DNA of 64,000 bases from assembly GCF_011045215.1 (NCBI RefSeq), contig NZ_CP049201.1; one strand, given 5' to 3'. Of this stretch, positions 1 to 64,000 are shown piece after piece. Each line of letters starts with the position of its first letter. Positions within the stretch are counted from its first letter, which is position 1. Made by a program: the position numbers and the translations under genes. Below the pieces are notes generated by a model. That model saw only the letters and a list, made by a program, of their open reading frames with translations, made no database searches and was not told the DNA's origin. The DNA is from Escherichia coli. Its GTDB lineage: Bacteria > Pseudomonadota > Gammaproteobacteria > Enterobacterales > Enterobacteriaceae.

Positions 1-209
1 TGAACAGGCTGATGGCATGGTTATCATCAAAACCAAGCTGATGGGTGAGATAGAGAATGAGTAAGGCACGCATGCCGTAAAAACTGAAGTACTCCCAGAT
101 TTGGATCGCCACGATATAGTATATCGCGCGCGGCTGTGAGGGTGTTTTCATGTGTTCTCCTTATGAGCAAAAAAGGGAAGTGGCAAGCCACTTCCCTTGT
201 ACGAGCTAA

Positions 210-2357
210 TTATTTTTTGCTTTCTTCTTTCAATACCTTAACGGTATAGCGGCCATCAGCCTGACGGTATGCACCGTGAATATCGGTTTCAAAGCCCGGA
301 TAGTGAGCGCCGATTTCACACAGCATCTGCAGGAACTCCAGAACCGGACGGCTTTCTTCGGTGATCATTTCACCCGGCATTACCAGAGGAACTCCCGGCG
401 GATATGGAAGGATCATATTGGCGTTAATACGACCTACCATTTCGTCGAGGTAAACTTCTTCGATCATACCGTGCAGCTCTTTCTGGAACGCAGCATACGG
501 AGTCATTACCATTGTCGGCAGCACTTCAAATGCGCGATACATCAGATCCGGCAGATTGTGGTGAACAATCCGTTTGTGGATATTCTGAGCCAGTTCCTGA
601 ATACGCATGTTTTCATAGAATTCAGGATCTTCACGATACAGAGACGGCAGCATGTTTTTCACACGCAGGTTCAGGTCGAACGCACGTTTGAAGTCAGTCA
701 GAGCACGCAGCAGGCTCAGTGCTTTGGTCTTATCGATACCGATGCTGAACAGGAACAGCAGGTTATACGGACCGGTTTTCTCAACAACGATGCCATGTTC
801 GTCGAGGTATTTCGCCACGATGCTGGCCGGAATACCAAAGTCGCTCATGGTGCCGTCTTTTTCCATCCCCGGAGTCAGCAGGGTGACTTTGATCGGGTCA
901 AGATACATGTGCTCGTTATCGATGTTTTTGAAGCCGTGCCAGGTGCTGTCAGAACGCAGCGGCCAGCATTCAGTCGTATCGATATGATCCGGCTGCCAAA
1001 CATCAAAGAACCAGCCATCAGATTCCGTTCTCAGACGTTTGATCTCTTTACGGAATTTGATCGCACGTTCAATGGAACCGTTGATCAGACGCTTACCAGC
1101 ATTACCTTTCATCATCGCCGCAGCGGTTTCAGTGGACGCCACGATACCGTAGTGTGGAGAAGTGGTGGTGTGCATCATGTAGGCTTCGTTAAAGGTTTCT
1201 TCGTTTACGTCACCTTTAACGTGGATCATGGAAGCCTGAGAGAACGCCGCCAGCAGTTTGTGAGTAGACTGGGTTTCGTAAATCACTTTCCCTTCTACAC
1301 GGCCACCGCTCATACCGCATTTACCTTCGTAAATCGGTGAGAAGTTGGTGTAAGGCACCCACGCGGAGTCAAAGTGGATGGATTTCACATCCAGTGTTTT
1401 CTTGATGAAGTCGGTGTTGTACAGCAGACCATCATAGGTAGAGTTAGTAATTACAGCATGTACCGGCCAGGTTGCGTTTGGTGTTTCCTTCACGCGCTTA
1501 GCAATGGTAGCGTGCTGGAATTCACTCTGTGGGATACCACCAAGAATACCGTAAGCGTTACGGGTCGGGCGGAAATAGATTGGCGTAACATCGCTCATCA
1601 TCATCAGGTGGGTCAGCGATTTGTGGCAGTTACGGTCAATCAGAATGGTGCTGCCTGCTGGAGCAGAGTACATACCAACAATTTTGTTCGCAGTGGAAGT
1701 ACCGTTGGTCACCATGTAGCTGCGGTCTGCGTTAAAGACGCGAGCGATATACTGTTCTGCTTCTTTGTGTGGACCACTGTGATCCAGCAGAGAACCCAGT
1801 TCAGATACTGAAATGGAAATATCAGATTTCATGGTATTCGGACCAAAGAAATCATAGAACAGGCTACCTACCGGGCTTTTCTGGAATGCAGTACCGCCCA
1901 TGTGACCAGGAGTACAGAAAGTATATTTACCTTCACGAACATATTTAAACAGTGCTTTAGTCAGCGGAGGCAGAATAGTGTTGATATATTCGTCAGTGGT
2001 CTGCTTGATCTTGTTAGCAATATCTTCAGCAGCACCTAGCGCATATTCAAAGAAGCTAATCTGTAAACGCAGGTCATTCAGGCTTACATCGAGAGTGGAA
2101 TACGTATTAGCGAACGCGTACAACGGCAGGTTCTCGTTCATTTTGCTAATTTCTTCGCACAGCTCGAGATTATATTTATCCCAGTCAAAAATAACGCCGC
2201 ACAGACGCGCATTGTTTTCGATCAGTTTTAATAAGTCGTCACGGTCGTTCGGGTAAACAATCTGGAAGTTCAGACGTTCAAGCGCGCGATGAAGTTCACG
2301 GATGGGTTCTTCTTTAAAATAAACCCCCATGTGATTCAATATTGCAATAACGTTCAT
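210..2357 (-). CDS. cadA: inducible lysine decarboxylase CadA (PLP-dependent)
   Basis: 715-aa ORF whose N-terminus MNVIAILNHMGVYFKEEPIRELHRALERLNF and overall sequence I recognise as E. coli CadA. GGAG sits 8 nt upstream of the ATG at 2357; the ORF-track start at 2396 is an upstream in-frame ATG adding 13 aa. Confidence 0.93.
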   Translation of the reverse strand: MNVIAILNHMGVYFKEEPIRELHRALERLNFQIVYPNDRDDLLKLIENNARLCGVIFDWDKYNLELCEEISKMNENLPLYAFANTYSTLDVSLNDLRLQISFFEYALGAAEDIANKIKQTTDEYINTILPPLTKALFKYVREGKYTFCTPGHMGGTAFQKSPVGSLFYDFFGPNTMKSDISISVSELGSLLDHSGPHKEAEQYIARVFNADRSYMVTNGTSTANKIVGMYSAPAGSTILIDRNCHKSLTHLMMMSDVTPIYFRPTRNAYGILGGIPQSEFQHATIAKRVKETPNATWPVHAVITNSTYDGLLYNTDFIKKTLDVKSIHFDSAWVPYTNFSPIYEGKCGMSGGRVEGKVIYETQSTHKLLAAFSQASMIHVKGDVNEETFNEAYMMHTTTSPHYGIVASTETAAAMMKGNAGKRLINGSIERAIKFRKEIKRLRTESDGWFFDVWQPDHIDTTECWPLRSDSTWHGFKNIDNEHMYLDPIKVTLLTPGMEKDGTMSDFGIPASIVAKYLDEHGIVVEKTGPYNLLFLFSIGIDKTKALSLLRALTDFKRAFDLNLRVKNMLPSLYREDPEFYENMRIQELAQNIHKRIVHHNLPDLMYRAFEVLPTMVMTPYAAFQKELHGMIEEVYLDEMVGRINANMILPYPPGVPLVMPGEMITEESRPVLEFLQMLCEIGAHYPGFETDIHGAYRQADGRYTVKVLKEESKK

Positions 2358-2436
2358 AGTCATATCTCCAGGTAAAAAAGGCCCCTCCCAACACATGGGA
2401 CAAAATGAAAGGAGGAGCCTCGGAAAATACTTTTAA

Positions 2437-3771
2437 TTAATGTGCGTTAGACGCTGTTTGGTTATCCATTGAGTGGCTCTGGCGCTCGTGCATTTTGCGA
2501 GCGTAGAACATCAGGATAATCAGGCTGACGATGAAGGTACCTGCCAGCTCGAAGGAGCTTGCGCCCATCAGCGCGATGAAGCAGAACACGCAACCCAGTA
2601 CAGAGCAGATCAGGCTGACAAAGTTGCGGATGTTAACGCCTTCAAAACGAATCAGGTCAACGCAAGAGTAGAAGTACGGCAGCATAGTCAGCAGTACTGC
2701 GATACCGGTCAGTTCACCGAACAGGTCAGATGCTTTACCACCGGCAGAGTTCATCAGAGTGATGAGGATCATCAGGGCAGTCATTTTCACTGCAGCCAGC
2801 AGCAGACCTTTTTTCGGAATACCGTTGCTGTCGACTTCACCATAAACTTTCGGGAAGTTACCGTCGTTAGCGGCACGTACACCTGCCTGGCCTACCAACA
2901 TCATCCAGGAGCCCAGAGAAGTCAGGCACGCAAAGGCGGTGAATGCAGAAACCAGCGGCGCAGCCCAGTTACCGAGGATAGTTGAAGCACTGATTGCAAA
3001 CGGAGCACCGGAAGCCGCCATTACAGAAGACGGATACATACCGGAAAGCACCTGAGTCGCAGCGATGTAAACAATACCTGCTAAACCAGTACCCAGCATG
3101 GTTGCCAGCGGAACGGTACGTTTCGGGTTTTTAACCATACCAGTACTTACAGCTGCGGATTCAACACCCACGAAGGCCCACAGGCAGAGCAGAATACTTT
3201 TAATGATCGCATGACCATCAGTGGTATCCGCAGTATTCCAGTTAGCTGCATAAGTTGCCGCATCAAACCAATGCCAGCCAACAATAGCAGTCATCACCAC
3301 AGGAATAAGAACCAGCACCAGACCAATAGTGGTTAAACGGCTTACCCAGGTACCGCCGAGCATATTTACAAAGGTAAATACCCAGACGATAGCAATACAG
3401 GCGATACCCGCCGGAACAGGATCATTTAATACTGGGAAGAAGGTGGAAAGATAAGATACAGCGGTAATACCAATCGCCAGGTTACCAATCCAGTTAGCAT
3501 GGTAATAAAGAACACCTGTCTGAAAACCAAATGCAGGGGAAATTTCTCCGGCATAAGCAATTGGGCCACCTTGTTGCGGGTTTTTTGTTGCCAGTCGGGC
3601 ATATACATACGCCAGCGACATTGCACCAATAATAGAGATAATCCAACCCCAGATAGCAATACCACCGATACTTGCTAGGTTCGCAGGTAATAATGCAATA
3701 CCGCTCCCCATCATATTACCGGCAACAACACCGGTACAGGCAAATAGCCCGATCTTCTTGGCAGAACTCAT
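2437..3771 (-). CDS. cadB: lysine/cadaverine antiporter CadB
   Basis: 444-aa polytopic membrane protein (MSSAKKIGLFACTGVVAGNMMGSGIALLPANLA...), APC-family permease, directly upstream of cadA in the canonical cadBA arrangement. AGGAG RBS before the ATG. Confidence 0.93.
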   Translation of the reverse strand: MSSAKKIGLFACTGVVAGNMMGSGIALLPANLASIGGIAIWGWIISIIGAMSLAYVYARLATKNPQQGGPIAYAGEISPAFGFQTGVLYYHANWIGNLAIGITAVSYLSTFFPVLNDPVPAGIACIAIVWVFTFVNMLGGTWVSRLTTIGLVLVLIPVVMTAIVGWHWFDAATYAANWNTADTTDGHAIIKSILLCLWAFVGVESAAVSTGMVKNPKRTVPLATMLGTGLAGIVYIAATQVLSGMYPSSVMAASGAPFAISASTILGNWAAPLVSAFTAFACLTSLGSWMMLVGQAGVRAANDGNFPKVYGEVDSNGIPKKGLLLAAVKMTALMILITLMNSAGGKASDLFGELTGIAVLLTMLPYFYSCVDLIRFEGVNIRNFVSLICSVLGCVFCFIALMGASSFELAGTFIVSLIILMFYARKMHERQSHSMDNQTASNAH

Positions 3772-4136
3772 GCTCTTCTCCTAATTTCATTTTTGAATTT
3801 GGAGTCCGGGTCATGATGTATAACTATTTCCTGACCAGACCAAACTGGCGATAAGATTACTCACGAAAAAAGGATTAATCCTAAAGATTAGGTGAAATAA
3901 CACAAAAGTTTCTGTAAGTGAGAACTTGAGGTTTTTTATTAACACATCAGGATCGCAAGTTGATATCATGAAAAGATAAACATTCAATGTTTACAATGGA
4001 TTGCGTGACATTGTCTGGTTAAATTTATGTAATAAAAATTATGCGGCAAATAAATTGCCGCAACATATTATACCAACAGGAACATACAAAAACTCAACAA
4101 CAAATATTCCCTGGCATGAATCAACCCGGGAGTTAC
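3772..4136 (-). promoter_or_regulatory. cadBA promoter/operator region (expected CadC-binding sites)
   Basis: 365-bp AT-rich intergenic region between cadC and cadB. From established knowledge this interval carries Pcad and the CadC target sites; individual sites were not mapped here. Confidence 0.45.
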
Positions 4137-5675
4137 TTATTCTGAAGCGAGAAATTTGTCGAGATAAGGTACAACATAAGGAACAGAAGTCTGGAATATA
4201 CCATTTTCAATCCAGTAAAGGGTGTTTGCCCCTGGGCGTAAATTAAAGGCGGTGAGATATGCATCAGCTGCTTCCCGATTCATCCCCTTCATTTCATAAA
4301 CCTTGCCAAGCAATACATAATTTAGCCAGGACATTTCAAGATCAATGCCAGTATTTATCGCCTGGTAAGACTCATCTGTTTTACCTTTTACCAGAGCACT
4401 GACCGCTTTTATTTGATATATAATGGACAGGTTATTCAATTCCGGTAGTGTAACAATGTTATCTATTTCTGTGTTCAGTGCTGCTAATTGTTTTTCATCT
4501 AAAGGATGTTGAGAATGGCGCACGATATCAACTAATGCTTTTTCTGCTCTCGCGTAGGTAAATTCTGGAGATGATTGAACAATCTCACCTAATAATTCAC
4601 TGGCACGGTTCAATGATTTATCATCGCCATGCAGTAAATAATCATGTGCCTGATAAAAATTAGTTAATAACGCACCACGATGAGGCAAAATTTGCTGGAG
4701 CGTCTCCTGCATTCGTTGTGGCCACGGTTGGTTTAACGCTTTTGATAAACTCTCCAGTAAATCATTTTGAATCGCCAGCTGATTACCGTTAGTGATGACA
4801 TAACGTTTATCCAGCATGGTTGAACCATCTGCATTGTCTACCAATTTTATCGACATAAAGCATTGTTGAGCACGGTATTGGCGCTGATTAACAAACGCAA
4901 TAGATAATGTTTTACCGGAACTGCTCGGTTCATCAATGTTGTAGTTGATTTTGTCATGCACCATAAAGGTGGAGAAGGTGTTAAGTGATGTCGCCACCAA
5001 ATCACCCACGCCTATCGCGTAAGAGAGCTGATACGGGGAACTCCAGCTGTTACAACTTTTATTTACCATATTAATGTCAATATCGCGTGGATTGAGCAAA
5101 ATACGCGATTTGCTCATCGGAAGACGTGTATCAAGACTTGAAAACGCTACCAGTGCTACACAGATACCTAAGGACAACAGGAAAAAAAACCATACCCAAA
5201 AGGTAGTGAATCGTTTGCTTTTAACTGGGGATTGTTCAGGTGGCGTTGCGGTGTTTTGAATGTTAAGGCTGTGGGAGGGAGAATCTGTGGCAGGAACCGC
5301 CTCTGGTATAGGGGGAGGCGAAGATAGCATTATTTCCTCTCCCTCTTCTTCGCTGTACCAGATAACCGGCACCATTAATTTATAGCCGCGCTTTGGTACA
5401 GTAGCGATATAGACAGGACTATCTTCATCATTATCTTTTAATGACTTACGTAGTTCTGAGATACTCTGCGTCACAACGTGATTGGTGACAATACTTCTCT
5501 TCCAGACATTATCGATAAGTTCATCCCTGCTAAGTACTTCGCCACTGTGTTGAGCAAAGAAAACCAGAAGATCGATTAATCTCGGCTCAAGGGTAAGTTG
5601 ACGCCCATTGCGGCTAATTTGGTTTATGGACGGAGTAACAAGCCATTCGCCAACGCGAACTACAGGTTGTTGCAT
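4137..5675 (-). CDS. cadC: ToxR-like membrane-integrated transcriptional activator CadC
   Basis: 512-aa ORF with an N-terminal winged-helix DNA-binding region (MQQPVVRVGEWLVTPSINQISRNGRQLTLEPRLIDLL), a central TM segment (FWVWFFFLLSLGICVALVAF) and a periplasmic sensor domain; matches E. coli CadC. Confidence 0.93.
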   Translation of the reverse strand: MQQPVVRVGEWLVTPSINQISRNGRQLTLEPRLIDLLVFFAQHSGEVLSRDELIDNVWKRSIVTNHVVTQSISELRKSLKDNDEDSPVYIATVPKRGYKLMVPVIWYSEEEGEEIMLSSPPPIPEAVPATDSPSHSLNIQNTATPPEQSPVKSKRFTTFWVWFFFLLSLGICVALVAFSSLDTRLPMSKSRILLNPRDIDINMVNKSCNSWSSPYQLSYAIGVGDLVATSLNTFSTFMVHDKINYNIDEPSSSGKTLSIAFVNQRQYRAQQCFMSIKLVDNADGSTMLDKRYVITNGNQLAIQNDLLESLSKALNQPWPQRMQETLQQILPHRGALLTNFYQAHDYLLHGDDKSLNRASELLGEIVQSSPEFTYARAEKALVDIVRHSQHPLDEKQLAALNTEIDNIVTLPELNNLSIIYQIKAVSALVKGKTDESYQAINTGIDLEMSWLNYVLLGKVYEMKGMNREAADAYLTAFNLRPGANTLYWIENGIFQTSVPYVVPYLDKFLASE

Positions 5676-6254
5676 AATAGAAACTCATTCGAAAAGGGAA
5701 TGATGCAATGATAATTGCCACAACCTATTTTTACCATCTATAGATGGGTTTATTTACATATTATTGGTGAATGCAAGACGTTATTTTTACCAGCCATAAA
5801 CTTCTTGATTACATGGTATTAAGAAAGGATTTTACTGAGAACCAGAAGTAATATTCCTTACCATCAAAATTCATCATCTTTGCCAAAGAAAAATGTTCAG
5901 AAAATAATCCATGGAAAATTGTCCGGAGCGCTTACTATTTTAATGGATTGTTAGTCTTTGCATGAGCAAGCGGACTGATACATTTCTCTTTGTTCTCATT
6001 CAGAAAATCTCATCAGTCGCCGTTCAGACCGGTGTTGTGCTTTATGGATGCGTTACGCTCCTGATGACGTCATTTGACGTTCAACAGCATCACGGGGTCG
6101 CACGACATTTCACGTCAGTTAGTGCTATAGCTCAGGAACAAATTTTCCCGAATTGGGATATGCCCGCAAATTGCTGGTGATGTGGGGAGAATCTGGTTGA
6201 GTTCGGTAGAATTGATTTGGCGGCAGAACGCTTAAATCGTGGCGTCCTGAAACG

Positions 6255-6282
6255 AAAAACGGACCTCCGTGGAGGTCCGTTT
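6255..6282 (-). terminator. GC-rich hairpin immediately 3' of the tRNA-Phe remnant (likely pheU terminator)
   Basis: Perfect inverted repeat aaaaacGGACCTCCgtGGAGGTCCgttt; T/A runs on both sides so it could act bidirectionally. Confidence 0.6.
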
Positions 6283-6291
6283 ATATGAATT

Positions 6292-6340
6292 TGGTGCCCG
6301 GACTCGGAATCGAACCAAGGACACGGGGATTTTCAATCCC
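6292..6340 (-). repeat. pheU: 3' 49-nt fragment of tRNA-Phe (pheU-type); candidate attachment-site direct repeat at the island junction
   Basis: The reverse complement of TGGTGCCCGGACTCGGAATCGAACCAAGGACACGGGGATTTTCAATCCC equals the 3' 49 nt of E. coli tRNA-Phe including CCA. Identity stops abruptly at 6341 (the tRNA would continue CTGCTCT; the window has ATGGCAA). Not a functional tRNA. Confidence 0.8.
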
Positions 6341-6439
6341 ATGGCAATGAGCTTCTGATAATTAAGAGTTCGTCAAGTAGTTAAAAGAGTTTTTTCATGT
6401 GCATCCAGTCTCAACTTATAAATGAGAAGGATGTGCGTA

Positions 6440-7315
6440 ATGAACATTCTGCCCGTTGTGTCCACCAAAGGTGGCGAAGGAAAATCAACCCAGTCTGCTA
6501 ACCTTGCCGGTTTTCTGGCGGATGCCGGCCTCCGTACCCTGCTGATAGACGGAGACCATGCCCAGCCCACGGCAAGCAATATCTTTCCGCTGACGTATGA
6601 AGCGCCGGCCGGTCTTTTTGAATTACTGATGCGCACGGCTGACCTCAGTCATCCCGACAACATCATTTCCCGCACGGCTATCGACGGCCTTGACCTGATA
6701 GTCTCCAATGACCCCCATGAACAACTGAAAACGGCCATGCTTCATGCGCCGGATGGTCGTCTCCGTCTGCGTAATGTGCTCCAGCATCCGCTTTTCCAGA
6801 GCTATGACGTCATTGTGGTGGATTCACAGGGCGCGCGTTCCGTCATGCTGGAAATGATTGTGCTGTCTGCCACGGAGTCTGTGGTGGGGATGGTGAATCC
6901 GGTTCTGCCGGATGTGCGTGAGTTCATTCGCGGCACAGTCAATGTCATGGAAAACCTGTTGCCCTACCGTGAACTGGGTATCCCCCTGCCGAAAGTCCGC
7001 ACCCTGGTTAACTGCATGGATTATACGGCGCTGGCCAGACAAACACTGGCGGAGCTGACCGACATTATTAACTCCGGTCGCTACAGCAAAGTGCTTCCGG
7101 AAGGCGCGGTCACCCTGCTTTCAACACAGATTTATGACCTGAATATTTACAAACAGGGACACGCAGCCGGCCAGCCGGTGCACCGCCTTGAAAAAGCGTC
7201 TGCCCGTCGCAGTGATTCTGCGCTGGTCACCATGCACAGCCTGGCCTGTGAGTTGTTGCCGGAGTGGAGTGAGTTTTTTGATGTACTGCTGGAAAACGGA
7301 GGTGAAAGCCTGTGA
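6440..7315 (+). CDS. ParA/Soj-family partition ATPase
   Basis: Deviant Walker A KGGEGKST near the N-terminus (MNILPVVSTKGGEGKSTQSANLA), then LLIDGDHAQ. AAGGA RBS 9 nt before the ATG at 6440. First gene inside the island, as in soj-terminal ICEs. Confidence 0.85.
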   Translation: MNILPVVSTKGGEGKSTQSANLAGFLADAGLRTLLIDGDHAQPTASNIFPLTYEAPAGLFELLMRTADLSHPDNIISRTAIDGLDLIVSNDPHEQLKTAMLHAPDGRLRLRNVLQHPLFQSYDVIVVDSQGARSVMLEMIVLSATESVVGMVNPVLPDVREFIRGTVNVMENLLPYRELGIPLPKVRTLVNCMDYTALARQTLAELTDIINSGRYSKVLPEGAVTLLSTQIYDLNIYKQGHAAGQPVHRLEKASARRSDSALVTMHSLACELLPEWSEFFDVLLENGGESL

Positions 7316-7701
7316 ACAGAAAACTGATATGGCGTGCTGTGGCTTCAGCTTCAGTTTCCTGCCCCGGACACGATGAAGTGCATGTGTTTGTTGAGGCTGC
7401 AGATTACGAAGAAGCGAAAAAACATTTGTATGACCGTCTGGAGGAGGAATGGCAGCTTCCTGTGAGCCACATAACTTTCCACAACGTGTGGAATGAAAAC
7501 GAGCTATGTGAAATGTCTGCAGGTCCGAAGGTGCCTTCAGGCCTTCCCCTGCTTGAGTCGGGTGGGGGAAATGGTGAGGTCTTTTATGACCATAATCCGC
7601 TGCTCCTCATTGCTTCTCAGCGTCTCAGGGCTGTGATTGAAGGGGTGCTGAGTGTCCTGCCAGAGCGTGGTGAACAGGATGAGTGTGGTCGTGGAATTTA
7701 A
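7312..7701 (+). CDS. hypothetical protein (129 aa)
   Basis: ORF overlapping the parA stop (possible translational coupling). No recognisable motif. Confidence 0.4.
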   Translation: MNRKLIWRAVASASVSCPGHDEVHVFVEAADYEEAKKHLYDRLEEEWQLPVSHITFHNVWNENELCEMSAGPKVPSGLPLLESGGGNGEVFYDHNPLLLIASQRLRAVIEGVLSVLPERGEQDECGRGI

Positions 7702-7942
7702 GTCTCTGACAGGTCGCAGCCGGACAGTATGTGTCGGGTGTGGTTATTCCGGTGTTCGGTTTGGTGATGCTGCAGGCCAGGACACCCGGCAGTGGGTGAA
7801 GGTGAATCATGAGAGCGGGCTGGGGCTGTGCTCCGGCTGTGATGCCTTTCTTTTGCAGGAACGCCTGCGTCGTCAGCGGCATGACCCGCTTTTTTCATGT
7901 GGTGTTTCCGGCAAACATCGAAAAACAGAGGGGGCGATATGA
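7679..7942 (+). CDS. hypothetical small protein with two CxxC pairs (putative zinc ribbon)
   Basis: ORF with CVGC...CSGC spacing; start chosen at an internal ATG. Weak RBS, so low confidence. Confidence 0.25.
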   Translation: MSVVVEFKSLTGRSRTVCVGCGYSGVRFGDAAGQDTRQWVKVNHESGLGLCSGCDAFLLQERLRRQRHDPLFSCGVSGKHRKTEGAI

Positions 7943-8016
7943 CAGTTTTTGTAATGCATATCCCTGTCGGTACCGGGGACAGCGGACATGTGTGGTGTCC
8001 GCTGCATGCTGATGAA

Positions 8017-8445
8017 TCAGCCTTTACCCGTGAACGGGTCATCCAGCTTATCCAGACGTCTTTCTGCGTTGCGCAACACGTCCTGTGCTCCCGGGGTGGA
8101 TGCATATGCCTCCAGTTCAGCAGCAAGAGCCTGTTCCATTTCTGTTGCTGTCATGGCAGCAACATCGGCCGCAGAGCGGTTGTCGCGAATAATGAGGTAG
8201 CTGTGCAGGATATTAAGTGGTGCCACATTTTTATTGATGTTTTTCAGCCCCTGCTGAACCGCCAGCCAGTCGCCCAGCCACTGCAGGCGATACAGTTTGT
8301 GACGGTTGTAAGTTTCATTCGTTGTGTTACAGGCCATACGCCAGAACTCCTCAGACATGTTGATGAGCGTATTTTCACCTTCCGGCAGACTGAACGCAGC
8401 GAAGTCATCAATGCCGGACGGCAGTTGTTGATGATTTGTATTCAT
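8017..8445 (-). CDS. hypothetical protein (142 aa); first of three paralogous leaders MNT..QLPSGID
   Basis: AAGGA RBS 6-7 nt upstream. Its first 12 codons lie inside the repeated ~200-bp module. The overlapping plus-strand ORF 7897..8649 has no RBS and looks like an antisense artefact. Confidence 0.45.
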   Translation of the reverse strand: MNTNHQQLPSGIDDFAAFSLPEGENTLINMSEEFWRMACNTTNETYNRHKLYRLQWLGDWLAVQQGLKNINKNVAPLNILHSYLIIRDNRSAADVAAMTATEMEQALAAELEAYASTPGAQDVLRNAERRLDKLDDPFTGKG

Positions 8446-8649
8446 GTTTTTTCCTTACTAAGTCAGAGTGTTATGAATATAAAGATGCTGTCCGTACCTT
8501 CTGACCGGGGTCGCCAAACTTGCCGGTCTGAAAACGTACAGACAGTTACCGGGATTTTACTCCCGACAGCTGTACGTCCGGCACCCTTTTTTCTTTTTTT
8601 ACATAGTCCGGTTTCTGGCCCTGTGGGTCGGTATACCTGTTCCCGTTAA
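8446..8649. repeat. copy A of a ~200-bp repeated divergent-promoter module
   Basis: Near-identical to 9440-9660 and 10561-10750. Conserved core tgctgtccgtaccttctgaccgggg..ccggtctgaaaacgtacagacagttaccgggatttta.tcccgacagctgtacgtccggcaccc with internal inverted repeats (CTGTCCGTAC/GTACrGACAG; ACAGCTGT). Confidence 0.8.
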
Positions 8650-8667
8650 ATGAGAAGGAGTGGAATC

Positions 8668-9165
8668 ATGAACCGTAATCCGTCTGAAAATCTGTCTGAA
8701 AACGCGTCCCGCCAGTTCCTGTCCCTGGCCTCGCCAGCAGAGGCTGCATGCCATGCACTGCTTCGTTTCATTGAACGTGAGATTCTTGAGAAAAATGCGC
8801 CTGAAGAGCAGGTCCGGGAACGTTGCAGGGTATTCACCACACTGCTTAATGAGGGATTTACTGCCCTGTCTGATAAGGCTGGGCAGAATTTAGCTGACCT
8901 CCGGGAACAGTGCCGGCAACTGGAGCATCACATCACCAGACTTGGAGATGAATGCAACGATGTTAATCGCAGAAGCGCAGAGATTACCCGCAACATCAAT
9001 CGGGCTTTCGATATGAACATAGCGCTTGATATTGCCAGTCGGTCATATAATTCAACGCCTTCTGGCTCGTCCAGTACTCACTCCAGTAGTCCGTCAGAGC
9101 AAGAGATATCTCAGCAGGTGTCATCTGCTCAACCGTTGCCGGGAGCCAGTGATGCTGATGAATAA
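8668..9165 (+). CDS. hypothetical protein (165 aa), Ser-rich acidic C-terminus
   Basis: Strong RBS (gagaAGGAGtggaatcATG). Downstream of repeat copy A. Confidence 0.5.
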   Translation: MNRNPSENLSENASRQFLSLASPAEAACHALLRFIEREILEKNAPEEQVRERCRVFTTLLNEGFTALSDKAGQNLADLREQCRQLEHHITRLGDECNDVNRRSAEITRNINRAFDMNIALDIASRSYNSTPSGSSSTHSSSPSEQEISQQVSSAQPLPGASDADE

Positions 9166-9439
9166 GCGCAAACTTAACGGCTTCCGGAATGCTGATGAAG
9201 CCATCATCCCGGAAAAACCAGTGGCGGCTGTGAATCAGCCAGTGTCTGAGCCAGCAGAGTCGGTAGGCGAGCTTATGGTCTGCGCCGGGAAAGATTTCAG
9301 TTCCCTGGTCAAAGAAGGTTTTACAACGTTCCACATCGTCGGGGGCCATGCGTCCGGCTTTCCAGTCTTCAAAGTATTTTTCATTGCTGTCAGTGACATA
9401 AGGACAGTTGTTATCAATGCCGGACGGCAGTTGTTTTTC
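8996..9439 (-). pseudogene. paralog of the MNT..QLPSGID leader gene with ATG replaced by ATA at the conserved start
   Basis: Conserved RBS AAAGGAG is followed by ATAAATACAGAAAAACAACTGCCGTCCGGCATTGAT (INTEKQLPSGID) where copies A and C have ATG. The reading frame stays open to 8996; an internal ATG at 9349 may still give a 117-aa product. Confidence 0.3.
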
Positions 9440-9675
9440 TGTATTTATAAAAATTCTCCTTTAAAACAATCTGTTATGAGTATGCGAATGCTGTCCGTAC
9501 CTTCTGACCGGGGTTGCCAGACTTGCCGGTCTGAAAACGTACAGACAGTTACCGGGATTTTATTCCCGACAGCTGTACGTCCGGCACCCTTTTTCCTTTT
9601 TTTACACAGCCAGGTTTCCGGTTATCTGCGGGGAAGTGACGCACCTGGCGGGCTGAGAGATATGGAGGTGAAAGT
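9420..9675. repeat. copy B of the ~200-bp repeated divergent-promoter module
   Basis: Direct alignment with copies A and C (seen in sequence). Confidence 0.8.
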
Positions 9676-10413
9676 ATGTCTTCCTCAGTGAAATATTCTC
9701 CGGTTCCGGCGGTCTTAACCCGCCCTGAATCGCTGGCTGAACTGAACCTGCTGATGACCCGGATTGCCAGTGGGTGTCGTGTGGGGCTTCCGGCGTCAGG
9801 TCGTCCGGTCATTGCGGTGCACGGTGGTTATGTTTCATACAGTTCTCCACGCACCGGACATGTTTTTCAGGACGGTTTCCGCCCGGAGACAGTGATGACC
9901 GTCAGTAACCGGGAACGGATGTGTGAATGGTTCAGTCAGGTCTGGCTTCCGTTGCATCTGGCTGCCCTTGAAGGCGATGAGAACGCTTTTTTCAGTGCGG
10001 AGGTCAACATGGTGCGCCGGGAGCTGCAGCGCGTTCCGGGGGATTCAGTGAACTGCATGTGCTGGGCAAGCCTTGCTGCACTGGCATTTGATGCTGAAGA
10101 GCGGGTGGAACGGCAGAAAGGCAATAATGAGAACATCGCAACATATGATGAGAGCATCGCGACATATGCATTCCGTGCTGCCTGCACTGTGAGTCGCTGT
10201 CTGAGCCGGAATGCTTCCGGAGGTATTCCGCGCTCATACCCTGAATGGAAAGCGATTTTGTTTCCCCGTGATGGTGCTGACATTTTCCCCGACGGGTGGC
10301 TGGAAAATATGACCCGTCGGGCTGAACGTGTTTTTACGAGTGCGAAACGTCAGTGTGGAATGCTCTCAGCCAGTCAGGCAGCGCTTTTTTCTCAACGTGT
10401 TGAAACGGAGTAA
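9676..10413 (+). CDS. hypothetical protein (245 aa)
   Basis: Strong RBS (GGAGGTGaaagtATG). Downstream of repeat copy B. Confidence 0.5.
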   Translation: MSSSVKYSPVPAVLTRPESLAELNLLMTRIASGCRVGLPASGRPVIAVHGGYVSYSSPRTGHVFQDGFRPETVMTVSNRERMCEWFSQVWLPLHLAALEGDENAFFSAEVNMVRRELQRVPGDSVNCMCWASLAALAFDAEERVERQKGNNENIATYDESIATYAFRAACTVSRCLSRNASGGIPRSYPEWKAILFPRDGADIFPDGWLENMTRRAERVFTSAKRQCGMLSASQAALFSQRVETE

Positions 10414-10564
10414 AAGGATGAGCCGATTCAATACAGTTCGGGGGAAAGGGGTTACAGAGCCCGTCTTTTTCCGTCATGACCTTTCCGTTACTCAACAGCC
10501 AGAACTGCAGGGGGTATTTCACTTCAGATTCAATGCCGGACGGCAGTTGTTTTTCTGTATTCAT
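10334..10564 (-). CDS. hypothetical small protein (76 aa), third MNTEKQLPSGIE paralog
   Basis: RBS AAAGGA and conserved N-terminal codons inside repeat copy C. Its 3' end overlaps the plus-strand gene 9676..10413 by 80 bp, so one of the two calls may be wrong. Confidence 0.3.
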   Translation of the reverse strand: MNTEKQLPSGIESEVKYPLQFWLLSNGKVMTEKDGLCNPFPPNCIESAHPFTPFQHVEKKALPDWLRAFHTDVSHS

Positions 10565-10760
10565 AAATTTTTTCCTTTAAAACAACTTGTTATGAATGAA
10601 CGAATGCTGTCCGTATCTTCTGACCGGGGGCGGCAAACTCACCGGTCTGAAAACGTACGGACAGTTACCGGGATTTTATTCCCGACAACTGTACGTCCGG
10701 CACCCTTTTTCCTTTTTTCACATAGCCAGGTTTCCGGCAGTCAGAGGGGGAGGGGACACC
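10545..10760. repeat. copy C of the ~200-bp repeated divergent-promoter module
   Basis: Direct alignment with copies A and B; lies immediately upstream of the helicase gene. Confidence 0.8.
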
Positions 10761-12128
10761 ATGGCTGAAATGTCTGTTCTCTGTGCATACGAAGCAGAGC
10801 AGGCCGTTCTGGGCGGTCTGATGCTGGAGAATGAACGCTGGGATGAAGTGGTGCTGATGCTGAGTCCTGACGATTTTTATGTGGCTCCGCACCGGGTCAT
10901 TTTTCGTGCCATGTCTGAACTGGCGGTGAATGGCCAGCCTCTGGACCTGATTACACTGTCAGAACTCCTGGAACATCAGGGCAGGCTGGACGTACTGGGC
11001 GGTTTTGCTTATCTGGCAGAGCTCAGCAAGAACACACCTTCTGCGGCCAACATCATGGCCTATGCAGGCATTGTGGTGGAGAAAAGCGTTCTGCGTCAGT
11101 TACAGGCCACCGGAAACACCCTGATTGCTGATGTGGCGGCACCGAACGCCACATCACGGGACGTGCTGGATACTGCAGAGCGGCGTCTGTTTGCTCTTGC
11201 GCAGAACAGGACGCTCCGGGAGCGCACGGAAGCCTCTCTTTCATCCGCGCTCGATACCGTTCTGCAGCAACTGGAAAGTGTGCTCGGTTCCGGCGGTGTG
11301 ACCGGTACCCCCACGGGATTTGACTGTCTGGATGAAATGACCTGTGGCCTGCAGCCAGGTGACCTGGTCCTGCTGGCTGCCCGTCCGTCAATGGGGAAAA
11401 CCTCTCTGGCACTGTCCATGTGTCTCAGTGCCGCCCTGCGGCGGACGGAAGAGAGCGTTCTGGTATTCAGCATCGAGATGCCGAAGGAGCAACTGATTCT
11501 GCGCATGCTTTCCATGCTGGGACGTGTGGAACTGAATCATCTGCGCAGTGGCAACATGGATGATGAGGACTGGACGAGGGTGTCATCTGCGGTTGGCATG
11601 GCGCTGGGTGACGGAGGCATGGATGCGCTGGGTGAGCGCCTGATAATTGATGACTGCAGCCAGCAGACACCGTCATCGCTGCGTGCCAGTGCCCGCCGTT
11701 ATACCCGCCTGTACGGTAAACCCGCTCTGATTATGGTGGATTATCTGCAGCTGATTCGTGCGCCGGAGCTGGAGAACCGCACCCAGGAAATTGCTGAAAT
11801 TTCCCGTTCCCTGAAAGCGCTGGGGAAGGAGCTGGGATGTCCGGTGCTGGCCCTCTCCCAGCTTAATCGTCAGGTGGAACAGCGTGCAGATAAACGCCCC
11901 AATAACGGTGACCTGCGTGATTCCGGGGCACTGGAGCAGGATGCTGACCTGATTATGTTTATTTACCGCGACGAGGTCTATAACCCCGATTCACTGGCAA
12001 AGGGGGAGGCTGAAATTATTGTCAGCAAGCAGCGTCAGGGGCCCACAGGCACGGTGCGGGTCAGGTTCGACGGTCGTTACACACTGTTTACGCCCTCTGA
12101 AAATGACGGACAGGGAGGATATGCGTGA
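10761..12128 (+). CDS. DnaB-like replicative DNA helicase (ICE-encoded)
   Basis: DnaB N-terminal signature (MAEMSVLCAYEAEQAVLGGLMLENERWDEV...), RecA-like core with Walker A AARPSMGKTSLALS and Walker B LIMVDYLQL. GGGAGG RBS. The ORF-track start at 10596 lies inside the repeat and is unlikely. Confidence 0.85.
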   Translation: MAEMSVLCAYEAEQAVLGGLMLENERWDEVVLMLSPDDFYVAPHRVIFRAMSELAVNGQPLDLITLSELLEHQGRLDVLGGFAYLAELSKNTPSAANIMAYAGIVVEKSVLRQLQATGNTLIADVAAPNATSRDVLDTAERRLFALAQNRTLRERTEASLSSALDTVLQQLESVLGSGGVTGTPTGFDCLDEMTCGLQPGDLVLLAARPSMGKTSLALSMCLSAALRRTEESVLVFSIEMPKEQLILRMLSMLGRVELNHLRSGNMDDEDWTRVSSAVGMALGDGGMDALGERLIIDDCSQQTPSSLRASARRYTRLYGKPALIMVDYLQLIRAPELENRTQEIAEISRSLKALGKELGCPVLALSQLNRQVEQRADKRPNNGDLRDSGALEQDADLIMFIYRDEVYNPDSLAKGEAEIIVSKQRQGPTGTVRVRFDGRYTLFTPSENDGQGGYA

Positions 12129-13804
12129 TGGCACACAAACCACTGAATCTCGGGGCTGCCATTATGCAGCCCGGTCGTCAGGCCAGTGCCGCCGGTAATG
12201 TGGTGGCGCTGGGGGAAACCCCCATGATTCTGACGCTGGACCAGTTGCGTCCGAATCCGGATAACCCGCGCACCACGCGCAATCCGCGTTATGACGACAT
12301 CAAAAACTCCATTCACGCCCGCGGGCTGGATACAGTGCCCAAAGTCACCCGTATGCCGGACAGTGAGCCGGATGTGTATATCTTCAGTGACGGGGGAAAC
12401 ACCCGTTACCAGATACTGACGGAACTCTGGAAAGAAACGGGGGACCCGCGTTTTTACCGTATTCATGTGCTGTTCAAACCCTGGCCGGGACGGCTTCAGT
12501 GTGTGATTGGTCATCTGGCGGAAAATGAAGTTCGCGGTGAACTGACCTTTATTGAGAAGGCACAGGGCATTCACAAGGCAAGACAAATTCATGAGGAACA
12601 ACTCGGCAGAAAAGTTTCCCTTCGTGAACTGGCGGATTTGTTAACCCATGAAGGGTTGCCGGTACACAACTCCACGATCAGCAGAATGGAGGATGCCCTG
12701 AAATATCTGTACCCCTGGATCCCCGACCTGATGGAGTCAGGACTGGGGCGACATCAGATTACGGCACTGCTGGCACTTCGTCAGGACGCAGAGCGTGTCT
12801 GGGGACAGTTTGCGCTGACGTCCGGCACGGACGCGGAATTTGACCGCGTGTTCGGGGAAAGCTGCCGGAAGTTTAATTCGCCGGAGCTGTGGTCACTGGA
12901 GATGTTTCGGGATGAGCTGATTGGAGATTTGTTGCAGGCGCTGCCACATCCCTCCCTGGACTATGACCGGTGGCTGTTGGAGCTGGATCCGAAAGAGCGG
13001 AACCGTCGTCACCATTTTGGTGAGCCGGAACCGGTGGTGGTACCGCCGTCAGTCCGTGACAGTGGCACAGGGCAGTCCGGTGCACCGGTATCCCGTATCC
13101 GGCCGGAGGTACCGGAAATCTCTGCCCCTGATACTGAGCCCGGACAGCATGATGTTGCCCGACCGGAGAACGCTGTTTCTGACACAGGCCTCACTGAAAA
13201 ATGCGGGTTTCCTTCCCCGGAGGAGACTGCAGACAGAGCGCCTTCTTCTGCCGGGAAAGTCCGGCGTTCAGAGATGCAGCCGGATATGTACGGCGGTGAG
13301 CCGGTCTTCAGCGGTGATGCTGTGGACGCGGGGATTGCCGGGGCCGCTGTGCCATCCGTTATGACCGGCGATACAGTGCCGTCCGGAACACCTGATGTAC
13401 TTCCCGTGTCTGTGACGCATTTTGCTGAAGGACGGGATGATATCGAGCATCTGCAGAATGAGGCCTTCCGGCTGGCATGGGAACTGGCTGAATCTGCCGG
13501 CTGTGCTGAAGAAATTGCCATGGACAGAGAAAGTGACCTGTCGGCTGGTTTCGGGACTGCAGAGGAGAAATGTTCGCCGGTGACGGCATTTCTGATGGGG
13601 CTGACCGGCGATGCGCCGCTGACAGTGTCTCCCGTCAGTCTGACAGACCTGCTGACAGGCGGCAGTGCGCCGGAAGCATGGCCACTGCTGGATGATGAAC
13701 ATGCCGTGAAGCTGCTGCGTCTTCTGAGTGTGCTGCGCCGTCTGCGCGCCCTGCAGCGCAGTGTGTTACCCGAAGATGATGAGGAGGATGAAAGTGATGA
13801 GTGA
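12128..13804 (+). CDS. ParB-like nuclease-domain protein with long low-complexity C-terminus
   Basis: N-terminal ParB/Srx-like region (LDQLRPNPDNPRTTRNPRYDDIKNSI...DGGNTRYQIL). Start overlaps the helicase stop (ATGA), suggesting coupling. Confidence 0.75.
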   Translation: MAHKPLNLGAAIMQPGRQASAAGNVVALGETPMILTLDQLRPNPDNPRTTRNPRYDDIKNSIHARGLDTVPKVTRMPDSEPDVYIFSDGGNTRYQILTELWKETGDPRFYRIHVLFKPWPGRLQCVIGHLAENEVRGELTFIEKAQGIHKARQIHEEQLGRKVSLRELADLLTHEGLPVHNSTISRMEDALKYLYPWIPDLMESGLGRHQITALLALRQDAERVWGQFALTSGTDAEFDRVFGESCRKFNSPELWSLEMFRDELIGDLLQALPHPSLDYDRWLLELDPKERNRRHHFGEPEPVVVPPSVRDSGTGQSGAPVSRIRPEVPEISAPDTEPGQHDVARPENAVSDTGLTEKCGFPSPEETADRAPSSAGKVRRSEMQPDMYGGEPVFSGDAVDAGIAGAAVPSVMTGDTVPSGTPDVLPVSVTHFAEGRDDIEHLQNEAFRLAWELAESAGCAEEIAMDRESDLSAGFGTAEEKCSPVTAFLMGLTGDAPLTVSPVSLTDLLTGGSAPEAWPLLDDEHAVKLLRLLSVLRRLRALQRSVLPEDDEEDESDE

Positions 13805-14522
13805 TATGCCGCATCAGGAGCGTCTGGTCAGACGGGTCAGGAAACTGCTGGAGCTGAGTCGCAATAACAGTAATGCCCATGAGGCCGGGCTGGCGCTTGC
13901 AAGGGCGCAACAGCTGATGGCGAAACACGGTATCACGGAGCAGGATGCCGGACTTTCTTCGGTGCAGACGTCTTCATCACAGGGGGCACCTTCTGAGGCT
14001 GAAAAAGTTCCGGCGTGGATGTTTCGTCTGGTCATGGTGGTGTCACAGACATTTGGCTGCAGGGCGTATTACGACTGGCGGTTGATGCCCGGTGGCAGGT
14101 ATCGCCGGTGTGTGACGTTTTACGGTTTCAGTGAACGTCCTCAGGTGGCGGCTTATGCGTTTGATGTTCTGTGCCGCCAGTTGAGGGACGCAACGGATGC
14201 GTATCTCCGTACACAGAGCCGGCGGCTGAAACTGAGCACCCGCCGCGCCCGGGCCGCTCAGTTCCGCGATGGCTGGGTTCAGGGCGTTCGTCAGGTGGTG
14301 ATGCCATTCAGTGTGACAGAAGAGGAAAGCCGGCTGATGCGCCTCTGGCTGGAGCAGCAGGAGATGGAGACGGTGGACCCCCGGGAGGTGAAAGCCTGTC
14401 GCGGCGGTGACCAGGCCCGCTGGCAGGGGTATGAGGCCGGGAAAAATGCCTTACTGCATCATGGTGTGGGGGGAACAGCCCGCCAGATGGTGCCGGGGCT
14501 GATGATACGGGAGGCGTCATGA
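13797..14522 (+). CDS. conserved ICE protein (DUF2786-like N-terminal motif)
   Basis: GAGGAGGA RBS 8 nt upstream; overlaps the ParB-like stop. Motif KLLELSRNNSNAHEAGLALARAQQLMAKHG. Family assignment is from memory. Confidence 0.55.
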   Translation: MSDMPHQERLVRRVRKLLELSRNNSNAHEAGLALARAQQLMAKHGITEQDAGLSSVQTSSSQGAPSEAEKVPAWMFRLVMVVSQTFGCRAYYDWRLMPGGRYRRCVTFYGFSERPQVAAYAFDVLCRQLRDATDAYLRTQSRRLKLSTRRARAAQFRDGWVQGVRQVVMPFSVTEEESRLMRLWLEQQEMETVDPREVKACRGGDQARWQGYEAGKNALLHHGVGGTARQMVPGLMIREAS

Positions 14523-15097
14523 ATAACAGCTTATCTCAGGCAACCAACGGTCTGCTGATGCAACTGGTGATGGACCTCAGGAGCGGCTATCTGCGTCGCT
14601 GTGAATCTCTGGGACTGGCCCGGGAGGAAATGCAGATGCTGCAGGGACTGACCATTGAGGAAATCCATTACCTGTCTAACTCGGAAGTGTCGGTTATCCG
14701 GCTGGACATTAATCATGAAAACCTGCTGCGAATGCTGCAGCAGGCCCGGACGGAGCAGAAACGTCTGCAGCGCATTGACCGTGCCCTGGCGCTGGGTGGT
14801 TCCATTGAGCTGATGGCGTTTTACTTTGGACTTTCCAGTGTGGATGTTGCGGCGCGCCGGCGCATTGCCGGTATTGATGTTCGTCCGGGACGTGGTGTCA
14901 CGCTGAGCGATGAGGAAAGTGCAGAGCTGTGGCGGTTATGGCAGAAGGCGGGCATCACGGATGTGGAGAGTGCGGACGGACTGGATGTCATGATGCTGGC
15001 TGCGGAGCAGATGAATATCCCGCTGACGGCTATCTGGCATGCAGTAAGGGGTTGGTGCGCTGACCGGCAGACGGAGCCGGTAAGGAATGCGTCATGA
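14519..15097 (+). CDS. conserved ICE protein (192 aa); resembles SPI-7/PAPI-1 replication-region proteins
   Basis: Overlaps the upstream stop. Synteny with the helicase/ParB block. Confidence 0.5.
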   Translation: MNNSLSQATNGLLMQLVMDLRSGYLRRCESLGLAREEMQMLQGLTIEEIHYLSNSEVSVIRLDINHENLLRMLQQARTEQKRLQRIDRALALGGSIELMAFYFGLSSVDVAARRRIAGIDVRPGRGVTLSDEESAELWRLWQKAGITDVESADGLDVMMLAAEQMNIPLTAIWHAVRGWCADRQTEPVRNAS

Positions 15098-15342
15098 AAA
15101 TGACAGAGCTGGCACCGGGCATTCTGGCCAGCCCGTGCGTTCCGCCGGCCTGCTGTCGTAAGGCGGTTCAGATGGTCATTCTGTTCCGGCAGGGTGTGCG
15201 TAATTACCGGCAACTGAATGACCGGGGGACCCGTTATTACAAGATAAACGTCGGACGTGCCTGGCGTCTGCTGAGCCGTAACCGGGGAGAGACCTGGGAA
15301 CTGCTCAGTCATGAGCGTTACAACAGCGCCAGACGTAAATGA
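15094..15342 (+). CDS. hypothetical small protein (82 aa)
   Basis: Translationally coupled ORF in the same operon. Confidence 0.4.
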   Translation: MKMTELAPGILASPCVPPACCRKAVQMVILFRQGVRNYRQLNDRGTRYYKINVGRAWRLLSRNRGETWELLSHERYNSARRK

Positions 15343-15415
15343 AGCGTGCAGGCCGGACCGGAGTATCGGGGCCGGCCCTGTTGACGACAGGGTATTGCAC
15401 AGGAAATTGATTCCC

Positions 15416-15691
15416 ATGAATGAGCTTAGCTGGAAGGCGTTAAGTAAGGCGGTAAAAAGATATCAGGATGTGCTGTCGTGGAGTCGTTCAGACAGACACA
15501 GTCCGGGCGCTGAGCGGGAATTAGCTGCTGCAGCCGGAAATATCAGGAAGGCCATTGGTGATCAGGAAATTGACGTGATTGTGGAACTGGTGACGGAACT
15601 GGAAGATGCAGAATGGAGAATTACAGTATACGGCACCCTCTTATTATGGACGTGGGCATTAATCGCCCTGTACATCCTGTATTACCGGTGA
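15416..15691 (+). CDS. hypothetical small protein (91 aa), paralog of the next gene
   Basis: Shares the motif YQALREVAQNYQSTLAW / WKALSKAVKRYQDVLSW with 15706..16134. Hydrophobic C-terminus. Confidence 0.45.
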   Translation: MNELSWKALSKAVKRYQDVLSWSRSDRHSPGAERELAAAAGNIRKAIGDQEIDVIVELVTELEDAEWRITVYGTLLLWTWALIALYILYYR

Positions 15692-15705
15692 ACAGGAGAC
15701 AACCA

Positions 15706-16134
15706 ATGAACAGTATTCATTATCAGGCACTGCGTGAAGTTGCACAAAACTATCAGTCGACGCTGGCGTGGTATCAGGCTATCCCGGATAGCCCAAACGC
15801 TGAGGTTGATTGTGATGAGGCTTTGGCTGCGTTTAAGCGTCAAATCCGTCACAGGGAAGTGGATATTATCGCCGATCTGCTGGATGAACTGGAAGCCGCA
15901 AAAAAGCGTATTGCGGAACTGGAGGAAGAGAAAGAAACGTTGCGTCCGGTTGGTGTTATGAGCAGGAGAGCATTTTGGCGGCTTGAGAATAGAGGACCAC
16001 GATTTATTGCACTCTGGCCCGGACCGGGAATATACCTGCTGCGTAAACGTCCTGATGATGGCGTTATTGTTTACGCCAGAACTGACGCCGGCATTGGCGT
16101 GAAGCAGCAAAATGACGCAGGGATTAAGGATTAA
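15706..16134 (+). CDS. hypothetical protein (142 aa), paralog of the previous gene
   Basis: AGGAG RBS; coiled-coil-like segment ELEAAKKRIAELEEEKE. Confidence 0.5.
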   Translation: MNSIHYQALREVAQNYQSTLAWYQAIPDSPNAEVDCDEALAAFKRQIRHREVDIIADLLDELEAAKKRIAELEEEKETLRPVGVMSRRAFWRLENRGPRFIALWPGPGIYLLRKRPDDGVIVYARTDAGIGVKQQNDAGIKD

Positions 16135-16237
16135 TCGAAAGTGTTCAGCCAGCCCCCTGCATCCAGCAGGGGGCTGTAATAAGCATTTTTGTACCGGATA
16201 AAAAGCGGCGATATTGCCGCTACTGAATGAGGTGATT

Positions 16238-17482
16238 ATGGCGTTACCTGCGGAAAGCCTGATTGCGTATACCCTGGAAAAAATGAAGCACCGTATGACC
16301 ACCGGAGCCCGGAAGGAGGAGGGGCGAATACGCAGCGGACTGTTGTTCACCGGCAATGTGCACGATGCCATTCCGCGTCGTCTGTTGCTGGATACGCGTC
16401 TTTCACCGCTGGACAAGATGGCATGGATGATGATCCGGCTGTATGCGCAGAATAATGAGGGGGCCATTTTTCCTACTTACGATGAACTGCAACTGCAGCT
16501 GGCATCGCCGGGAAAGGGAAAAGCTTCCAGAGAAACCGTCAGCCGGGTATTGCTGATGTTGCGGATCACGGGCTGGCTGAGCCTGTGTAAACGGGTACGT
16601 GATGATAAAGGCCGGGTTCGGGGAAACATTTACGCCCAGCATGACGAGCCCCTGACGTTCTGCGATGCAGAGGCGATGGATCCGCGTTATCTGGATATAG
16701 TGGCAGAAGCCTGTATGAGCCGGAACCGGACCATCAGTCAGACGGCACGGGATATTCTTTGTGAAATAAAAAATGATCCGGGAATGCGTCACTATCACAG
16801 CCATATCAGTCAGCTGGAAGCCCGGATAGGAAGTGCCCAGACACCGGGGCAGATGGCTGCCCGTCAGCGGGTGACAGAGGACAGAATGCGGCCGGGTTCG
16901 GAAACCGAACCAGTGGTGAGAACACTGAGTTCGGCACCGGAAAAGCTGAGTTCGGAAACCGAACCGGGTAAAAAAATGGGGCAAAAAAGACAGAGTTCGG
17001 ATCCCGAACCATCAGGAAAATCAGCAGGTTATCACAGAGTCCGGGAACCGAACCATTACGTACGTAATATCACACACAGTGTGATTAAAAACACGTACGT
17101 ACTGCCGGCGTCGCTGACGGGGCAAATCAGGGAGGAAGATGCCATCATGCTGACTAGTCAGTTGCAGGCGTTGCCGGAAGCGCTGGCACAGGGGGTGCTG
17201 GAAAGCCTGTCAGGGATGCTGGGCAGTCAGTCACTGCAGAACCCGGTGGGCTGGCTGCTTGCAGTGCTGAAGCGTGCCCGGGAGGGAAATTTTTATCCAC
17301 CGAAACAGAAACAGCGCGTCGCTGCATCAGCCACCATACAGGCGGGAGCGGGAGGGCGCACCACTTCGCAGCCTGTTGTCACCCGGAAACGTACAGAACC
17401 CATTTCAGCAGAACGTCTGAGTGGCATTGTGGCAGGACTACGGGCCTCCCTTCGCAACCGTCCTGCGATGAGAGCCCGGTGA
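16238..17482 (+). CDS. putative ICE replication-initiation-associated protein (414 aa)
   Basis: GAGGTG RBS. Large conserved ORF immediately upstream of the iteron array; basic Gly/Ser/Pro-rich C-terminal half. Function inferred from synteny. Confidence 0.5.
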   Translation: MALPAESLIAYTLEKMKHRMTTGARKEEGRIRSGLLFTGNVHDAIPRRLLLDTRLSPLDKMAWMMIRLYAQNNEGAIFPTYDELQLQLASPGKGKASRETVSRVLLMLRITGWLSLCKRVRDDKGRVRGNIYAQHDEPLTFCDAEAMDPRYLDIVAEACMSRNRTISQTARDILCEIKNDPGMRHYHSHISQLEARIGSAQTPGQMAARQRVTEDRMRPGSETEPVVRTLSSAPEKLSSETEPGKKMGQKRQSSDPEPSGKSAGYHRVREPNHYVRNITHSVIKNTYVLPASLTGQIREEDAIMLTSQLQALPEALAQGVLESLSGMLGSQSLQNPVGWLLAVLKRAREGNFYPPKQKQRVAASATIQAGAGGRTTSQPVVTRKRTEPISAERLSGIVAGLRASLRNRPAMRAR

Positions 17483-17502
17483 TGGCGTTGTGATTCACGT
17501 TC

Positions 17503-18090
17503 ACAGAGAGCAAAAATCAACCAGTGCTGCCAGTGGCAGCATAGAGCAAAAATTAGCCAGTGCTGCTCGGGGCAGCATAGAGCAAAAATTAGCCAGTGCT
17601 GCCCGGGGCAGCATAGAGCAAAAATCAGCCAGTGCTGCCCGGGGCAGCATAGAGCAAAAATCAGCCAGTGCTGCCCGGAGCAGCATAGAGCAAAAATTAG
17701 CCAGTGCTGCCCGGGGCAGCATAGAGCAAAAATTAAGCAGTGCTGCCCGGGGCAGCATAGAGCAAAAATTAGCCAGTGCTGCCCGGGGCAGCATAGAGCA
17801 AAAATCAGCCAGTGCTGCCCGGGGCAGCATAGAGCAAAAATTAAGCAGTGCTGCCCGGGGCAGCATAGAGCAAAAATTAGCCAGTGCTGCCCGGGGCAGC
17901 ATAGAGCAAAAATCAGCCAGTGCTGCCCGGGGCAGCATAGAGCAAAAATCAGCCAGTACTGCCCGGAGCAGCATAGAGGAAAAATTAGTCAGTGCTGCCC
18001 GGGGCAGCATAGAGCAAAAATTAGGCAGTGCAGCCCGGGACAGCATAGAGTGAAAATTAGCCAGTGCTGCCAGTGTCACCAAAGAACAAA
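17503..18090. repeat. tandem array of about 15-16 copies of a 36-bp unit (iteron-like; candidate vegetative origin)
   Basis: Unit GCAGCATAGAGCAAAAATTAGCCAGTGCTGCCCGGG repeated head-to-tail with few substitutions (TTAGCC/TCAGCC/TTAAGC). Each unit holds a 7-bp palindrome GCTGCCC-G-GGGCAGC. The periodicity creates artefactual repetitive ORFs on both strands. Confidence 0.85.
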
Positions 18091-18354
18091 AATTATGCTG
18101 CGTCAGCAGCATGGAAGGCGGCGGCACTGAATATCCTGAAACATCTGACGGTAAACCGCCGAAGCCCGGCGTCAGCCGGAAACGTCCTGACAGGATGCAG
18201 TGCTCTCCCCGGCCCTGCCAGACCCTGTTTGTTTCAGGAAAAAGCCTGTGTCACATAAAAGAACCGGAGTACAGAGGTAAAACAGAATACTTGCCGCCGT
18301 TTTTTCCGTCAGTATACTTTTTCGTGCTGAAATTCTGGCTAAGGAAAGATTTTT

Positions 18355-19101
18355 ATGACAAATATTAAAATTCTGGCATTCAGTGTGCTGGCAGCCTTTT
18401 CAGTGGGTGCCGCGCATGCGGAAAGTACGCTGACAGTGGGGGCCGGGGTCGGCGTTGTTGAACAATCCTATAAAGGGTATGACGCAAAGGCTTACCTGAT
18501 CCCTGCGGTTTCTTATGACAGTGATTATTTCTGGTTCCGGGGGCTGGGCGGGGGCTTTTATCTGTGGAATGACAGTGCGGATACGCTTTCTGTGACGGCA
18601 TACTGGGCACCGATGTATTTTAAACCGGATGACAGTAATGACCATCAGTTACGTCTGCTGGATGAGCGTAAAAGCACACTGATGGCGGGGATATCCTGGT
18701 CTCATAATACGCCATATGGTTTCCTGCGCACGGGGCTTGCTGCGGATGTACTGGATAACAGTAATGGTGTTGTTGGTGATGTGGCGTGGTTATACCGTTA
18801 TGTGAATGGTGGATTCACCCTGACACCGGGGATTGGTGTGGAGTGGAGCAGCCAGAAACAGAACGACTATTATTATGGCGTATCGCGTCGTGAATCTGCG
18901 CGCAGCGGTCTGGAGCGGTATAAAGCGGATAATGGCTGGTCACCTTACCTTGAAATCAGTGCAAATTACACCTTTGCCGGCAACTGGGGGATCTACGGAA
19001 CCGCACGTTACAGCCGCTTATCTGATGAAGTTAAAAACTCTCCCATGGTGGATAAGTCATGGGATGGACTGTTTTCCACCGGGATCACTTATCGTTTCTG
19101 A
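18355..19101 (+). CDS. MipA/OmpV-family outer-membrane protein
   Basis: Signal peptide (MTNIKILAFSVLAAFSVGAAHA), beta-barrel-like alternating pattern, C-terminal aromatic residue (ITYRF). Confidence 0.75.
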   Translation: MTNIKILAFSVLAAFSVGAAHAESTLTVGAGVGVVEQSYKGYDAKAYLIPAVSYDSDYFWFRGLGGGFYLWNDSADTLSVTAYWAPMYFKPDDSNDHQLRLLDERKSTLMAGISWSHNTPYGFLRTGLAADVLDNSNGVVGDVAWLYRYVNGGFTLTPGIGVEWSSQKQNDYYYGVSRRESARSGLERYKADNGWSPYLEISANYTFAGNWGIYGTARYSRLSDEVKNSPMVDKSWDGLFSTGITYRF

Positions 19102-19265
19102 TATCGGTATGATCTGATGCTCACCGGTGCCGGATCATGGGCACCGGTGTACTGAACTTCCCTTTCTTCCCCATTTTTCTGTGGCCTGAATCTGGTTTTC
19201 TGTTGTTCCTTCTGCGCTTCGTCCTGACGATCTCACTTTATCCCTGATTGTTATAAGGAACTGAT

Positions 19266-19964
19266 ATGAGTGAAGATAAACTGAACCAGAAAGATGTCCG
19301 GGCCGGCGCATTGCAGTCCTCGCTGTCCATTCTGTTACATACCCATTATGCCATTCGTCTTTGGGAAGGACGTTTACCCGGACGAAAGCCCGGGAATATG
19401 CCCTGGATTATGAGTATGCCGCAGGCAATAAAACGTGCCGGGGGGATTTACCGGGATTCCCTGGCGGATAATCCCTATGCCGATGAAGCGATGTGGAAGG
19501 TGGAAAATGCAATTAATGCTGCCAGTGAAAAAGTACATGCTCTGGTTGGCTGGCTGGAGCAGGTTCTGTGTGCCGTGCCGGCGAATATTACCATGACTGA
19601 TGTTGTATCCCGTTCTCCATTAAATATTGGGGTTTACAGTAGTTCTCCGCTGGGGTATCGCTGTGTCTGGCTGCTTGTGGGATATGATCAGATGGCTCTG
19701 AAAGCGTTTCAGGCATCCCACTTTGGCCTGATTTCCCGGCAGAAACGGGACGAGTTACTCTCACATGGCGGGTATCTTATCCGGAAAATTTACGGCATTT
19801 TAAGGGGTTATTATGCCATCCCTGTCACACGACAGGATCTTGAAGAAAAAACACCGGCGGGAGAACAGGCGATGGCACGCCTGGGGCTCCCTGATGCTGA
19901 GATTATGAATGGGCAGTTGCGATCATCATTTTCTCCTCCGCTGAAGAAAAAGAAGAATAAATAG
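19266..19964 (+). CDS. conserved ICE protein (232 aa), Lys-rich C-terminus
   Basis: ORF directly upstream of topB, as in PAPI-1-type elements. No catalytic motif recognised. Confidence 0.5.
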   Translation: MSEDKLNQKDVRAGALQSSLSILLHTHYAIRLWEGRLPGRKPGNMPWIMSMPQAIKRAGGIYRDSLADNPYADEAMWKVENAINAASEKVHALVGWLEQVLCAVPANITMTDVVSRSPLNIGVYSSSPLGYRCVWLLVGYDQMALKAFQASHFGLISRQKRDELLSHGGYLIRKIYGILRGYYAIPVTRQDLEEKTPAGEQAMARLGLPDAEIMNGQLRSSFSPPLKKKKNK

Positions 19965-19974
19965 TGGGGGATAA

Positions 19975-21984
19975 ATGCAACTTTACTTGTGTGAAAAACC
20001 GTCACAGGCGCGGGATATTGCCCGGGTGCTGGGGCTCAGCGGGCGGGGAGAGGGCTGTATTGAAGGTGATACTGTCACGGTCACCTGGGCTGTGGGGCAT
20101 CTGCTGGAGCTGGCCGCCCCGGAAGCGTACGGGGAACAGTTCGGGGTTCCCTGGCGTATGGAGTCGCTTCCCGTTCTGCCTGAAAAGTGGCAGATGACGG
20201 TTAAACCGCAGACGAAATCCCAGTTTACGGTGATCAGCCGCCTGCTGAAGCGTGCGTCTGAAGTGGTGATTGCCACGGATGCGGACAGGGAAGGAGAAGT
20301 CATCGCCCGGGAACTGCTGACGTACTGCCGGTACCGGGGGCCAGTCCGTCGGCTGTGGCTGTCTGCCCTGGATGAGGCCAGCGTCCGGGAGGCGCTGGCA
20401 AATATTCTGCCCGGTGAGCAGACGGCCCGTCTGTATGATGCCGGCCTGGCCCGTGGTCAGGCTGACTGGCTGATCGGGATGAACCTGACGCGTCTGTATA
20501 CCCTTAAGGCCCGGGCGTCGGGGATCCAGGATGTGTTGTCCGTCGGAAGGGTACAGACGCCGACACTTGCCATGGTGGTCAGACGGGATCAGGAGATTGC
20601 CGGTTTTGTGCCACGCCCCTGGTGGCAGGTGTTTGTCGGGCTGGAGAAAGACGGGATCCGGTTCCGGGTCGTCTGGGTGGCGGCAGAGCAGTACTGCGAT
20701 GAAGAGAAACGGTGCGTGAACGTTCAGGCGGCCCGGGCTGTTCTTCAGTTGTGTCAGCAGACACCGTCAGCGGTGGTGCATGAGGTGACCCGGAAGTGTG
20801 AAAAAACACCGGCTCCGCTCTGTTTTTCGCTGGGTACACTGCAGGAGGCCTGCTCCCGGAAATTTGGTATGGGAGCGCAGACTGTGCTGAATATCGCGCA
20901 GTCCCTGTATGAGACGCACAAAGCCACGACGTATCCCCGGACGGACTGTGGCTATCTGCCTGAATCCATGCAACAGGAAAGCCGGGAGGTACTGGCGGCG
21001 ATGGCGCGTTCAGACCCGGCCCTGACGCCGGTTCTGGCACAGCTCGATCCCGGTTTTGTTTCACGTATCTGGAATGACAAAAAGATTACGGCACACCATG
21101 CCATTATTCCGACCCGGCAGGTCTTTGATATCAGGGCACTGAGTGAAGATGAACTGAAGGTGTATCAGCTTATCCGCCAGCATTATCTGGCCCAGTTTCT
21201 GCCCCTGCAGGAGTCTGATATTACTGATGCAACACTGACACTCGGCGGGCAACGGTTCAGGGCCCGCGGGAAAGTGAATGTGGTGACGGGCTGGCGAAGC
21301 CTGTTTTCCGGGGAGGCTGCAGAAGTTGCTGAAGGTGAAGATGAACAGACGACGGAAATGGCGTTGCCGGCGCTTGAACGGGGAGAGCACTGCCGGATTA
21401 GCGGTTCAGAACTGAAGGACCGGATGACGTCACCTCCGGCACCTTTTACGGAAGGAACCCTGATTGCCGCCATGAAGAATGCTGCCAGTCAGGTCAGCGA
21501 CCCGAAGCTGAAAAAAGTGCTGCGGGAGAATGCCGGTCTGGGGACGGAGGCCACGCGGGCCGGTGTGCTGGAGGTGTTATTTGCCCGGCAGTATCTGGAG
21601 AAGAGCGGGAAGCATATCCGGTCAACGCAACGGGGCAGGGAACTGACGGCCGCCCTGCCGGAAGCCCTGACCAGTCCGGGCATGACGGCGCTGTGGGAGC
21701 AGGCTCTGGATGATATTGCACAGGGCAGAATGTCACTGGATACCTTTATGGGCAGACAGCAGCAGTGGGTGCGTCATCTGGTCTCATCCGGGCGGGAACA
21801 GCCCTTCAGTATGACGGTTCCGGTGACGCCGCCGTGCCCGCTTTGTCAGGGGCCGACCCGGCAGCGAAAGGGAAAGCACGGACTGTTCCGGAGCTGTCAG
21901 CGGTATCCTGAGTGTAAGGGCGTGGTGAACACGCAGAAAAAGGCCGGGCGACGAAAAAACGCGGGAAAAACTAAAACGGAGTAA
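19975..21984 (+). CDS. topB: DNA topoisomerase III (TopB-like)
   Basis: TOPRIM N-terminus (MQLYLCEKPSQARDIARVLGL...VVIATDADREGEVIAREL), type IA core, C-terminal zinc-ribbon cysteines (CPLCQG...CQRYPEC). Confidence 0.9.
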   Translation: MQLYLCEKPSQARDIARVLGLSGRGEGCIEGDTVTVTWAVGHLLELAAPEAYGEQFGVPWRMESLPVLPEKWQMTVKPQTKSQFTVISRLLKRASEVVIATDADREGEVIARELLTYCRYRGPVRRLWLSALDEASVREALANILPGEQTARLYDAGLARGQADWLIGMNLTRLYTLKARASGIQDVLSVGRVQTPTLAMVVRRDQEIAGFVPRPWWQVFVGLEKDGIRFRVVWVAAEQYCDEEKRCVNVQAARAVLQLCQQTPSAVVHEVTRKCEKTPAPLCFSLGTLQEACSRKFGMGAQTVLNIAQSLYETHKATTYPRTDCGYLPESMQQESREVLAAMARSDPALTPVLAQLDPGFVSRIWNDKKITAHHAIIPTRQVFDIRALSEDELKVYQLIRQHYLAQFLPLQESDITDATLTLGGQRFRARGKVNVVTGWRSLFSGEAAEVAEGEDEQTTEMALPALERGEHCRISGSELKDRMTSPPAPFTEGTLIAAMKNAASQVSDPKLKKVLRENAGLGTEATRAGVLEVLFARQYLEKSGKHIRSTQRGRELTAALPEALTSPGMTALWEQALDDIAQGRMSLDTFMGRQQQWVRHLVSSGREQPFSMTVPVTPPCPLCQGPTRQRKGKHGLFRSCQRYPECKGVVNTQKKAGRRKNAGKTKTE

Positions 21985-22220
21985 TCTTAATTTCTCCCTG
22001 TTCAGGATCGGGTAGTGTGGTTAAGCTTTGATGTATACCCCCGTTATCAGCGGGAGGCTGGCTCAACGAAAACACAACGGCGTTCAGTCAGCTACTGATA
22101 CCACAACCGGCCATCGCACATCCTGTCGGGTTGTAAGGCGCATGCCCTCCGTGAAAAACGCGCCGGGATTTATCCCCGGAGACAAGTGAGATAACCACCG
22201 GGCTGGTACCCCCCTGTAAC

Positions 22221-22248
22221 GGCGCTGTATTTGCAGCGCCGTTTTTTA
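22221..22248 (+). terminator. rho-independent terminator downstream of topB
   Basis: GGCGCTGtatttgCAGCGCC followed by TTTTTTA. Confidence 0.65.
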
Positions 22249-22312
22249 TTCCGGGTTGACTTTCCATGGATGTGTTTTAAAAATAACCGGGCTTATTTGC
22301 TGCATCTGCAGC

Positions 22313-22496
22313 CAGCCAATGTTTCAGCAGTCTGAGAGAAACGCCTTCGGGTGACTGCCAGCCAACGTTTCACCGGCCTGAGAGAAACACCTTCGGGTGG
22401 CCGGAATATCCTCGTAGCCTGAAAGAGGATGCCTGTGGGCGGTACATCCGTTTAACCTCTGGAAACGGATATCACTGTTCAGTGATTGAGGTCTTT
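22313..22496 (+). ncRNA. structured repeat element R1 (two pseudoknot-like units plus terminal hairpin domain); candidate sRNA or single-strand structural element
   Basis: Units CCAGCCAAyGTTTCa-stem-TGAGAGAAACrCCTTCGGGTG-stem, then ..GGTACATCCGTTTAACCTCTGGAAACGGATATCACTGTTCAGTGATTGAGGTC followed by TTTTT. Homologous to R2 and R3 with compensatory stem changes. Confidence 0.45.
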
Positions 22497-22614
22497 TTAC
22501 TTCTCAGACAGCCGGAATTCAGCTGATCCGGCATCCCCGACGGGAACATTCACTTCCGTCAGGGATGGTGATGTTCTCCGTCATCACATTTTTTAACTCC
22601 ATGGAGAAATCATC

Positions 22615-23070
22615 ATGTCTGTAAATACTGCTAAAACTGAATACTTTAATCTGACCCTGAAAGGTCTGGGGTATCTCAGTAATGTACGTCAGGTGAATCA
22701 CCAGAACGGCTCGTTTCTCAGCTGTGTGGTGAATGCGCTGAGCGGACCCACGGACAGCCCGTCCTACGTCCGTTTTGATGTCACGGTTGCCGGTAAAGAG
22801 GCGACTGCCCTGATTGCCCGCTGCCAGAAGGCGGTGGATGAAGATCGCAAGGTGCTGCTTGGCTTCACGCTGAGCAACCTGTCCACTGACATCTTCACTC
22901 TGAACAAGGGAGAGCATGCCGGTGAACAACGCGTCAGCCTGAAGGCCCGCCTGATCAAGGTGGACTGGATCAAGATAGGCCAGGAGATGGTTTACAAGGC
23001 TGAAAAATCAGACTCCCAGCCGCCGCAAAACGGCACCATGCAACAGCAATACGCAGAAAACTCTTTCTGA
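22615..23070 (+). CDS. conserved ICE protein upstream of ssb (151 aa; DUF3577-like)
   Basis: GGAG RBS; position between topB and ssb is typical for this ICE family. Family name is from memory. Confidence 0.55.
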   Translation: MSVNTAKTEYFNLTLKGLGYLSNVRQVNHQNGSFLSCVVNALSGPTDSPSYVRFDVTVAGKEATALIARCQKAVDEDRKVLLGFTLSNLSTDIFTLNKGEHAGEQRVSLKARLIKVDWIKIGQEMVYKAEKSDSQPPQNGTMQQQYAENSF

Positions 23071-23160
23071 TCGTACTTTTCTCAACCGTCCTGATGAAAA
23101 CAGACTGCCTCATCAGGGCGGTCTGTTTTCTTATTGTCTTTATCTTTAAGGAAACTTCTT

Positions 23161-23364
23161 ATGCAACAGCCAAATGGCATGCTGGCCGCACAGGCCGGCT
23201 ATACGTTACCCCTTCAGGTTCTCCGCAGCGTACGTGGTTATTATATTGGTACTCAGTGTGATGAGGGACCGGTGTCCCGCGAATCCGTGGAGTATTACAG
23301 AGACCATGAGCAGGCGGCACAGGCGCTGGAAAGCGGCACCTGGACGCAGCGGACGTGTGCGTGA
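23161..23364 (+). CDS. hypothetical small protein (67 aa)
   Basis: Short ORF with AGGAA-like RBS between the DUF3577-like gene and ssb. Confidence 0.35.
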   Translation: MQQPNGMLAAQAGYTLPLQVLRSVRGYYIGTQCDEGPVSRESVEYYRDHEQAAQALESGTWTQRTCA

Positions 23365-23379
23365 GGATGAGGAGGCTAT

Positions 23380-23913
23380 ATGGCATCACGCGGTATTAAT
23401 AAGGTGATACTGATAGGACATCTTGGACAGGATCCGGAGATTCGTTATCTTCCCAATGGCGGAGCCGTGGCGAACCTGACCCTGGCCACCAGTGAATCCT
23501 GGCGTGATAAACAGAGCGGTGAAATGAAGGAGCAGACCGAGTGGCACCGCGTGGTGATTTTCGGAAAACTGGCGGAGATAGCCGGTGAATACCTGCGTAA
23601 GGGTTCACAGGTGTACATCGAGGGCCAGTTAAAGACCCGGAAGTGGTTCGATCAGCAGAATGGTGTTGATCGCTACGCAACGGAAGTGGTGGTGAGTGTC
23701 AACGGCACCCTGCAGATGCTGGGCTCTCCGCGCCAGCAGGCCAGTGGTGCCGCACCCGTACACAGCGGTCAGGGAACTGCCGGTGCGCCGGCGGGTAACT
23801 CACCGTCACCGGCTTCCGGGAACGGCGGGGGAATGCCGATGGATTTTGACGACGACATTCCCTTCAGTGGACCGGGATATGGCGCTGAACGGCGGATTAT
23901 CCATGCCATGTAA
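23380..23913 (+). CDS. ssb: single-stranded DNA-binding protein with a 15-aa extension beyond the DDDIPF tip
   Basis: OB-fold N-terminus ([44 protein letters not shown]...), Gly/Pro/Gln-rich linker and acidic MDFDDDIPF motif, but the frame continues [15 protein letters not shown] before the stop. Confidence 0.85.
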
Positions 23914-23961
23914 TGTTAACCCCGGGGGCATCACTGCCCCCATTTTTACCAAGGAGGTATC

Positions 23962-24894
23962 GTGAGTGAAAAAAATCATACCACCCCCACGCCACACGAT
24001 GCGGCGTTCAGGGCGATGATGGAAACCCCTTCGGTTGCAAGGGATTTTCTGGAGGCTGCGTTGCCGCCGGCACAGTTACAGCGGTGCGATATGAACACCC
24101 TGAAGCTGGAGCCGGCCACGTTTGTGGATCCGGATTTGCGTCAGTATGCCAGTGACGTTCTGTGGAGCATGAAAACCACCGACGGGCGTGATGGTTACAT
24201 CTACGCGCTGACGGAACATCAGAGCTCTGCGGATCGTTTTATGGCCCTGCGCATGATGCATTATGTGCTGGCGATAATGTATCGTCACCTGAAAACGCAT
24301 AATCAGGCCCCCGTTGTGATCCCGGTGCTTTTTTATCACGGTGAACCCAGTCCGTATCCGTACAGCCTGAACTGGCTGGACTGTCTGGACGATCCGGCGC
24401 TTGGTCGTGAGCTTTACGGCGAAGGAAAGCCGCCCCGCGTCATTGATGTGGGTCTTCTTGATGATGAGGGTATCCGTCACTATCAGCAGATGGCGGCCCT
24501 GATGCTTCTGATGAAGGTCCGTCAGCGGAAGGGCGATCTGATGACGCAGCTTGACTTTCTGTCACAGTTGCTTCAGATACAGGGAACACACGATCAGGTG
24601 GTGGTTCTGTTAAACTATATGGTGAAGGCGTGCGATTCGGCTTCACCGGAATTTATACGGGTGATGGCAGAACATCTGCCCCGGTATGAGGATGATATTA
24701 TGACTATCGCTGAACGACTTGAACTGGCGGGTATCGAAAAAGGTATCGAAAAAGGCCGTCAGGAAGAGAGAGAAAAGGCGCTTGAGAAGACGCTTGAGGC
24801 TGCCCGTCGGATGCAGAAGATGGGGATGTCGCCTGAGAGTATTCAGGAGATCCTGCAGCTTTCTGATGACGAGCTGCGGAAAGCGCTCGGTTAA
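23962..24894 (+). CDS. Rpn-family recombination-promoting nuclease / putative transposase (YhgA-like)
   Basis: N-terminal hallmark TPHDAAFRAMMETPSVARDFLEAALP and PD-(D/E)XK-like core (YIYALTEHQS). AAGGAGG RBS. Confidence 0.75.
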   Translation: MSEKNHTTPTPHDAAFRAMMETPSVARDFLEAALPPAQLQRCDMNTLKLEPATFVDPDLRQYASDVLWSMKTTDGRDGYIYALTEHQSSADRFMALRMMHYVLAIMYRHLKTHNQAPVVIPVLFYHGEPSPYPYSLNWLDCLDDPALGRELYGEGKPPRVIDVGLLDDEGIRHYQQMAALMLLMKVRQRKGDLMTQLDFLSQLLQIQGTHDQVVVLLNYMVKACDSASPEFIRVMAEHLPRYEDDIMTIAERLELAGIEKGIEKGRQEEREKALEKTLEAARRMQKMGMSPESIQEILQLSDDELRKALG

Positions 24895-25079
24895 TCCGTT
24901 TCCGTGTTATCACGGGGCGGGGTGTGGCTGATATGAGAGGCCACTTTCCGCATAATCAACATCACGCCAGCTTTTACGCTGGCGTTTTTTTTGTTTACTG
25001 ATAATGAGTTGTTCGTTGAGCCTGCCGGCGCTTCTTTGCACAGTGACCGCTGTTTTATCACTGCAGAGGAGTTATCCGG

Positions 25080-25682
25080 ATGAAGATGCAACCCGGGATC
25101 TTATTTTCCCTGGTTACCCTGGCCCTGCTGGCCGGGTGTAACAGCCCACAAAAACTTCAGCAACGTGCGCCGGCCACGCCGGTACCTTCCGTCAGCGTTT
25201 CCCGCAATGTACAGCCGGTGTCACAGGATATTTATGCGCAGCCGGCACCGGAGGTGGTGCGTTACGACCGTTACCTGCTGGTCAGCACGGCACCGCAGGC
25301 CGCGCAGCGTGACCCGCTTTCCCAGGTGATTGATATCCGTATTCCGGCGTCGTTAAAGCCCACCGTGGCTGATGCCATGCGTTATGCCCTGAAACAGTCC
25401 GGTTACACGCTGTGTGTCACCGGGCCGGCCAATGGTGTGTTGTACCGCCAGCCCCTGCCCGCCGTGCAGTATCAGCAGGGACCGGTGCGACTGCGTACGG
25501 CCCTGCAGGTGATGGCGGGACCGGCCTGGCAACTGGAGGTGGATGACGTTCAGCGTGTGGTCTGCCACAGCCTGCGGGCGGGGTATCAGTTACCGGCAGG
25601 CCAGCTGGCACCCGTGTCGGTTTCCCCGGTAATCACGGCCCCGGTGGTGCAACCGGTTAAGGGAGGCTTCCTGAAAAAATGA
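25080..25682 (+). CDS. pilL: PilL-like conjugative type IV pilus lipoprotein
   Basis: Lipobox LLAGC after a signal peptide; first gene of the long plus-strand transfer cluster, as in SPI-7/PAPI-1-type ICEs. Confidence 0.65.
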   Translation: MKMQPGILFSLVTLALLAGCNSPQKLQQRAPATPVPSVSVSRNVQPVSQDIYAQPAPEVVRYDRYLLVSTAPQAAQRDPLSQVIDIRIPASLKPTVADAMRYALKQSGYTLCVTGPANGVLYRQPLPAVQYQQGPVRLRTALQVMAGPAWQLEVDDVQRVVCHSLRAGYQLPAGQLAPVSVSPVITAPVVQPVKGGFLKK

Positions 25683-26452
25683 GCAAACAACAGGAGATGA
25701 TGACACCTGTTCCGGCAGATAACCCCACAACACGCCGGTGTTCACTTCTGCGGGGTGTGGCAGTCGGCTCCCTGATCCTGCTGGTTATGGTGGCGGGCAT
25801 GGCGCTGTATCTGACAGGGCGCGGCATGCTGGCGATGGATACCCGCCTGGCAACACTGGAACAACAGCAGGGGGAGCGTCTGACACCGGCGGCGCTGGCC
25901 CCGTTACAGTCACGACTGAGTGAACTGGAGACGAAGCTGCAGACGGAGAGTGCGCGTCTGGCGCAGCTGGCCCGGCAGCCCGTTCTGACGGAGGTTCAGC
26001 AGACGCAGCTTAATGGACTGCCGGCGTCCCTTGAGCAGATTCAGGCGGCACAGAAGGCCCTTTTCCTGCGGCTGGACACACTGGCGGCACTGGCAGAGAA
26101 GTCACAGTCCCGGGCGGTTCAGTCCGAATCCCCCTCTGCTTCCGGTACTGAGAAAAAGGACGTATCCGGAACGAAAGAACCCTCTCCGGTGGTACAGAAA
26201 ATCGCCCGCCCTGCAACGGCACGCTCAGGTACGTCACACACCTCCCGTTACGCACCGTTTGTGCTGACCGGCACCGAGCGCCGGGGGGCGCTGTCATATG
26301 CGGCGGTGGCACCCCGGGGATATACCAGCCTGTCGCAGGTGGCACTGCTCGGGGAAGGTGAGAGTGTGGCCGGCTGGACACTGATTCATGCCGGTCACGA
26401 ACAGGCGACGTTCCGGGTGAACGGACGTCCGGTACAGGTCAGGGTGGAGTGA
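25679..26452 (+). CDS. conserved ICE transfer protein (TM anchor, coiled-coil, C-terminal beta domain)
   Basis: Overlaps the pilL stop; TM helix VAVGSLILLVMVAGMALYL. Confidence 0.55.
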   Translation: MSKQQEMMTPVPADNPTTRRCSLLRGVAVGSLILLVMVAGMALYLTGRGMLAMDTRLATLEQQQGERLTPAALAPLQSRLSELETKLQTESARLAQLARQPVLTEVQQTQLNGLPASLEQIQAAQKALFLRLDTLAALAEKSQSRAVQSESPSASGTEKKDVSGTKEPSPVVQKIARPATARSGTSHTSRYAPFVLTGTERRGALSYAAVAPRGYTSLSQVALLGEGESVAGWTLIHAGHEQATFRVNGRPVQVRVE

Positions 26453-27178
26453 GTGAAGATGAGACTGAAATCCCTGTTACTGGTGATGCTGATACCTGCA
26501 CTGGCGCAGGCTGCAGACCAGAACACGACCGGGACGGACGCGTCCCGCACGGATACGTCACAGCATACGCAGAGCACCACGCAGTCGCTGCAACAGCAGG
26601 CTGGCCGGTGGGGACTGAGTGAGGAGGACTGGGGGCGTTATCAGGAACTGATGGCGGGACCCCGCGGGATACAGTCGCCGGGTCTGGACCCGCTGACAGC
26701 ACTGGGTATTGAGGCCCGTACACCGGCTGAACGCCGTGCATATGCCGAAAAGTGGGTGAAGGAAGAGTATGCCCGTACGGAGAAGGAGCTGGCTTTTCAG
26801 CGGGAGGTTGATGCGGCATGGCAGCGTCTTTATCCCGGAAAGCTGCCGGTCAGTATGGGCAATACCGGTATTCTGACCGGGGACACCGGAGGCAGACTGG
26901 CGCTGTTTGTGAAGGCGAAGGACTGTGCGTCCTGTGATATCCGCCTGAGTAAGGTGCTGGCATCCGGTAAGCCGGTGGATATTTATCTGGTGGACAGTCA
27001 GGGGAAAGACGGAGTGCTTCGTCAGTGGGCACGTGAGCACAACATCCCACCAGAGAAGGTCCGCAGCCGGCATATCACCCTGAACCATGATGCGGGGCGC
27101 TGGCTGCGTTTTGGTGAGGGACAGATGCCGGTGGTACTGCAGCAGGGGGCAGACGGATGGCGCGTGGCTGCATTCTGA
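26453..27178 (+). CDS. conserved ICE periplasmic protein (signal peptide; CxxC pair)
   Basis: Signal peptide MKMRLKSLLLVMLIPALAQA; KDCASCD motif. Confidence 0.55.
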   Translation: MKMRLKSLLLVMLIPALAQAADQNTTGTDASRTDTSQHTQSTTQSLQQQAGRWGLSEEDWGRYQELMAGPRGIQSPGLDPLTALGIEARTPAERRAYAEKWVKEEYARTEKELAFQREVDAAWQRLYPGKLPVSMGNTGILTGDTGGRLALFVKAKDCASCDIRLSKVLASGKPVDIYLVDSQGKDGVLRQWAREHNIPPEKVRSRHITLNHDAGRWLRFGEGQMPVVLQQGADGWRVAAF

Positions 27179-27819
27179 GTCTTCTGCTGATGACGGGCAT
27201 GTGTCAGGCCGTTGCGCAGACCATTCCGGACGGCTATGTGCAGGTGGCCCGTGCACATGGGATTCCGGCAGAAGTGCTGTATGCCGTCTCCCTGACAGAG
27301 ACCGCCATGGCACCCGGGGATGTGGCCGGCGTCATGCAGTATTCCCGCCGCGACGGGCGTCTGCCGGATGTCTCCCGCCCCTGGCCCTGGACACTCAATG
27401 TGGCCGGGAAGGGGTACCGTTATGCCAGCCGTCTGGAGGCCTGGCAGGCACTGCAGGTGTTTCTGAAACGTTATCCGGCCAGACGCATTGATGTCGGGAT
27501 AGCGCAGGTCAATCTGGGGTGGAATGGTCATCGCTTCCCGTCAACATGGGCGGCCTTTGACCCGTACATCAGTCTTGAGACGGCGGCGGTCATTCTGCAG
27601 GAGTGCCGTCAGCGCCATCCCGACAGCTGGCTGAAGACAGCCGGTTGTTATCACCATCCTGCCGGTGGAAAGCCGGCCGCCCGTTACACCGCTGTGGTCA
27701 GACGTCATCTGGACCGGCTGTATGTCCGGTCAGCAACAACAGGTATGACGTCACGGCAGACAGCCATGCTGGCACCGGCTGCGGATTATATCTGGACAGA
27801 GCCCCGGAGGCGCGAATGA
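27157..27819 (+). CDS. lytic transglycosylase (SLT-domain), T4SS-associated
   Basis: Signal peptide, then SLT-like motifs (AVSLTETA; IDVGIAQVNLGWNG). Confidence 0.65.
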   Translation: MARGCILSLLLMTGMCQAVAQTIPDGYVQVARAHGIPAEVLYAVSLTETAMAPGDVAGVMQYSRRDGRLPDVSRPWPWTLNVAGKGYRYASRLEAWQALQVFLKRYPARRIDVGIAQVNLGWNGHRFPSTWAAFDPYISLETAAVILQECRQRHPDSWLKTAGCYHHPAGGKPAARYTAVVRRHLDRLYVRSATTGMTSRQTAMLAPAADYIWTEPRRRE

Positions 27820-28343
27820 ACAGACTGAAACGGATTATCCCTTTTACTTTTCCTGTATGGCTTCTGTTTTCAGCGAACGTCAGTGCTGAACTGACGGTGA
27901 TTGCTGACCTGGGCGGCAGGGATGCTGCTCCTTTTTTTGAGGGTATCAACCGGCAGGCACCGGCTTCTGCTCCGGTTGTTTCACCACCGCCTCTTCTGCA
28001 GGGGGAAGCCGCGATGCTGCCGGTCAGCACACCTGAAATGTCACCCGGCGAGGTGACACCACGCCCGCTTCAGCTACCGGGCATCGGTGCACTTTTCCTT
28101 GTGGGGGATGATGCGTATTCCCGCGAGTGGCTGCAGAAAAATGCTGCTGCGCTCCGGGCGCGCCATGCCGTCGGGATGGTGGTGAATGTGGCTGATGAAA
28201 ACGGCCTGCGCACGCTGCGTGAACTGGCCCCCGGCGTGGCGATGGCACCGGCATCCGGTTCTGCGCTGGCCCGCCGGTTACAGCTGAAGTCTTACCCGGT
28301 ACTGATAACGGACAACGGGCTGTCACAGGAGGTGGTGCCATGA
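27816..28343 (+). CDS. conserved ICE periplasmic protein (signal peptide)
   Basis: Start overlaps the previous stop; signal peptide MNRLKRIIPFTFPVWLLFSANVSA. Confidence 0.55.
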   Translation: MNRLKRIIPFTFPVWLLFSANVSAELTVIADLGGRDAAPFFEGINRQAPASAPVVSPPPLLQGEAAMLPVSTPEMSPGEVTPRPLQLPGIGALFLVGDDAYSREWLQKNAAALRARHAVGMVVNVADENGLRTLRELAPGVAMAPASGSALARRLQLKSYPVLITDNGLSQEVVP

Positions 28344-28945
28344 TGCCGGCACCAGTGATAACCGCAGCCCTGCTGGTCAGCCCGGTGCTGATGGCCTGTC
28401 TGATGCTCTGCCTGCTGACCGTGTTGCTGATGCTCATTCTGCGGGAATGTCGACGGAAACGGGGAGGTGTCCGGAACCGTCGCCATCAGCGTTACCGTGC
28501 CACCGCCGCCCGGGTACTGGGCAGACTGAAGACGCTGCCGGGGGATGCGCATCGTCTGAAGTATCTGCGCAAAATCAACCCGTATGTCTTCGAAGAATTG
28601 CTGTTACTGGCCCTGAAGCAGCAGGGGATGACGGTTATCCACAATCCCTGCTACAGCGGTGATGGTGGTCTGGACGGACAGGTGATGATTAACGGTGAGC
28701 GCTGGCTGATACAGGCAAAGCGCTACGGACGGACCATCCGCCCGGCACATATTGATGCCTTCGGGGAACTGCTGCGCCGGGAGGGCTGCCGGGGGTTTTT
28801 TATTCATACCGGCCGTACGGGGCCGGCCAGCCGGGCCAGGCTGACACTGTGGCCGGATATCGAACTGGTCAGCGGGCAGCGTCTGCTGAAACTGCTGAAC
28901 GGAACATTACTGACAGATGAACTTACCAGAGGGGAGCGGAGATGA
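28340..28945 (+). CDS. membrane-anchored restriction-endonuclease-like protein (Mrr-cat-like PD-(D/E)XK domain)
   Basis: N-terminal TM segment, then FEELLLLALKQQGMTVIHNPCYSGDGGLDGQVMINGERWLIQAKRY, which resembles the D...(D/E)xK core of Mrr-type nucleases. Confidence 0.5.
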   Translation: MMPAPVITAALLVSPVLMACLMLCLLTVLLMLILRECRRKRGGVRNRRHQRYRATAARVLGRLKTLPGDAHRLKYLRKINPYVFEELLLLALKQQGMTVIHNPCYSGDGGLDGQVMINGERWLIQAKRYGRTIRPAHIDAFGELLRREGCRGFFIHTGRTGPASRARLTLWPDIELVSGQRLLKLLNGTLLTDELTRGERR

Positions 28946-39061: not shown

Positions 39062-40541
39062 ATCCAACACGCTGGTCAAATTTGTGGTGCCCGTTGTTGT
39101 GGTGGTCGGGGTATTCATCGGGCTTAAAGGCTGTGGTGATCCCGCGTCGTCATCAGGCCCGTCAGCACAGCAGACACAGGTTCCGGGGACGCTGTCTCAG
39201 GAGGAGCTGAAGGCGCTGGGTGTTGAGGGTGACACGCCGGAAGACACCCTGCGCACGCTTATCGGGCGTCTCAATCAGGTACGTGAACGTCAGCAGACGC
39301 TGGACGAACAGAACAGCAAACTGCTGAAGGAGAATGAACAACTGCGTAAACGCGGAACGGATGTGTCCGGTCAGCTGAACGATGCCGTGGCAGGACTGCA
39401 GAAAAGTTATGAGGAGAAACAGCGCCAGCTGCAGAACGAGCAGAACACCCTGATGGCAAAGGTGCAGTCCCTGACGGAGCAGCTGGCGCAGCAGGGTGGC
39501 ACCAGTAAGGCAAATACTGACAGCGATATTCCCCTCGGGCTGGGGCTTGACGGACTGAGTGGTTCTCCGGGAAGCGCGGTGTCACAGGGGGCCGATGGCC
39601 TGATGTGGGTGACGCCGGCTGACCAGTCACAGCCTGACCCACGGGATGTGGCAGGGGGTAAAAGTGGTCCCCGTTTCCCCACCTCCTTTCTGGATGATAA
39701 CCCGCTGACCCGTCAGAAGGCGGCGTATGAACAGCAGGTGAAGGGATACAGTAACGAGAAACAACAGGCCACCACACAGGCCGTCTACACCCTGCCGGAG
39801 AATGCCACCCTGGTCGGGAGCCGGGCAATGACGGCCCTGCTGGGGCGGGTGCCGGTCAACGGCACGGTGACAGACCCTTATCCGTTCAAGGTGCTTATCG
39901 GTAAGGACAACCTGACTGCCAACGGCATTGAACTGCCGGATGTGGAAGGGGCCGTGGTGTCCGGTACCGCCAGTGGTGACTGGACGCTCTCCTGTGTGCG
40001 GGGCCAGGTGAACAGTATCACCTTTGTGTTTGCTGACGGGCGGGTTCGCACGCTGCCGGCACCGGATGTGAACGGCACCACCAACAGCAATCAGCAGACG
40101 AAGAACGGGAATAACACCGGCGGCATTGGCTGGATTTCGGATGAGGATGGCATTCCGTGTATCAGTGGCACCCGTAAGTCCAATGCTGCCACATACCTGC
40201 CCACCATTTTCGGTCTGTCTGCCGCGGGGGCGGCCGGTGAGGCCCTGAGTCAGGGGCAGTACACCACGCAGAATAACGTCAACGGCCTTTCTTCTGCGCT
40301 GACCGGGAGTGCCGGGGAGGCGGCACTGGGTAAGGCGATTTCCGGCGGAATGAATGAGACAGCAGAGTGGGTGAAGCAGCGTTACGGGCAGACGTTTGAT
40401 GCCATTTATGTGCCACCGGGAAAAAGGCTGGCCGTTCACATCACCCGCCAGCTGGCGATTGATTACGAAGACCAGGGCCGTAAGGTGCGTTATGACTTCA
40501 CCCTGCCGGGAGAGGCGGACACACAGGGTGGTCTGGACTGA
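39051..40541 (+). CDS. conserved ICE protein with TM anchor, coiled-coil and beta-rich C-terminus (possible VirB10/TraB-like)
   Basis: Architecture only; no catalytic motif. Confidence 0.55.
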   Translation: MQIKSNTLVKFVVPVVVVVGVFIGLKGCGDPASSSGPSAQQTQVPGTLSQEELKALGVEGDTPEDTLRTLIGRLNQVRERQQTLDEQNSKLLKENEQLRKRGTDVSGQLNDAVAGLQKSYEEKQRQLQNEQNTLMAKVQSLTEQLAQQGGTSKANTDSDIPLGLGLDGLSGSPGSAVSQGADGLMWVTPADQSQPDPRDVAGGKSGPRFPTSFLDDNPLTRQKAAYEQQVKGYSNEKQQATTQAVYTLPENATLVGSRAMTALLGRVPVNGTVTDPYPFKVLIGKDNLTANGIELPDVEGAVVSGTASGDWTLSCVRGQVNSITFVFADGRVRTLPAPDVNGTTNSNQQTKNGNNTGGIGWISDEDGIPCISGTRKSNAATYLPTIFGLSAAGAAGEALSQGQYTTQNNVNGLSSALTGSAGEAALGKAISGGMNETAEWVKQRYGQTFDAIYVPPGKRLAVHITRQLAIDYEDQGRKVRYDFTLPGEADTQGGLD

Positions 40542-40552
40542 AGGAGAATGAG

Positions 40553-40996
40553 ATGAAACCAGATTGTTCACGCCTGCGTGTTTCAGGCAGAACGCTGTTA
40601 CCGTTACTGGTACTGACAGGGGCTGTGCTGGCCGGCGGCTGTTCCACGTCAAAAGAGGAACTGCTGCCCGCCGGGGAGCAGTCGATGCTGGAAATCTGGC
40701 AGGGGCAGTCTGGCGGCGGAAGTGCCCGTTCTGCTGCGGCAGCCCGTGACACACTGCGGCGTCCGCTGACAGAAACGGAACAGCAGGACGCTGCGCAGAC
40801 GGACCGCAGTTACAGCCGGACACAGGAGAGTGAAATCAGCCAGCAGTTTCCACGACTGCCCAACCCGGACATGGTGATGTATGTCTTTCCGCACCTTGCA
40901 GAGGGGAACTCACCGGTACCGGGCTACAGCACGGTGTTTTCATTTTACAGCCAGACGCAGTATGCGATGCCCGGTGAACGCACGGCAGCGTTCTGA
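40553..40996 (+). CDS. conjugal transfer lipoprotein
   Basis: Lipobox LAGGC after a signal peptide. Confidence 0.55.
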   Translation: MKPDCSRLRVSGRTLLPLLVLTGAVLAGGCSTSKEELLPAGEQSMLEIWQGQSGGGSARSAAAARDTLRRPLTETEQQDAAQTDRSYSRTQESEISQQFPRLPNPDMVMYVFPHLAEGNSPVPGYSTVFSFYSQTQYAMPGERTAAF

Positions 40997-41070
40997 CGGG
41001 GCGGATGAGCTGAGTGATGGTGCCGGCGTGATGCCGGCGGTTTATCAACGTATGTTAAGGGACAAGTAAA

Positions 41071-43899
41071 ATGGGTTTCCCGCTGTTTAAAAAGAAAGTG
41101 AAACCGGCAATATCTGCAGAGACGACCGTGTCAGCAGAATGCGCGCAGCATTCCGGAGGCGATGACGCCGGTACTCCCCGTAACCAGACCCGCCCCGGGC
41201 GAATGACCCGTCAGGAGGAGGCGAAGATTTACCATGCGGGCCCGTCCATTATTGATTTTCTGCCCTGGGTGGAATATCTGGATGAAGAGCAGTGCCTGCT
41301 GCTGGATGACGGAGTGTCGGTCGGTGCCGTGTATGAGGTGACACCTGCGGCCACGGAAGGGCGCACGGCAGAGCGTCTTGAGCAAATCCGTGACACGGTG
41401 GAGGATGCCCTGCAGGACAGCTTTGATGAATACGACACTCACCCCTGGGTGGTGCAGTTCTTCTGTCAGGATGAAAATGATGTGGATGCGTATCTTGACC
41501 ATCTGAGGGGGTATGTGAAGCCCCGTGCGCAGCACACCGCTTTTACAGAGGCCTGGCTGGGCGAGATGGAACGGCATCTGCGGGGAATTGCCCGCCCGGA
41601 AGGGCTTTTCACGGACACGCTGGTGACCGGTCAGCCCTGGCGTGGTCAGCAGCGACGGACCCGGATGGTGGTGTACCGCCGTATCGGGAAAAACAGCCAT
41701 GACCCGATGCCGCCGGTGGCGATGCTGAACCAGGTGTGTGAACGCGTGGTGGGGGCGCTGGGCGGGGCGGGGGTGCGCTGTACCCGTCTGAACGGTCTGC
41801 AGGTACATGGCTGGCTGCTCAGACTGTTCAATCCCCGGCCGGCGTGGGTGGACAGGGACACACTGTACCGTCTGGCCACCCGTGCAGCGCCGCAGGAGAC
41901 ACCGGAGGGCATGATGCCGGTGATGACCGACTTTGCAGAAAGTCTCTGGTTCACGCCGCCGGTGTCGGATCCGGAAAACGGCGTGTGGTGGCTGGACGGA
42001 CTTCCGCATGCCGCCGTGGTGGTGGAGAAACTGCGTACACCCCCGGAGGCAGGGACGCTGACCGGTGAGAAGGCCCGGGGCGAAAAGACGGTGAATGCCC
42101 TGATGGATACGTTCCCTGAAGGCACCATGCTGTGCATGACCATTGTGGTACAGCCGCAGGACACACTCGAGGAGCGTTTTACCCGTCTGTCAAAAAATGC
42201 GGTCGGGGAAAACACAGAGTCCATTCGTGCCCGTCAGGATGTGGCCACCGTGAAGGAATATCTGGGGAACCGCCACAAACTTTACCGGGCGGGGATCAGT
42301 TTTCTGTTACGGGCTGAGGATATGGACAGCCTGAAGCGTAAGCGGGTGGCCCTGACCACGGCACTGCTGGGCGCCGGCCTGCAGCCGGTACGCCCGGAGT
42401 TTGATGTGGGGCCACTGAACAGCTGGCTGCGCGCGCTGCCCATGTGTTTTGACCCGGATACGGACAGGAAGCAGTGGTACACGCGTCTGATGTGGGTGCA
42501 GCATCTGGCTGGTCTCCTGCCGGTGACCGGGCGGGAGACGGGCACCGGTCACCCCGGATTCAGTTTCTTTAACCGGGGTGGGGATGTGCTGACCTTTGAT
42601 CCGCTGAATAAACTGGACCGCACCCAGAATGCGCACCTGCTGCTGTTTGGTCCGACCGGCGCCGGGAAATCCGCCACGCTGTGCTCCTCGCTGTCGCAGA
42701 TCATGGCCGTACATCGCCCCCGTCTTTTTATTGCTGAAGCCGGGAACTCGTTCGGGCTGCTGGCGGATTATTTTGAGAGCCTCGGGCTGAGCGTCAACAA
42801 AATCAGCGTGAAACCGGGCACCGGTGTCAGCCTGCCACCGTTTGCGGATGCACATCACCTGGTGGCACAGGGACAGACCCTGCAGGATGTGGATGAACAG
42901 ACACTGCCGGATATTGATGATGACACGCAGGACGTGAATGAGGACCAGCGCGATATCCTGGGAGAAATGGAGATCTCTGCCCGCATGATGATCACCGGGG
43001 GGGATCCGAAGGAAGAGGCGGCACTCAAACGGGCGGACAGGGCGATGATCCGTGAAGCCCTGCTGATGGCCACGCACACCACATACCGGGAGGGACGCCA
43101 GATGCTGCCGGCGGATTTGCAGTCGGCACTGTGGGAAATCTCCCGGGACAGTCAGCGAAATGAACTCCGGCGGACGAAAGCGGCAGAGATGGCGGAAGCG
43201 CTGGGGATGTTCACTCAGCCGGGCAGTTTTGAAGCGGAGCTGTTTAACCGGGAGGGGGCGCTGTGGCCGGAAGCGGATGTGACGCTGATTGACCTGGGGC
43301 ATCTGGCCCGTGAAGGGTATGAAGCCCAGATGGCGCTGACCATGGTGTCGATGACCAACATGATTAACAACATCGCGGAGCGTGACCAGTATCTGGGGCG
43401 GGACATTCTGTTTGCGGTGGATGAGGCACACATTGTGACGGTGAATCCGTTGCTGTCCCCGTACATGACCAAGGTGGTGAAAATGTGGCGCAAGCTGGGC
43501 GCCTGGCTGTGGCTGGCCACGCAGAACCTGAAAGACTATCCGAATGTCGCCGAGAAGATGCTGAATATGGCCGAGTGGTGGGTGTGCCTGACCATGCCGC
43601 CGGAGGAGGTGAACAGCATTGCTCGTTTTAAGGCACTGACAGAGGAACAGAAAGCGGTGCTGCTGTCAGCCGGCAAACTGTCGGGGTGTTACACGGAAGG
43701 GGTGGTGCTGGCGAAGAAGGTGGAGGCGCTGTTCCGGGTGGTGCCCCCGAGTATTTACCTGGCGCTGGGGATGACGGAGAAGGAGGAGAAGGCGGAGCGC
43801 CGGGCGTTAATGAAAGCGCATCAGTGCAGCGAGCTGGAAGCCGCATTTCATGTGGCCCGGAAGCTGGACAGGCTGCGTGGGCTGGCTGACGGGGAGTAA
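41071..43899 (+). CDS. conjugative transfer ATPase (VirB4/TraC-like)
   Basis: 942 aa with Walker A LLLFGPTGAGKSAT and Walker B FAVDEAH. Confidence 0.85.
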   Translation: MGFPLFKKKVKPAISAETTVSAECAQHSGGDDAGTPRNQTRPGRMTRQEEAKIYHAGPSIIDFLPWVEYLDEEQCLLLDDGVSVGAVYEVTPAATEGRTAERLEQIRDTVEDALQDSFDEYDTHPWVVQFFCQDENDVDAYLDHLRGYVKPRAQHTAFTEAWLGEMERHLRGIARPEGLFTDTLVTGQPWRGQQRRTRMVVYRRIGKNSHDPMPPVAMLNQVCERVVGALGGAGVRCTRLNGLQVHGWLLRLFNPRPAWVDRDTLYRLATRAAPQETPEGMMPVMTDFAESLWFTPPVSDPENGVWWLDGLPHAAVVVEKLRTPPEAGTLTGEKARGEKTVNALMDTFPEGTMLCMTIVVQPQDTLEERFTRLSKNAVGENTESIRARQDVATVKEYLGNRHKLYRAGISFLLRAEDMDSLKRKRVALTTALLGAGLQPVRPEFDVGPLNSWLRALPMCFDPDTDRKQWYTRLMWVQHLAGLLPVTGRETGTGHPGFSFFNRGGDVLTFDPLNKLDRTQNAHLLLFGPTGAGKSATLCSSLSQIMAVHRPRLFIAEAGNSFGLLADYFESLGLSVNKISVKPGTGVSLPPFADAHHLVAQGQTLQDVDEQTLPDIDDDTQDVNEDQRDILGEMEISARMMITGGDPKEEAALKRADRAMIREALLMATHTTYREGRQMLPADLQSALWEISRDSQRNELRRTKAAEMAEALGMFTQPGSFEAELFNREGALWPEADVTLIDLGHLAREGYEAQMALTMVSMTNMINNIAERDQYLGRDILFAVDEAHIVTVNPLLSPYMTKVVKMWRKLGAWLWLATQNLKDYPNVAEKMLNMAEWWVCLTMPPEEVNSIARFKALTEEQKAVLLSAGKLSGCYTEGVVLAKKVEALFRVVPPSIYLALGMTEKEEKAERRALMKAHQCSELEAAFHVARKLDRLRGLADGE

Positions 43900-43902
43900 G
43901 AC

Positions 43903-44284
43903 GATGCTGTGCCTGAAATATCCGGAGCCGGAAGAGGTGTCACAGGGGCATCCTGCCGGAAGTGTGTTTGTGCTGCCGCCACAGGGGCAGCCCGGTGCCA
44001 GCCGTGCCACCCGGGATAATCTTGAGCGTCTGCGCGGACATCTGCAGAAGCAACTGGGGCTGGTGACGCGTATCTGTTGCCAGCCTCAGCGTGTGGGGGT
44101 GAACAGCAGCGTGGCGGTGGCACTGGAAGGGGGGACGGGGCAAAAGGTGCATCTTCTGCTGACGGTAAGTGGTCATGAGGGCTGGCCGTCGGAGGAGGAG
44201 TATGCGCATCCCCGCTGGTATATCCCGGTGACCGATGCTGCTGATTTGTGTTATCTGCTGCTGTGGCTGGCTGAGTTACAGTGA
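43903..44284 (+). CDS. hypothetical ICE protein (127 aa)
   Basis: ORF immediately after the ATPase gene. Confidence 0.45.
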
Positions 44285-44383
44285 GGGGATATGTGCACTG
44301 ATTTTAATGCTGCTCCGGGGCTCGCACTGACCGGGATGACAGTGATATATGGCGTATTGCAGATTAAGTAAAGAGGATGAAGT

Positions 44384-44626
44384 ATGAACTCTGGTTATGA
44401 TTTACCGGGAGGGTTGGGGCCGGTAAGGGAACGGATAATCGATGACCCATGGTTTTTTCTGTCTGTCGCACTGATTCTGTTGGTCGTGGTATATGTCGTG
44501 TCACTGGGGCTGAAAGAAGTCATTTTCAGTGTCAGAAAGGGTAAAGGGAAGAGAAATATGCTCAGGAAGGCGTACCGCTCCCGGGGCTCTGCTGAGGTGC
44601 GGGGGATGAAAAAGTCTGAGAAATGA
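44384..44626 (+). CDS. small membrane protein (80 aa)
   Basis: AGAGGA RBS; single TM helix, basic C-terminus. Confidence 0.45.
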   Translation: MNSGYDLPGGLGPVRERIIDDPWFFLSVALILLVVVYVVSLGLKEVIFSVRKGKGKRNMLRKAYRSRGSAEVRGMKKSEK

Positions 44627-44710
44627 ATCAGGTTATTATAAAAGGTGATATGTTTTTATTAGTATTACAGAACAGATATGTTATTTACAGCCTGATACAT
44701 TTTCCGTTTG

Positions 44711-44733
44711 CCGCACTCCGGTGCGGTTTTTTC
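44711..44733 (+). terminator. rho-independent terminator
   Basis: CCGCACtccgGTGCGG followed by TTTTTTCTT. Confidence 0.6.
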
Positions 44734-45608
44734 TTCCTGAATGTCTGTTTTTAACAGGGGCGCAGTGGCGGATGTGTATTCTGTGCTGCCCTGCGAGTAC
44801 CCGCAGAGTCATATCTGTTCATGAGCGATTCACATTGCTGCAGTTGAAATAACCCTGTACTTTTTGCAACAATATAAGGTGTTGGTAGTGTTTATTTTCC
44901 ATAATGACAAATCCGGAGTGATATTGCCTGCAGGTGGCGGGCATTTTTTTTAGTATATCTTCGCATGAGCCATTGCCATACCGCTGACTTTTTTTCGCGC
45001 TTACGTCACAGGTGATGGCTCAGCCGAAGATATACTGGTTGCAGAGATGAAGTATGGCTGTTCGTTATAAAATTACGGCAATAATAATGAAGCCCGGTAA
45101 TCCACCGGTGCTCTGGACCCGTTACTCCGGAAATAAAATGACCCGGGCTGAGTGTGAGAATATGTTTTCCATTCCAAAAGAGCCTGGTCGTTCTTTTGGC
45201 GATAAGGTAAAAGTACAGGATTTTCTGTGTGTGGCGGTTGAAGGTGAAAAAGTCTGAAAATGCCATGTTGCAATAAAAATGAATGTTATATGATGATAAC
45301 ATCCGGGTTGCCAGGTGAACTGGCTCATGATGATATGATGAGGCATGAACGCTAAACCTCCTTACATTGAGACGTAATTTTTCCGGGCCTGGTTGCCCGG
45401 TTTTTTTATTACGGAATACACAAAAATCCGAAATGCGATATATGAACGGAACTTACGGGCAGTAATATTCTGTGAGTTTTCCCGGTGGCATACCTGTGCC
45501 ATGAGCGCCTTGTTCTGATGCCTTGTGGGCTGACAGGCAATAACAATATAGTGTGAAAAATGCCTGATTTCAGCGTGCCGTGGTTCCTCCGGATAATACA
45601 CCGTTGAA

Positions 45609-45818
45609 TTATTTTCTGAAAAACTTTCTGAGCAGGGCGCCAGCGATTAATAAGCCACTGCATATCAGTATGAGCAGAATTGAGACGCCAAAAGCGGGAG
45701 GTGGGCATTCCCATTCATTCGGGCATTCCCCGTTCAGATAAACAATGTATGTGCTGGTTGCGATATAACCCGCAATCAGTATTATCAGCACCAGTATGGT
45801 GTTAAATATTTTATACAT
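45609..45818 (-). CDS. small two-TM membrane protein (69 aa) in an AT-rich insert
   Basis: GGAG RBS 7 nt upstream of the second ATG; two hydrophobic helices separated by CPNEWECPPP. Confidence 0.4.
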   Translation of the reverse strand: MYKIFNTILVLIILIAGYIATSTYIVYLNGECPNEWECPPPAFGVSILLILICSGLLIAGALLRKFFRK

Positions 45819-46002
45819 CGGCATACTCCGTGATTGTCCTGTGTCCTCTCCGGGATTCTGACAGCGCTCCGGGCTGATTGTTCATGAATTTTACCTGTTG
45901 CTCTTCCCGTTAATTTTCAGTATCCGGTTTTGAATTAATTGATGACCCTGCTTCCGGTTCTGCGCACGCTGTCAGGTATGTATTGCCTGACGGAGTCATT
46001 CC

Positions 46003-46398
46003 ATGTACCGGAAGCTGTTGTATTCCTTTCTTGCCCTGCCGGTGATATCAGTTGCCGGCACTGCCGTTTATACCGACTCGGCACATTTGCCGGTTAATCC
46101 GCCCCCTGATGTACAGGTTGTGTTGCTCGACGGGCCACAGCAACTGCAGGATGCTTTTTTCGGCCCGTTGCCGGCTGACCCTGAAGCTGCTGAGGTGGTT
46201 GTTCGTGAGCACATGCAGTCCCCTGAATGGCAGTCTGTACAGGCTGACCTTGCAGACCGTTACCGCCAGGTGACCCACGCCTGGTCGCTGGGGCTTAAAA
46301 AATACCCTGCGGTGGTGTTCGATGACCGGGAAGTGGTGTACGGCACCACCGATGTGGCACAGGCTGAACGACTCCGGAGTCAGGGAGGTCAGCCATGA
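46003..46398 (+). CDS. conserved ICE periplasmic protein (131 aa)
   Basis: Signal peptide MYRKLLYSFLALPVISVAGTA. Confidence 0.5.
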   Translation: MYRKLLYSFLALPVISVAGTAVYTDSAHLPVNPPPDVQVVLLDGPQQLQDAFFGPLPADPEAAEVVVREHMQSPEWQSVQADLADRYRQVTHAWSLGLKKYPAVVFDDREVVYGTTDVAQAERLRSQGGQP

Positions 46399-47369
46399 CG
46401 GGTCTGCGAACACGACGTTATGCTGGCGCATTTTTGTTGTGGACAGCGACTGTTTCTGTGGCTGACGCTTCCCTGAATACGGCACAGATAGTGGCCGGTG
46501 CCATTTCTCAGAGCTGCATCAGCTGGCGGGTCAGTGGTATCTGTTACTGGCTGCACTGCTCCTGGTCGGGGTGTCGGGTCAGAACGTCCGTGAAGGTCTC
46601 ACATTTTATTCCTGAAGCCGTGGTGTCCACCTATACCGCACCGGGTGGTAACCCCTGGCGGGAGATGGCTCTGGTCAGTCAGACATCCGGCGGTGTGGAG
46701 AACGCCATCAGCAGCGGGATTGCCGGGCTGTCTGCCGGCGGGGGAAACCCGGCAGATATGAAATCGCCGGGGCAGCGTAAATCTGCTATCCGTTTCAGAT
46801 ACGCGGATGCGCTGGGACATCCGGCCACGTTGCTTATCGGGGGCAGCATTCCCGGGTATTCGTGTGAATCAGCTGCCACACCACTGAGGCCTTATTTTCT
46901 CAGCACACTGGACAGTCTTGCCTGGCGCACCGGCATGCCTGAATCCCTTTATCCCGAAGCCATGATACCCGGCAGACGGGAGCTGGGAAGCCAGCGCAAT
47001 GCGGACATGTGGGGAAATATCTACCCCCGTTCCGGTTTTGTCAGCCAGACCGATGATGACAAAGCGGCTGCCCTGGTGGCCCAGCGGGTGGCGGATATTA
47101 TCACCCGCACCGGTGAGCCCCACGTCTATCAGTCTCTGCAGGGCCGAAAAAAAGATGGCTACTGGCCACCGGATGCGGTGGAAGAAAACACCGGCACCCG
47201 TAATCACAAGTGGCAGCGCCTGACCCCTTCTGTTTCTTCATCCTGCGCCGTGTTTCCGGATGGCAGCCATGCCGCGCCGGAGGACGGTAATGCCGCTTTT
47301 GCCCTGTGGCGTCCCTACAGTTGCTGTAAAAAGCGGGGCCAGAAATTCCTGGGCAGTACGAATTTTTAG
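46395..47369 (+). CDS. TraU-like conjugal transfer protein
   Basis: Signal peptide and Cys-rich pattern similar to F-type TraU (SQSCISWRVSGICYWLHCSWSGC). Confidence 0.6.
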   Translation: MTGLRTRRYAGAFLLWTATVSVADASLNTAQIVAGAISQSCISWRVSGICYWLHCSWSGCRVRTSVKVSHFIPEAVVSTYTAPGGNPWREMALVSQTSGGVENAISSGIAGLSAGGGNPADMKSPGQRKSAIRFRYADALGHPATLLIGGSIPGYSCESAATPLRPYFLSTLDSLAWRTGMPESLYPEAMIPGRRELGSQRNADMWGNIYPRSGFVSQTDDDKAAALVAQRVADIITRTGEPHVYQSLQGRKKDGYWPPDAVEENTGTRNHKWQRLTPSVSSSCAVFPDGSHAAPEDGNAAFALWRPYSCCKKRGQKFLGSTNF

Positions 47370-47382
47370 AGGAAAGCAAATC

Positions 47383-48837
47383 ATGAAGCATAAACCACAA
47401 CTGACAAACATCGTGGCACTGGCGGTCATGCTGGCCTGCAGCACCATGGCCGGTGCGGCGGAGAATGAACGCAGTACGTTCGGTCTCTCCCTGCCACAGG
47501 TGAATGACAGTGCCATCGGGTACGGAAAATCCATTGACGGTGCCATCTCGGACAAACTGTTTTACACCCTGGGGGGCGGTTCAGTGATATCGCAGCCGGC
47601 AACCCGGAGCAACATGAAGAAGCTCGGGGTGGATATTGGCTGGAGCAGTAACCTGATGTGCGGCAACTTTGACCTGAAAACCACGGTGAGTAATCAGCTG
47701 AACGGGGTGACGGACGGTTTTAAAAACCTGATGGGGGATGTGATACAGGGGGCGACGGGGGCGGTGGCCAGCCTGCCGGCGATGATTATCCAGCGGGCGA
47801 ATCCGGGACTGTATGATGCCCTGACCAACGGGGTACTGCAGGCGAATGTGGCGTTCGACAAGGCACAGCTGAACTGCCAGAACATGGCGAAGCGCATGAT
47901 GGAGTTCTCGGACAGCAGCAAGTGGACACAGGCTGCGGTTATGGAGGAGTACAAGTCACTGGTTAACAGTGGTGAGGCGGATGCTGTCAGTGCAGATAAT
48001 AAAGCACAGAAAATGACCGGAAAAAAAGGGAGTACCTGGATTGGTGGGCAGAGTCGTGGTGGTGCCGGACAGCCGGCTATTCGGCCCACGCATGATCTGG
48101 CCGCGGCGGGTTTTAACATGATGAATAACCTGCCGGTCACCAGTACATCCACGATCAGTGCGGCCAGTTGTACCGGAAGTGTCTGCAGTAAGTTCAGCAA
48201 TGCTGAAGAGGCGGCAAAGGCGGTGGTGAAAGTGCTGGGCGATCGTTCCATGCGGACCTGCGTGAATGCAACAGAGTGTACCAGCGGAGATGAAGATCAG
48301 CAGCCGGGGACGTCTGTTGCCGGAACGGGGTTTGCCCCGATGCTGGAGGAAGCGGTGAAAGTGAATACAGAGCAACTGGTGAAACTGGTTAATGGCACGG
48401 AAAAACCGACAGCCGCAAATCTGGCCAGACTCCGGTCAGGCAGTCTGACGGTAACGGCCGGAGTGATTAAGGCGCTGCAACGGGATCCGGATAATGCGGC
48501 GCTGACCGGACGTCTGGCTGGCGAACTGGCCATGGCAGATACGGTGGAGACGGCACTGCTGATGCGCAGGATGATTATGACGGGGATGTCGGAACCAAAT
48601 GCAACAGAGCAGCCTCGTGCTGTTGCTGACGGGGAGCGTCGTATTGAGGCGCTGGACCGGGAGATTGCCGCGCTGAAAAACGAGATGGAACTGAAGCGTG
48701 AACTGGCCCGTAACAGCGTACTGACCATTATTGAGCGTGAGAATCAGCGTGTTGGCGTTAACCCGCAGACGGAAAGTGCGGACAGCTCTGATACCCGAAT
48801 TAATCAACTGGAGCAGGGAACAGATGAAGATGAATAA
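47383..48837 (+). CDS. conserved ICE periplasmic protein (484 aa; possible mating-pair component)
   Basis: Signal peptide, Cys pairs, C-terminal coiled coil. Confidence 0.55.
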   Translation: MKHKPQLTNIVALAVMLACSTMAGAAENERSTFGLSLPQVNDSAIGYGKSIDGAISDKLFYTLGGGSVISQPATRSNMKKLGVDIGWSSNLMCGNFDLKTTVSNQLNGVTDGFKNLMGDVIQGATGAVASLPAMIIQRANPGLYDALTNGVLQANVAFDKAQLNCQNMAKRMMEFSDSSKWTQAAVMEEYKSLVNSGEADAVSADNKAQKMTGKKGSTWIGGQSRGGAGQPAIRPTHDLAAAGFNMMNNLPVTSTSTISAASCTGSVCSKFSNAEEAAKAVVKVLGDRSMRTCVNATECTSGDEDQQPGTSVAGTGFAPMLEEAVKVNTEQLVKLVNGTEKPTAANLARLRSGSLTVTAGVIKALQRDPDNAALTGRLAGELAMADTVETALLMRRMIMTGMSEPNATEQPRAVADGERRIEALDREIAALKNEMELKRELARNSVLTIIERENQRVGVNPQTESADSSDTRINQLEQGTDEDE

Positions 48838-49165
48838 ACGTAACGCCCGTCAGCGTCTGAAAGCGGTGCTGCTCACAGGCGGTATCCTGCTGGCATTTAT
48901 GGTGGTGGCGCTGTTCATTGCGGATGTGGCCATTCGTCATCCTGAAGGGACAGCTACGTTCAGTTCGTGGATGCGGGCTCACCGTTCTGGCTGGCTGCTC
49001 TGGCGTCTGTGCATTTATATCCTGCTGGGCTGGGGTATCTGGCGTATCGTGCATGCGCCGGGGTTCCGGGCGGAATACCGCCAGCCGTTGATGCGTATCT
49101 GTTGCGCCAGTGTGGCGTTTATTCTGGTCTGTGAATATGCGCTGCTGAAGGCGCAGGGAGGCTGA
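48824..49165 (+). CDS. small ICE membrane protein
   Basis: Overlaps the upstream stop; three hydrophobic segments. Confidence 0.45.
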   Translation: MKMNKRNARQRLKAVLLTGGILLAFMVVALFIADVAIRHPEGTATFSSWMRAHRSGWLLWRLCIYILLGWGIWRIVHAPGFRAEYRQPLMRICCASVAFILVCEYALLKAQGG

Positions 49166-50754
49166 TGATGACAACAAACAGCTATCTTGAATATTTTCTG
49201 ACCCTGCTGGGCTGGCTGATTAATAACGGCCTGTGGGATGTGCTGCTGGGGACCGGGTTGTTTGCACTGCCGCTGGTATTTAAGGTGATTGGGATTTGGC
49301 TGCGGGTCAGGGAAGAAGGGGAGGATGAGGGGAATAAGGGACTTCTCTCGCTGCCCCGTATTGAACATGCACTGTACATGGGTTTTTTTGTGATTATCAG
49401 TTGCTGCGTGCCGCTGGTTAATGTCAGTCTGGGGACTATTGAGTATGACGGCAGTCGTGCAAAGCAGTGCGGAACATGGACGCCGAAGGCACCGGATAAG
49501 ACCGGGTATGCAGGTGTGATTTCCAGTATGGACGGTAAAACGGCGCAGATCCCGCTGTGGTGGCTGATGGTGCACAAACTTTCAAAAGGGGTGACTCAGG
49601 CCGCAGTGGCATCCATTCCCTGTACACCGGATATGCGACAGATGCGTTTTGAGGTTCAGCATACCCGGATCAACAATAAGGCACTGATTGAAGAGCTGCA
49701 GGATTTTACCAATGACTGCTACTCACTGGCGCTGTACAGCTGGAAGCACCAGGATCAGGGAATGACAACGGATAAAAATACGCTGCGGGATATTGAGTGG
49801 ATTGGCAGCAGGACATTTCAGTCGCGTTATTACAATGAACTGCAGTCGAAGATGCCGAGAAGTGCGTTTCCGTGGAATGCATCCCGTGACAGTGGACGCC
49901 CAAACACCGGTCGGGGTGGTTACCCGACCTGTAATGAGTGGTGGAGTGAGGCGGATGTCGGGCTGAAAAGTCGGGTGATGAAGCAGGCTGACCCCGGTAT
50001 GTGGCTGCGTCTGTCAGCAACAATGAAAATGATCGGGAATACAGGCAAGGAGTATGAAGAAGCGGTGATACGCCGTCTGGTCAGTCCGGTGAATATGACA
50101 GTGTCACATGGTGGCAGAGCCTATGCCGGTTATGGCGGGAATGCGGATTTGTCGCTGGATAATGCGGTGACCCGCGTGTTCTCAACGGGGGGCGTGGCGC
50201 TGGGGAGTCTGGCGGCGTTTCCGGCCCTGGATGCGATGCGACAGGCATTACCCATGGTACAGGGGATCCTGTTGATGGCTATTTACGTGATGTTACCGCT
50301 GATTCTGGCGTTTGCGGCGTACGAGATAAAGACGGTGATTACACTGACGTTTGTGATTTTTGCGACTAATTTCCTGACGTTCTGGTGGGAGCTGGCACGA
50401 TGGCTGGATTCATGGATGTTTACAGCGCTGTACAGTTCGGGAACACACAGCCGTTTCAATATGGCAGGGTTTCAGAATACCTCAGATGACCTGATTATGA
50501 ATCTGGTGATGGGCAGTATGTTCCTGATTCTGCCAGCGGTCTGGATGGGGGCATTATCTTGGGCCGGGGTGTATATTGGAGGAGCGATGACTCAAAGTAT
50601 GGGAGATGGCACCAGACAAGCTCAGGCATCAGGAGGCAGTGCTGTTAATATGTTGCAGGATGCTGGGTTGCGGGGGATGTCTGGGGGCACGTCAGCAGGC
50701 TCAACAGGCCAAACAGTAGGCTCGGTAGGTCAAAAATTGAATAAGCAAAAATAA
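49165..50754 (+). CDS. TraG-like (F-type TraG N-terminal domain) polytopic membrane protein
   Basis: 529 aa with multiple TM helices flanking a large periplasmic domain, Gly/Ser-rich C-terminus. Last conserved transfer gene before the cargo. Confidence 0.6.
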   Translation: MMTTNSYLEYFLTLLGWLINNGLWDVLLGTGLFALPLVFKVIGIWLRVREEGEDEGNKGLLSLPRIEHALYMGFFVIISCCVPLVNVSLGTIEYDGSRAKQCGTWTPKAPDKTGYAGVISSMDGKTAQIPLWWLMVHKLSKGVTQAAVASIPCTPDMRQMRFEVQHTRINNKALIEELQDFTNDCYSLALYSWKHQDQGMTTDKNTLRDIEWIGSRTFQSRYYNELQSKMPRSAFPWNASRDSGRPNTGRGGYPTCNEWWSEADVGLKSRVMKQADPGMWLRLSATMKMIGNTGKEYEEAVIRRLVSPVNMTVSHGGRAYAGYGGNADLSLDNAVTRVFSTGGVALGSLAAFPALDAMRQALPMVQGILLMAIYVMLPLILAFAAYEIKTVITLTFVIFATNFLTFWWELARWLDSWMFTALYSSGTHSRFNMAGFQNTSDDLIMNLVMGSMFLILPAVWMGALSWAGVYIGGAMTQSMGDGTRQAQASGGSAVNMLQDAGLRGMSGGTSAGSTGQTVGSVGQKLNKQK

Positions 50755-50778
50755 TTCCAGCGCGGTAAATATTAAATC

Positions 50779-50820
50779 AGGGGATTGAAGGATGCTCTGA
50801 AATCCCCGATTTTATGTTTT
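50779..50820. terminator. bidirectional rho-independent terminator at the transfer-cluster/cargo boundary
   Basis: GGGGATTgaaggatgctctgaAATCCCC followed by a T-rich tract; sits between convergent genes. Confidence 0.6.
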
Positions 50821-50823
50821 TAA

Positions 50824-51231
50824 TTAATTTCCATCGCGCTCCCATTGTTCTCTCCATATAGGACGCTCCCATTCTTCTCTCCATATAGGACGCTTCCATT
50901 GTTCTCCTTCGTACTCAAAATTCAAGTCATGCCTCTTTTCAAGACTATCACATTGTGTATTAAATCCGGCACCAACACATCGAAGAATGTATGCAACAGC
51001 CCATGTAAACGCCAGACACCCGAGAACTGCCGTGATACTGAAGAGTGCACAAACCACAATTCCGGTTAATCCAATAGCCAGCGGAAGCCGTCCAGTCCAG
51101 GCTGGCAGATGCCTTTTTCTGGCCGCATGAATCCAGAAGTTGTCCCACCGACGAAGCGTTCTTACGAGTCGTTTCCACTGAATGGCAAACCGTTGTCCTC
51201 TGAGATAAGCGGCTTTGTTAGTCGTTTTCAT
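50824..51231 (-). CDS. membrane protein with C-terminal tandem WKRPIWRE-type repeats
   Basis: Two TM helices; the C-terminus contains EGEQWKRPIWREEWERPIWREQWERDGN, mirrored at DNA level by repeats at 50830-50900. Confidence 0.4.
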   Translation of the reverse strand: MKTTNKAAYLRGQRFAIQWKRLVRTLRRWDNFWIHAARKRHLPAWTGRLPLAIGLTGIVVCALFSITAVLGCLAFTWAVAYILRCVGAGFNTQCDSLEKRHDLNFEYEGEQWKRPIWREEWERPIWREQWERDGN

Positions 51232-51357
51232 AAGAAAAACTCCTAATTTTCAGTCCTATGTAATGAATTTAATGTTCAAACTATAAGCCATTTTTGTATA
51301 AATATAGGTGAAAAACCATACAGAATCTACCGATAAATGTCTCAAAAGGAGGTGTAA

Positions 51358-51921
51358 ATGTTGAGTAAAAAATTGTTATTGGTTTGTGTTTCATGCCTGG
51401 CGTTAACTGCCTGTTCTGTTGATGAAATTGCTTCGGTTAACAAGCAAATTAGTGATGGTGCTTTTGCTTTAACGGGGGCATTGCGTGGAAACTCATCGTC
51501 TGCGGATTCAAATGGAATGCCGGTTTTAAGTCAGGCGCAAAAACCGGCGACAAAATCCAGAACGCAGGAATATTCAGTACCCGTTGATGTTGATACAGCT
51601 GCTGCTCGCCTTAAACGTTATTACGAGTTTATATCTTTCGATGAAATTGAAGCTATCCGCAAAAAAAACACCAGTGGGGAATGGGCGGCATCAGCAATAC
51701 TTGAACAGAACCCTGTATGGGAGGTTATGCCCGGTAGTTATTATAAAATGGGTCAAAACTGGGACGATTATGATCATCTGACTATTGAAGTGGAAAAGAA
51801 TGGGGCGGGAAGTAAATTATATATTACGTTTAAATCGCCATCGGATAAAAGACTGAATAGTGAAAGTCTCAGGAAACTGATGTTGAATATTAAAGATGTT
51901 GCTGAAGGGAAAATTCGTTAA
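51358..51921 (+). CDS. AT-rich cargo lipoprotein (187 aa)
   Basis: Perfect AAGGAGG RBS; lipobox LALTAC; promoter-like TTCAAA-16-TATAAA upstream. Confidence 0.6.
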   Translation: MLSKKLLLVCVSCLALTACSVDEIASVNKQISDGAFALTGALRGNSSSADSNGMPVLSQAQKPATKSRTQEYSVPVDVDTAAARLKRYYEFISFDEIEAIRKKNTSGEWAASAILEQNPVWEVMPGSYYKMGQNWDDYDHLTIEVEKNGAGSKLYITFKSPSDKRLNSESLRKLMLNIKDVAEGKIR

Positions 51922-51941
51922 TTGATGATGAGATCGTGTTT

Positions 51942-52070
51942 ATGTTAAAGAAAATTGTGCTCGGATTGTTAATTGTTGCGCTGGTCGCTTTTTCTTTTGA
52001 TTTTGGTCGGCGGTGGGAGCTGTCTAAAACAGCAGAATATTGTTCTTCAATTGGCAAAAAAAATATCTGA
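51942..52070 (+). CDS. possible small membrane peptide (42 aa)
   Basis: Short ORF (MLKKIVLGLLIVALVAFSFDFGRRWELSKTAEYCSSIGKKNI) between the lipoprotein and DUF2726-like genes; weak RBS. Confidence 0.25.
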   Translation: MLKKIVLGLLIVALVAFSFDFGRRWELSKTAEYCSSIGKKNI

Positions 52071-52127
52071 TGCTGGTCCCGCATATTGCGTCGAAAAGTA
52101 ATCTGTAAATGGAGATGGTTTGATTTT

Positions 52128-52772
52128 ATGGACTATATTGTTATTTTCGTAGTAGGTTTTTTTATCGGTCTTGTATATGGTAGCGGTAAAAAATATGTAA
52201 AAGATAAACATGTGAGTTATTACCGTGAAAATCGTAATAACGATTTCCAGAAAGCAAATAGTAATATTGAAAAATATGAAAGAGATAATAAGGTATACAG
52301 AAATCCCCGCTGGGAGGGAAAAGATGAAATATTCTGGGGGATGATGAATTCGCAAATTTGCCTTGAAAGAAAACGTGGGCCATATTTATGCACTGATCCT
52401 GAAAATAAGTATTTGTTGAAATTAACTGAGTGGTTTGGTGACATTTGTTACATAAATTGTCAGGTGTCTTTAGGGCAATTGGTTGATTTTAAGGCTAAAA
52501 ATAATAAGCAATTTACTGAGGAGGAAAGAAGGCGGTTTTTTAGTATCTATGCTTCGATGGCAATGGATTATGTACTTGTGTACAAAAAAACAAAAAGAAT
52601 TGTTTGTGTCATAGAGCTTAATGATGGTTCACATAATAAAGAGGAACGAATCGAACGAGACAGAAAAGTTGCTGAGTTATTGAAACGTTGCGATATTTCA
52701 TTTCTCCCGGTGTCTATTGATAAAATGGATATTAAACCCGACATATGGAAAGACAGGGGAAATAGAGAATAA
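52128..52772 (+). CDS. membrane-anchored DUF2726-like nuclease-fold protein
   Basis: GGAG RBS; N-terminal TM helix; C-terminal motif MDYVLVYKKTKRIVCVIELNDGSHNKEERIERDRKVAELLKRCDISFLPV, matching the D..(I/V)E.DG.H...D..R pattern of DUF2726/DUF559-type endonuclease folds (recalled). Confidence 0.55.
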   Translation: MDYIVIFVVGFFIGLVYGSGKKYVKDKHVSYYRENRNNDFQKANSNIEKYERDNKVYRNPRWEGKDEIFWGMMNSQICLERKRGPYLCTDPENKYLLKLTEWFGDICYINCQVSLGQLVDFKAKNNKQFTEEERRRFFSIYASMAMDYVLVYKKTKRIVCVIELNDGSHNKEERIERDRKVAELLKRCDISFLPVSIDKMDIKPDIWKDRGNRE

Positions 52773-52914
52773 ATAATTAATTTGTATCTACAGAATATTA
52801 ATGCTCAGGCTGGTTAACCCCGGCCTTTTTATTTTATATACAGACGTTCCTGTGAGACTATTGACATATAAAAGCCCGTCTTGCTAATCTTTTCCCGCTT
52901 TAATGTCGCTGTAT

Positions 52915-53101
52915 GCGACCATCCAAATCCCCAGTAGTCTGAGAGGGGAGCCTTCGGGCGGCTACCAGCCAATGCTTTAACGATCTGAGAGAAGCGCCTT
53001 CGGGTGATCGTAATGTTCTCGTAGCCTGGAAGAGAACGCCTTACGTGGCGGTACATCCGTTTAACCTCTGGGAACGGATATCACGGAACCGTGATTGAGG
53101 T
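52915..53101 (+). ncRNA. structured repeat element R2 (homolog of R1 and R3)
   Basis: Same unit architecture as R1 with compensatory stem substitutions (TCCCC/GGGGA in place of GTTTC/GAAAC; ACGATC/GATCGT in place of GCAGTC/GACTGC) and the conserved 3' domain GGTACATCCGTTTAACCTCTGGGAACGGATATCACGGAACCGTGATTGAGGTC. Confidence 0.45.
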
Positions 53102-53763
53102 CGTGCTGGCCTGAGGCCAGTTGTTCTATGCAGGCATCCTGCAGATGCCATGATTCTTTACTTACAGGCTTATCACGCCTGCATATCAATACGTTAAGTC
53201 TTTCAGAGACATGTCTGAACGAACTGACGTCTTTAATCTGTTCGGGCATTCGCCCCGGGCTTCTTACGACTGTACGCACTGCATAAGGCCATCTGAAATC
53301 TGGCCGCTTGCGTGCGTATGTGGAGTTTGAAGCTGCGCGGCGTCACTTTTGTCGGCGTGTAACGATGACAAAGTGACGCATGCGCGTCTGCTTTACGAAC
53401 CCGCACAAACCGTCGCGTCACGGGATGTTTTTTAACATTTGAAGAAGTGACCAGACGTGAGAGTGTTTTTTCAACCTTCTCTGCAAACGTACAGACGATA
53501 CCGTGAATAACGTTCATCGACCGTTCTTCTTGCAGAATTTTATTGTTTTTTAAGGAGTTTTATGTAGTGAGATGCCGAACCGGCGATACCACTTATTAGG
53601 GGTGGTATCGGGGGCGACCTGGAAACAGGTACAGCGAATGCTGCAGTCGGTGTGCAACACCGGTTTGTTACCCCTCAATACCTAAACAGTCTGCGCTACC
53701 CTGGCGCTCAGGCACTCATTACCCGAAGGATCGCAACGCTTAACCGTGTCGCCAGGGAGAATG

Positions 53764-53812
53764 CAGATGAATTTTGCTGTTGTGTTCACGGCACAACAGC
53801 AAAATTCATCTG
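53764..53812. promoter_or_regulatory. perfect 21-7-21 palindrome upstream of the recombinase gene (candidate operator or recombination site)
   Basis: CAGATGAATTTTGCTGTTGTG-ttcacgg-CACAACAGCAAAATTCATCTG, followed directly by the 14-bp palindrome GCTGTACGTACAGC at 53812-53825, 25 bp upstream of the GAGGAGG RBS. Confidence 0.5.
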
Positions 53813-53850
53813 CTGTACGTACAGCTGTTTAAGACAAAGAGGAGGTATCT

Positions 53851-54753
53851 GTGTCCAGACGTGAAAAATTACTGAAACAGGATTTGGTTGCTCATATCCG
53901 GAAAGACCGGGGGAGTTTCAAGAAGCTGAGTGACTATTCCCGGATCATGCACCGGTTTGCGGAAAGACTGGCTAAACTGAATATACAGATCAGTTCTGCT
54001 GCGCAGGTAAAAGTGCGGCATATTGAATTATATATGAACAGCAGGAGTGATGTTTCAAAGCGAACCAGAGAAAATGAAATGTCTGCAATACGGGTTATGT
54101 TACGTCAGGCCGGTAAACATAAAATGGCAGATCCTGAACATCCCCGTCTCAGCAATAAGGCGTTAGGTATTTCAGGAGGAAGCCGTAAAGGGACAAAGAA
54201 ATTAATTACGGATGAGCGTTTCCGGGAAATTCTTCAGCGCGTGGAAGCAAAAGATAAAGGGGTGGCAGCTGTTGTTAAACTGTCACGTTATCTCGGTCTG
54301 AGAAATGAAGAAGCTGTCCAGTCGGCCAAATCGTTACGGACGTGGAAAAAAGCGTTACAACGGGGAGATGAAAAAATAAGGGTGATTTTTGGTACGAAAG
54401 GGGGACGGGAAAGAATGACGACGGTTGTTGACCGGGATAAAGTTCTTGATGCTGTTAATTACGCACTCAAATATGCCAGTGAGCATAATGAACGTCTGAT
54501 AGACAGAGATAATCTTAAGTCGGCAATGGATTATTATCTTAATACGTTACGACGTTATGGAGAACTGAAAGGCGGAGATGAAACCGCACACAGTTTTCGG
54601 TACAGTTACGCCGCAAGTGCCATGAAATATCATATTATGAATGGTTACAGTTATAAGGAGGCACTTGCACTGACATCAATTGATCTTGGTCATGGTGATG
54701 GCAGAGGTCGATATATTGAACAGGTTTATTGTCAGTTATTAGGCTATGAGTAA
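53851..54753 (+). CDS. tyrosine site-specific recombinase (phage-integrase/Xer-like catalytic domain)
   Basis: GTG start with GAGGAGG RBS. Catalytic-domain boxes: LSRYLGLRNEEAVQ (box I Arg), HSFRYSYAASAM (H-x-x-R), GHGDGRGRYIEQVY (catalytic Tyr). Confidence 0.65.
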   Translation: MSRREKLLKQDLVAHIRKDRGSFKKLSDYSRIMHRFAERLAKLNIQISSAAQVKVRHIELYMNSRSDVSKRTRENEMSAIRVMLRQAGKHKMADPEHPRLSNKALGISGGSRKGTKKLITDERFREILQRVEAKDKGVAAVVKLSRYLGLRNEEAVQSAKSLRTWKKALQRGDEKIRVIFGTKGGRERMTTVVDRDKVLDAVNYALKYASEHNERLIDRDNLKSAMDYYLNTLRRYGELKGGDETAHSFRYSYAASAMKYHIMNGYSYKEALALTSIDLGHGDGRGRYIEQVYCQLLGYE

Positions 54754-54785
54754 TAATTTATATCGATTTTGTGTGGGTAAATATC

Positions 54786-55109
54786 ATGGATTGTACTATT
54801 TTAATGAAAATAATCTCTGTAAAGGAGATTACAAAAGATTCGCCTTTGTGGTCACACTACCTGGTGCGATATATTGATTCCGGATATCAGGCTGAGTTTG
54901 AATGTGAAGGAACAGCAGATAAATGGGGCATCTATGATGAATGGGACATCTGTGAGTCGATTGCGGATTATTTTGACGTGGTGGGAGATTTTGACTGTGA
55001 TGTCAGACGGACGGGAAGAATAATACTGATGAAAGGTACCTGTGTTTTTCCTCCAGGAGAACCGGTTAAGGGAACACATAATATTCCTTTTTGGATCGAT
55101 GTTGAATAG
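54786..55109 (+). CDS. small strongly acidic protein (107 aa); candidate DNA-mimic or anti-restriction-like protein
   Basis: Very high Asp/Glu content (for example DEWDICESIADYFDVVGDFDCD); AT-rich codon usage. Confidence 0.4.
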   Translation: MDCTILMKIISVKEITKDSPLWSHYLVRYIDSGYQAEFECEGTADKWGIYDEWDICESIADYFDVVGDFDCDVRRTGRIILMKGTCVFPPGEPVKGTHNIPFWIDVE

Positions 55110-55157
55110 CTTGACATCCATCTTTTGTGCCTTAAAAATATACAGGCTAACTTTGTT

Positions 55158-55414
55158 ACCTTCGGGTGACCATCCAATGTTTCGGTAGTCTGAGAGAAAC
55201 GCCTTCGGGTGACTACAGTTATCTTCGGATAACCATCCAAATCCCCGGTAGTCTGAGAGGGGAGCCTTCGGGCGACTACCAGCCAATGCTTTGACGATCT
55301 GAGAAAAGCGCCTTCGGGTGATCGTAATGTCTCCGTAGCCTGAAAGGGGACGCCTTAGAGGGTGGTACATCCGTTTAACCTCTGGAAACGGATATCACGG
55401 AACAGTGATCGAGG
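55158..55414 (+). ncRNA. structured repeat element R3 (three units plus terminal domain)
   Basis: Largest copy: a partial unit, then GTAGTC/GACTAC, GGTAGTC/GACTACC and ACGATC/GATCGT units, and the conserved 3' domain ending ..GATCGAGGTC followed by TTTTAT. Confidence 0.45.
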
Positions 55415-55488
55415 TCTTTTATACTTAACCCGTGCGGGAGATACATTCCCGTATGGTGATTGTATCTCCGGTTTTACTGTGGAGGTAC

Positions 55489-55839
55489 ATGATGCCGTTA
55501 TCTTCTTTTGTTCAGGAGTTGCTGGCTCCCTGGTATTCTTTTCGTTCTGTCTGTTGGCGCATTTTTGTGGCTTTTCCGCAACTGCGGGCAACTGTATTGC
55601 GTACCCGCTGGTATCTGTCGTTGACAGGACAACGAGAATATTGCCCCAATGTCTGGTTTGATGGCAGTGTGTACCATTGTGCTGTGTTGGTGCGGGAGTG
55701 TCATGATGCCCGTAAATCAGTACCAAAGGTGCAGTACTATATCCCTGGATACTTTTCTTCATATCGTTCAGCATACCGGACAGCCAGGAGAACGGCGATT
55801 GCGCTGGCGACGATAAAAGTGTCGTGCAGGGCTGTCTGA
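55489..55839 (+). CDS. hypothetical basic protein (116 aa)
   Basis: GGAGG RBS; first gene downstream of R3. Confidence 0.4.
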   Translation: MMPLSSFVQELLAPWYSFRSVCWRIFVAFPQLRATVLRTRWYLSLTGQREYCPNVWFDGSVYHCAVLVRECHDARKSVPKVQYYIPGYFSSYRSAYRTARRTAIALATIKVSCRAV

Positions 55840-55948
55840 TTCATTATTACCGAACCGGAGCATCAGCGTTGTTGTGATGCCTCCATCCCCTGACGGGTGT
55901 TTTTGTCCGTCGGGGCGAAGACTCCCGTTTCTTTTTACAGGAGTCTTT

Positions 55949-56323
55949 ATGTCAACGTTTATTTTGTGCCCTGAACCGGGCATCTCTTCTTTTTTCCGGC
56001 GAATGACGGCTCAGTTGCGGGTGTTTTTTTCACGCAATAACCTGTCATATTACAGTCGCTGGTACACCAATCCGGCCGGCAATCTGAGTGTGCGGGTCTG
56101 TATGTTTCGTCGTGGCGGTGTCTGGACACCCTGTCTGTATTACCGGCAGGGAATGCACCGCAACGCGTACACAGGCTGGTATCAGCCGTTACCGCGTGAG
56201 GTCATTTGTCTGAACCGGTTTACCGGGCGGATATCCCGTCGCAGGACCTGGCATGCTGCCTGCCGTATGGCGGAACAACTGACCACCCTGCGTTACCGGT
56301 TTGGTCTGCAGGCTGATGGATGA
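55949..56323 (+). CDS. hypothetical protein (124 aa), Arg/Tyr-rich
   Basis: AGGAG RBS. Confidence 0.4.
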   Translation: MSTFILCPEPGISSFFRRMTAQLRVFFSRNNLSYYSRWYTNPAGNLSVRVCMFRRGGVWTPCLYYRQGMHRNAYTGWYQPLPREVICLNRFTGRISRRRTWHAACRMAEQLTTLRYRFGLQADG

Positions 56324-56427
56324 AAGCGTCGTACAGCCCTGCTGATTTATCATTTATTACCCTGTCGGGAACACGCTTCCCGCAGGGGAGATGTGTTCCC
56401 GTGATTTTTTGTCTCTGAGGTGAACAC

Positions 56428-56907
56428 ATGAATAGTCTGTTAATACTCCTTTACGTTGTTGTATGGCGTGTCTGCACCATTCTTCGGGTAATCACACCAG
56501 TGTCGGCTGTCCGTGCGTGGTGTGAGTATCAACTGGAAGGTATGACGATACTTCGTGATGCGTACAGCTCGCTGGCAAAGGCGGCTGGAATGCAGAATGA
56601 AGCATTTGAATATCTTAAAGGTATTGCACGTCATCTGGGCTACGAAAGCGGTGGTGACCAGCTGAAATCAGGACTTTTCCGGCCGTTTCTGTGGCATATA
56701 CGTGCGAAAGGCCACAGGCTGGGGGCTGTCATGGAGATGGAGGTATGGAAGACATGGAAGAACGGCTGTAACGATGTCTGCAATCCATGGAAGGATATCT
56801 ACAATCCATGGGAGCGTGGATGGAACGATGGCTGGACTGAATGTCTGAATCAACGTGTAGCCGGCATCCTGAAGCAGGCCTGTGTTGACTTTTCCGACGC
56901 AGACTGA
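56428..56907 (+). CDS. hypothetical protein (159 aa) with N-terminal hydrophobic segment and Trp-rich C-terminus
   Basis: GAGGTG RBS; repeated NPW motifs (CNPWKDIYNPWERGWNDGW). Confidence 0.4.
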   Translation: MNSLLILLYVVVWRVCTILRVITPVSAVRAWCEYQLEGMTILRDAYSSLAKAAGMQNEAFEYLKGIARHLGYESGGDQLKSGLFRPFLWHIRAKGHRLGAVMEMEVWKTWKNGCNDVCNPWKDIYNPWERGWNDGWTECLNQRVAGILKQACVDFSDAD

Positions 56908-57012
56908 AGGGTTTTTCTTTTACTTACTGCACCGTGTGTCTGCGCCGGTGCTTTCCCTGGCGGGAGTTTTGTTCCGTCAGGGACAGGACTTCCTGAACAG
57001 ACGGAGGTCATT

Positions 57013-57390
57013 ATGTATTCACCCTTACTTGTTCATTATTCAGCACTGCAGACGCAGTCTGCTCTGCTGGCGCATATCAGCCAGCTGGAAGGTGAGCTGA
57101 TGCGGTTACGCGCCTGGCAACGGCTGGGGATTACTCCGGAGCCGGATGATGAGACGGAGCCTTCACTGGTATACGTGCAACTGTGGGATACCGGTGAGGC
57201 GCTGGGCTGGCTGCTGTATGACCTGGAGCAGGAGAACATTCCTGCTCCGGGAGTTCAGGCCCGTCAGGCGCTTGACAGTCTGATGGCGCTGGGGCGTGAA
57301 ATTAATCATGAAATCTGGACTGACAGTATCAGTACCGGAAAGCTGACGGCCGGGGCGGATGCCTGTTTTGCCCGCCACGACATGATGTAG
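57013..57390 (+). CDS. hypothetical acidic protein (125 aa)
   Basis: GGAGG RBS. Confidence 0.4.
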   Translation: MYSPLLVHYSALQTQSALLAHISQLEGELMRLRAWQRLGITPEPDDETEPSLVYVQLWDTGEALGWLLYDLEQENIPAPGVQARQALDSLMALGREINHEIWTDSISTGKLTAGADACFARHDMM

Positions 57391-57477
57391 TTAATAACCT
57401 GACCCTGACGGGGCGTGCTCTCCGTCAGGAAGGCATTCCCCGTAGTTTATTTTTAATCTGACCATGAGGAATGTTCC

Positions 57478-58107
57478 ATGTCTGAATTATCTTCACGTCC
57501 GGCCCGTGAGCCGGTGGTATATACCCTTGAGCAGGTTGCCACAATACCGGAAAAGCAGTGGCATGCTTTTGTTCTGGCCGTAACTGAAACCTTCTGGCAG
57601 TTGCCGGAGGCGTTACGGCCGCAGAATGCGTATTTCGGCTCCCTGACCCGGGCATCTGAGTTGTTTCCGGTAACGGATACACTGGCGTTTTACAGCCGGT
57701 CTGCAGACGGGTTGTGGTCGGTGAATGTCACCATTGAACGGGAACATCGTCAGAACATTCTGGTGCTTAAGGAGCTGAATTTCGGACGCCAGCCGGGGGA
57801 TTTCTTTGCCCGTACGGTGTTTGTGCTGTTGCACAATCTGTGTCCGGATTGTTTCCACATTCATTCCACTGCCGGTGGTGCCAGCTGGTCACTGCCGCTG
57901 AAATGGATAAAACGGTTCCTGGGGCATGAGAATTTTTCTGCTCCGGAGTCTGTATTAACCACCCCGGTAAGGGGAGATGCGTTTGACTGTTTACTGCTGC
58001 AGTTTCTGTCCGGTCAGGGGCGACAGTTATCCCCGGATGACTGGTCAGCGCTGGAAGAGGCTGAACATCAGCTTTACTGGCTGCGGGCACTTGCCGGTGG
58101 ACACTGA
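57478..58107 (+). CDS. hypothetical protein (209 aa)
   Basis: AGGAA-type RBS; CPDC pair; no recognised domain. Confidence 0.4.
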   Translation: MSELSSRPAREPVVYTLEQVATIPEKQWHAFVLAVTETFWQLPEALRPQNAYFGSLTRASELFPVTDTLAFYSRSADGLWSVNVTIEREHRQNILVLKELNFGRQPGDFFARTVFVLLHNLCPDCFHIHSTAGGASWSLPLKWIKRFLGHENFSAPESVLTTPVRGDAFDCLLLQFLSGQGRQLSPDDWSALEEAEHQLYWLRALAGGH

Positions 58108-58229
58108 CAGAACACCGTTGTTTCTTTTCATTTACCCGGAATAACGCCATCGCGTATTCCGTCATTCATATAACCCGGCAGGGAGATATCCCTGTGGGGA
58201 GAGTCCCTGCGTTATTCAGGAGAATTGTT

Positions 58230-58613
58230 ATGGGACTCGATATTTACTTTATGGCTCGTGATAACCATCAGAATGGTGCCGTTGTGGAAACACAGGAACA
58301 TCAGGAAGTGGGGGCTTTCCGTAAGGTGATGCCGCTTCTGACATGGTTCCGTAACCATACTGGTGCTTCGGATGAGCAGCATACTTTCCCTGTAACACGC
58401 CGGTCACTGGCTGCATTATTGCGTGACCTCAGTATGCTGATGCCGGGAAACTGCCACAGCCTGTTTCCTTATGTCAGAAACTCGCGTTTACGGGGTGAAG
58501 ACTATGCTGATGATTACTGGTATGACGTGAATGACGTAAAAGCGTGGGTCAGCGATACGCTGAAGACGTTTGATTTTGAGCGTCGTTCACTGGTGATGCT
58601 GGCGTTGTGGTAA
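58230..58613 (+). CDS. hypothetical protein (127 aa)
   Basis: GGAGA RBS before the internal ATG. Confidence 0.4.
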   Translation: MGLDIYFMARDNHQNGAVVETQEHQEVGAFRKVMPLLTWFRNHTGASDEQHTFPVTRRSLAALLRDLSMLMPGNCHSLFPYVRNSRLRGEDYADDYWYDVNDVKAWVSDTLKTFDFERRSLVMLALW

Positions 58614-58742
58614 GTCTGAGACCGCATAATATGAACCGCTGGCGGAGGGGGTAACCTGACCGCCATTCATCCCGTGAGGGCATTGTTCCTCACGGGACAG
58701 TGCCCTCTTTTTACATCTGATACAAAAAGAGGAGCGTAAACC

Positions 58743-59690
58743 ATGTCTGAATGGTGCCAGAATCGTTTTGAAATTACCGGTAAGTCAGTCTGTCTGGATG
58801 TGCTGACGCAGTGGATTGAAGGATGTGAGATACCGCGTTACCGCCATGCCATACAGCAGAGTATACAGCTGTTTCTGGCCGGTTGTGCAGGGCTGGTGAA
58901 ACCCACCCGGACGACGCAGTATCCGCCATATCCGGCGCTGGTTCGTCACGGTACTGGGATGTCATCTCCGGCTAACCAGGCATTTGAACAGTGGCTGGGG
59001 CTGCTGGTAAAAGATGCCGTACTGGATGAAGAGACGATAAAGACCATTGACCGCCTTTATCACCAGACATGTATTGGCGCAGTCCGCTGGGGGAATCTGC
59101 CGGATAATGCCCGGGAGATAATCACCGCGTTAATGCGTTGTCAGTATTCTGACTGGTTTGGCCTGGTCGGACTGAGCGAACACATTGATGCCGGAGCCTG
59201 CTGGAGCCGGCTGTCGGATTACCCGGAGCAGGCGCAGCCCTGTGACATGCTGATGGTCATACCCTCCCGTCTGGCCACAGAGCTGAATGGTTCAGGTGGA
59301 CTGCTGCAGGGTATTTCCACCACGACCAGCCTTTACAGCCGGATATACGGTGTGGAGTGGCCATCAGGTCACAATGTCCGCTGGGTGCGTGATGAGATGA
59401 GCAGTCTGGTGCTTCTGACGGATACGCCCTGGTATCCGCCTTCAGGTGAGCTGGTTGGTGAAATCTCGAAGGTGTTCGACTGTGAGATACGGCACTGGTA
59501 CAGCGAACCTGTCCGGGGCATACAGGGTTACAACTGTTATGACGGTGGTGAACATACGGACAGTGACCCGCAGGCTGAATGGCCGGGGAGGGAAACACTT
59601 CCTCAGCCCCGGCTGTATCTGGTGGAGGAGCGCGCTGAAGAACAGACAGAAGCCGCACCTTTACCGGTTCCGCTGGCTTCAGGCCAGTAA
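58743..59690 (+). CDS. hypothetical protein (315 aa), Cys-rich N-terminal half, acidic C-terminus
   Basis: GAGGAG RBS. Confidence 0.45.
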   Translation: MSEWCQNRFEITGKSVCLDVLTQWIEGCEIPRYRHAIQQSIQLFLAGCAGLVKPTRTTQYPPYPALVRHGTGMSSPANQAFEQWLGLLVKDAVLDEETIKTIDRLYHQTCIGAVRWGNLPDNAREIITALMRCQYSDWFGLVGLSEHIDAGACWSRLSDYPEQAQPCDMLMVIPSRLATELNGSGGLLQGISTTTSLYSRIYGVEWPSGHNVRWVRDEMSSLVLLTDTPWYPPSGELVGEISKVFDCEIRHWYSEPVRGIQGYNCYDGGEHTDSDPQAEWPGRETLPQPRLYLVEERAEEQTEAAPLPVPLASGQ

Positions 59691-59811
59691 TTAACCTCAG
59701 GGTGTCACATTCGTGGCACCCGTTTTTTCCTGTCATCTTTCATTTCAGCCCGAAGGGGAACACCTGTTCCTCCCCGGGGCCATGTGTTCCCTGTTTTTTA
59801 CGGAGAAACAC

Positions 59812-60504
59812 ATGGCCACCTTTATCGACCATCAGAAGGCCTTCATTTCGCTGTTTAATCAGACCGCCCGTTATCACAAACGCCATAAGGTGTTTGAAGA
59901 CTTTGTCAGCTGCAGTGTGATTGCCCTGGAGAACCGGCTTCAGTTCAGTGAGGCACGGGAGCAGAAGTACCTGCGAATCGTCAGTGGTTATGAAAAGCAG
60001 GATGTTATCAACATGGCGCATTTGCTTGCTCATGTCATTGAGGGACTGGAGCAGGGATTCTGTGACTTTCTGGGCAGCGTGTTCATGCAACTGGAGCTGG
60101 GGGATAAATACCGGGGCCAGTTTTTCACGCCCTGGAGTGTGGCCAGAATGATGGCACAGATGCAGCTGGGGAATGTGACGACGCTGTTTGAGAACAAGCC
60201 CTTTATCACGCTCCGTGAACCGGCCTGTGGTGCCGGCAGTATGATACTGGCTATGGCTGACACCCTGAACCATTCGGGATATCCGGCATATCGCAGGATG
60301 TGGGTGTCGGCAACGGATATTGACCCGCTGGCAGCCGGCATGGCGTATATACAACTGTCGCTGTGTGGTGTGGCCGGTGAAGTGGTGATTGGCAACTCAT
60401 TGTGTAATGAGCGACGCCGGGTACTGCTGACGCCCGGGCATTACCTCGGGAACTGGTCATATCGTCTGCGTCATTCTCAGGAACAGGTCACAGCTGATGC
60501 CTGA
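59812..60504 (+). CDS. short methyltransferase-like protein: HsdM-type SAM-binding motif without the NPPF/Y catalytic motif
   Basis: REPACGAGSMILA (motif I-like) and ..ATDIDPLAAGMAYIQLSLCGVAGEVVIGNSL, but the ORF ends about 30 aa later and is followed by a clean terminator. Confidence 0.45.
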   Translation: MATFIDHQKAFISLFNQTARYHKRHKVFEDFVSCSVIALENRLQFSEAREQKYLRIVSGYEKQDVINMAHLLAHVIEGLEQGFCDFLGSVFMQLELGDKYRGQFFTPWSVARMMAQMQLGNVTTLFENKPFITLREPACGAGSMILAMADTLNHSGYPAYRRMWVSATDIDPLAAGMAYIQLSLCGVAGEVVIGNSLCNERRRVLLTPGHYLGNWSYRLRHSQEQVTADA

Positions 60505-60517
60505 TTTTTTATCACTA

Positions 60518-60549
60518 CGCCAGTCTTCGGGCTGGCGTTATTATATTTG
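60518..60549 (+). terminator. rho-independent terminator
   Basis: CGCCAGtcttcgggCTGGCG followed by TTATTATATTTG. Confidence 0.6.
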
Positions 60550-60863
60550 CGTTGCTTGTTATTGGGGGCGGTTTCTATGTACGTCAGGAGCATTTTTAAA
60601 CCGATGTGGATAAGTAACTGATTGATTCATCGTGATCAGCTATCGCTTCTAAGTTATTGCTTTTCTCTTATCGCATTTAGGTTATCTCATGTCCCTAAAG
60701 GTCTGCCAAACACCGTATAGCGTGGGAGTACACCCTACCGCGATAACGTAACCGTACAATATTGTACGTTTCCCAAACGCAGCTCTGTGGGGGAAATTTG
60801 GGTTAAGTATCGACCGGTGTATGATAGGGCAATATTTAACCAGAGAAATTAAAAGGATTTGTT

Positions 60864-63089
60864 ATGTCTAAGCCGGAAAACGGCCAACAGCTGCCCGCCA
60901 TCTGTTGGCCGGTGCCTAAAAATAACCGGGGCGGGGAGTTCAGTAATCTCGAGGAGATGTTGGCGCATCTGGAGGGCGAGGCCACCGGGCACTGGCTGAT
61001 TGGCCGTAATGGTATGTGGCACGGGGGAATTCATATCACGGATATCACGACTCCGTGGTGTGCGCTCAGCGGTCAGTCGATGAATGAGGCGGTGGATTTT
61101 CCTGTGCCGTTTAAGGGAGAGCAGCCCGTGCGCTGCATGGCGGATGGTGAGGTGGTGGCGTACCGGATAAACCGGGATTCTCTCAGCGTGCCGTGGTACT
61201 GGGGGGATTTACACTACTCCGGGTCTTTTGTACTCATTCGCCATCGTATTCAGCCAGGGGAAACGGCAGAGAGCGGGCTGACCTTTTACACCCTGTATAT
61301 GCACCTCGCGCCCTGGCTGGCTTACCCGGAGCAGGACAGTACGGCGTTTAAGGTCGCAGACAGACAGTATCTGAATGCGTATGCGGACGCGTCCCGGCAG
61401 TGGGTGGTGGCAGAGTTGCCACCCGGTACACGTGTGATATGGGACAAAGCGGTAAGTGCAGACACCATGACAGGGAGCAACGGTCGGCAGTATGCGCGCG
61501 TTACGCTGGCGGAGCCGGTGACGGGCAGGATGAACCTGAACGCCGGAGACCGGGTATGGACAGTATGCGATAAAGGGAATCTGGTTCCGGTTCGTGACAG
61601 TATCATCCGTCCGGCGTGGTGGTCGCCGTTCCTGCCGCCGTCACGCGAAACGGTACAGTTTGATACGGTGGTGTGTCCGACACCTTACCCGATTAAAGCC
61701 GGTGCCCCGGTGGGGCATCTGGGCTATTTTCAGGTACCCACGGATAACGGGCATGAAAAACGCTATCAGGTGCATATCGAATGCCTGACAACGGACGACC
61801 TGCCGCGCTTCCTGAGCAACCCGGAAGGTGTGGGGCGTGACACTCCCGCCTTTGCCCGTTGTCCGAAGGATATACCGGTGTATCTGAAATATACGGACGG
61901 AGAAATACACAAGAGCCTGGTAACCACGGAGAGCGAAACGGTGATGGCGCTGTCAGGTCAGGTGGTGACGGACAAAGAGGGTAAACGCTACTGGTCGGGG
62001 GGAGGGGTATCACGCGGACTGCTGGCGGAGTCAGATGTGCAGTTGTTATCCAGGTATGACCTGGCTGACCGGGGTTTTGAGGCCACGGAGGATAACCCGG
62101 TGAGCTTTGACCATCTCGACGGAAAGAGACAGCCGAAGGGGCTGGTGAGGACGATTTTTGAGCGTTTTTTCAACGTGGCGGATAATGACGGTAAGCTCTA
62201 CAGCAAAATAGTGGCATTCAACTACCGGCAGCTGCTGGACCAGATTGATGACGCCAAATCCCCCCGGTATAACCCGGAACTGTACCGGCGCGCGGTACAG
62301 AACCCGTCAATGCGTGAGCATCTGTATCGTTTGTGCGTGAAACATCCCAGCGAGTGGTATTACTCGTCGGAGTCTTCGGTATGGAAAGCATTTTTTACGC
62401 CCCAACTGAAAAGAGACGCCACGGAGTGGTACGCCTACAGTATGAAATTTTTGACGGATCTCCGCTGGATGTACCGTGTGGCCGGAATGGTGGAAAATCC
62501 GTGGCATATGCACCCACTGGTATTTCTTGATGCTATTAATGATATAGGTATGACTCTCGATGAAGCCAGAGTTCGGGCATTTATGAGAATGATTCGAGTT
62601 GGCGAAGGGACTGTTGGTGAGGTTGGGTATGAAACATTGTTTGGTAAGCAGTCATTCATAAAAGATTATCATAAAGATTTTAGTGATCACCCGAACATAA
62701 TAATTACTAGAGGTACATTAAAGTCTTCTGCGGCTGGAGCATATCAAGTAATGGGTTATACATGGAATGATCCTAACATGTTGTTTTATCGCAAAAAATA
62801 TGGGATCGTGGATTTTTCTCCGAAATCACAAGATGAGTTTTGTGTGCTAATCCTTAAATATAAAAGGAAAGGGGCTTTAAAACTTATCATTGATGGTGAC
62901 ATTGATGGGGCTTTAGATATTTTGAGTTACGAATGGGCAAGTCTTCCCCCTGCCAGATACCCTCAACCAACCAAGAGTAAGAGTGAGGTTATGTCCTTAT
63001 ACAATAAGTATTTATTAGAAGAGCTCTTAGGGGAGACAGATCTTCACCTGCCAATCGGCTACATAAAACAAGTTTATAATGGTGTGTAA
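60864..63089 (+). CDS. two-part protein (741 aa): GC-rich N-terminal region fused to an AT-rich C-terminal lambda-lysozyme-R-like lytic transglycosylase domain; candidate peptidoglycan-targeting toxin or bacteriocin
   Basis: The C-terminal ~170 aa align with recalled phage lambda R: GEGT (catalytic Glu), FSDHP, KSSAAGAYQ, DFSPKSQD, KGALKLIIDGDIDGALD, WASLP. Base composition changes sharply near 62550. The N-terminus has HxH-type motifs (WHGGIHIT; YMHL) of uncertain meaning. Confidence 0.6.
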   Translation: MSKPENGQQLPAICWPVPKNNRGGEFSNLEEMLAHLEGEATGHWLIGRNGMWHGGIHITDITTPWCALSGQSMNEAVDFPVPFKGEQPVRCMADGEVVAYRINRDSLSVPWYWGDLHYSGSFVLIRHRIQPGETAESGLTFYTLYMHLAPWLAYPEQDSTAFKVADRQYLNAYADASRQWVVAELPPGTRVIWDKAVSADTMTGSNGRQYARVTLAEPVTGRMNLNAGDRVWTVCDKGNLVPVRDSIIRPAWWSPFLPPSRETVQFDTVVCPTPYPIKAGAPVGHLGYFQVPTDNGHEKRYQVHIECLTTDDLPRFLSNPEGVGRDTPAFARCPKDIPVYLKYTDGEIHKSLVTTESETVMALSGQVVTDKEGKRYWSGGGVSRGLLAESDVQLLSRYDLADRGFEATEDNPVSFDHLDGKRQPKGLVRTIFERFFNVADNDGKLYSKIVAFNYRQLLDQIDDAKSPRYNPELYRRAVQNPSMREHLYRLCVKHPSEWYYSSESSVWKAFFTPQLKRDATEWYAYSMKFLTDLRWMYRVAGMVENPWHMHPLVFLDAINDIGMTLDEARVRAFMRMIRVGEGTVGEVGYETLFGKQSFIKDYHKDFSDHPNIIITRGTLKSSAAGAYQVMGYTWNDPNMLFYRKKYGIVDFSPKSQDEFCVLILKYKRKGALKLIIDGDIDGALDILSYEWASLPPARYPQPTKSKSEVMSLYNKYLLEELLGETDLHLPIGYIKQVYNGV

Positions 63090-63527
63090 ATGAAAAATAT
63101 ATTCCTTATATTGATATTTGTATCATCATTTACTTATGCTGGTTCTGATTTTGGAACTTGGGGAACATCATGTGATGATAATGGGTTCATTCTTTCATTA
63201 AAAGAAGATTCATCTCCATTTGTTGTTAGTGATAATCAGATAGTTGTATCCATACATTCAAGAAGGATTAACCATAAAGTTATTGATGTTTTTTTTGATG
63301 ATACATTAGATCTTGGGATAGGAGGCATGGGGTTTAACTGGGGGGATGTTGATAAAACCAAAAAAATAGCCGAGTTAACATATTCTGAAAATAATAAATG
63401 GCTGATGAAATGGTTTGGTTTTTGGGATGCAAAAAAAAAGACACGTTTTTGGGTGAAAGAGCCTGATTTTATCCAAACATACGCAAAAAATAACGTCATA
63501 ACATTGATTAAATGCGAAGAACAGTGA
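63090..63527 (+). CDS. AT-rich secreted small protein (145 aa); candidate cognate immunity protein
   Basis: ATG overlaps the upstream stop (TAAATG); signal peptide MKNIFLILIFVSSFTYAG; same low-GC composition as the lysozyme-like domain. Confidence 0.5.
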   Translation: MKNIFLILIFVSSFTYAGSDFGTWGTSCDDNGFILSLKEDSSPFVVSDNQIVVSIHSRRINHKVIDVFFDDTLDLGIGGMGFNWGDVDKTKKIAELTYSENNKWLMKWFGFWDAKKKTRFWVKEPDFIQTYAKNNVITLIKCEEQ

Positions 63528-64000
63528 TGGTTTGACTGCAATGGCTAAATTGAGGCAGCAATAATTTCAGGAAAACAAAAATGATCTTCTTGAGATCCTT
63601 TTTTCTGAGAGTAGTTTCTTGTCCTGTAAATGAAAAAACGCCGGAAGGCGGGTTGGTTCGGGTTCGTTGATCTACCAAATCTTTGAAGCTGGGCGGTAAC
63701 AGGACTCTATGTGGGAGACAGTTACCAATACATTATAGTACTTCCCAGTAATCTGCTGATCAGACCGGGCCAGCCAGAGATGCAGGTCGGTGATGATCAA
63801 CCGTCGTATACGAATCTGTATGGTGTTGAGCTGCTGTCCCGATTTAGTATCAGACTGGATGTAGTGAATCTGTTTTTCCGGACGAGCATTTCATGGTGAA
63901 TTGTCGTGGTGTTATATTAAAGTGTTGTCTGAAAAGATAGACAAAGTAGGATGTACTGGAATAGCCACATTTTTCAGCAACGTGTTTCACTGAGTATTTC

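Follow-up and report, generated by a model that had tools for sequence, protein, structure and literature searches.

The gene described here was found to encode a short HsdM-like protein, termed a half-methyltransferase, which by its motifs and its homologues belongs, as a free-standing protein, to a conserved and uncharacterised HsdM-derived family of very large size. It is carried by an ICE of E. coli of the pKLC102/PAGI-2 type (ICEclc/SPI-7/YAPI), within the 64-kb stretch of DNA that was analysed (the window). The best explanation of its role, to which we give about even credence, is that of a non-catalytic SAM-binding HsdM-like half-methyltransferase serving as an establishment or anti-restriction factor of conjugative elements and phages.

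The features of the gene and its surroundings are listed in Table 1. A longer ORF beginning at GTG-59713 was rejected as the gene, as homologues begin at the Met of ATG-59812. A protein identical over all 230 aa was identified on three independent metagenome contigs, a cluster of 228-aa proteins that are 95% identical to it comprises 1,326 sequences, and no ORF continuing the gene was present downstream of the CDS in any frame. A sequencing error, frameshift or assembly truncation can therefore be set aside, which bears out the view of the initial annotation that the gene is not an obvious truncation product. The same annotation described the gene as being followed by a clean intrinsic terminator. 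The hairpin is present, its stem (60517–60538) having 9 bp, six of them GC, with a UUCG loop (RNA fold −16.8 kcal/mol, z −3.1), but the U-tract is broken up (TATTATATTT), making this a good terminator and not a perfectly clean one.

Table 1. Positions in the window of the half-methyltransferase gene, its motifs and neighbouring features.
Feature	Position	Strand	Remarks
STAXI RNA/ssDNA motif, copy 1, at the start of the small-gene array closed by the half-methyltransferase gene	52904..53057	+	
EFASI RNA motif	53564..53721	+	
STAXI RNA/ssDNA motif, copy 2	55154..55279	+	
api92/DUF1281 protein, 315 aa, upstream neighbour	58743..59690	+	PDB 2ijr Api92 match, E 3e-117
Terminator-like hairpin separating api92/DUF1281 from the half-methyltransferase gene	59700..59731	+	
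Shine-Dalgarno GGAG, 6 nt 5' of the ATG	59802..59805	+	Read from the sequence
CDS, 230 aa, short HsdM-like half-methyltransferase	59812..60504	+	ATG start, TGA stop
Motif X, G102-Q-F-F-T-P107	60115..60132	+	Q103, F105, T106 and P107 conserved 96–99%
Motif I, E136-P-A-C-G-A-G142, SAM-binding loop following β1	60217..60237	+	
Motif II acidic D169, end of β2, ribose-binding position	60316..60318	+	Manual EcoKI HsdM alignment
Motif III, G194-N-S-L197, counterpart of EcoKI HsdM GNTL	60391..60402	+	Alignment
T207-P-G-H210 (TPxH), predicted structural position of NPPF (catalytic motif IV)	60430..60441	+	Family-invariant
Intrinsic-terminator-like hairpin with U-rich tail, 3' of the CDS	60517..60548	+	

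The protein consists of an N-terminal helical bundle (aa 7–128), strands β1–β4 of a Rossmann fold and a C-terminal helix (aa 215–229). The AF2 model (pLDDT 92.5) is compact; it has only four of the strands of the methyltransferase fold, followed by one terminal helix, and agrees with the partial Rossmann fold that had been anticipated. The C-terminal helix of the model is family-specific. An HsdM-type SAM-binding motif, a following conserved GNSL segment, the lack of NPPF/Y and a stop about 30 aa later had been read from the sequence previously, and all of these were confirmed: motifs X, I, II and III are present, the SAM-binding sequence REPACGAGSMILA occupies aa 135–147, and the protein ends 33 aa after GNSL (aa 194–197). 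In gamma-class methyltransferases the methionine moiety of SAM is bound at motif X. Within the family alignment GQFFTP, EPACGAG, D169 and GNSL are conserved at 93–100%, and from this motif conservation the protein most likely binds SAM (or SAH). The fold stops short of β5–β7, motifs V–VIII, the target-recognition domain and the C-terminal helices that bind HsdS. The sequence [NDS]PP[FYW] is absent from the window protein and from every credible ORF of the 64-kb window. With motif IV, β5–β7 and motifs V–VIII gone, it most likely performs no DNA methylation. Profile searches reflect this partial architecture. The Pfam N6_Mtase model matched aa 99–201 only, equivalent to model positions 23–119 of 311 (E 2e-6), NCBIfam hsdM (TIGR00497) scored 15.7 bits against a cut-off of 242.75, and the methyltransferase matches obtained with PADLOC and NCBIfam were weak and partial only.

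The protein had been described as lacking the catalytic motif. NPPF/Y is indeed gone, but the slot is not empty, since β4 (aa 200–206) is followed by T207-P208-x-H210, and in the AF2 model this TPxH is the replacement of the catalytic motif IV NPPF. In an alignment of 138 sequences, almost all of them representing 50%-identity clusters, T207 is conserved at 99% and P208 at 91%. Profile alignments (hmmsearch against PDB; hhalign against EcoKI HsdM) covered motifs X–I, or extended as far as motif III, only, and the equivalence of TPxH and NPPF therefore rests on the strand positions of the AF2 model and on manual alignment. TPxH, together with the size of the family and the ICE setting, was overlooked in the first reading of the sequence.

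A word-index search identified 264 close homologues, nearly all of 220–235 aa, and the family comprises 5,397 clusters (50% identity) at E ≤ 1e-3 and at least 1,413 at E ≤ 1e-30. Representatives were retrieved for the best 149 of the 5,397 clusters, with a median length of 269 aa. NPPF was found in the homologous domain of none of these 149, one of which has a chance DPPW in a loop; among the retrieved homologues NPPF is confined to a separate fused methyltransferase domain. Longer homologues retaining motif IV, as envisaged by the initial annotation, were not found among the 264 matches or the best 149 of the 5,397 clusters. The dN/dS ratio was 0.09–0.10. Preservation of the short architecture across clusters and a dN/dS of ~0.09 point to purifying selection and not to decay, and the earlier suggestion of a decayed methylase was thus not upheld.

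The short form ranges over Proteobacteria, Firmicutes, phages of Bacteroidetes and one archaeal plasmid. Homologues occur in 2,211 of the 72,556 plasmid records of PLSDB (~3%), with 68% of the carriers being conjugative, and these carriers include Klebsiella carbapenemase plasmids of the pKpQIL type as well as plasmids of Acinetobacter and Pseudomonas. ICE carriers were found in E. coli, Klebsiella, Dickeya and Pantoea, and phage carriers infect both Gram-positive and Gram-negative hosts. A literature search yielded no paper describing the half-methyltransferase family, and the gene is unmentioned in the pLS20 establishment-gene paper and in the ICEPan paper.

The homologous region of E. coli KE41 is annotated with TIGR03756/TIGR03757 ICE proteins, TraG-N and TraI, and in relatives TraI_2 (MOBH relaxase) and an integrase are encoded downstream of the half-methyltransferase gene. 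The gene is the last of a small-gene array that has STAXI and EFASI motifs at its head and lies 5' of cargo, uvrD, traI and int. Related ICEs have the order ArdC-DUF1281-[half-methyltransferase]-cargo-UvrD-TraI_2-integrase, and api92/DUF1281 adjoins the half-methyltransferase gene, or is one gene away, in every related ICE examined. The array genes of the window ICE are oriented toward uvrD-traI-int and STAXI motifs are present; by likeness to F-type plasmids, this part of the ICE may be regarded as a putative leading region. Neither ArdC nor the methyltransferase to which the domain is fused in other members was found by tblastn elsewhere in the 64-kb window, and no hsdS or hsdR was located near the half-methyltransferase gene in the 18 contexts examined, the window included.

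On the three F-type plasmids examined the homologue points toward oriT from the leading side, at a distance of one to three genes, with DUF932, an antirestriction gene and psiAB/ssb as neighbours, and on pYR4 it shares one array with ArdA. An Enterococcus plasmid and phage Taranis each have ssb adjoining the homologue, which in Taranis is inside the replication module; in plasmids, homologues are found beside ssb or ParAB. Neighbours vary between ICEs, F plasmids, Acinetobacter and Enterococcus plasmids and phages, with none conserved across element types. A split enzyme with its fold completed by a neighbour was rejected on this ground, there being no neighbour common to all element types. 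The leading-region protein YfjB/HerB was also rejected as a relative, being an unrelated ParB-like protein.

Several clusters, including those of Dickeya and Photorhabdus, have the domain fused to a full ArdC (ArdcN and metallopeptidase) in proteins of ~650 aa, and in the representatives P0214 and P0255 it is fused to a small complete methyltransferase homologous to the leading-region methyltransferase of pKpQIL. A terminal β-clamp-binding motif, QLxLF, was detected in 51 of the 149 representatives by a strict definition (0.6 expected) and in 89 by a loose one; such tails (QLSLF, QLALF, QMSLF) follow a disordered linker, one example being an Enterococcus protein that ends in EQLALF. The ArdC fusion, the methyltransferase fusion and the clamp tail suggest an action on entering or replicating DNA. 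The C-terminus of the window protein (RLRHSQEQVTADA) has no clamp motif, and neither has any of the 120 close homologues listed; the window protein also carries no ArdC fusion. These 120 are nearly all from Enterobacterales where the source names an organism.

The establishment or anti-restriction role would work as follows. The protein retains the helical N-domain and β1–β4 of N6-adenine methyltransferases of the gamma class, with a SAM pocket that appears intact, and the family belongs to the establishment or leading modules of phages and conjugative plasmids and, putatively for the one examined here, of ICEs. Presumably expressed early, the protein would act shortly after the DNA has entered a new host, probably at the element's own DNA and alongside functions of the ArdC type. 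There it may interfere with SAM-dependent restriction complexes that share the HsdM/N6_Mtase module, these being the presumed targets. More tentatively, it could be a SAM-loaded HsdM mimic brought to nascent element DNA (free, through a clamp motif or as an ArdC fusion), which would poison SAM-dependent restriction complexes built on HsdM (those of type I, and perhaps BREX or type IIG) or else be the missing adaptor between leading-region ssDNA methyltransferases and the replisome, and would then represent a new class of pseudo-methyltransferase encoded by MGEs. A decoy that titrates restriction-modification subunits had been proposed initially, and is plausible. Carriage in leading regions, ArdA, ArdC and antirestriction neighbours and the ArdC fusions favour an establishment or anti-restriction role, but conservation peaks in the SAM pocket and those parts of HsdM that bind HsdS are absent, so that a simple titration of subunits is just one of several mechanisms that may be considered. 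No homology to ArdA, ArdB/KlcA, ArdC or Ocr was detected by Pfam, NCBIfam, PHROGs, PADLOC, PDB sequence and fold searches. The links to ssb, to replication genes and to the clamp would fit a role in replication or recombination, apart from defence, equally well.

Comparison with known systems places the protein near several of them. With HsdM (EcoKI, EcoR124I) and other gamma-class N6-adenine methyltransferases (PF02384) it shares a D-x-L-G helix and motifs X, I, II and III, but it has TPxH for NPPF and ends after β4 and one helix; it has 230 aa compared with the 529 aa of EcoKI HsdM and is without hsdS/hsdR partner genes. METTL14 and DNMT3L offer a likeness in that a methyltransferase-derived fold with a degenerate catalytic motif is kept under selection. 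These proteins have a complete fold and form obligate heterodimers with an active paralogue, METTL14 with METTL3 and DNMT3L with DNMT3A, whereas the half-methyltransferase has an apparently intact SAM pocket and no identified partner. Many family members resemble the β-clamp binders with terminal QL[SD]LF (Pol II/IV/V, Hda, TrfA, transposases), unlike the window protein. The orphan ssDNA methyltransferases of leading regions (M.EcoGIX/M.BceJIII type; the 187-aa methyltransferase of pKpQIL) are, like half-methyltransferase homologues, encoded in the leading regions of conjugative plasmids, but they possess a complete Rossmann fold and NPPF, and the half-methyltransferase has neither. ArdC (R388/pSa; ssDNA-binding ArdcN and metalloprotease) occupies the same genomic niche, is a neighbour or near-neighbour in related ICEs and is fused to the domain in several clusters, but the half-methyltransferase domain shares neither sequence nor fold with it. 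ArdC is reported to act in the recipient against hsdRMS (PMC7213743).

An active but unorthodox SAM enzyme is a less probable alternative, whether as a DNA or ssDNA methyltransferase using TPxH instead of NPPF (perhaps as a dimer or with a partner to complete the fold) or through other SAM chemistry such as SAM cleavage. The SAM lyase of phage T3 cleaves SAM and so starves SAM-dependent restriction. The most constrained residues of the family are those of the SAM-pocket motifs and TPxH, and tightest constraint on this pocket and on T207, P208 and H210 at the catalytic position is the pattern of an active site; strict conservation of a ligand pocket together with an invariant T/P/H is more what one expects of an enzyme than of a passive decoy. 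Orphan methyltransferases are also abundant in leading regions (PMC11541004), and the ssDNA methyltransferases of these regions require a host partner for activity (PMC7736820). However, the motif IV slot, where T207 stands in 99% of sequences, has no Asn/Asp to position the target amino group, and the missing β5–β7, motifs V–VIII and DNA-recognition domain could not be supplied by any conserved neighbour. Fusion of the domain to a separate complete methyltransferase in P0214 and P0255 suggests that the activity is not its own, and a clamp or ArdC tether is a poor fit for a soluble SAM-degrading enzyme.

A second alternative, likewise rather unlikely, is a non-catalytic adaptor or regulatory subunit outside defence evasion, acting as the partner of an orphan methyltransferase or as a replisome or clamp factor for complementary-strand synthesis or element replication. 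The fusions to a small complete methyltransferase of the leading-region type, the QLxLF tails in at least a third of family representatives, the replication-module site in phage Taranis and the ssb/ParAB neighbours in plasmids would agree with this, as would the suspicion of Fomenkov et al. that a go-between of leading-region methyltransferases and the replisome is missing. The window protein, however, is without the clamp motif, no amino-methyltransferase with motif IV that might be its partner was found in the 64-kb window, and in ICEs its functional association is closest with ArdC and Api92, not with replication proteins.

The initial annotation had also suggested a regulator. That the protein controls ICE genes, at the transcriptional or the post-transcriptional level and with SAM as its signal, is very improbable. 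A small SAM-pocket protein closing an operon-like array would suit such a role, but Pfam, NCBIfam, PHROGs and fold searches revealed no HTH, DNA-binding or other nucleic-acid-binding domain, and the family is spread over unrelated replicons with unrelated regulatory circuits. Next to no credence is given to a functionless remnant of a type I modification methylase, since, although the N6_Mtase model is matched in its first third only and the catalytic motif is missing, the same short architecture under the selection noted above recurs in thousands of clusters from wide taxa, homologues are not independent truncations of full-length genes, no hsdS or hsdR is nearby in any context examined, and the gene is equipped with an RBS and a terminator of its own, its product having a confident, compact AF2 fold with a family-specific C-terminal helix.

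Database labels for the family are almost always "N-6 DNA methylase" or "type I R-M subunit M", and sometimes "integrase", and a label of active DNA methylase is most likely wrong for the half-methyltransferase. Annotation-based surveys of leading regions are likely to count half-methyltransferases as orphan methyltransferases; if the family is non-catalytic, part of this category is something else, and methylome or restriction-modification predictions made from such labels are wrong. A leading-region protein with a SAM pocket, ArdC fusions and, in many members, clamp tethers would be a new player in the survival of transferred DNA during its first minutes in the cell, and the family could be a target for blocking plasmid spread.

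The initial annotation had described a short methyltransferase-like protein that lacks the catalytic motif and is followed by a clean terminator, and as a whole this observation was confirmed for the half-MTase gene (see table). An HsdM-type SAM-binding motif (REPACGAGSMILA) was found at aa 135–147 and the GNSL segment at aa 194–197, with the protein ending 33 residues beyond. A longer GTG-started ORF from 59713 was rejected, as it runs through the hairpin terminator that follows the preceding gene and the homologues all start at the Met of 59812. No ORF continues downstream of the stop codon and the exact 230-aa protein is present on three independent metagenome contigs, so a sequencing error was rejected and the earlier view that the gene is not an assembly or frameshift truncation held. 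The hairpin following the gene is present, but its U-rich tail is interrupted. The final three genes of the array are each followed by a GC-rich hairpin with a T-run (58676–58707, 59700–59721, and 60517–60538). A scan detected five terminator-like sites in 2.5 kb against 2.1 expected, and partial terminators may punctuate the gene array that ends with the half-MTase gene.

The protein is an HsdM-derived half-domain in which each SAM-pocket motif is strongly constrained and from which the second half of the fold is absent. The Pfam N6_Mtase match covers only aa 99–201 (model positions 23–119 of 311, E 2e-6), the NCBIfam hsdM score is 15.7 bits (curated cut-off 242.75), and a PDB sequence search gave a weak match to EcoR124 HsdM spanning motifs X–I. 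In PHROGs the family corresponds to phrog_5696, "unknown function" (E 4e-70). Structure prediction, a check proposed in the initial annotation, was run with AlphaFold2 on an input of 25 homologues and gave a confident model (pLDDT 92.5, pTM 0.90) of strands beta1–beta4 with a helical bundle and a terminal helix. Manual alignment to EcoKI HsdM paired GQFFTP of the window protein with GQYFTP, EPACGAG with DPAAGTAG, WVSATDID with FIGLELVP, VVIGNSL with AIRLGNTL, and RRVLLTPGHY with AHIVATNPPF. T207-P208-x-H210 (TPxH), at the C-terminal end of beta4, therefore falls in the motif IV slot, and the catalytic slot is occupied by this non-canonical, invariant signature. The placement rests on strand positions and the manual alignment because hmmsearch (PDB) and hhalign (EcoKI HsdM) aligned motifs X to I, or as far as III, and no further.

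Coordinates of the half-MTase gene, its predicted structural elements, and associated features
Feature	Position	Strand	Details
cadA-cadB-cadC	200–5700		ICE begins directly after cadC
STAXI motifs (two)	52904–53057; 55154–55279	+	array head; Rfam, well above gathering scores
EFASI motif	53564–53721	+	array head; Rfam, well above gathering score
Shine-Dalgarno GGAG	6 nt 5′ of ATG 59812	+
Half-MTase ORF	ATG 59812 to TGA 60502–60504	+	230 aa
3′ hairpin	60517–60538		9 bp, UUCG loop, -16.8 kcal/mol, z -3.1
Helical bundle	aa 7–128		AlphaFold2 model
beta1; beta2; beta3; beta4	aa 132–136; 163–169; 188–195; 200–206		AlphaFold2 model
Terminal helix	aa 215–229		AlphaFold2 model
Clamp-motif family entries at other loci	L005 6941–7789; L006 6986–7747; L018 5965–6858		also cluster representatives P0121–P0269

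A word-indexed search identified 264 homologues across Enterobacterales, down to 55% identity and nearly all of 220–235 aa, while a profile search against 1.84 billion representatives returned 5,397 clusters with E≤1e-3, of which 3,519 reached E≤1e-10 and 1,413 reached E≤1e-30. Among the best 149 representatives of the 5,397 clusters, all covering the whole profile, the median length is 269 aa. Apart from one chance DPPW in a loop, none of these 149 carries (N/D/S)PP(F/Y/W) in the homologous domain, true NPPF motifs being found only in a separate fused MTase domain; the longer homologues retaining motif IV envisaged initially were thus not found among them. Across 138 aligned sequences (nearly all representatives, mutual identity <50%) the most conserved residues included D30, E50, Y53, Y60, D85-x-L-G88, G-Q-F-F-T-P, P137, G140, G142, D169, Q181, G194, and L197. 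T207 is kept in 99% and P208 in 91% of these sequences; N195 and W215 are conserved less strictly there and are invariant in 25 close homologues, W215 being conserved at ≥90% in a further alignment, A2. The dN/dS of the window gene (Nei-Gojobori) was 0.088 (dS 1.6) against the K. michiganensis orthologue and 0.10 against that of Dickeya. Given these values and a short form maintained across 264 homologues and thousands of clusters, the decayed methylase of the initial interpretation can be dismissed almost entirely; the HsdM-like character and the exclusion of a truncation artefact stand. A regulator, also proposed initially, was judged poorly supported and very improbable. Some family members (P0078, P0113, and UniProt A0A2K8QJ44, B6VNI2, and A0A2S0L085, from Pantoea, Xenorhabdus, Dickeya, and Photorhabdus) are labeled "integrase" or "phage integrase", which appears to be an annotation-transfer error.

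The carriers of the family are almost exclusively mobile elements, and the genes lie in their establishment, leading or replication modules. By tblastn it was found in 2,211 of 72,556 PLSDB records, 68% of these being conjugative. In three F-type plasmids (one pKpQIL-like) the homologue lies 1–3 genes from oriT on the leading side and is oriented toward it, within the array ssb-parB-psiB-psiA-...-[homologue]-DUF932 or antirestriction-SLT-oriT-traM. It shares an array with ardA 5′ of mobA-traI in the MOBP plasmid pYR4, adjoins ssb in an Enterococcus plasmid, accompanies parAB and an H-NS gene in an Acinetobacter plasmid, and sits within an ssb-DnaD-helicase loader-RuvC-ParB module in Faecalibacterium phage Taranis. 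Neither hsdS nor hsdR adjoins the gene or a homologue in any context examined.

The left end of the window corresponds to E. coli cadCBA (99.9% identity) and all the remainder to an ICE; no tRNA gene occurs within the 64 kb, which places the tRNA attachment site at the far (integrase) end of the ICE. As annotations in the homologous region of E. coli KE41 include TIGR03756/TIGR03757 ICE proteins, TraG-N, and TraI, and the adjacent upstream gene encodes Api92, known from the Yersinia YAPI island (PDB 2ijr, E 3e-117), the element is of the pKLC102/PAGI-2/SPI-7 type; among 5,426 complete E. coli genomes, 83 contain homologous DNA. Related ICEs share the order [small genes]-(ArdC)-DUF1281/Api92-(DUF5983)-[half-MTase gene]-variable cargo-UvrD-TraI_2 (MOBH)-integrase. 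ArdC is absent from the window and is inserted just 5′ of api92 in one contig encoding an identical half-MTase protein. This presence/absence polymorphism is seen on comparing window 58613–58743 with L012 3047–4024 and L010 5883–6842 (loci carrying relatives), and ArdC (ArdcN + MPTase-PolyVal) also lies just 5′ of api92/DUF1281 in Klebsiella ICEs.

The half-MTase gene ends an array of small plus-strand genes headed by STAXI and EFASI motifs. The name STAXI reflects an association with genes for Ssbp, Topoisomerase, Antirestriction, and XerDC Integrase; a possible role as structured ssDNA was suggested for the motif (PMC2864571). A perfect 22-nt inverted repeat with a 7-nt spacer (53763–53813), possibly an operator or structured element, lies 38 nt 5′ of a 300-aa ORF (53851–54753) that matches in position and length both an "integrase domain-containing protein" of the KE41 ICE and the PF12834/PF12835 genes of L010 and L011. 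Between traG and the STAXI region an AT-rich patch (50800–52800; GC 34–41% vs. 51–57% in the ICE backbone) holds ORFs of 135 aa (minus strand), 187 aa (lipoprotein-like), and 228 aa, the last matching phrog_14167 and having as positional counterpart a 211-aa PF10881 (DUF2726) gene in Klebsiella ICEs. Directly 3′ of the half-MTase gene, 60864–63089 encodes a protein of 741 aa, the C-terminal 150 of which match endolysin/lysozyme PHROGs; its stop is overlapped by the start of an AT-rich 145-aa ORF (63090–63527) with a signal-peptide-like N-terminus, and the two look like a toxin/immunity-type cargo pair at the variable spot of the ICE.

In some members ArdC or a complete MTase is physically fused to the domain, and a clamp tether is present in much of the family. 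Clusters P0132, P0147, and P0160 (~650 aa) combine ArdcN, a zincin metallopeptidase, a CbtA-like segment, and the half-MTase domain, and UniProt entries with the ArdC fusion are from Photorhabdus and Dickeya. [quoted passage not shown] The strict tail pattern Q[LMIVF]x[LMIF][FLW] within the last 15 residues, following a low-complexity linker, occurs in 51 of the 149 best representatives (QLSLF, QLALF, QMSLF, QLDLF) and a looser pattern in 89, shuffled tails giving 0.6 of 149. This tail is the canonical beta sliding-clamp binding motif (Dalrymple et al. 2001). It is present in the homologues of Enterococcus, Pseudomonas, and phage Taranis, which end in EQLALF, LQYALF, and GQLTFF, respectively. 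The window protein lacks the motif, as do all 120 close homologues among the word-indexed matches listed and the IncF homologues. The window copy is without both of the most suggestive add-ons, clamp motif and ArdC fusion.

Adenine methylation by gamma-class MTases requires the motif IV Asn/Asp and the base-binding half. The half-MTase probably binds SAM and, with both of these missing, is predicted to be incapable of methylating adenine. The preferred reading, a factor for establishment or anti-restriction that is non-catalytic, has, as a class of function, about an even chance of being correct: produced early in the recipient and acting on the element's DNA, it would interfere with SAM-dependent, HsdM-type restriction. 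Of the two main alternatives, an unorthodox SAM-dependent enzyme, favored by the conserved SAM pocket and T/P/H, is unlikely. A non-defense adaptor or replisome factor is just as unlikely; fusions to MTases and the clamp motif in family members favor it, and it is made attractive by the remark of Fomenkov et al. (PMC7736820) that leading-region ssDNA MTases apparently require some intermediary to reach the replisome.

The window protein differs from N6-adenine MTases and HsdM on three counts (motif IV, complete fold, score and partners), so the database MTase names are misleading. It occupies the same niche as ArdC, at times within one polypeptide, and homology to any known anti-restriction family was not found. 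Gene families bearing the annotation "N-6 DNA methylase" are listed, uncharacterized, in a Nature 2024 survey of leading regions. In the literature searched in full text the truncated family, its ArdC fusion, and its clamp motif are all undescribed; the sequences are already in databases, but that literature does not recognize them as a distinct, truncated, probably non-catalytic family, nor does it mention the TPxH signature, fusions to ArdC and MTase, or the clamp-binding tails. The half-MTase is best described as an MTase-derived pseudoenzyme-like module with a presumed place in the anti-defense/establishment toolkit that conjugative elements carry. Common and mis-annotated, the gene is open to simple assays, and on clinically important plasmids it is among the first genes to enter the recipient.

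Follow-up and report, generated by a model that had tools for sequence, protein, structure and literature searches.

Composition break at the locus

The stretch of Escherichia coli DNA analyzed here (the window, 64,000 nucleotides) contains an open reading frame on the plus strand, 60864..63089, whose translation is one unbroken frame of 741 aa, and a second gene that begins at the next nucleotide. The following features were assigned to the locus:

60517..60538, plus strand: terminator-like hairpin after the N-6 DNA methylase gene of the ICE, approximately where ICE homology ends
60578..60793, no strand assigned: fragment of ~206 bp that several hundred enterobacterial plasmids carry next to IS remnants; left junction of the module
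60790..60863, plus strand: upstream leader of 74 bp, common to the plasmid copies and including an AAGGA Shine-Dalgarno sequence; left edge of the module
60864..63089, plus strand: gene for a subclass I WHIX effector of 741 aa (WP_164475979.1 / QIF14975.1, exact accession match of the ORF)
60864..62537, plus strand: part coding for the WHIX domain (aa 1-558, GC 0.565), conserved across the family
61017..61034, plus strand: WHxxxH motif (W52-H53-G-G-I-H57 in the translation), from which WHIX takes its name (PMC12135965)
62511..62537, plus strand: junction motif H550-PLVFLDA-I558, whose conserved codons immediately precede the exchangeable cassette, placed by the drop in identity to L001 and L003, two relatives on E. 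coli plasmids
62538..63089, plus strand: linker and lambda-R-like GH104 lytic transglycosylase domain (aa 559-741, GC 0.379), assigned by PDB homology
63090..63527, plus strand: presumed cognate immunity gene (145 aa, GC 0.317), its ATG directly after the toxin TAA
63578..63740, no strand assigned: relic of a ColE1-type replication origin, recognized by identity to plasmids

An earlier note on this DNA had described an abrupt break in base composition within the single ORF, at about 62550, with the AT-rich stretch running on into the next gene, and had proposed sliding-window GC plots as a check. When these were run with 300-bp windows, GC was 0.56-0.60 at 61000-62200, 0.36-0.38 past ~62550 and 0.30-0.33 in gene 63090..63527, which bears out both the break and its continuation downstream. 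By segment, GC falls from 0.565 (60864-62537) to 0.379 (62538-63089) and 0.317 (63090-63527), GC3 from 0.66 to 0.33 and 0.25, and GC2 from 0.44 to 0.34 across the break. The maximum-likelihood change-point lies at 62520 (2-log-unit support interval 62485-62533), so that the break itself was correctly recognized but its true place is 15-30 nt further left; the string gatgctattaatgatataggtatgactctcgatgaa, quoted in the earlier note, maps to 62529-62564. The log-likelihood ratio (LLR) of a break within the ORF is ~31-32; no more than 9.2 is attained by any of the 13 remaining window ORFs that are 400 aa or longer, and 11.2 was the highest value in 2000 codon shuffles, none of which equaled the observed one. 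The break is far beyond chance.

Conserved N-terminal part and exchangeable C-termini

Comparison with relatives revealed a sharp homology junction at 62537/62538, i.e., at residue 558 (...WHMHPLVFLDAI), which coincides with the GC break. DNA identity to L001 and L003 in 30-nt blocks is 87-100% up to 62537 and 17-37% beyond it, and the junction residue is identical in all seven relatives compared, which carry at least four different C-termini and partner genes. In L003, a pesticin-like domain is attached at the identical codon to the same N-terminal 558 residues, and a DUF1311/LprI gene comes next; in L001, the domain attached to these residues is GH19-like, and the gene after it is a different one in opposite orientation. 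This N-terminal part is 93-95% identical in the E. coli plasmid copies, and chromosomal copies in Salmonella, Citrobacter and Enterobacter bring further C-termini with other downstream genes. The family form of the junction motif is HPLVFLDA(I/L), and W547, H548, H550 and P551 are conserved in at least 90% of 100 representatives.

Among 120 close homologs the C-termini comprise GH104, pesticin-like PF16754, VgrG3-like-C PF21277, GH19 and GH73 domains, and the same peptidoglycan-targeting repertoire was found at the C-terminus of 100 distant representatives. The downstream gene co-varies with the C-terminus, LprI/DUF1311 genes occurring after pesticin-like domains. The GC of every examined cassette lies ~0.18-0.21 below that of the WHIX part, which itself stays at 0.56-0.60 wherever it was found among the relatives compared. 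GC falls likewise in L002 and L011, which have the GH104-type C-terminus and its downstream gene in common with the window; the uniform composition that would have refuted the proposal of the earlier note was not seen in them. The locus therefore displays a conserved N-terminal part, a fixed junction and alternative C-termini with their own downstream genes, the features by which polymorphic toxins are recognized (PMC3482391). These pairings of the same N-terminus with other C-termini and partners at the same codon, on plasmids as well as on chromosomes, support the earlier proposal that toxin domain and immunity gene were replaced jointly.

Scans of the 741-aa protein against Pfam and NCBIfam gave no match, and domain identities were therefore taken from PDB sequence searches, homolog annotation and the literature. 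The WHIX class and its WHxxxH motif were described by Fridman et al. (2025, PLoS Biol 23:e3003053; PMC12135965), who also reported lambda-lysozyme-like C-termini and signal-peptide immunity genes among WHIX effectors. The WHIX tree (Fig 1B file) and the C-terminus CLANS files of that study include WP_164475979.1, the exact match of the ORF, and both the effector class and the exact protein were thus already known. The WHIX part is matched by 822 representative proteins at E<=1e-3; W52, H53, G54, G55 and H57 are conserved in at least 90% of 100 representatives, and the trimmed alignment A2 shows no variation at H53 and H57. BLASTP against the first 452 residues of the founding effector Va01435 (WP_005373349.1; S1 File of PMC12135965) revealed bipartite homology, in which region 1 spans aa 14-150 (34% identity, E=1e-22) and region 2 aa 455-509 (E=5e-5). 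An AF2 model has pLDDT >90 over approximately aa 10-560. Searches of the PDB with aa 1-558 (phmmer) found nothing, and those with the A2 profile (WHIX core, insertion removed) gave only chance SH2 matches (E ~1). NCBI names some relatives M23.

The C-terminal part is probably a peptidoglycan-targeting toxic domain with lytic transglycosylase activity, as judged from its homology to lambda lysozyme. The phmmer search against the PDB matched 1AM7/3D3D at E=8e-19; in the alignment aa 571-703 correspond to R residues 9-136, and the query GEGT falls on lambda SEGT (Glu19), which places the catalytic Glu at E581 (62604-62606). The Pfam Phage_lysozyme model did not detect this domain. Its AF2 model was set aside for low pLDDT (26-69), which is attributed to an alignment that mixes unrelated C-termini. 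Near-identical proteins are named 'glycoside hydrolase family 104 protein' by NCBI.

The 145-aa product of the downstream gene is presumed to be the cognate immunity protein. Its N-terminus (MKNIFLILIFVSSFTYA/GS) resembles a Sec signal when judged by eye, whereas the 741-aa protein has no signal peptide. The 145-aa protein has no Pfam or NCBIfam match, and its family amounts to only 11 protein clusters among 5.8 billion sequences. Three loci were inspected (L011, L012, L013), and in each the gene begins one base past the stop of the upstream ORF; the family was found only with GH104, the upstream ORF having been identified as a GH104-type WHIX gene at L011 among these three.

Capture of the module by an ICE

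The module at 60790-63601 matches a 6.7-kb ColE1/Rop plasmid at 94% identity, and homology to L001, L002 and L003 starts at 60790/60791 in all three. To its left, the ~206-bp fragment adjoins a partial ISNCY transposase pseudogene on plasmid pE2855-5. To its right, the origin relic is 76-84% identical to 2312 plasmids, mostly small and mobilizable, and 63576-63728 is 90% identical to EC14 p3, an E. coli ColE1/Rop plasmid. This relic is considered incomplete, since an Rfam search of 60400-64000 yielded no RNAI or other RNA. The remaining 63741-64000 gave no informative match.

Homology to the ICEs present in >15 E. coli chromosomes breaks off at 60487-60544, and the ICE of E. coli C311 carries a fimbrial operon at that place. 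The related chromosomal ICEs of E. coli lack the module gene, and the arrangement of ICE plus module occurs in none of the complete RefSeq E. coli genomes. Consequently, the view in the earlier note that the N-terminal part belongs to the ICE backbone had to be abandoned; its likeness in GC to the ICE is coincidental, because this part has GC 0.56-0.60 wherever it is found. Most close relatives are 3-8-kb contigs or complete ColE1/Rop plasmids of 5.9-6.7 kb bearing only toxin and immunity genes, and other copies form two-gene chromosomal islets. T6SS genes were found neither within the 64-kb window nor beside any copy examined on small plasmids or in chromosomal islets. Here, an SPI-7/PFGI-1-type ICE took up the whole module from a small plasmid, and its cargo region now carries it.

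Proposed function and relation to known systems

With a probability of roughly 0.85, the locus encodes a polymorphic WHIX cargo effector of the T6SS with a swappable low-GC toxin-immunity cassette, captured from a plasmid. The WHIX domain (aa 1-558) would dock on the C-terminal tail of a VgrG spike and be exported by the T6SS; the GH104 domain (aa 559-741) would cleave peptidoglycan glycan strands in the periplasm of a neighboring cell under attack, and the 145-aa protein, residing in the periplasm of the producer, would neutralize toxin arriving from kin. The GC break reflects a low-GC cassette of toxin domain plus immunity gene, joined to the GC-rich WHIX part at the fixed junction 62537/62538. 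The effector-immunity module came from the small plasmid into the ICE together with the fragment of the ColE1-type origin. For the class as a whole, a T6SS is present in >98% of host genomes, WHIX is sufficient for secretion with the VgrG4 tail being required, and WHIX-mediated T6SS export and VgrG loading were demonstrated in Aeromonas and Vibrio, the E. coli clade not being among the experimentally tested members (PMC12135965). The T6SS link of the E. coli clade is thus probable on the grounds of homology and the published genome-level association, and we infer that the source strain possesses a compatible T6SS and VgrG.

It was also considered that the toxin-immunity pair, carried in E. coli mainly by small multicopy ColE1 plasmids, serves primarily to stabilize the plasmid or ICE (or that the clade is independent of the T6SS) and that WHIX is a degenerate LytM/M23 domain, whose invariant His-His-His site and peptide groove hold the VgrG tail; taken jointly, these proposals appear unlikely. 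A resemblance of the WHIX core to a degenerate LytM/M23 domain is itself suggested. If the stabilization were true, cells losing the plasmid or ICE would lose immunity and be killed by T6SS-armed siblings, and if WHIX were such a domain, this would offer a structural mechanism for VgrG loading, which was left open by PMC12135965.

A T6SS-independent bacteriocin similar to colicins or pesticin, released by its producers, imported into the target periplasm via an outer-membrane receptor and using aa 1-558 for receptor binding and translocation, was favored at first for the ColE1 plasmids, which carry toxin and immunity alone like colicin and pesticin plasmids. The pesticin-like muramidases among the C-termini agree with it, as does the distance from T6SS genes, and cargo that acts entirely in the periplasm fits an import reaching only this compartment. 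The N-terminal part, however, has no relation to the translocation or receptor-binding domains of known colicins or pesticin, no LexA box (CTGT-N8-ACAG-like) occurs in 60500-60864 even when one mismatch is allowed, and the annotation of the 6.7-kb plasmid lists no lysis gene. Such genes are likewise missing for colicin M and pesticin. The absence of an SOS box and of a lysis gene is only partly discriminating; together with the published WHIX class, which contains the exact protein (PMC12135965), it has made this explanation quite improbable.

Still harder to maintain is a housekeeping role in which the protein acts for conjugation as a cell-wall hydrolase of the ICE, in the manner of VirB1/PrgK, with the downstream gene as its regulator. 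Related ICEs do without the gene entirely, which is why the idea was rejected, and the module is also carried by small plasmids that are non-mobilizable and by isolated chromosomal islets. Moreover, a signal peptide is seen on the partner rather than on the 741-aa protein, and the swapping of C-terminus and partner as cassettes points to a toxin-immunity conflict and not to a machine part. Finally, the break might stem from a chimeric assembly, or from codon or amino-acid usage that differs between the domains of an undivided, vertically inherited gene, and the single assembly behind the window and the contribution of amino-acid composition to the GC2 difference might lend this weight. It is effectively refuted by relatives that share the N-terminal part and continue with unrelated sequence from the very next codon, by the identical gene found independently in a Logan assembly and many NCBI records, by the largest change falling in GC3, and by the low GC that runs on into a separate gene.

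The effector reading places the locus with the subclass I 'Lambda lysozyme-like' WHIX proteins (PMC12135965), with which it shares WHxxxH, the bipartite N-terminal domain, the exchangeable C-terminus and the signal-peptide partner, and from which it shows no difference in kind; that study is silent on the junction GC break, on carriage by small ColE1 plasmids or an ICE, and on an M23/LytM-like WHIX core. Awe1 (Aeromonas jandaei) and Va01435 (Vibrio alginolyticus), both experimentally secreted, have homologous WHIX domains and proposed loading on the VgrG tail. Awe1, however, is a subclass II (double-blade) effector that comes with two immunity genes and lies beside vgrG4, whereas the window protein, with its single toxic domain, is an orphan remote from T6SS genes. 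The phage lambda R endolysin (GH104; 1AM7, 3D3D) is homologous over the C-terminal 170 residues, the equivalent of its Glu19 being E581, but it serves phage release, while the GH104 domain of the window protein stands behind a 558-aa delivery domain, is paired with a predicted periplasmic partner and is predicted to be turned on other cells.

Pesticin/Pim (Yersinia pestis pPCP1) and colicin-like bacteriocins likewise combine a muramidase-type toxin with periplasmic immunity, a small ColE1-type plasmid and modular killing domains; pesticin differs in its TonB-box and FyuA-binding domains, which stand in place of WHIX delivery, and in its receptor-mediated import instead of the T6SS injection predicted here, and the window gene has no SOS box. 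As in CdiA (VENN) and Rhs (PxxxxDPxGL) proteins (Zhang et al. 2012, PMC3482391), a conserved N-terminal part ends in a short junction motif followed by variable CT-plus-immunity cassettes of deviant composition, although the motif (HPLVFLDA[I/L]), the delivery domain and the secretion system are others and the cargo consists almost exclusively of peptidoglycan hydrolases.

A composition break read from raw sequence rightly flagged a modular toxin-immunity cassette, which validates this heuristic. Small additions to the class described in 2025 overturn nothing in current understanding: a single fixed junction codon with a conserved motif is accompanied by a family-wide drop in GC, and an LytM/M23-like WHIX core suggests how the VgrG tail might be gripped. 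In addition, E. coli WHIX effectors circulate on small ColE1-type plasmids, and one such module, along with a relic of the plasmid origin, now forms part of the cargo of an ICE; ammunition for the T6SS is thus spread by elements that lack the gun.

The GC break and the domain junction

The abrupt change in base composition lies within the first of two directly adjacent genes:

60864-63089, + strand: effector ORF, 741 aa, without interruption
63090-63527: partner ORF, 145 aa, its first base directly following the TAA stop of the effector ORF

In 300-bp windows, GC is 0.56-0.60 at 61000-62200, 0.36-0.38 past ~62550 and 0.30-0.33 in the 145-aa ORF. Overall, GC is 0.565 in 60864-62537, 0.379 in 62538-63089 and 0.317 in the partner ORF, with GC3 values of 0.66, 0.33 and 0.25, respectively. 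The maximum-likelihood change-point is 62520 (2-log-unit support interval 62485-62533), near the ~62550 proposed in the earlier note, although the true site is 15-30 nt further left. The log-likelihood ratio (LLR) of this break inside a single ORF, as had been claimed, is ~31-32, compared with at most 9.2 in all 13 other window ORFs of at least 400 aa and never more than 11.2 in 2000 codon shuffles of the ORF, which is far beyond chance.

Plasmid relatives of the two-gene module (60790-63601)
pRHB39-C14_4 (L002), 6,678-bp ColE1/Rop plasmid: 60790-63601 (whole module), 93.9% identity; C-terminus and downstream gene as in the window
pRHB06-C19_2 (L003), IncF plasmid: only 60790-62538, 93-94%; then a pesticin-like C-terminus and a DUF1311/LprI gene
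EC14 p3 (L001), 5.9-kb ColE1/Rop plasmid: only 60791-62537, 91-94%; then a GH19-like C-terminus and an unrelated gene in opposite orientation

DNA identity to L003 and L001 in 30-nt blocks is 87-100% through 62537 and 17-37% from 62538. The shared protein part stops at residue 558, at the motif ...WHMHPLVFLDA(I/L), in all seven relatives compared (the three plasmids and copies in the chromosomes of Salmonella, Citrobacter and two Enterobacter species), and GC in each of them is 0.56-0.60 in the N-part, 0.37-0.42 in the C-part and 0.29-0.41 in the 450 nt past the stop codon. As judged from these alignments, the composition break is a recombination junction. The uniform composition that the earlier note had regarded as evidence against its reading is absent, because the two relatives with the window's C-terminus share the GC drop, and the proposed swap of a toxin domain with its immunity gene is supported by relatives in which the N-part is joined to other C-termini and other downstream genes.

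WHIX family membership and C-terminal repertoire

WHIX was described by Fridman et al. [quoted passage not shown] It is N-terminal in subclass I, and in the "double-blade" effectors of subclass II a second toxic domain lies ahead of it. The C-termini nearly always target peptidoglycan, lambda-lysozyme-like domains being named explicitly, and flanking genes encode signal-peptide immunity proteins, e.g., DUF1311/LprI. The window protein has the motif as W52-H53-G-G-I-H57, at positions conserved across the family, and matches the secreted V. alginolyticus effector Va01435 in both regions (region 1, 34% identity, E=1e-22; region 2, E=5e-5). Its sequence is exactly that of WP_164475979.1/QIF14975.1, encoded on a 5.41-Mb E. 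coli contig and listed in the WHIX tree and C-terminus clustering file of PMC12135965; WP_252499454.1 of EC14 p3 is likewise in the tree. The feature is thus an already known member of a class described in 2025, and the family picture found here is the published one.

A search of 5.8 billion proteins revealed that the conserved N-part, ~75% of the protein and 82-95% identical, is joined to GH104, pesticin-like (PF16754), VgrG3-like C (PF21277), GH19 (PF00182), GH73 glucosaminidase (PF01832) and unclassified C-termini. When the N-part was used by itself in an exhaustive search, 822 representatives (50% clustering) were found, and many of these are extended at the N-terminus by a further 130-175 residues. 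Pfam domains in 100 representatives were GH19, M23, pesticin, glucosaminidase, phage lysozyme, VgrG3-C, muramidase, GH108 and NlpC/P60, besides one Anthrax_toxA and one Ntox44. The C-terminal domain of the window protein is homologous to lambda lysozyme (1AM7, 3D3D; E=8e-19), with E581 aligned to catalytic Glu19. The 145-aa partner, which by eye has a Sec-signal-like N-terminus, is a member of a very small protein family (11 clusters), and its gene begins one base past the stop of the upstream ORF at all three places looked up (L011, L012 and L013), the upstream ORF at L011 being a GH104-type WHIX gene.

In an AlphaFold2 model (100 family members), pLDDT is >90 over about aa 10-560 and drops exactly at the junction. 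By sequence pattern, the family-invariant residues H53, H57, H304 and E306 take the places that HxxxD and the latter His of HxH have in M23 enzymes; neither catalytic His position of M23 is conserved in the family. WHIX would be a degenerate LytM-like domain, a likeness not discussed in PMC12135965, and the "deep cavity" suggested to cap the VgrG tail may correspond to the WHIX peptide groove. Some relatives carry the NCBI name "M23 family metallopeptidase". EF-hand Pfam matches were found in 9 of the 100 WHIX representatives at E<=0.001 and in about 26 at E<=0.1. In its second WHIX region the family consensus contains the loop DxxxDGxxSxxE, which may be the reason for the GenBank name 'calcium sensor EFh' on a pRHB06-C19_2 gene fragment (7521-8354); the window protein has QIDDAKSPRYNPE at the equivalent place, seemingly a degenerate version.

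Capture of a plasmid segment by the ICE

The left end of the window (1-6400) is the chromosomal cadA-cadB-cadC locus, followed from ~6.4 kb to 60540 by a SPI-7/PFGI-1-type ICE with ParA, SPI-7-type DnaB, ParB, TopB, TraD, TraC and TIGR037xx proteins. The usual ICE-end tRNA gene and tyrosine integrase were not found within the window, so the ICE extends beyond its right edge. STAXI (22298-22448, 52904-53057, 55154-55279) and EFASI (53564-53721) RNA motifs occur in the ICE, all above Rfam gathering thresholds. Further low-GC patches (0.36-0.45, in an ICE of otherwise 0.55-0.62) at 44000-46000, 51000-53000 and 54500-55000 may be extra cargo or defence inserts; a related ICE has, at the 51-53 kb patch, a DUF2726 gene together with small hypothetical genes.

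This ICE is present in >15 E. coli chromosomes at 96-97% identity, and homology to them ends at 60487-60544, immediately past an N-6 DNA methylase gene with a terminator-like hairpin behind it, where E. coli C311 has a fimbrial operon. The module starts at 60790 in all plasmid comparisons. Its left junction is formed by a ~206-bp fragment (60578-60793) that is found at 91-95% identity in several hundred E. coli, Salmonella and Klebsiella plasmids and often adjoins partial IS66/ISNCY transposase genes. Directly 3' of the presumed immunity gene is a segment (63578-63740) that matches the origin region of EC14 p3 and of 2,312 plasmids, most of them small and mobilizable. As this relic has no RNAI or other Rfam match, the ColE1-type origin is incomplete and probably cannot work as a replicon; it is a trace of the ICE having captured a short piece of plasmid DNA. 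Given the end of ICE homology and the plasmid matches on both sides, the module was taken from a ColE1-type plasmid into a variable cargo region. Assignment of the N-part to the ICE backbone was hence mistaken, and the GC likeness of the WHIX part to the ICE is coincidental.

Other chromosomal copies are isolated two-gene islets that lie amid housekeeping genes and away from any T6SS gene. The only T6SS-related neighbour among all contexts examined is a PAAR-domain gene (10486-10890) on a Citrobacter portucalensis plasmid (L004), ~3 kb 3' of a WHIX homolog (6001-8127) that is split into several short ORFs and is probably a pseudogene.

Proposed function and implications

The best explanation (probability about 0.85) is an orphan T6SS cargo effector with an exchangeable cassette. 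According to PMC12135965, WHIX suffices for T6SS secretion and loading of Awe1 needs the last 14 residues of VgrG4; by analogy, the WHIX domain would be loaded on the VgrG tail, presumably of a compatible T6SS in the strain. The GH104 domain would then cut glycan strands in the prey periplasm, kin being protected by the periplasmic 145-aa protein, and recombination at HPLVFLDA(I/L) would swap the C-terminus-plus-immunity cassette and so account for the composition break.

Carriage on small plasmids also suggests a colicin- or pesticin-like bacteriocin, but this is unlikely given the WHIX identity of the protein and the absence of a LexA box (60500-60864), of a lysis gene on the 6.7-kb plasmid and of colicin-like domains. 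A conjugation-associated hydrolase is still less probable, since related ICEs lack the gene and it occurs on non-mobilizable plasmids. Artefact or codon bias, the least credible of all, is refuted by independent assemblies and the alternative cassettes.

Compared with PMC12135965, the T6SS effector reading is extended here by a fixed junction motif, a family-wide GC drop, plasmid-to-ICE capture and a putative LytM-like core, increments of modest weight. Close homologs in E. coli are mostly on contigs of just 3-8 kb, consistent with a family mainly carried in this species on small ColE1-type plasmids, an unusual home for T6SS effectors.

Follow-up and report, generated by a model that had tools for sequence, protein, structure and literature searches.

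Truncated remnant of a ColE1-type replication control region downstream of a toxin/immunity cassette in an ICE of Escherichia coli

A short segment (63576-63739) close to the right end of the 64-kb stretch of E. coli DNA analyzed in this study (referred to below as the window) is very probably a truncated, non-functional relic of the replication control region of a ColE1-type plasmid, which forms the tail of a captured bacteriocin-plasmid piece of approximately 3 kb. The segment is homologous to the RNAII-promoter/RNAI copy-control region of ColE1-type plasmids, with which it shares 76-90% identity. The plasmid-derived block that it terminates (60790-63739, + strand; ~2.95 kb) is collinear with small ColE1-type, Rop-encoding bacteriocin plasmids and comprises (i) the toxin promoter, (ii) the toxin gene, (iii) a candidate immunity gene and (iv) the 5′ part of the replicon. 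It is separated by a spacer of 110 nt (63740-63849) from the stop codon of a gene encoding a YdeO-like regulator of the AraC family, the 3′ end of which (63850-64000, − strand) runs off the window.

Homology to ColE1-type plasmids

The sequence 63530-64000 was used as the query in a sensitive BLAST search of 72,556 plasmids. This analysis revealed matches in 2,312 PLSDB records, including 2,093 small mobilizable plasmids, all of them restricted to positions 63568-63739 (identity of 74-84%). The 5,426 complete E. coli genomes searched contain 656 matching places, 649 of them on plasmids and 7 on chromosomes. The closest match found anywhere is plasmid p3 (5.9 kb) of E. coli EC14, with approximately 90% identity over 63576-63728. 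The RNAI family of Rfam (RF00106) sits under the matched stretch in p3, colicin plasmid p7, Erwinia plasmid pJE05, pRHB39-C14_4 and ColE1, and the plasmid RNAIs score 47.2 (locus L001), 45.0 (L002), 40.2 (L003), 61 (L006) and 73.8 bits (ColE1). The rop gene is annotated in four of these five relatives (p3, p7, ColE1 and pRHB39-C14_4; not pJE05), in three of which it lies about 750 nt downstream. The RNAII of ColE1 begins 555 bp upstream of the origin; its 5′ end is the target of the antisense transcript RNAI, and the kissing complex of the two RNAs is stabilized by Rom (PMC11012335).

An alignment of six sequences (the window, ColE1 and four other plasmids) shows that the window and the plasmids have in common the GGATC..GATCC hairpin, the RNAII −35 box, a −10-like box, the RNAII start and the entire block complementary to RNAI. 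The putative remnant of the RNAII (primer) promoter (63590-63617, + strand), predicted from this alignment upstream of the RNAI-complementary region, consists of TTGAGA (63590-63595) and TAGTTT (63612-63617), which we take to be the −35 and −10 hexamers by reference to the ColE1/pMB1 sequence. The −35 hexamer is identical in all five plasmids, the −10 hexamer aligns with plasmid TAATCT, and the spacer between the two measures 16 nt, compared with 17 nt in ColE1. Position 63616 is polymorphic among the copies of the integrative conjugative element (ICE) that contains the segment, being either T or C (TAGTTT/TAGTCT). A promoter scan was uninformative for the window, since it also missed genuine ColE1 promoters. 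The predicted promoter is followed by the start (~110 nt) of the region of the RNAII primer transcript (63626-63739, + strand), as delimited by the ends of blastn matches to the plasmids.

Both of the inverted repeats to which an earlier note on this DNA had drawn attention are present where it had placed them. The first (GATCT/AGATC, 63583-63587 and 63593-63597) has arms of 5 bp, a loop of 5 nt and a run of T residues at 63599-63604; the second (GGTAACAG / CAGTTACC, 63695-63702 and 63719-63726) is complementary at 7 of 8 positions. Perfect 5-bp hairpins are no more frequent than expected by chance in shuffles of the same 471 nt (2 observed vs 2.9 ± 2.0), and arms of 8 bp with at most one mismatch were observed 10 times vs 5.3 ± 3.4 in the shuffles, 13% of which reach 10. 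The two repeats are therefore of significance only because they are homologous to conserved hairpins of ColE1, and not as bare repeats. The first corresponds to a ColE1 hairpin plus T-run (63583-63604, + strand), which falls in invariant columns of the six-sequence alignment and overlaps the RNAII −35 box. The plasmids contain GGATCTTCTTGAGATCC at this site and the window TGATC..GATCC, with the loss of one G-C pair. In ColE1 the equivalent hairpin, located directly after the lysis gene, was recognized as terminator-like at 594-616 (+ strand) in a terminator scan, and the window copy could provide weak termination of the toxin/immunity operon. The second repeat is the stem of RNAI stem-loop 1, the one nearest the RNAI 5′ end.

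Truncation of the replicon and decay of RNAI

In blastn comparisons with four plasmids, i.e. in every plasmid tested, the homology ends at 63728-63739, approximately at the 5′ end of RNAI. The CTTCAAG block common to the plasmids is absent, so that the RNAI −35 region is missing, and the alignment shows that a downstream segment of RNAII (CAGTTACCAGTGGCTGCTGCCAGTGGCG), conserved in all five plasmids, is also absent from the window. No homology to the remainder of RNAII (~450 nt in ColE1), to the site of the RNA-DNA hybrid and RNase H cleavage or to the origin was found past 63739, either in the window or in the extended loci, and neither of them contains a match to the plasmid rop regions. No other ColE1-type sequence was identified elsewhere in the 64-kb window or within 10 kb beyond it (loci L009, L010 and L012). 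The break at about the RNAI 5′ end has thus resulted in the loss of the RNAI −35 region, the rest of RNAII, the RNase H/origin site and rop, and the fragment therefore cannot prime replication. Inspection of the junction itself (63739/63740) revealed no IS end, target duplication or recognizable site-specific site. A perfect TATAAT on the minus strand (63734-63739) directly precedes the former RNAI 5′ end, at a site occupied by ACAGAT-like sequences in the plasmids; its −35 partner was lost at the breakpoint.

The RNAI gene itself (63630-63733, − strand) is a decayed pseudogene, as judged from its match to RF00106, its folding and its broken base pairs. Its match to the Rfam model surfaced only in a narrow, permissive scan, with a score of 14.7 bits (E 1.9) that lies below the gathering score of 47, compared with 40-74 bits for the plasmids. 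A search of 60000-64000 at E ≤ 1 returned no Rfam matches. STnc130, PinT and snoRNAs, which also appeared with weak scores in the permissive scan (E 1.3-8.7), were discarded as noise.

The minimum free energy of the window RNAI (−18.2 kcal/mol, z −0.37) is no better than that of shuffled sequences, whereas the RNAIs of the five plasmids adopt a three-stem-loop fold of −39 to −56 kcal/mol (z −4.1 to −7.9). Compared with the RNAI of p3, the closest one that appears functional, the window copy carries 12 differences, 7 of them at paired positions. As a result, 6 of 35 pairs are broken and none is compensated, and the terminator stem contains a 2-nt deletion. The terminator scan (5 or more pairs in the stem, 3 or more of them G-C, then a T-run) did not detect the RNAI terminator in the window and returned no sites at all in 63400-64000; the same scan detects the RNAI terminator in both p3 and ColE1, as well as the upstream hairpin in ColE1. 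The RNAI copy of the window has lost the three-stem-loop fold on which kissing with RNAII depends.

The toxin/immunity block and its ICE context

The segment 60790-63601 aligns in a single piece of 2,812 nt (93.9% identity) to plasmid pRHB39-C14_4 (L006, 2388-5199), and two parts of the block, 60791-62537 and 63576-63728, are respectively 93% and 90% identical to EC14 p3. The first gene of the block (60864-63089, + strand) encodes a bacteriocin-like toxin of 741 aa, identified by blastp and by a PDB match. Its N-terminal part of approximately 555 aa is common to a gene of p3 annotated as 'M23 family metallopeptidase' (89% over residues 32-586 in blastp; ~93% at the nucleotide level), and its residues 571-703 match phage lambda lysozyme (PDB 1AM7/3D3D, E 6e-18). 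The G+C content drops from ~58% to 33% at about 62450, within the toxin gene. The swapped C-terminus and downstream gene in comparison with p3, the lysozyme match and this drop in G+C content together constitute the signature of a polymorphic bacteriocin-like toxin with an exchanged toxin/immunity module. No match to the whole 741-aa toxin was found in Pfam and NCBIfam. The N-terminal ~550 aa are also encoded by 120-kb plasmids, where they are annotated as 'calcium sensor EFh'. In addition, the N-terminal part is the most polymorphic segment of the ICE copies, with 7.2 variable columns per 100 nt vs 0-3 elsewhere.

The candidate immunity gene (63090-63527, + strand; 145 aa) also follows the toxin gene on pRHB39-C14_4. 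By inspection of its sequence, the N-terminus of the predicted protein is hydrophobic, which suggests export. The 3′ flank of this gene (63528-63575, + strand) is still collinear with pRHB39-C14_4 and lies inside the 2,812-nt alignment.

Searches of the plasmid collection, of complete E. coli genomes and of species-representative genomes returned nothing similar to the spacer 63740-63849; a single metagenome match was rejected as a chance 22-mer in unrelated high-GC DNA. Beyond it, the earlier description of the region as containing only short ORFs on either strand fails for the minus-strand ORF 63850-64000, which is the C-terminal HTH domain of a genuine AraC-family gene (Pfam HTH_AraC, E 5e-10). 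The full gene (246 aa) is present in the extended loci L009-L018 (e.g. L011, 10761-11501), and its product scores 185 bits with the YdeO model of NCBIfam (NF007407), below the cut-off of 348 bits. No close match to the 63850-64000 stretch was found in the 5,426 complete E. coli genomes. The gene is convergent with the toxin and immunity genes and is the first of the next block of ICE cargo. The proposal that another module might start here was thus loosely right, in another sense than was meant, as a new cargo module of the ICE begins at 63850.

To the left of position 60548, the window contains ICE backbone (a DUF1281 gene and an N6-methylase gene) that is 97% identical to chromosomal elements of many E. 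coli. In the assembly collection, 180 blocks list a protein identical to the immunity protein. Ten extended loci, on contigs of 70-440 kb, display one gene order: ICE genes, DUF1281, methylase, toxin, immunity, a gap of 322 nt and the AraC gene (minus strand), followed by genes for an EAL protein, a GH2 glycosidase, an MFS transporter, a 414-aa ORF and an autotransporter. At its end in locus L012 the ICE encodes a UvrD-like helicase, a TraI_2 relaxase and an integrase, and adjoins yqgA, speC and tRNA-Phe, the flank being 99.6% identical to E. coli.

The same junctions are fixed in many strains: they are identical in 21 loci of other E. coli assemblies, in which the window tail is 97.9-100% identical. 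An alignment of 11 sequences contains variable sites at 5 of 164 nt of the fragment, 2 of 110 nt of the spacer and 4 of 151 nt of the AraC segment, and singleton changes in the former RNAI stems of the ICE copies are uncompensated. The fragment is thus no less variable than either of the two neighboring segments, which is only weakly indicative of neutral drift, given the small counts and a choice of loci that was based in part on an identical immunity protein. An empty site was not found, and wherever the identical AraC protein occurs the cassette accompanies it at a constant distance.

Inactivation of the cassette was observed in several E. coli assemblies (L020, L021, L024, L025 and L029). 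In some strains the immunity ORF is cut to 51-66 aa, including by a deletion of ~58 nt (63394-63453), and some carry an IS66 element in the toxin gene (62694-62701) or an element of the IS110 family upstream of it (60754-60760).

Two further segments of the window were found to have relatives on plasmids. An unannotated non-coding element (60578-60792) closely precedes the toxin gene. The IncK2/Z plasmid CP027378 carries a version with 93% identity, which lies between a 202-aa ORF (3052-3660) and a fragment which, on reading its sequence, we take to be that of an IS66-type transposase. The element is present in 1,762 PLSDB plasmids, mostly conjugative, often in 2-3 copies, and at 76% identity it also occurs just beyond rop in the ColE1-type colicin plasmid p7. 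Its interpretation as a structured single-strand (Frpo-like) element was unsupported by folding (z −0.7 on both strands). If 60578-60792 came with the plasmid piece, the missing part of the donor would be exactly RNAII-3′/ori/rop; it may equally be ICE DNA. The second segment (53366-53460) is ~73% identical to the region after rop in pRHB39-C14_4 (6522-6616) and in EC14 p3 (1886-1977). It contains an inverted repeat GCGTCACTTT..AAAGTGACGC plus a repeated AAGTGACC and is followed, after ~400 nt, by an Integrase_1/Phage_int_SAM_2 gene (53851-54753). The ICE and small plasmids may have a site for recombination or transfer in common here.

Origin of the fragment and comparison with known plasmids

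According to the explanation that we favor, a piece of ~3 kb of a small bacteriocin plasmid, carrying the promoter, the toxin gene, the immunity gene and the start of the replicon, would have recombined into the cargo region of the ICE, downstream of its orphan N6-methylase gene, with a break inside the plasmid replicon. The toxin and immunity genes would have been kept, and the leftover copy-control fragment would hitchhike with them and decay, its RNAI copy having accumulated uncompensated stem-breaking changes after the capture. Transfer probably occurred from plasmid to ICE, since a replicon fragment makes sense only within a plasmid and almost every match in complete E. coli genomes is plasmid-borne. 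The junction was presumably generated by recombination. The fragment seems to lack any residual function, and its structural decay argues against residual roles.

Three other readings of the region were considered. The suggestion that it could be a degraded mobile-element end proved partly correct: it is a degraded remnant of a mobile element, but the element is a ColE1-type plasmid replicon and not an IS, transposon or integron end. It is extremely improbable that the inverted repeats represent the end of a degraded IS or transposon, or the boundary of some other mobile element. Short inverted repeats are indeed present, and copies of IS66 and IS110 occur in or beside the cassette in some strains; however, the latter are inserted elsewhere, at 60754-60760 and 62694-62701, and the repeats, which do not exceed chance expectation, are internal hairpins, 5-16 nt apart, of 164 nt of DNA homologous to the ColE1 copy-control region. 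The earlier note had proposed to extend the sequence and to search it for an adjacent transposase or integrase. None is located next to the region in the extended loci, transposase genes are absent within 10 kb downstream in all ten of them, and the only integrase in the extended sequence is that of the ICE itself, ~7 kb off at the end of the element (L012).

It is also unlikely, though the least so of the three, that parts of the fragment have been co-opted, with the RNAII promoter driving a plus-strand antisense transcript into the YdeO-like AraC gene, or with the hairpins terminating the toxin/immunity operon and the AraC gene. The −35 hexamer TTGAGA is the same as in the plasmids and the −10 hexamer (TAGTTT/TAGTCT), at 16-nt spacing, keeps the T-A---T positions, so that a transcript toward the AraC gene, which is convergent and only ~230 nt downstream, is conceivable. 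As regards termination, the equivalent ColE1 hairpin and T-run are terminator-like and directly follow the lysis gene, and a minus-strand remnant of the RNAI terminator (CGCC..GGCG+T6) is located ~200 nt past the AraC stop codon. Both hairpins of the window nevertheless fail the terminator scan, the first having one G-C pair fewer than in the plasmids and the stem of the RNAI terminator being down to 4 bp, and hitchhiking fully explains the arrangement.

We consider it very improbable that the fragment has been retained for a function in trans, in which an RNAI-like RNA made by the ICE would pair with the RNAII of incoming related ColE1-type plasmids and block primer formation, resulting in incompatibility or plasmid exclusion. 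Cloned RNAI genes reportedly exert incompatibility in trans, a result said to go back to Tomizawa and Itoh in 1981. The RNAI-complementary block shares 90% identity with its counterpart in EC14 p3, a plasmid that bears a toxin gene, the TATAAT just upstream of the former RNAI start makes some RNAI-like transcription conceivable, and the fragment has been kept with identical boundaries in 21 loci. Constant boundaries, however, are predicted by common descent alone, and the fragment is no more conserved than the adjoining non-coding DNA. Furthermore, the RNAI −35 region was lost with the end of the homology at 63739, the three stem-loops no longer form (z −0.37), the Rfam score is far from the gathering score (14.7 vs 47), 6 of 35 pairs are disrupted, and the terminator stem, with its 2-nt deletion, fails the scan. 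There is an equally slim chance that an antisense RNA from the ICE remnant, or a decoy 5′ fragment of RNAII, interferes with the priming of p3-type plasmids bearing rival toxin alleles; if true, this would couple the toxin/immunity cassette to the exclusion of competing toxin plasmids.

Read as a decaying hitchhiker of plasmid origin, the fragment opens no new mechanistic question. It serves as a provenance marker, indicating that the toxin/immunity cassette of the ICE was captured from a ColE1-type bacteriocin plasmid, and it documents the traffic of polymorphic-toxin cassettes among small Col plasmids, large conjugative plasmids and ICEs. It also calls for caution in annotation, as replicon-typing or RNAI-based tools could take such relics for plasmid sequence in draft assemblies. 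A search of the literature on ColE1 remnants in ICEs, or on this bacteriocin, returned nothing relevant.

Among the known plasmids, pRHB39-C14_4 (CP057065.1; 6,678 bp; Rop-encoding) matches the window in its 741-aa toxin, its 145-aa immunity gene and the sequence that follows the latter as far as the RNAII −35 box, and its toxin and immunity ORFs are located directly before its RNAII promoter. It differs in that its RNAI is intact (61 bits) and belongs to another sequence type, and in having a complete RNAII region and rop; beyond 63601 the similarity of the window is to the RNAI type of p3 and p7 and not to that of pRHB39-C14_4. Plasmid p3 of EC14 (NZ_JBXRYN010000004.1; 5,894 bp) contains the nearest RNAI/RNAII-5′ sequence and the same N-terminal ~550 aa of the toxin, but differs in the C-terminal domain of the toxin, in having a different, oppositely oriented immunity gene, in its functional-looking RNAI (47.2 bits, z −4.4) and in the presence of rop.

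The feature is the well-known RNAI/RNAII control region of ColE1, in the form of a truncated, pseudogene-like remnant. Its collinearity with the ColE1/pMB1 control region spans the GGATC..GATCC hairpin, TTGAGA, the RNAII start and each of the three RNAI stem-loop segments, and the replicon piece is placed identically relative to the bacteriocin/immunity (or lysis) gene in ColE1, p7 and pRHB39-C14_4. In contrast to the ColE1/pMB1 region, the window copy is truncated at the RNAI 5′ end, has lost the RNAI structure and is located not on a plasmid but inside an ICE, which is chromosomal in at least one strain (tRNA-Phe/yqgA/speC).
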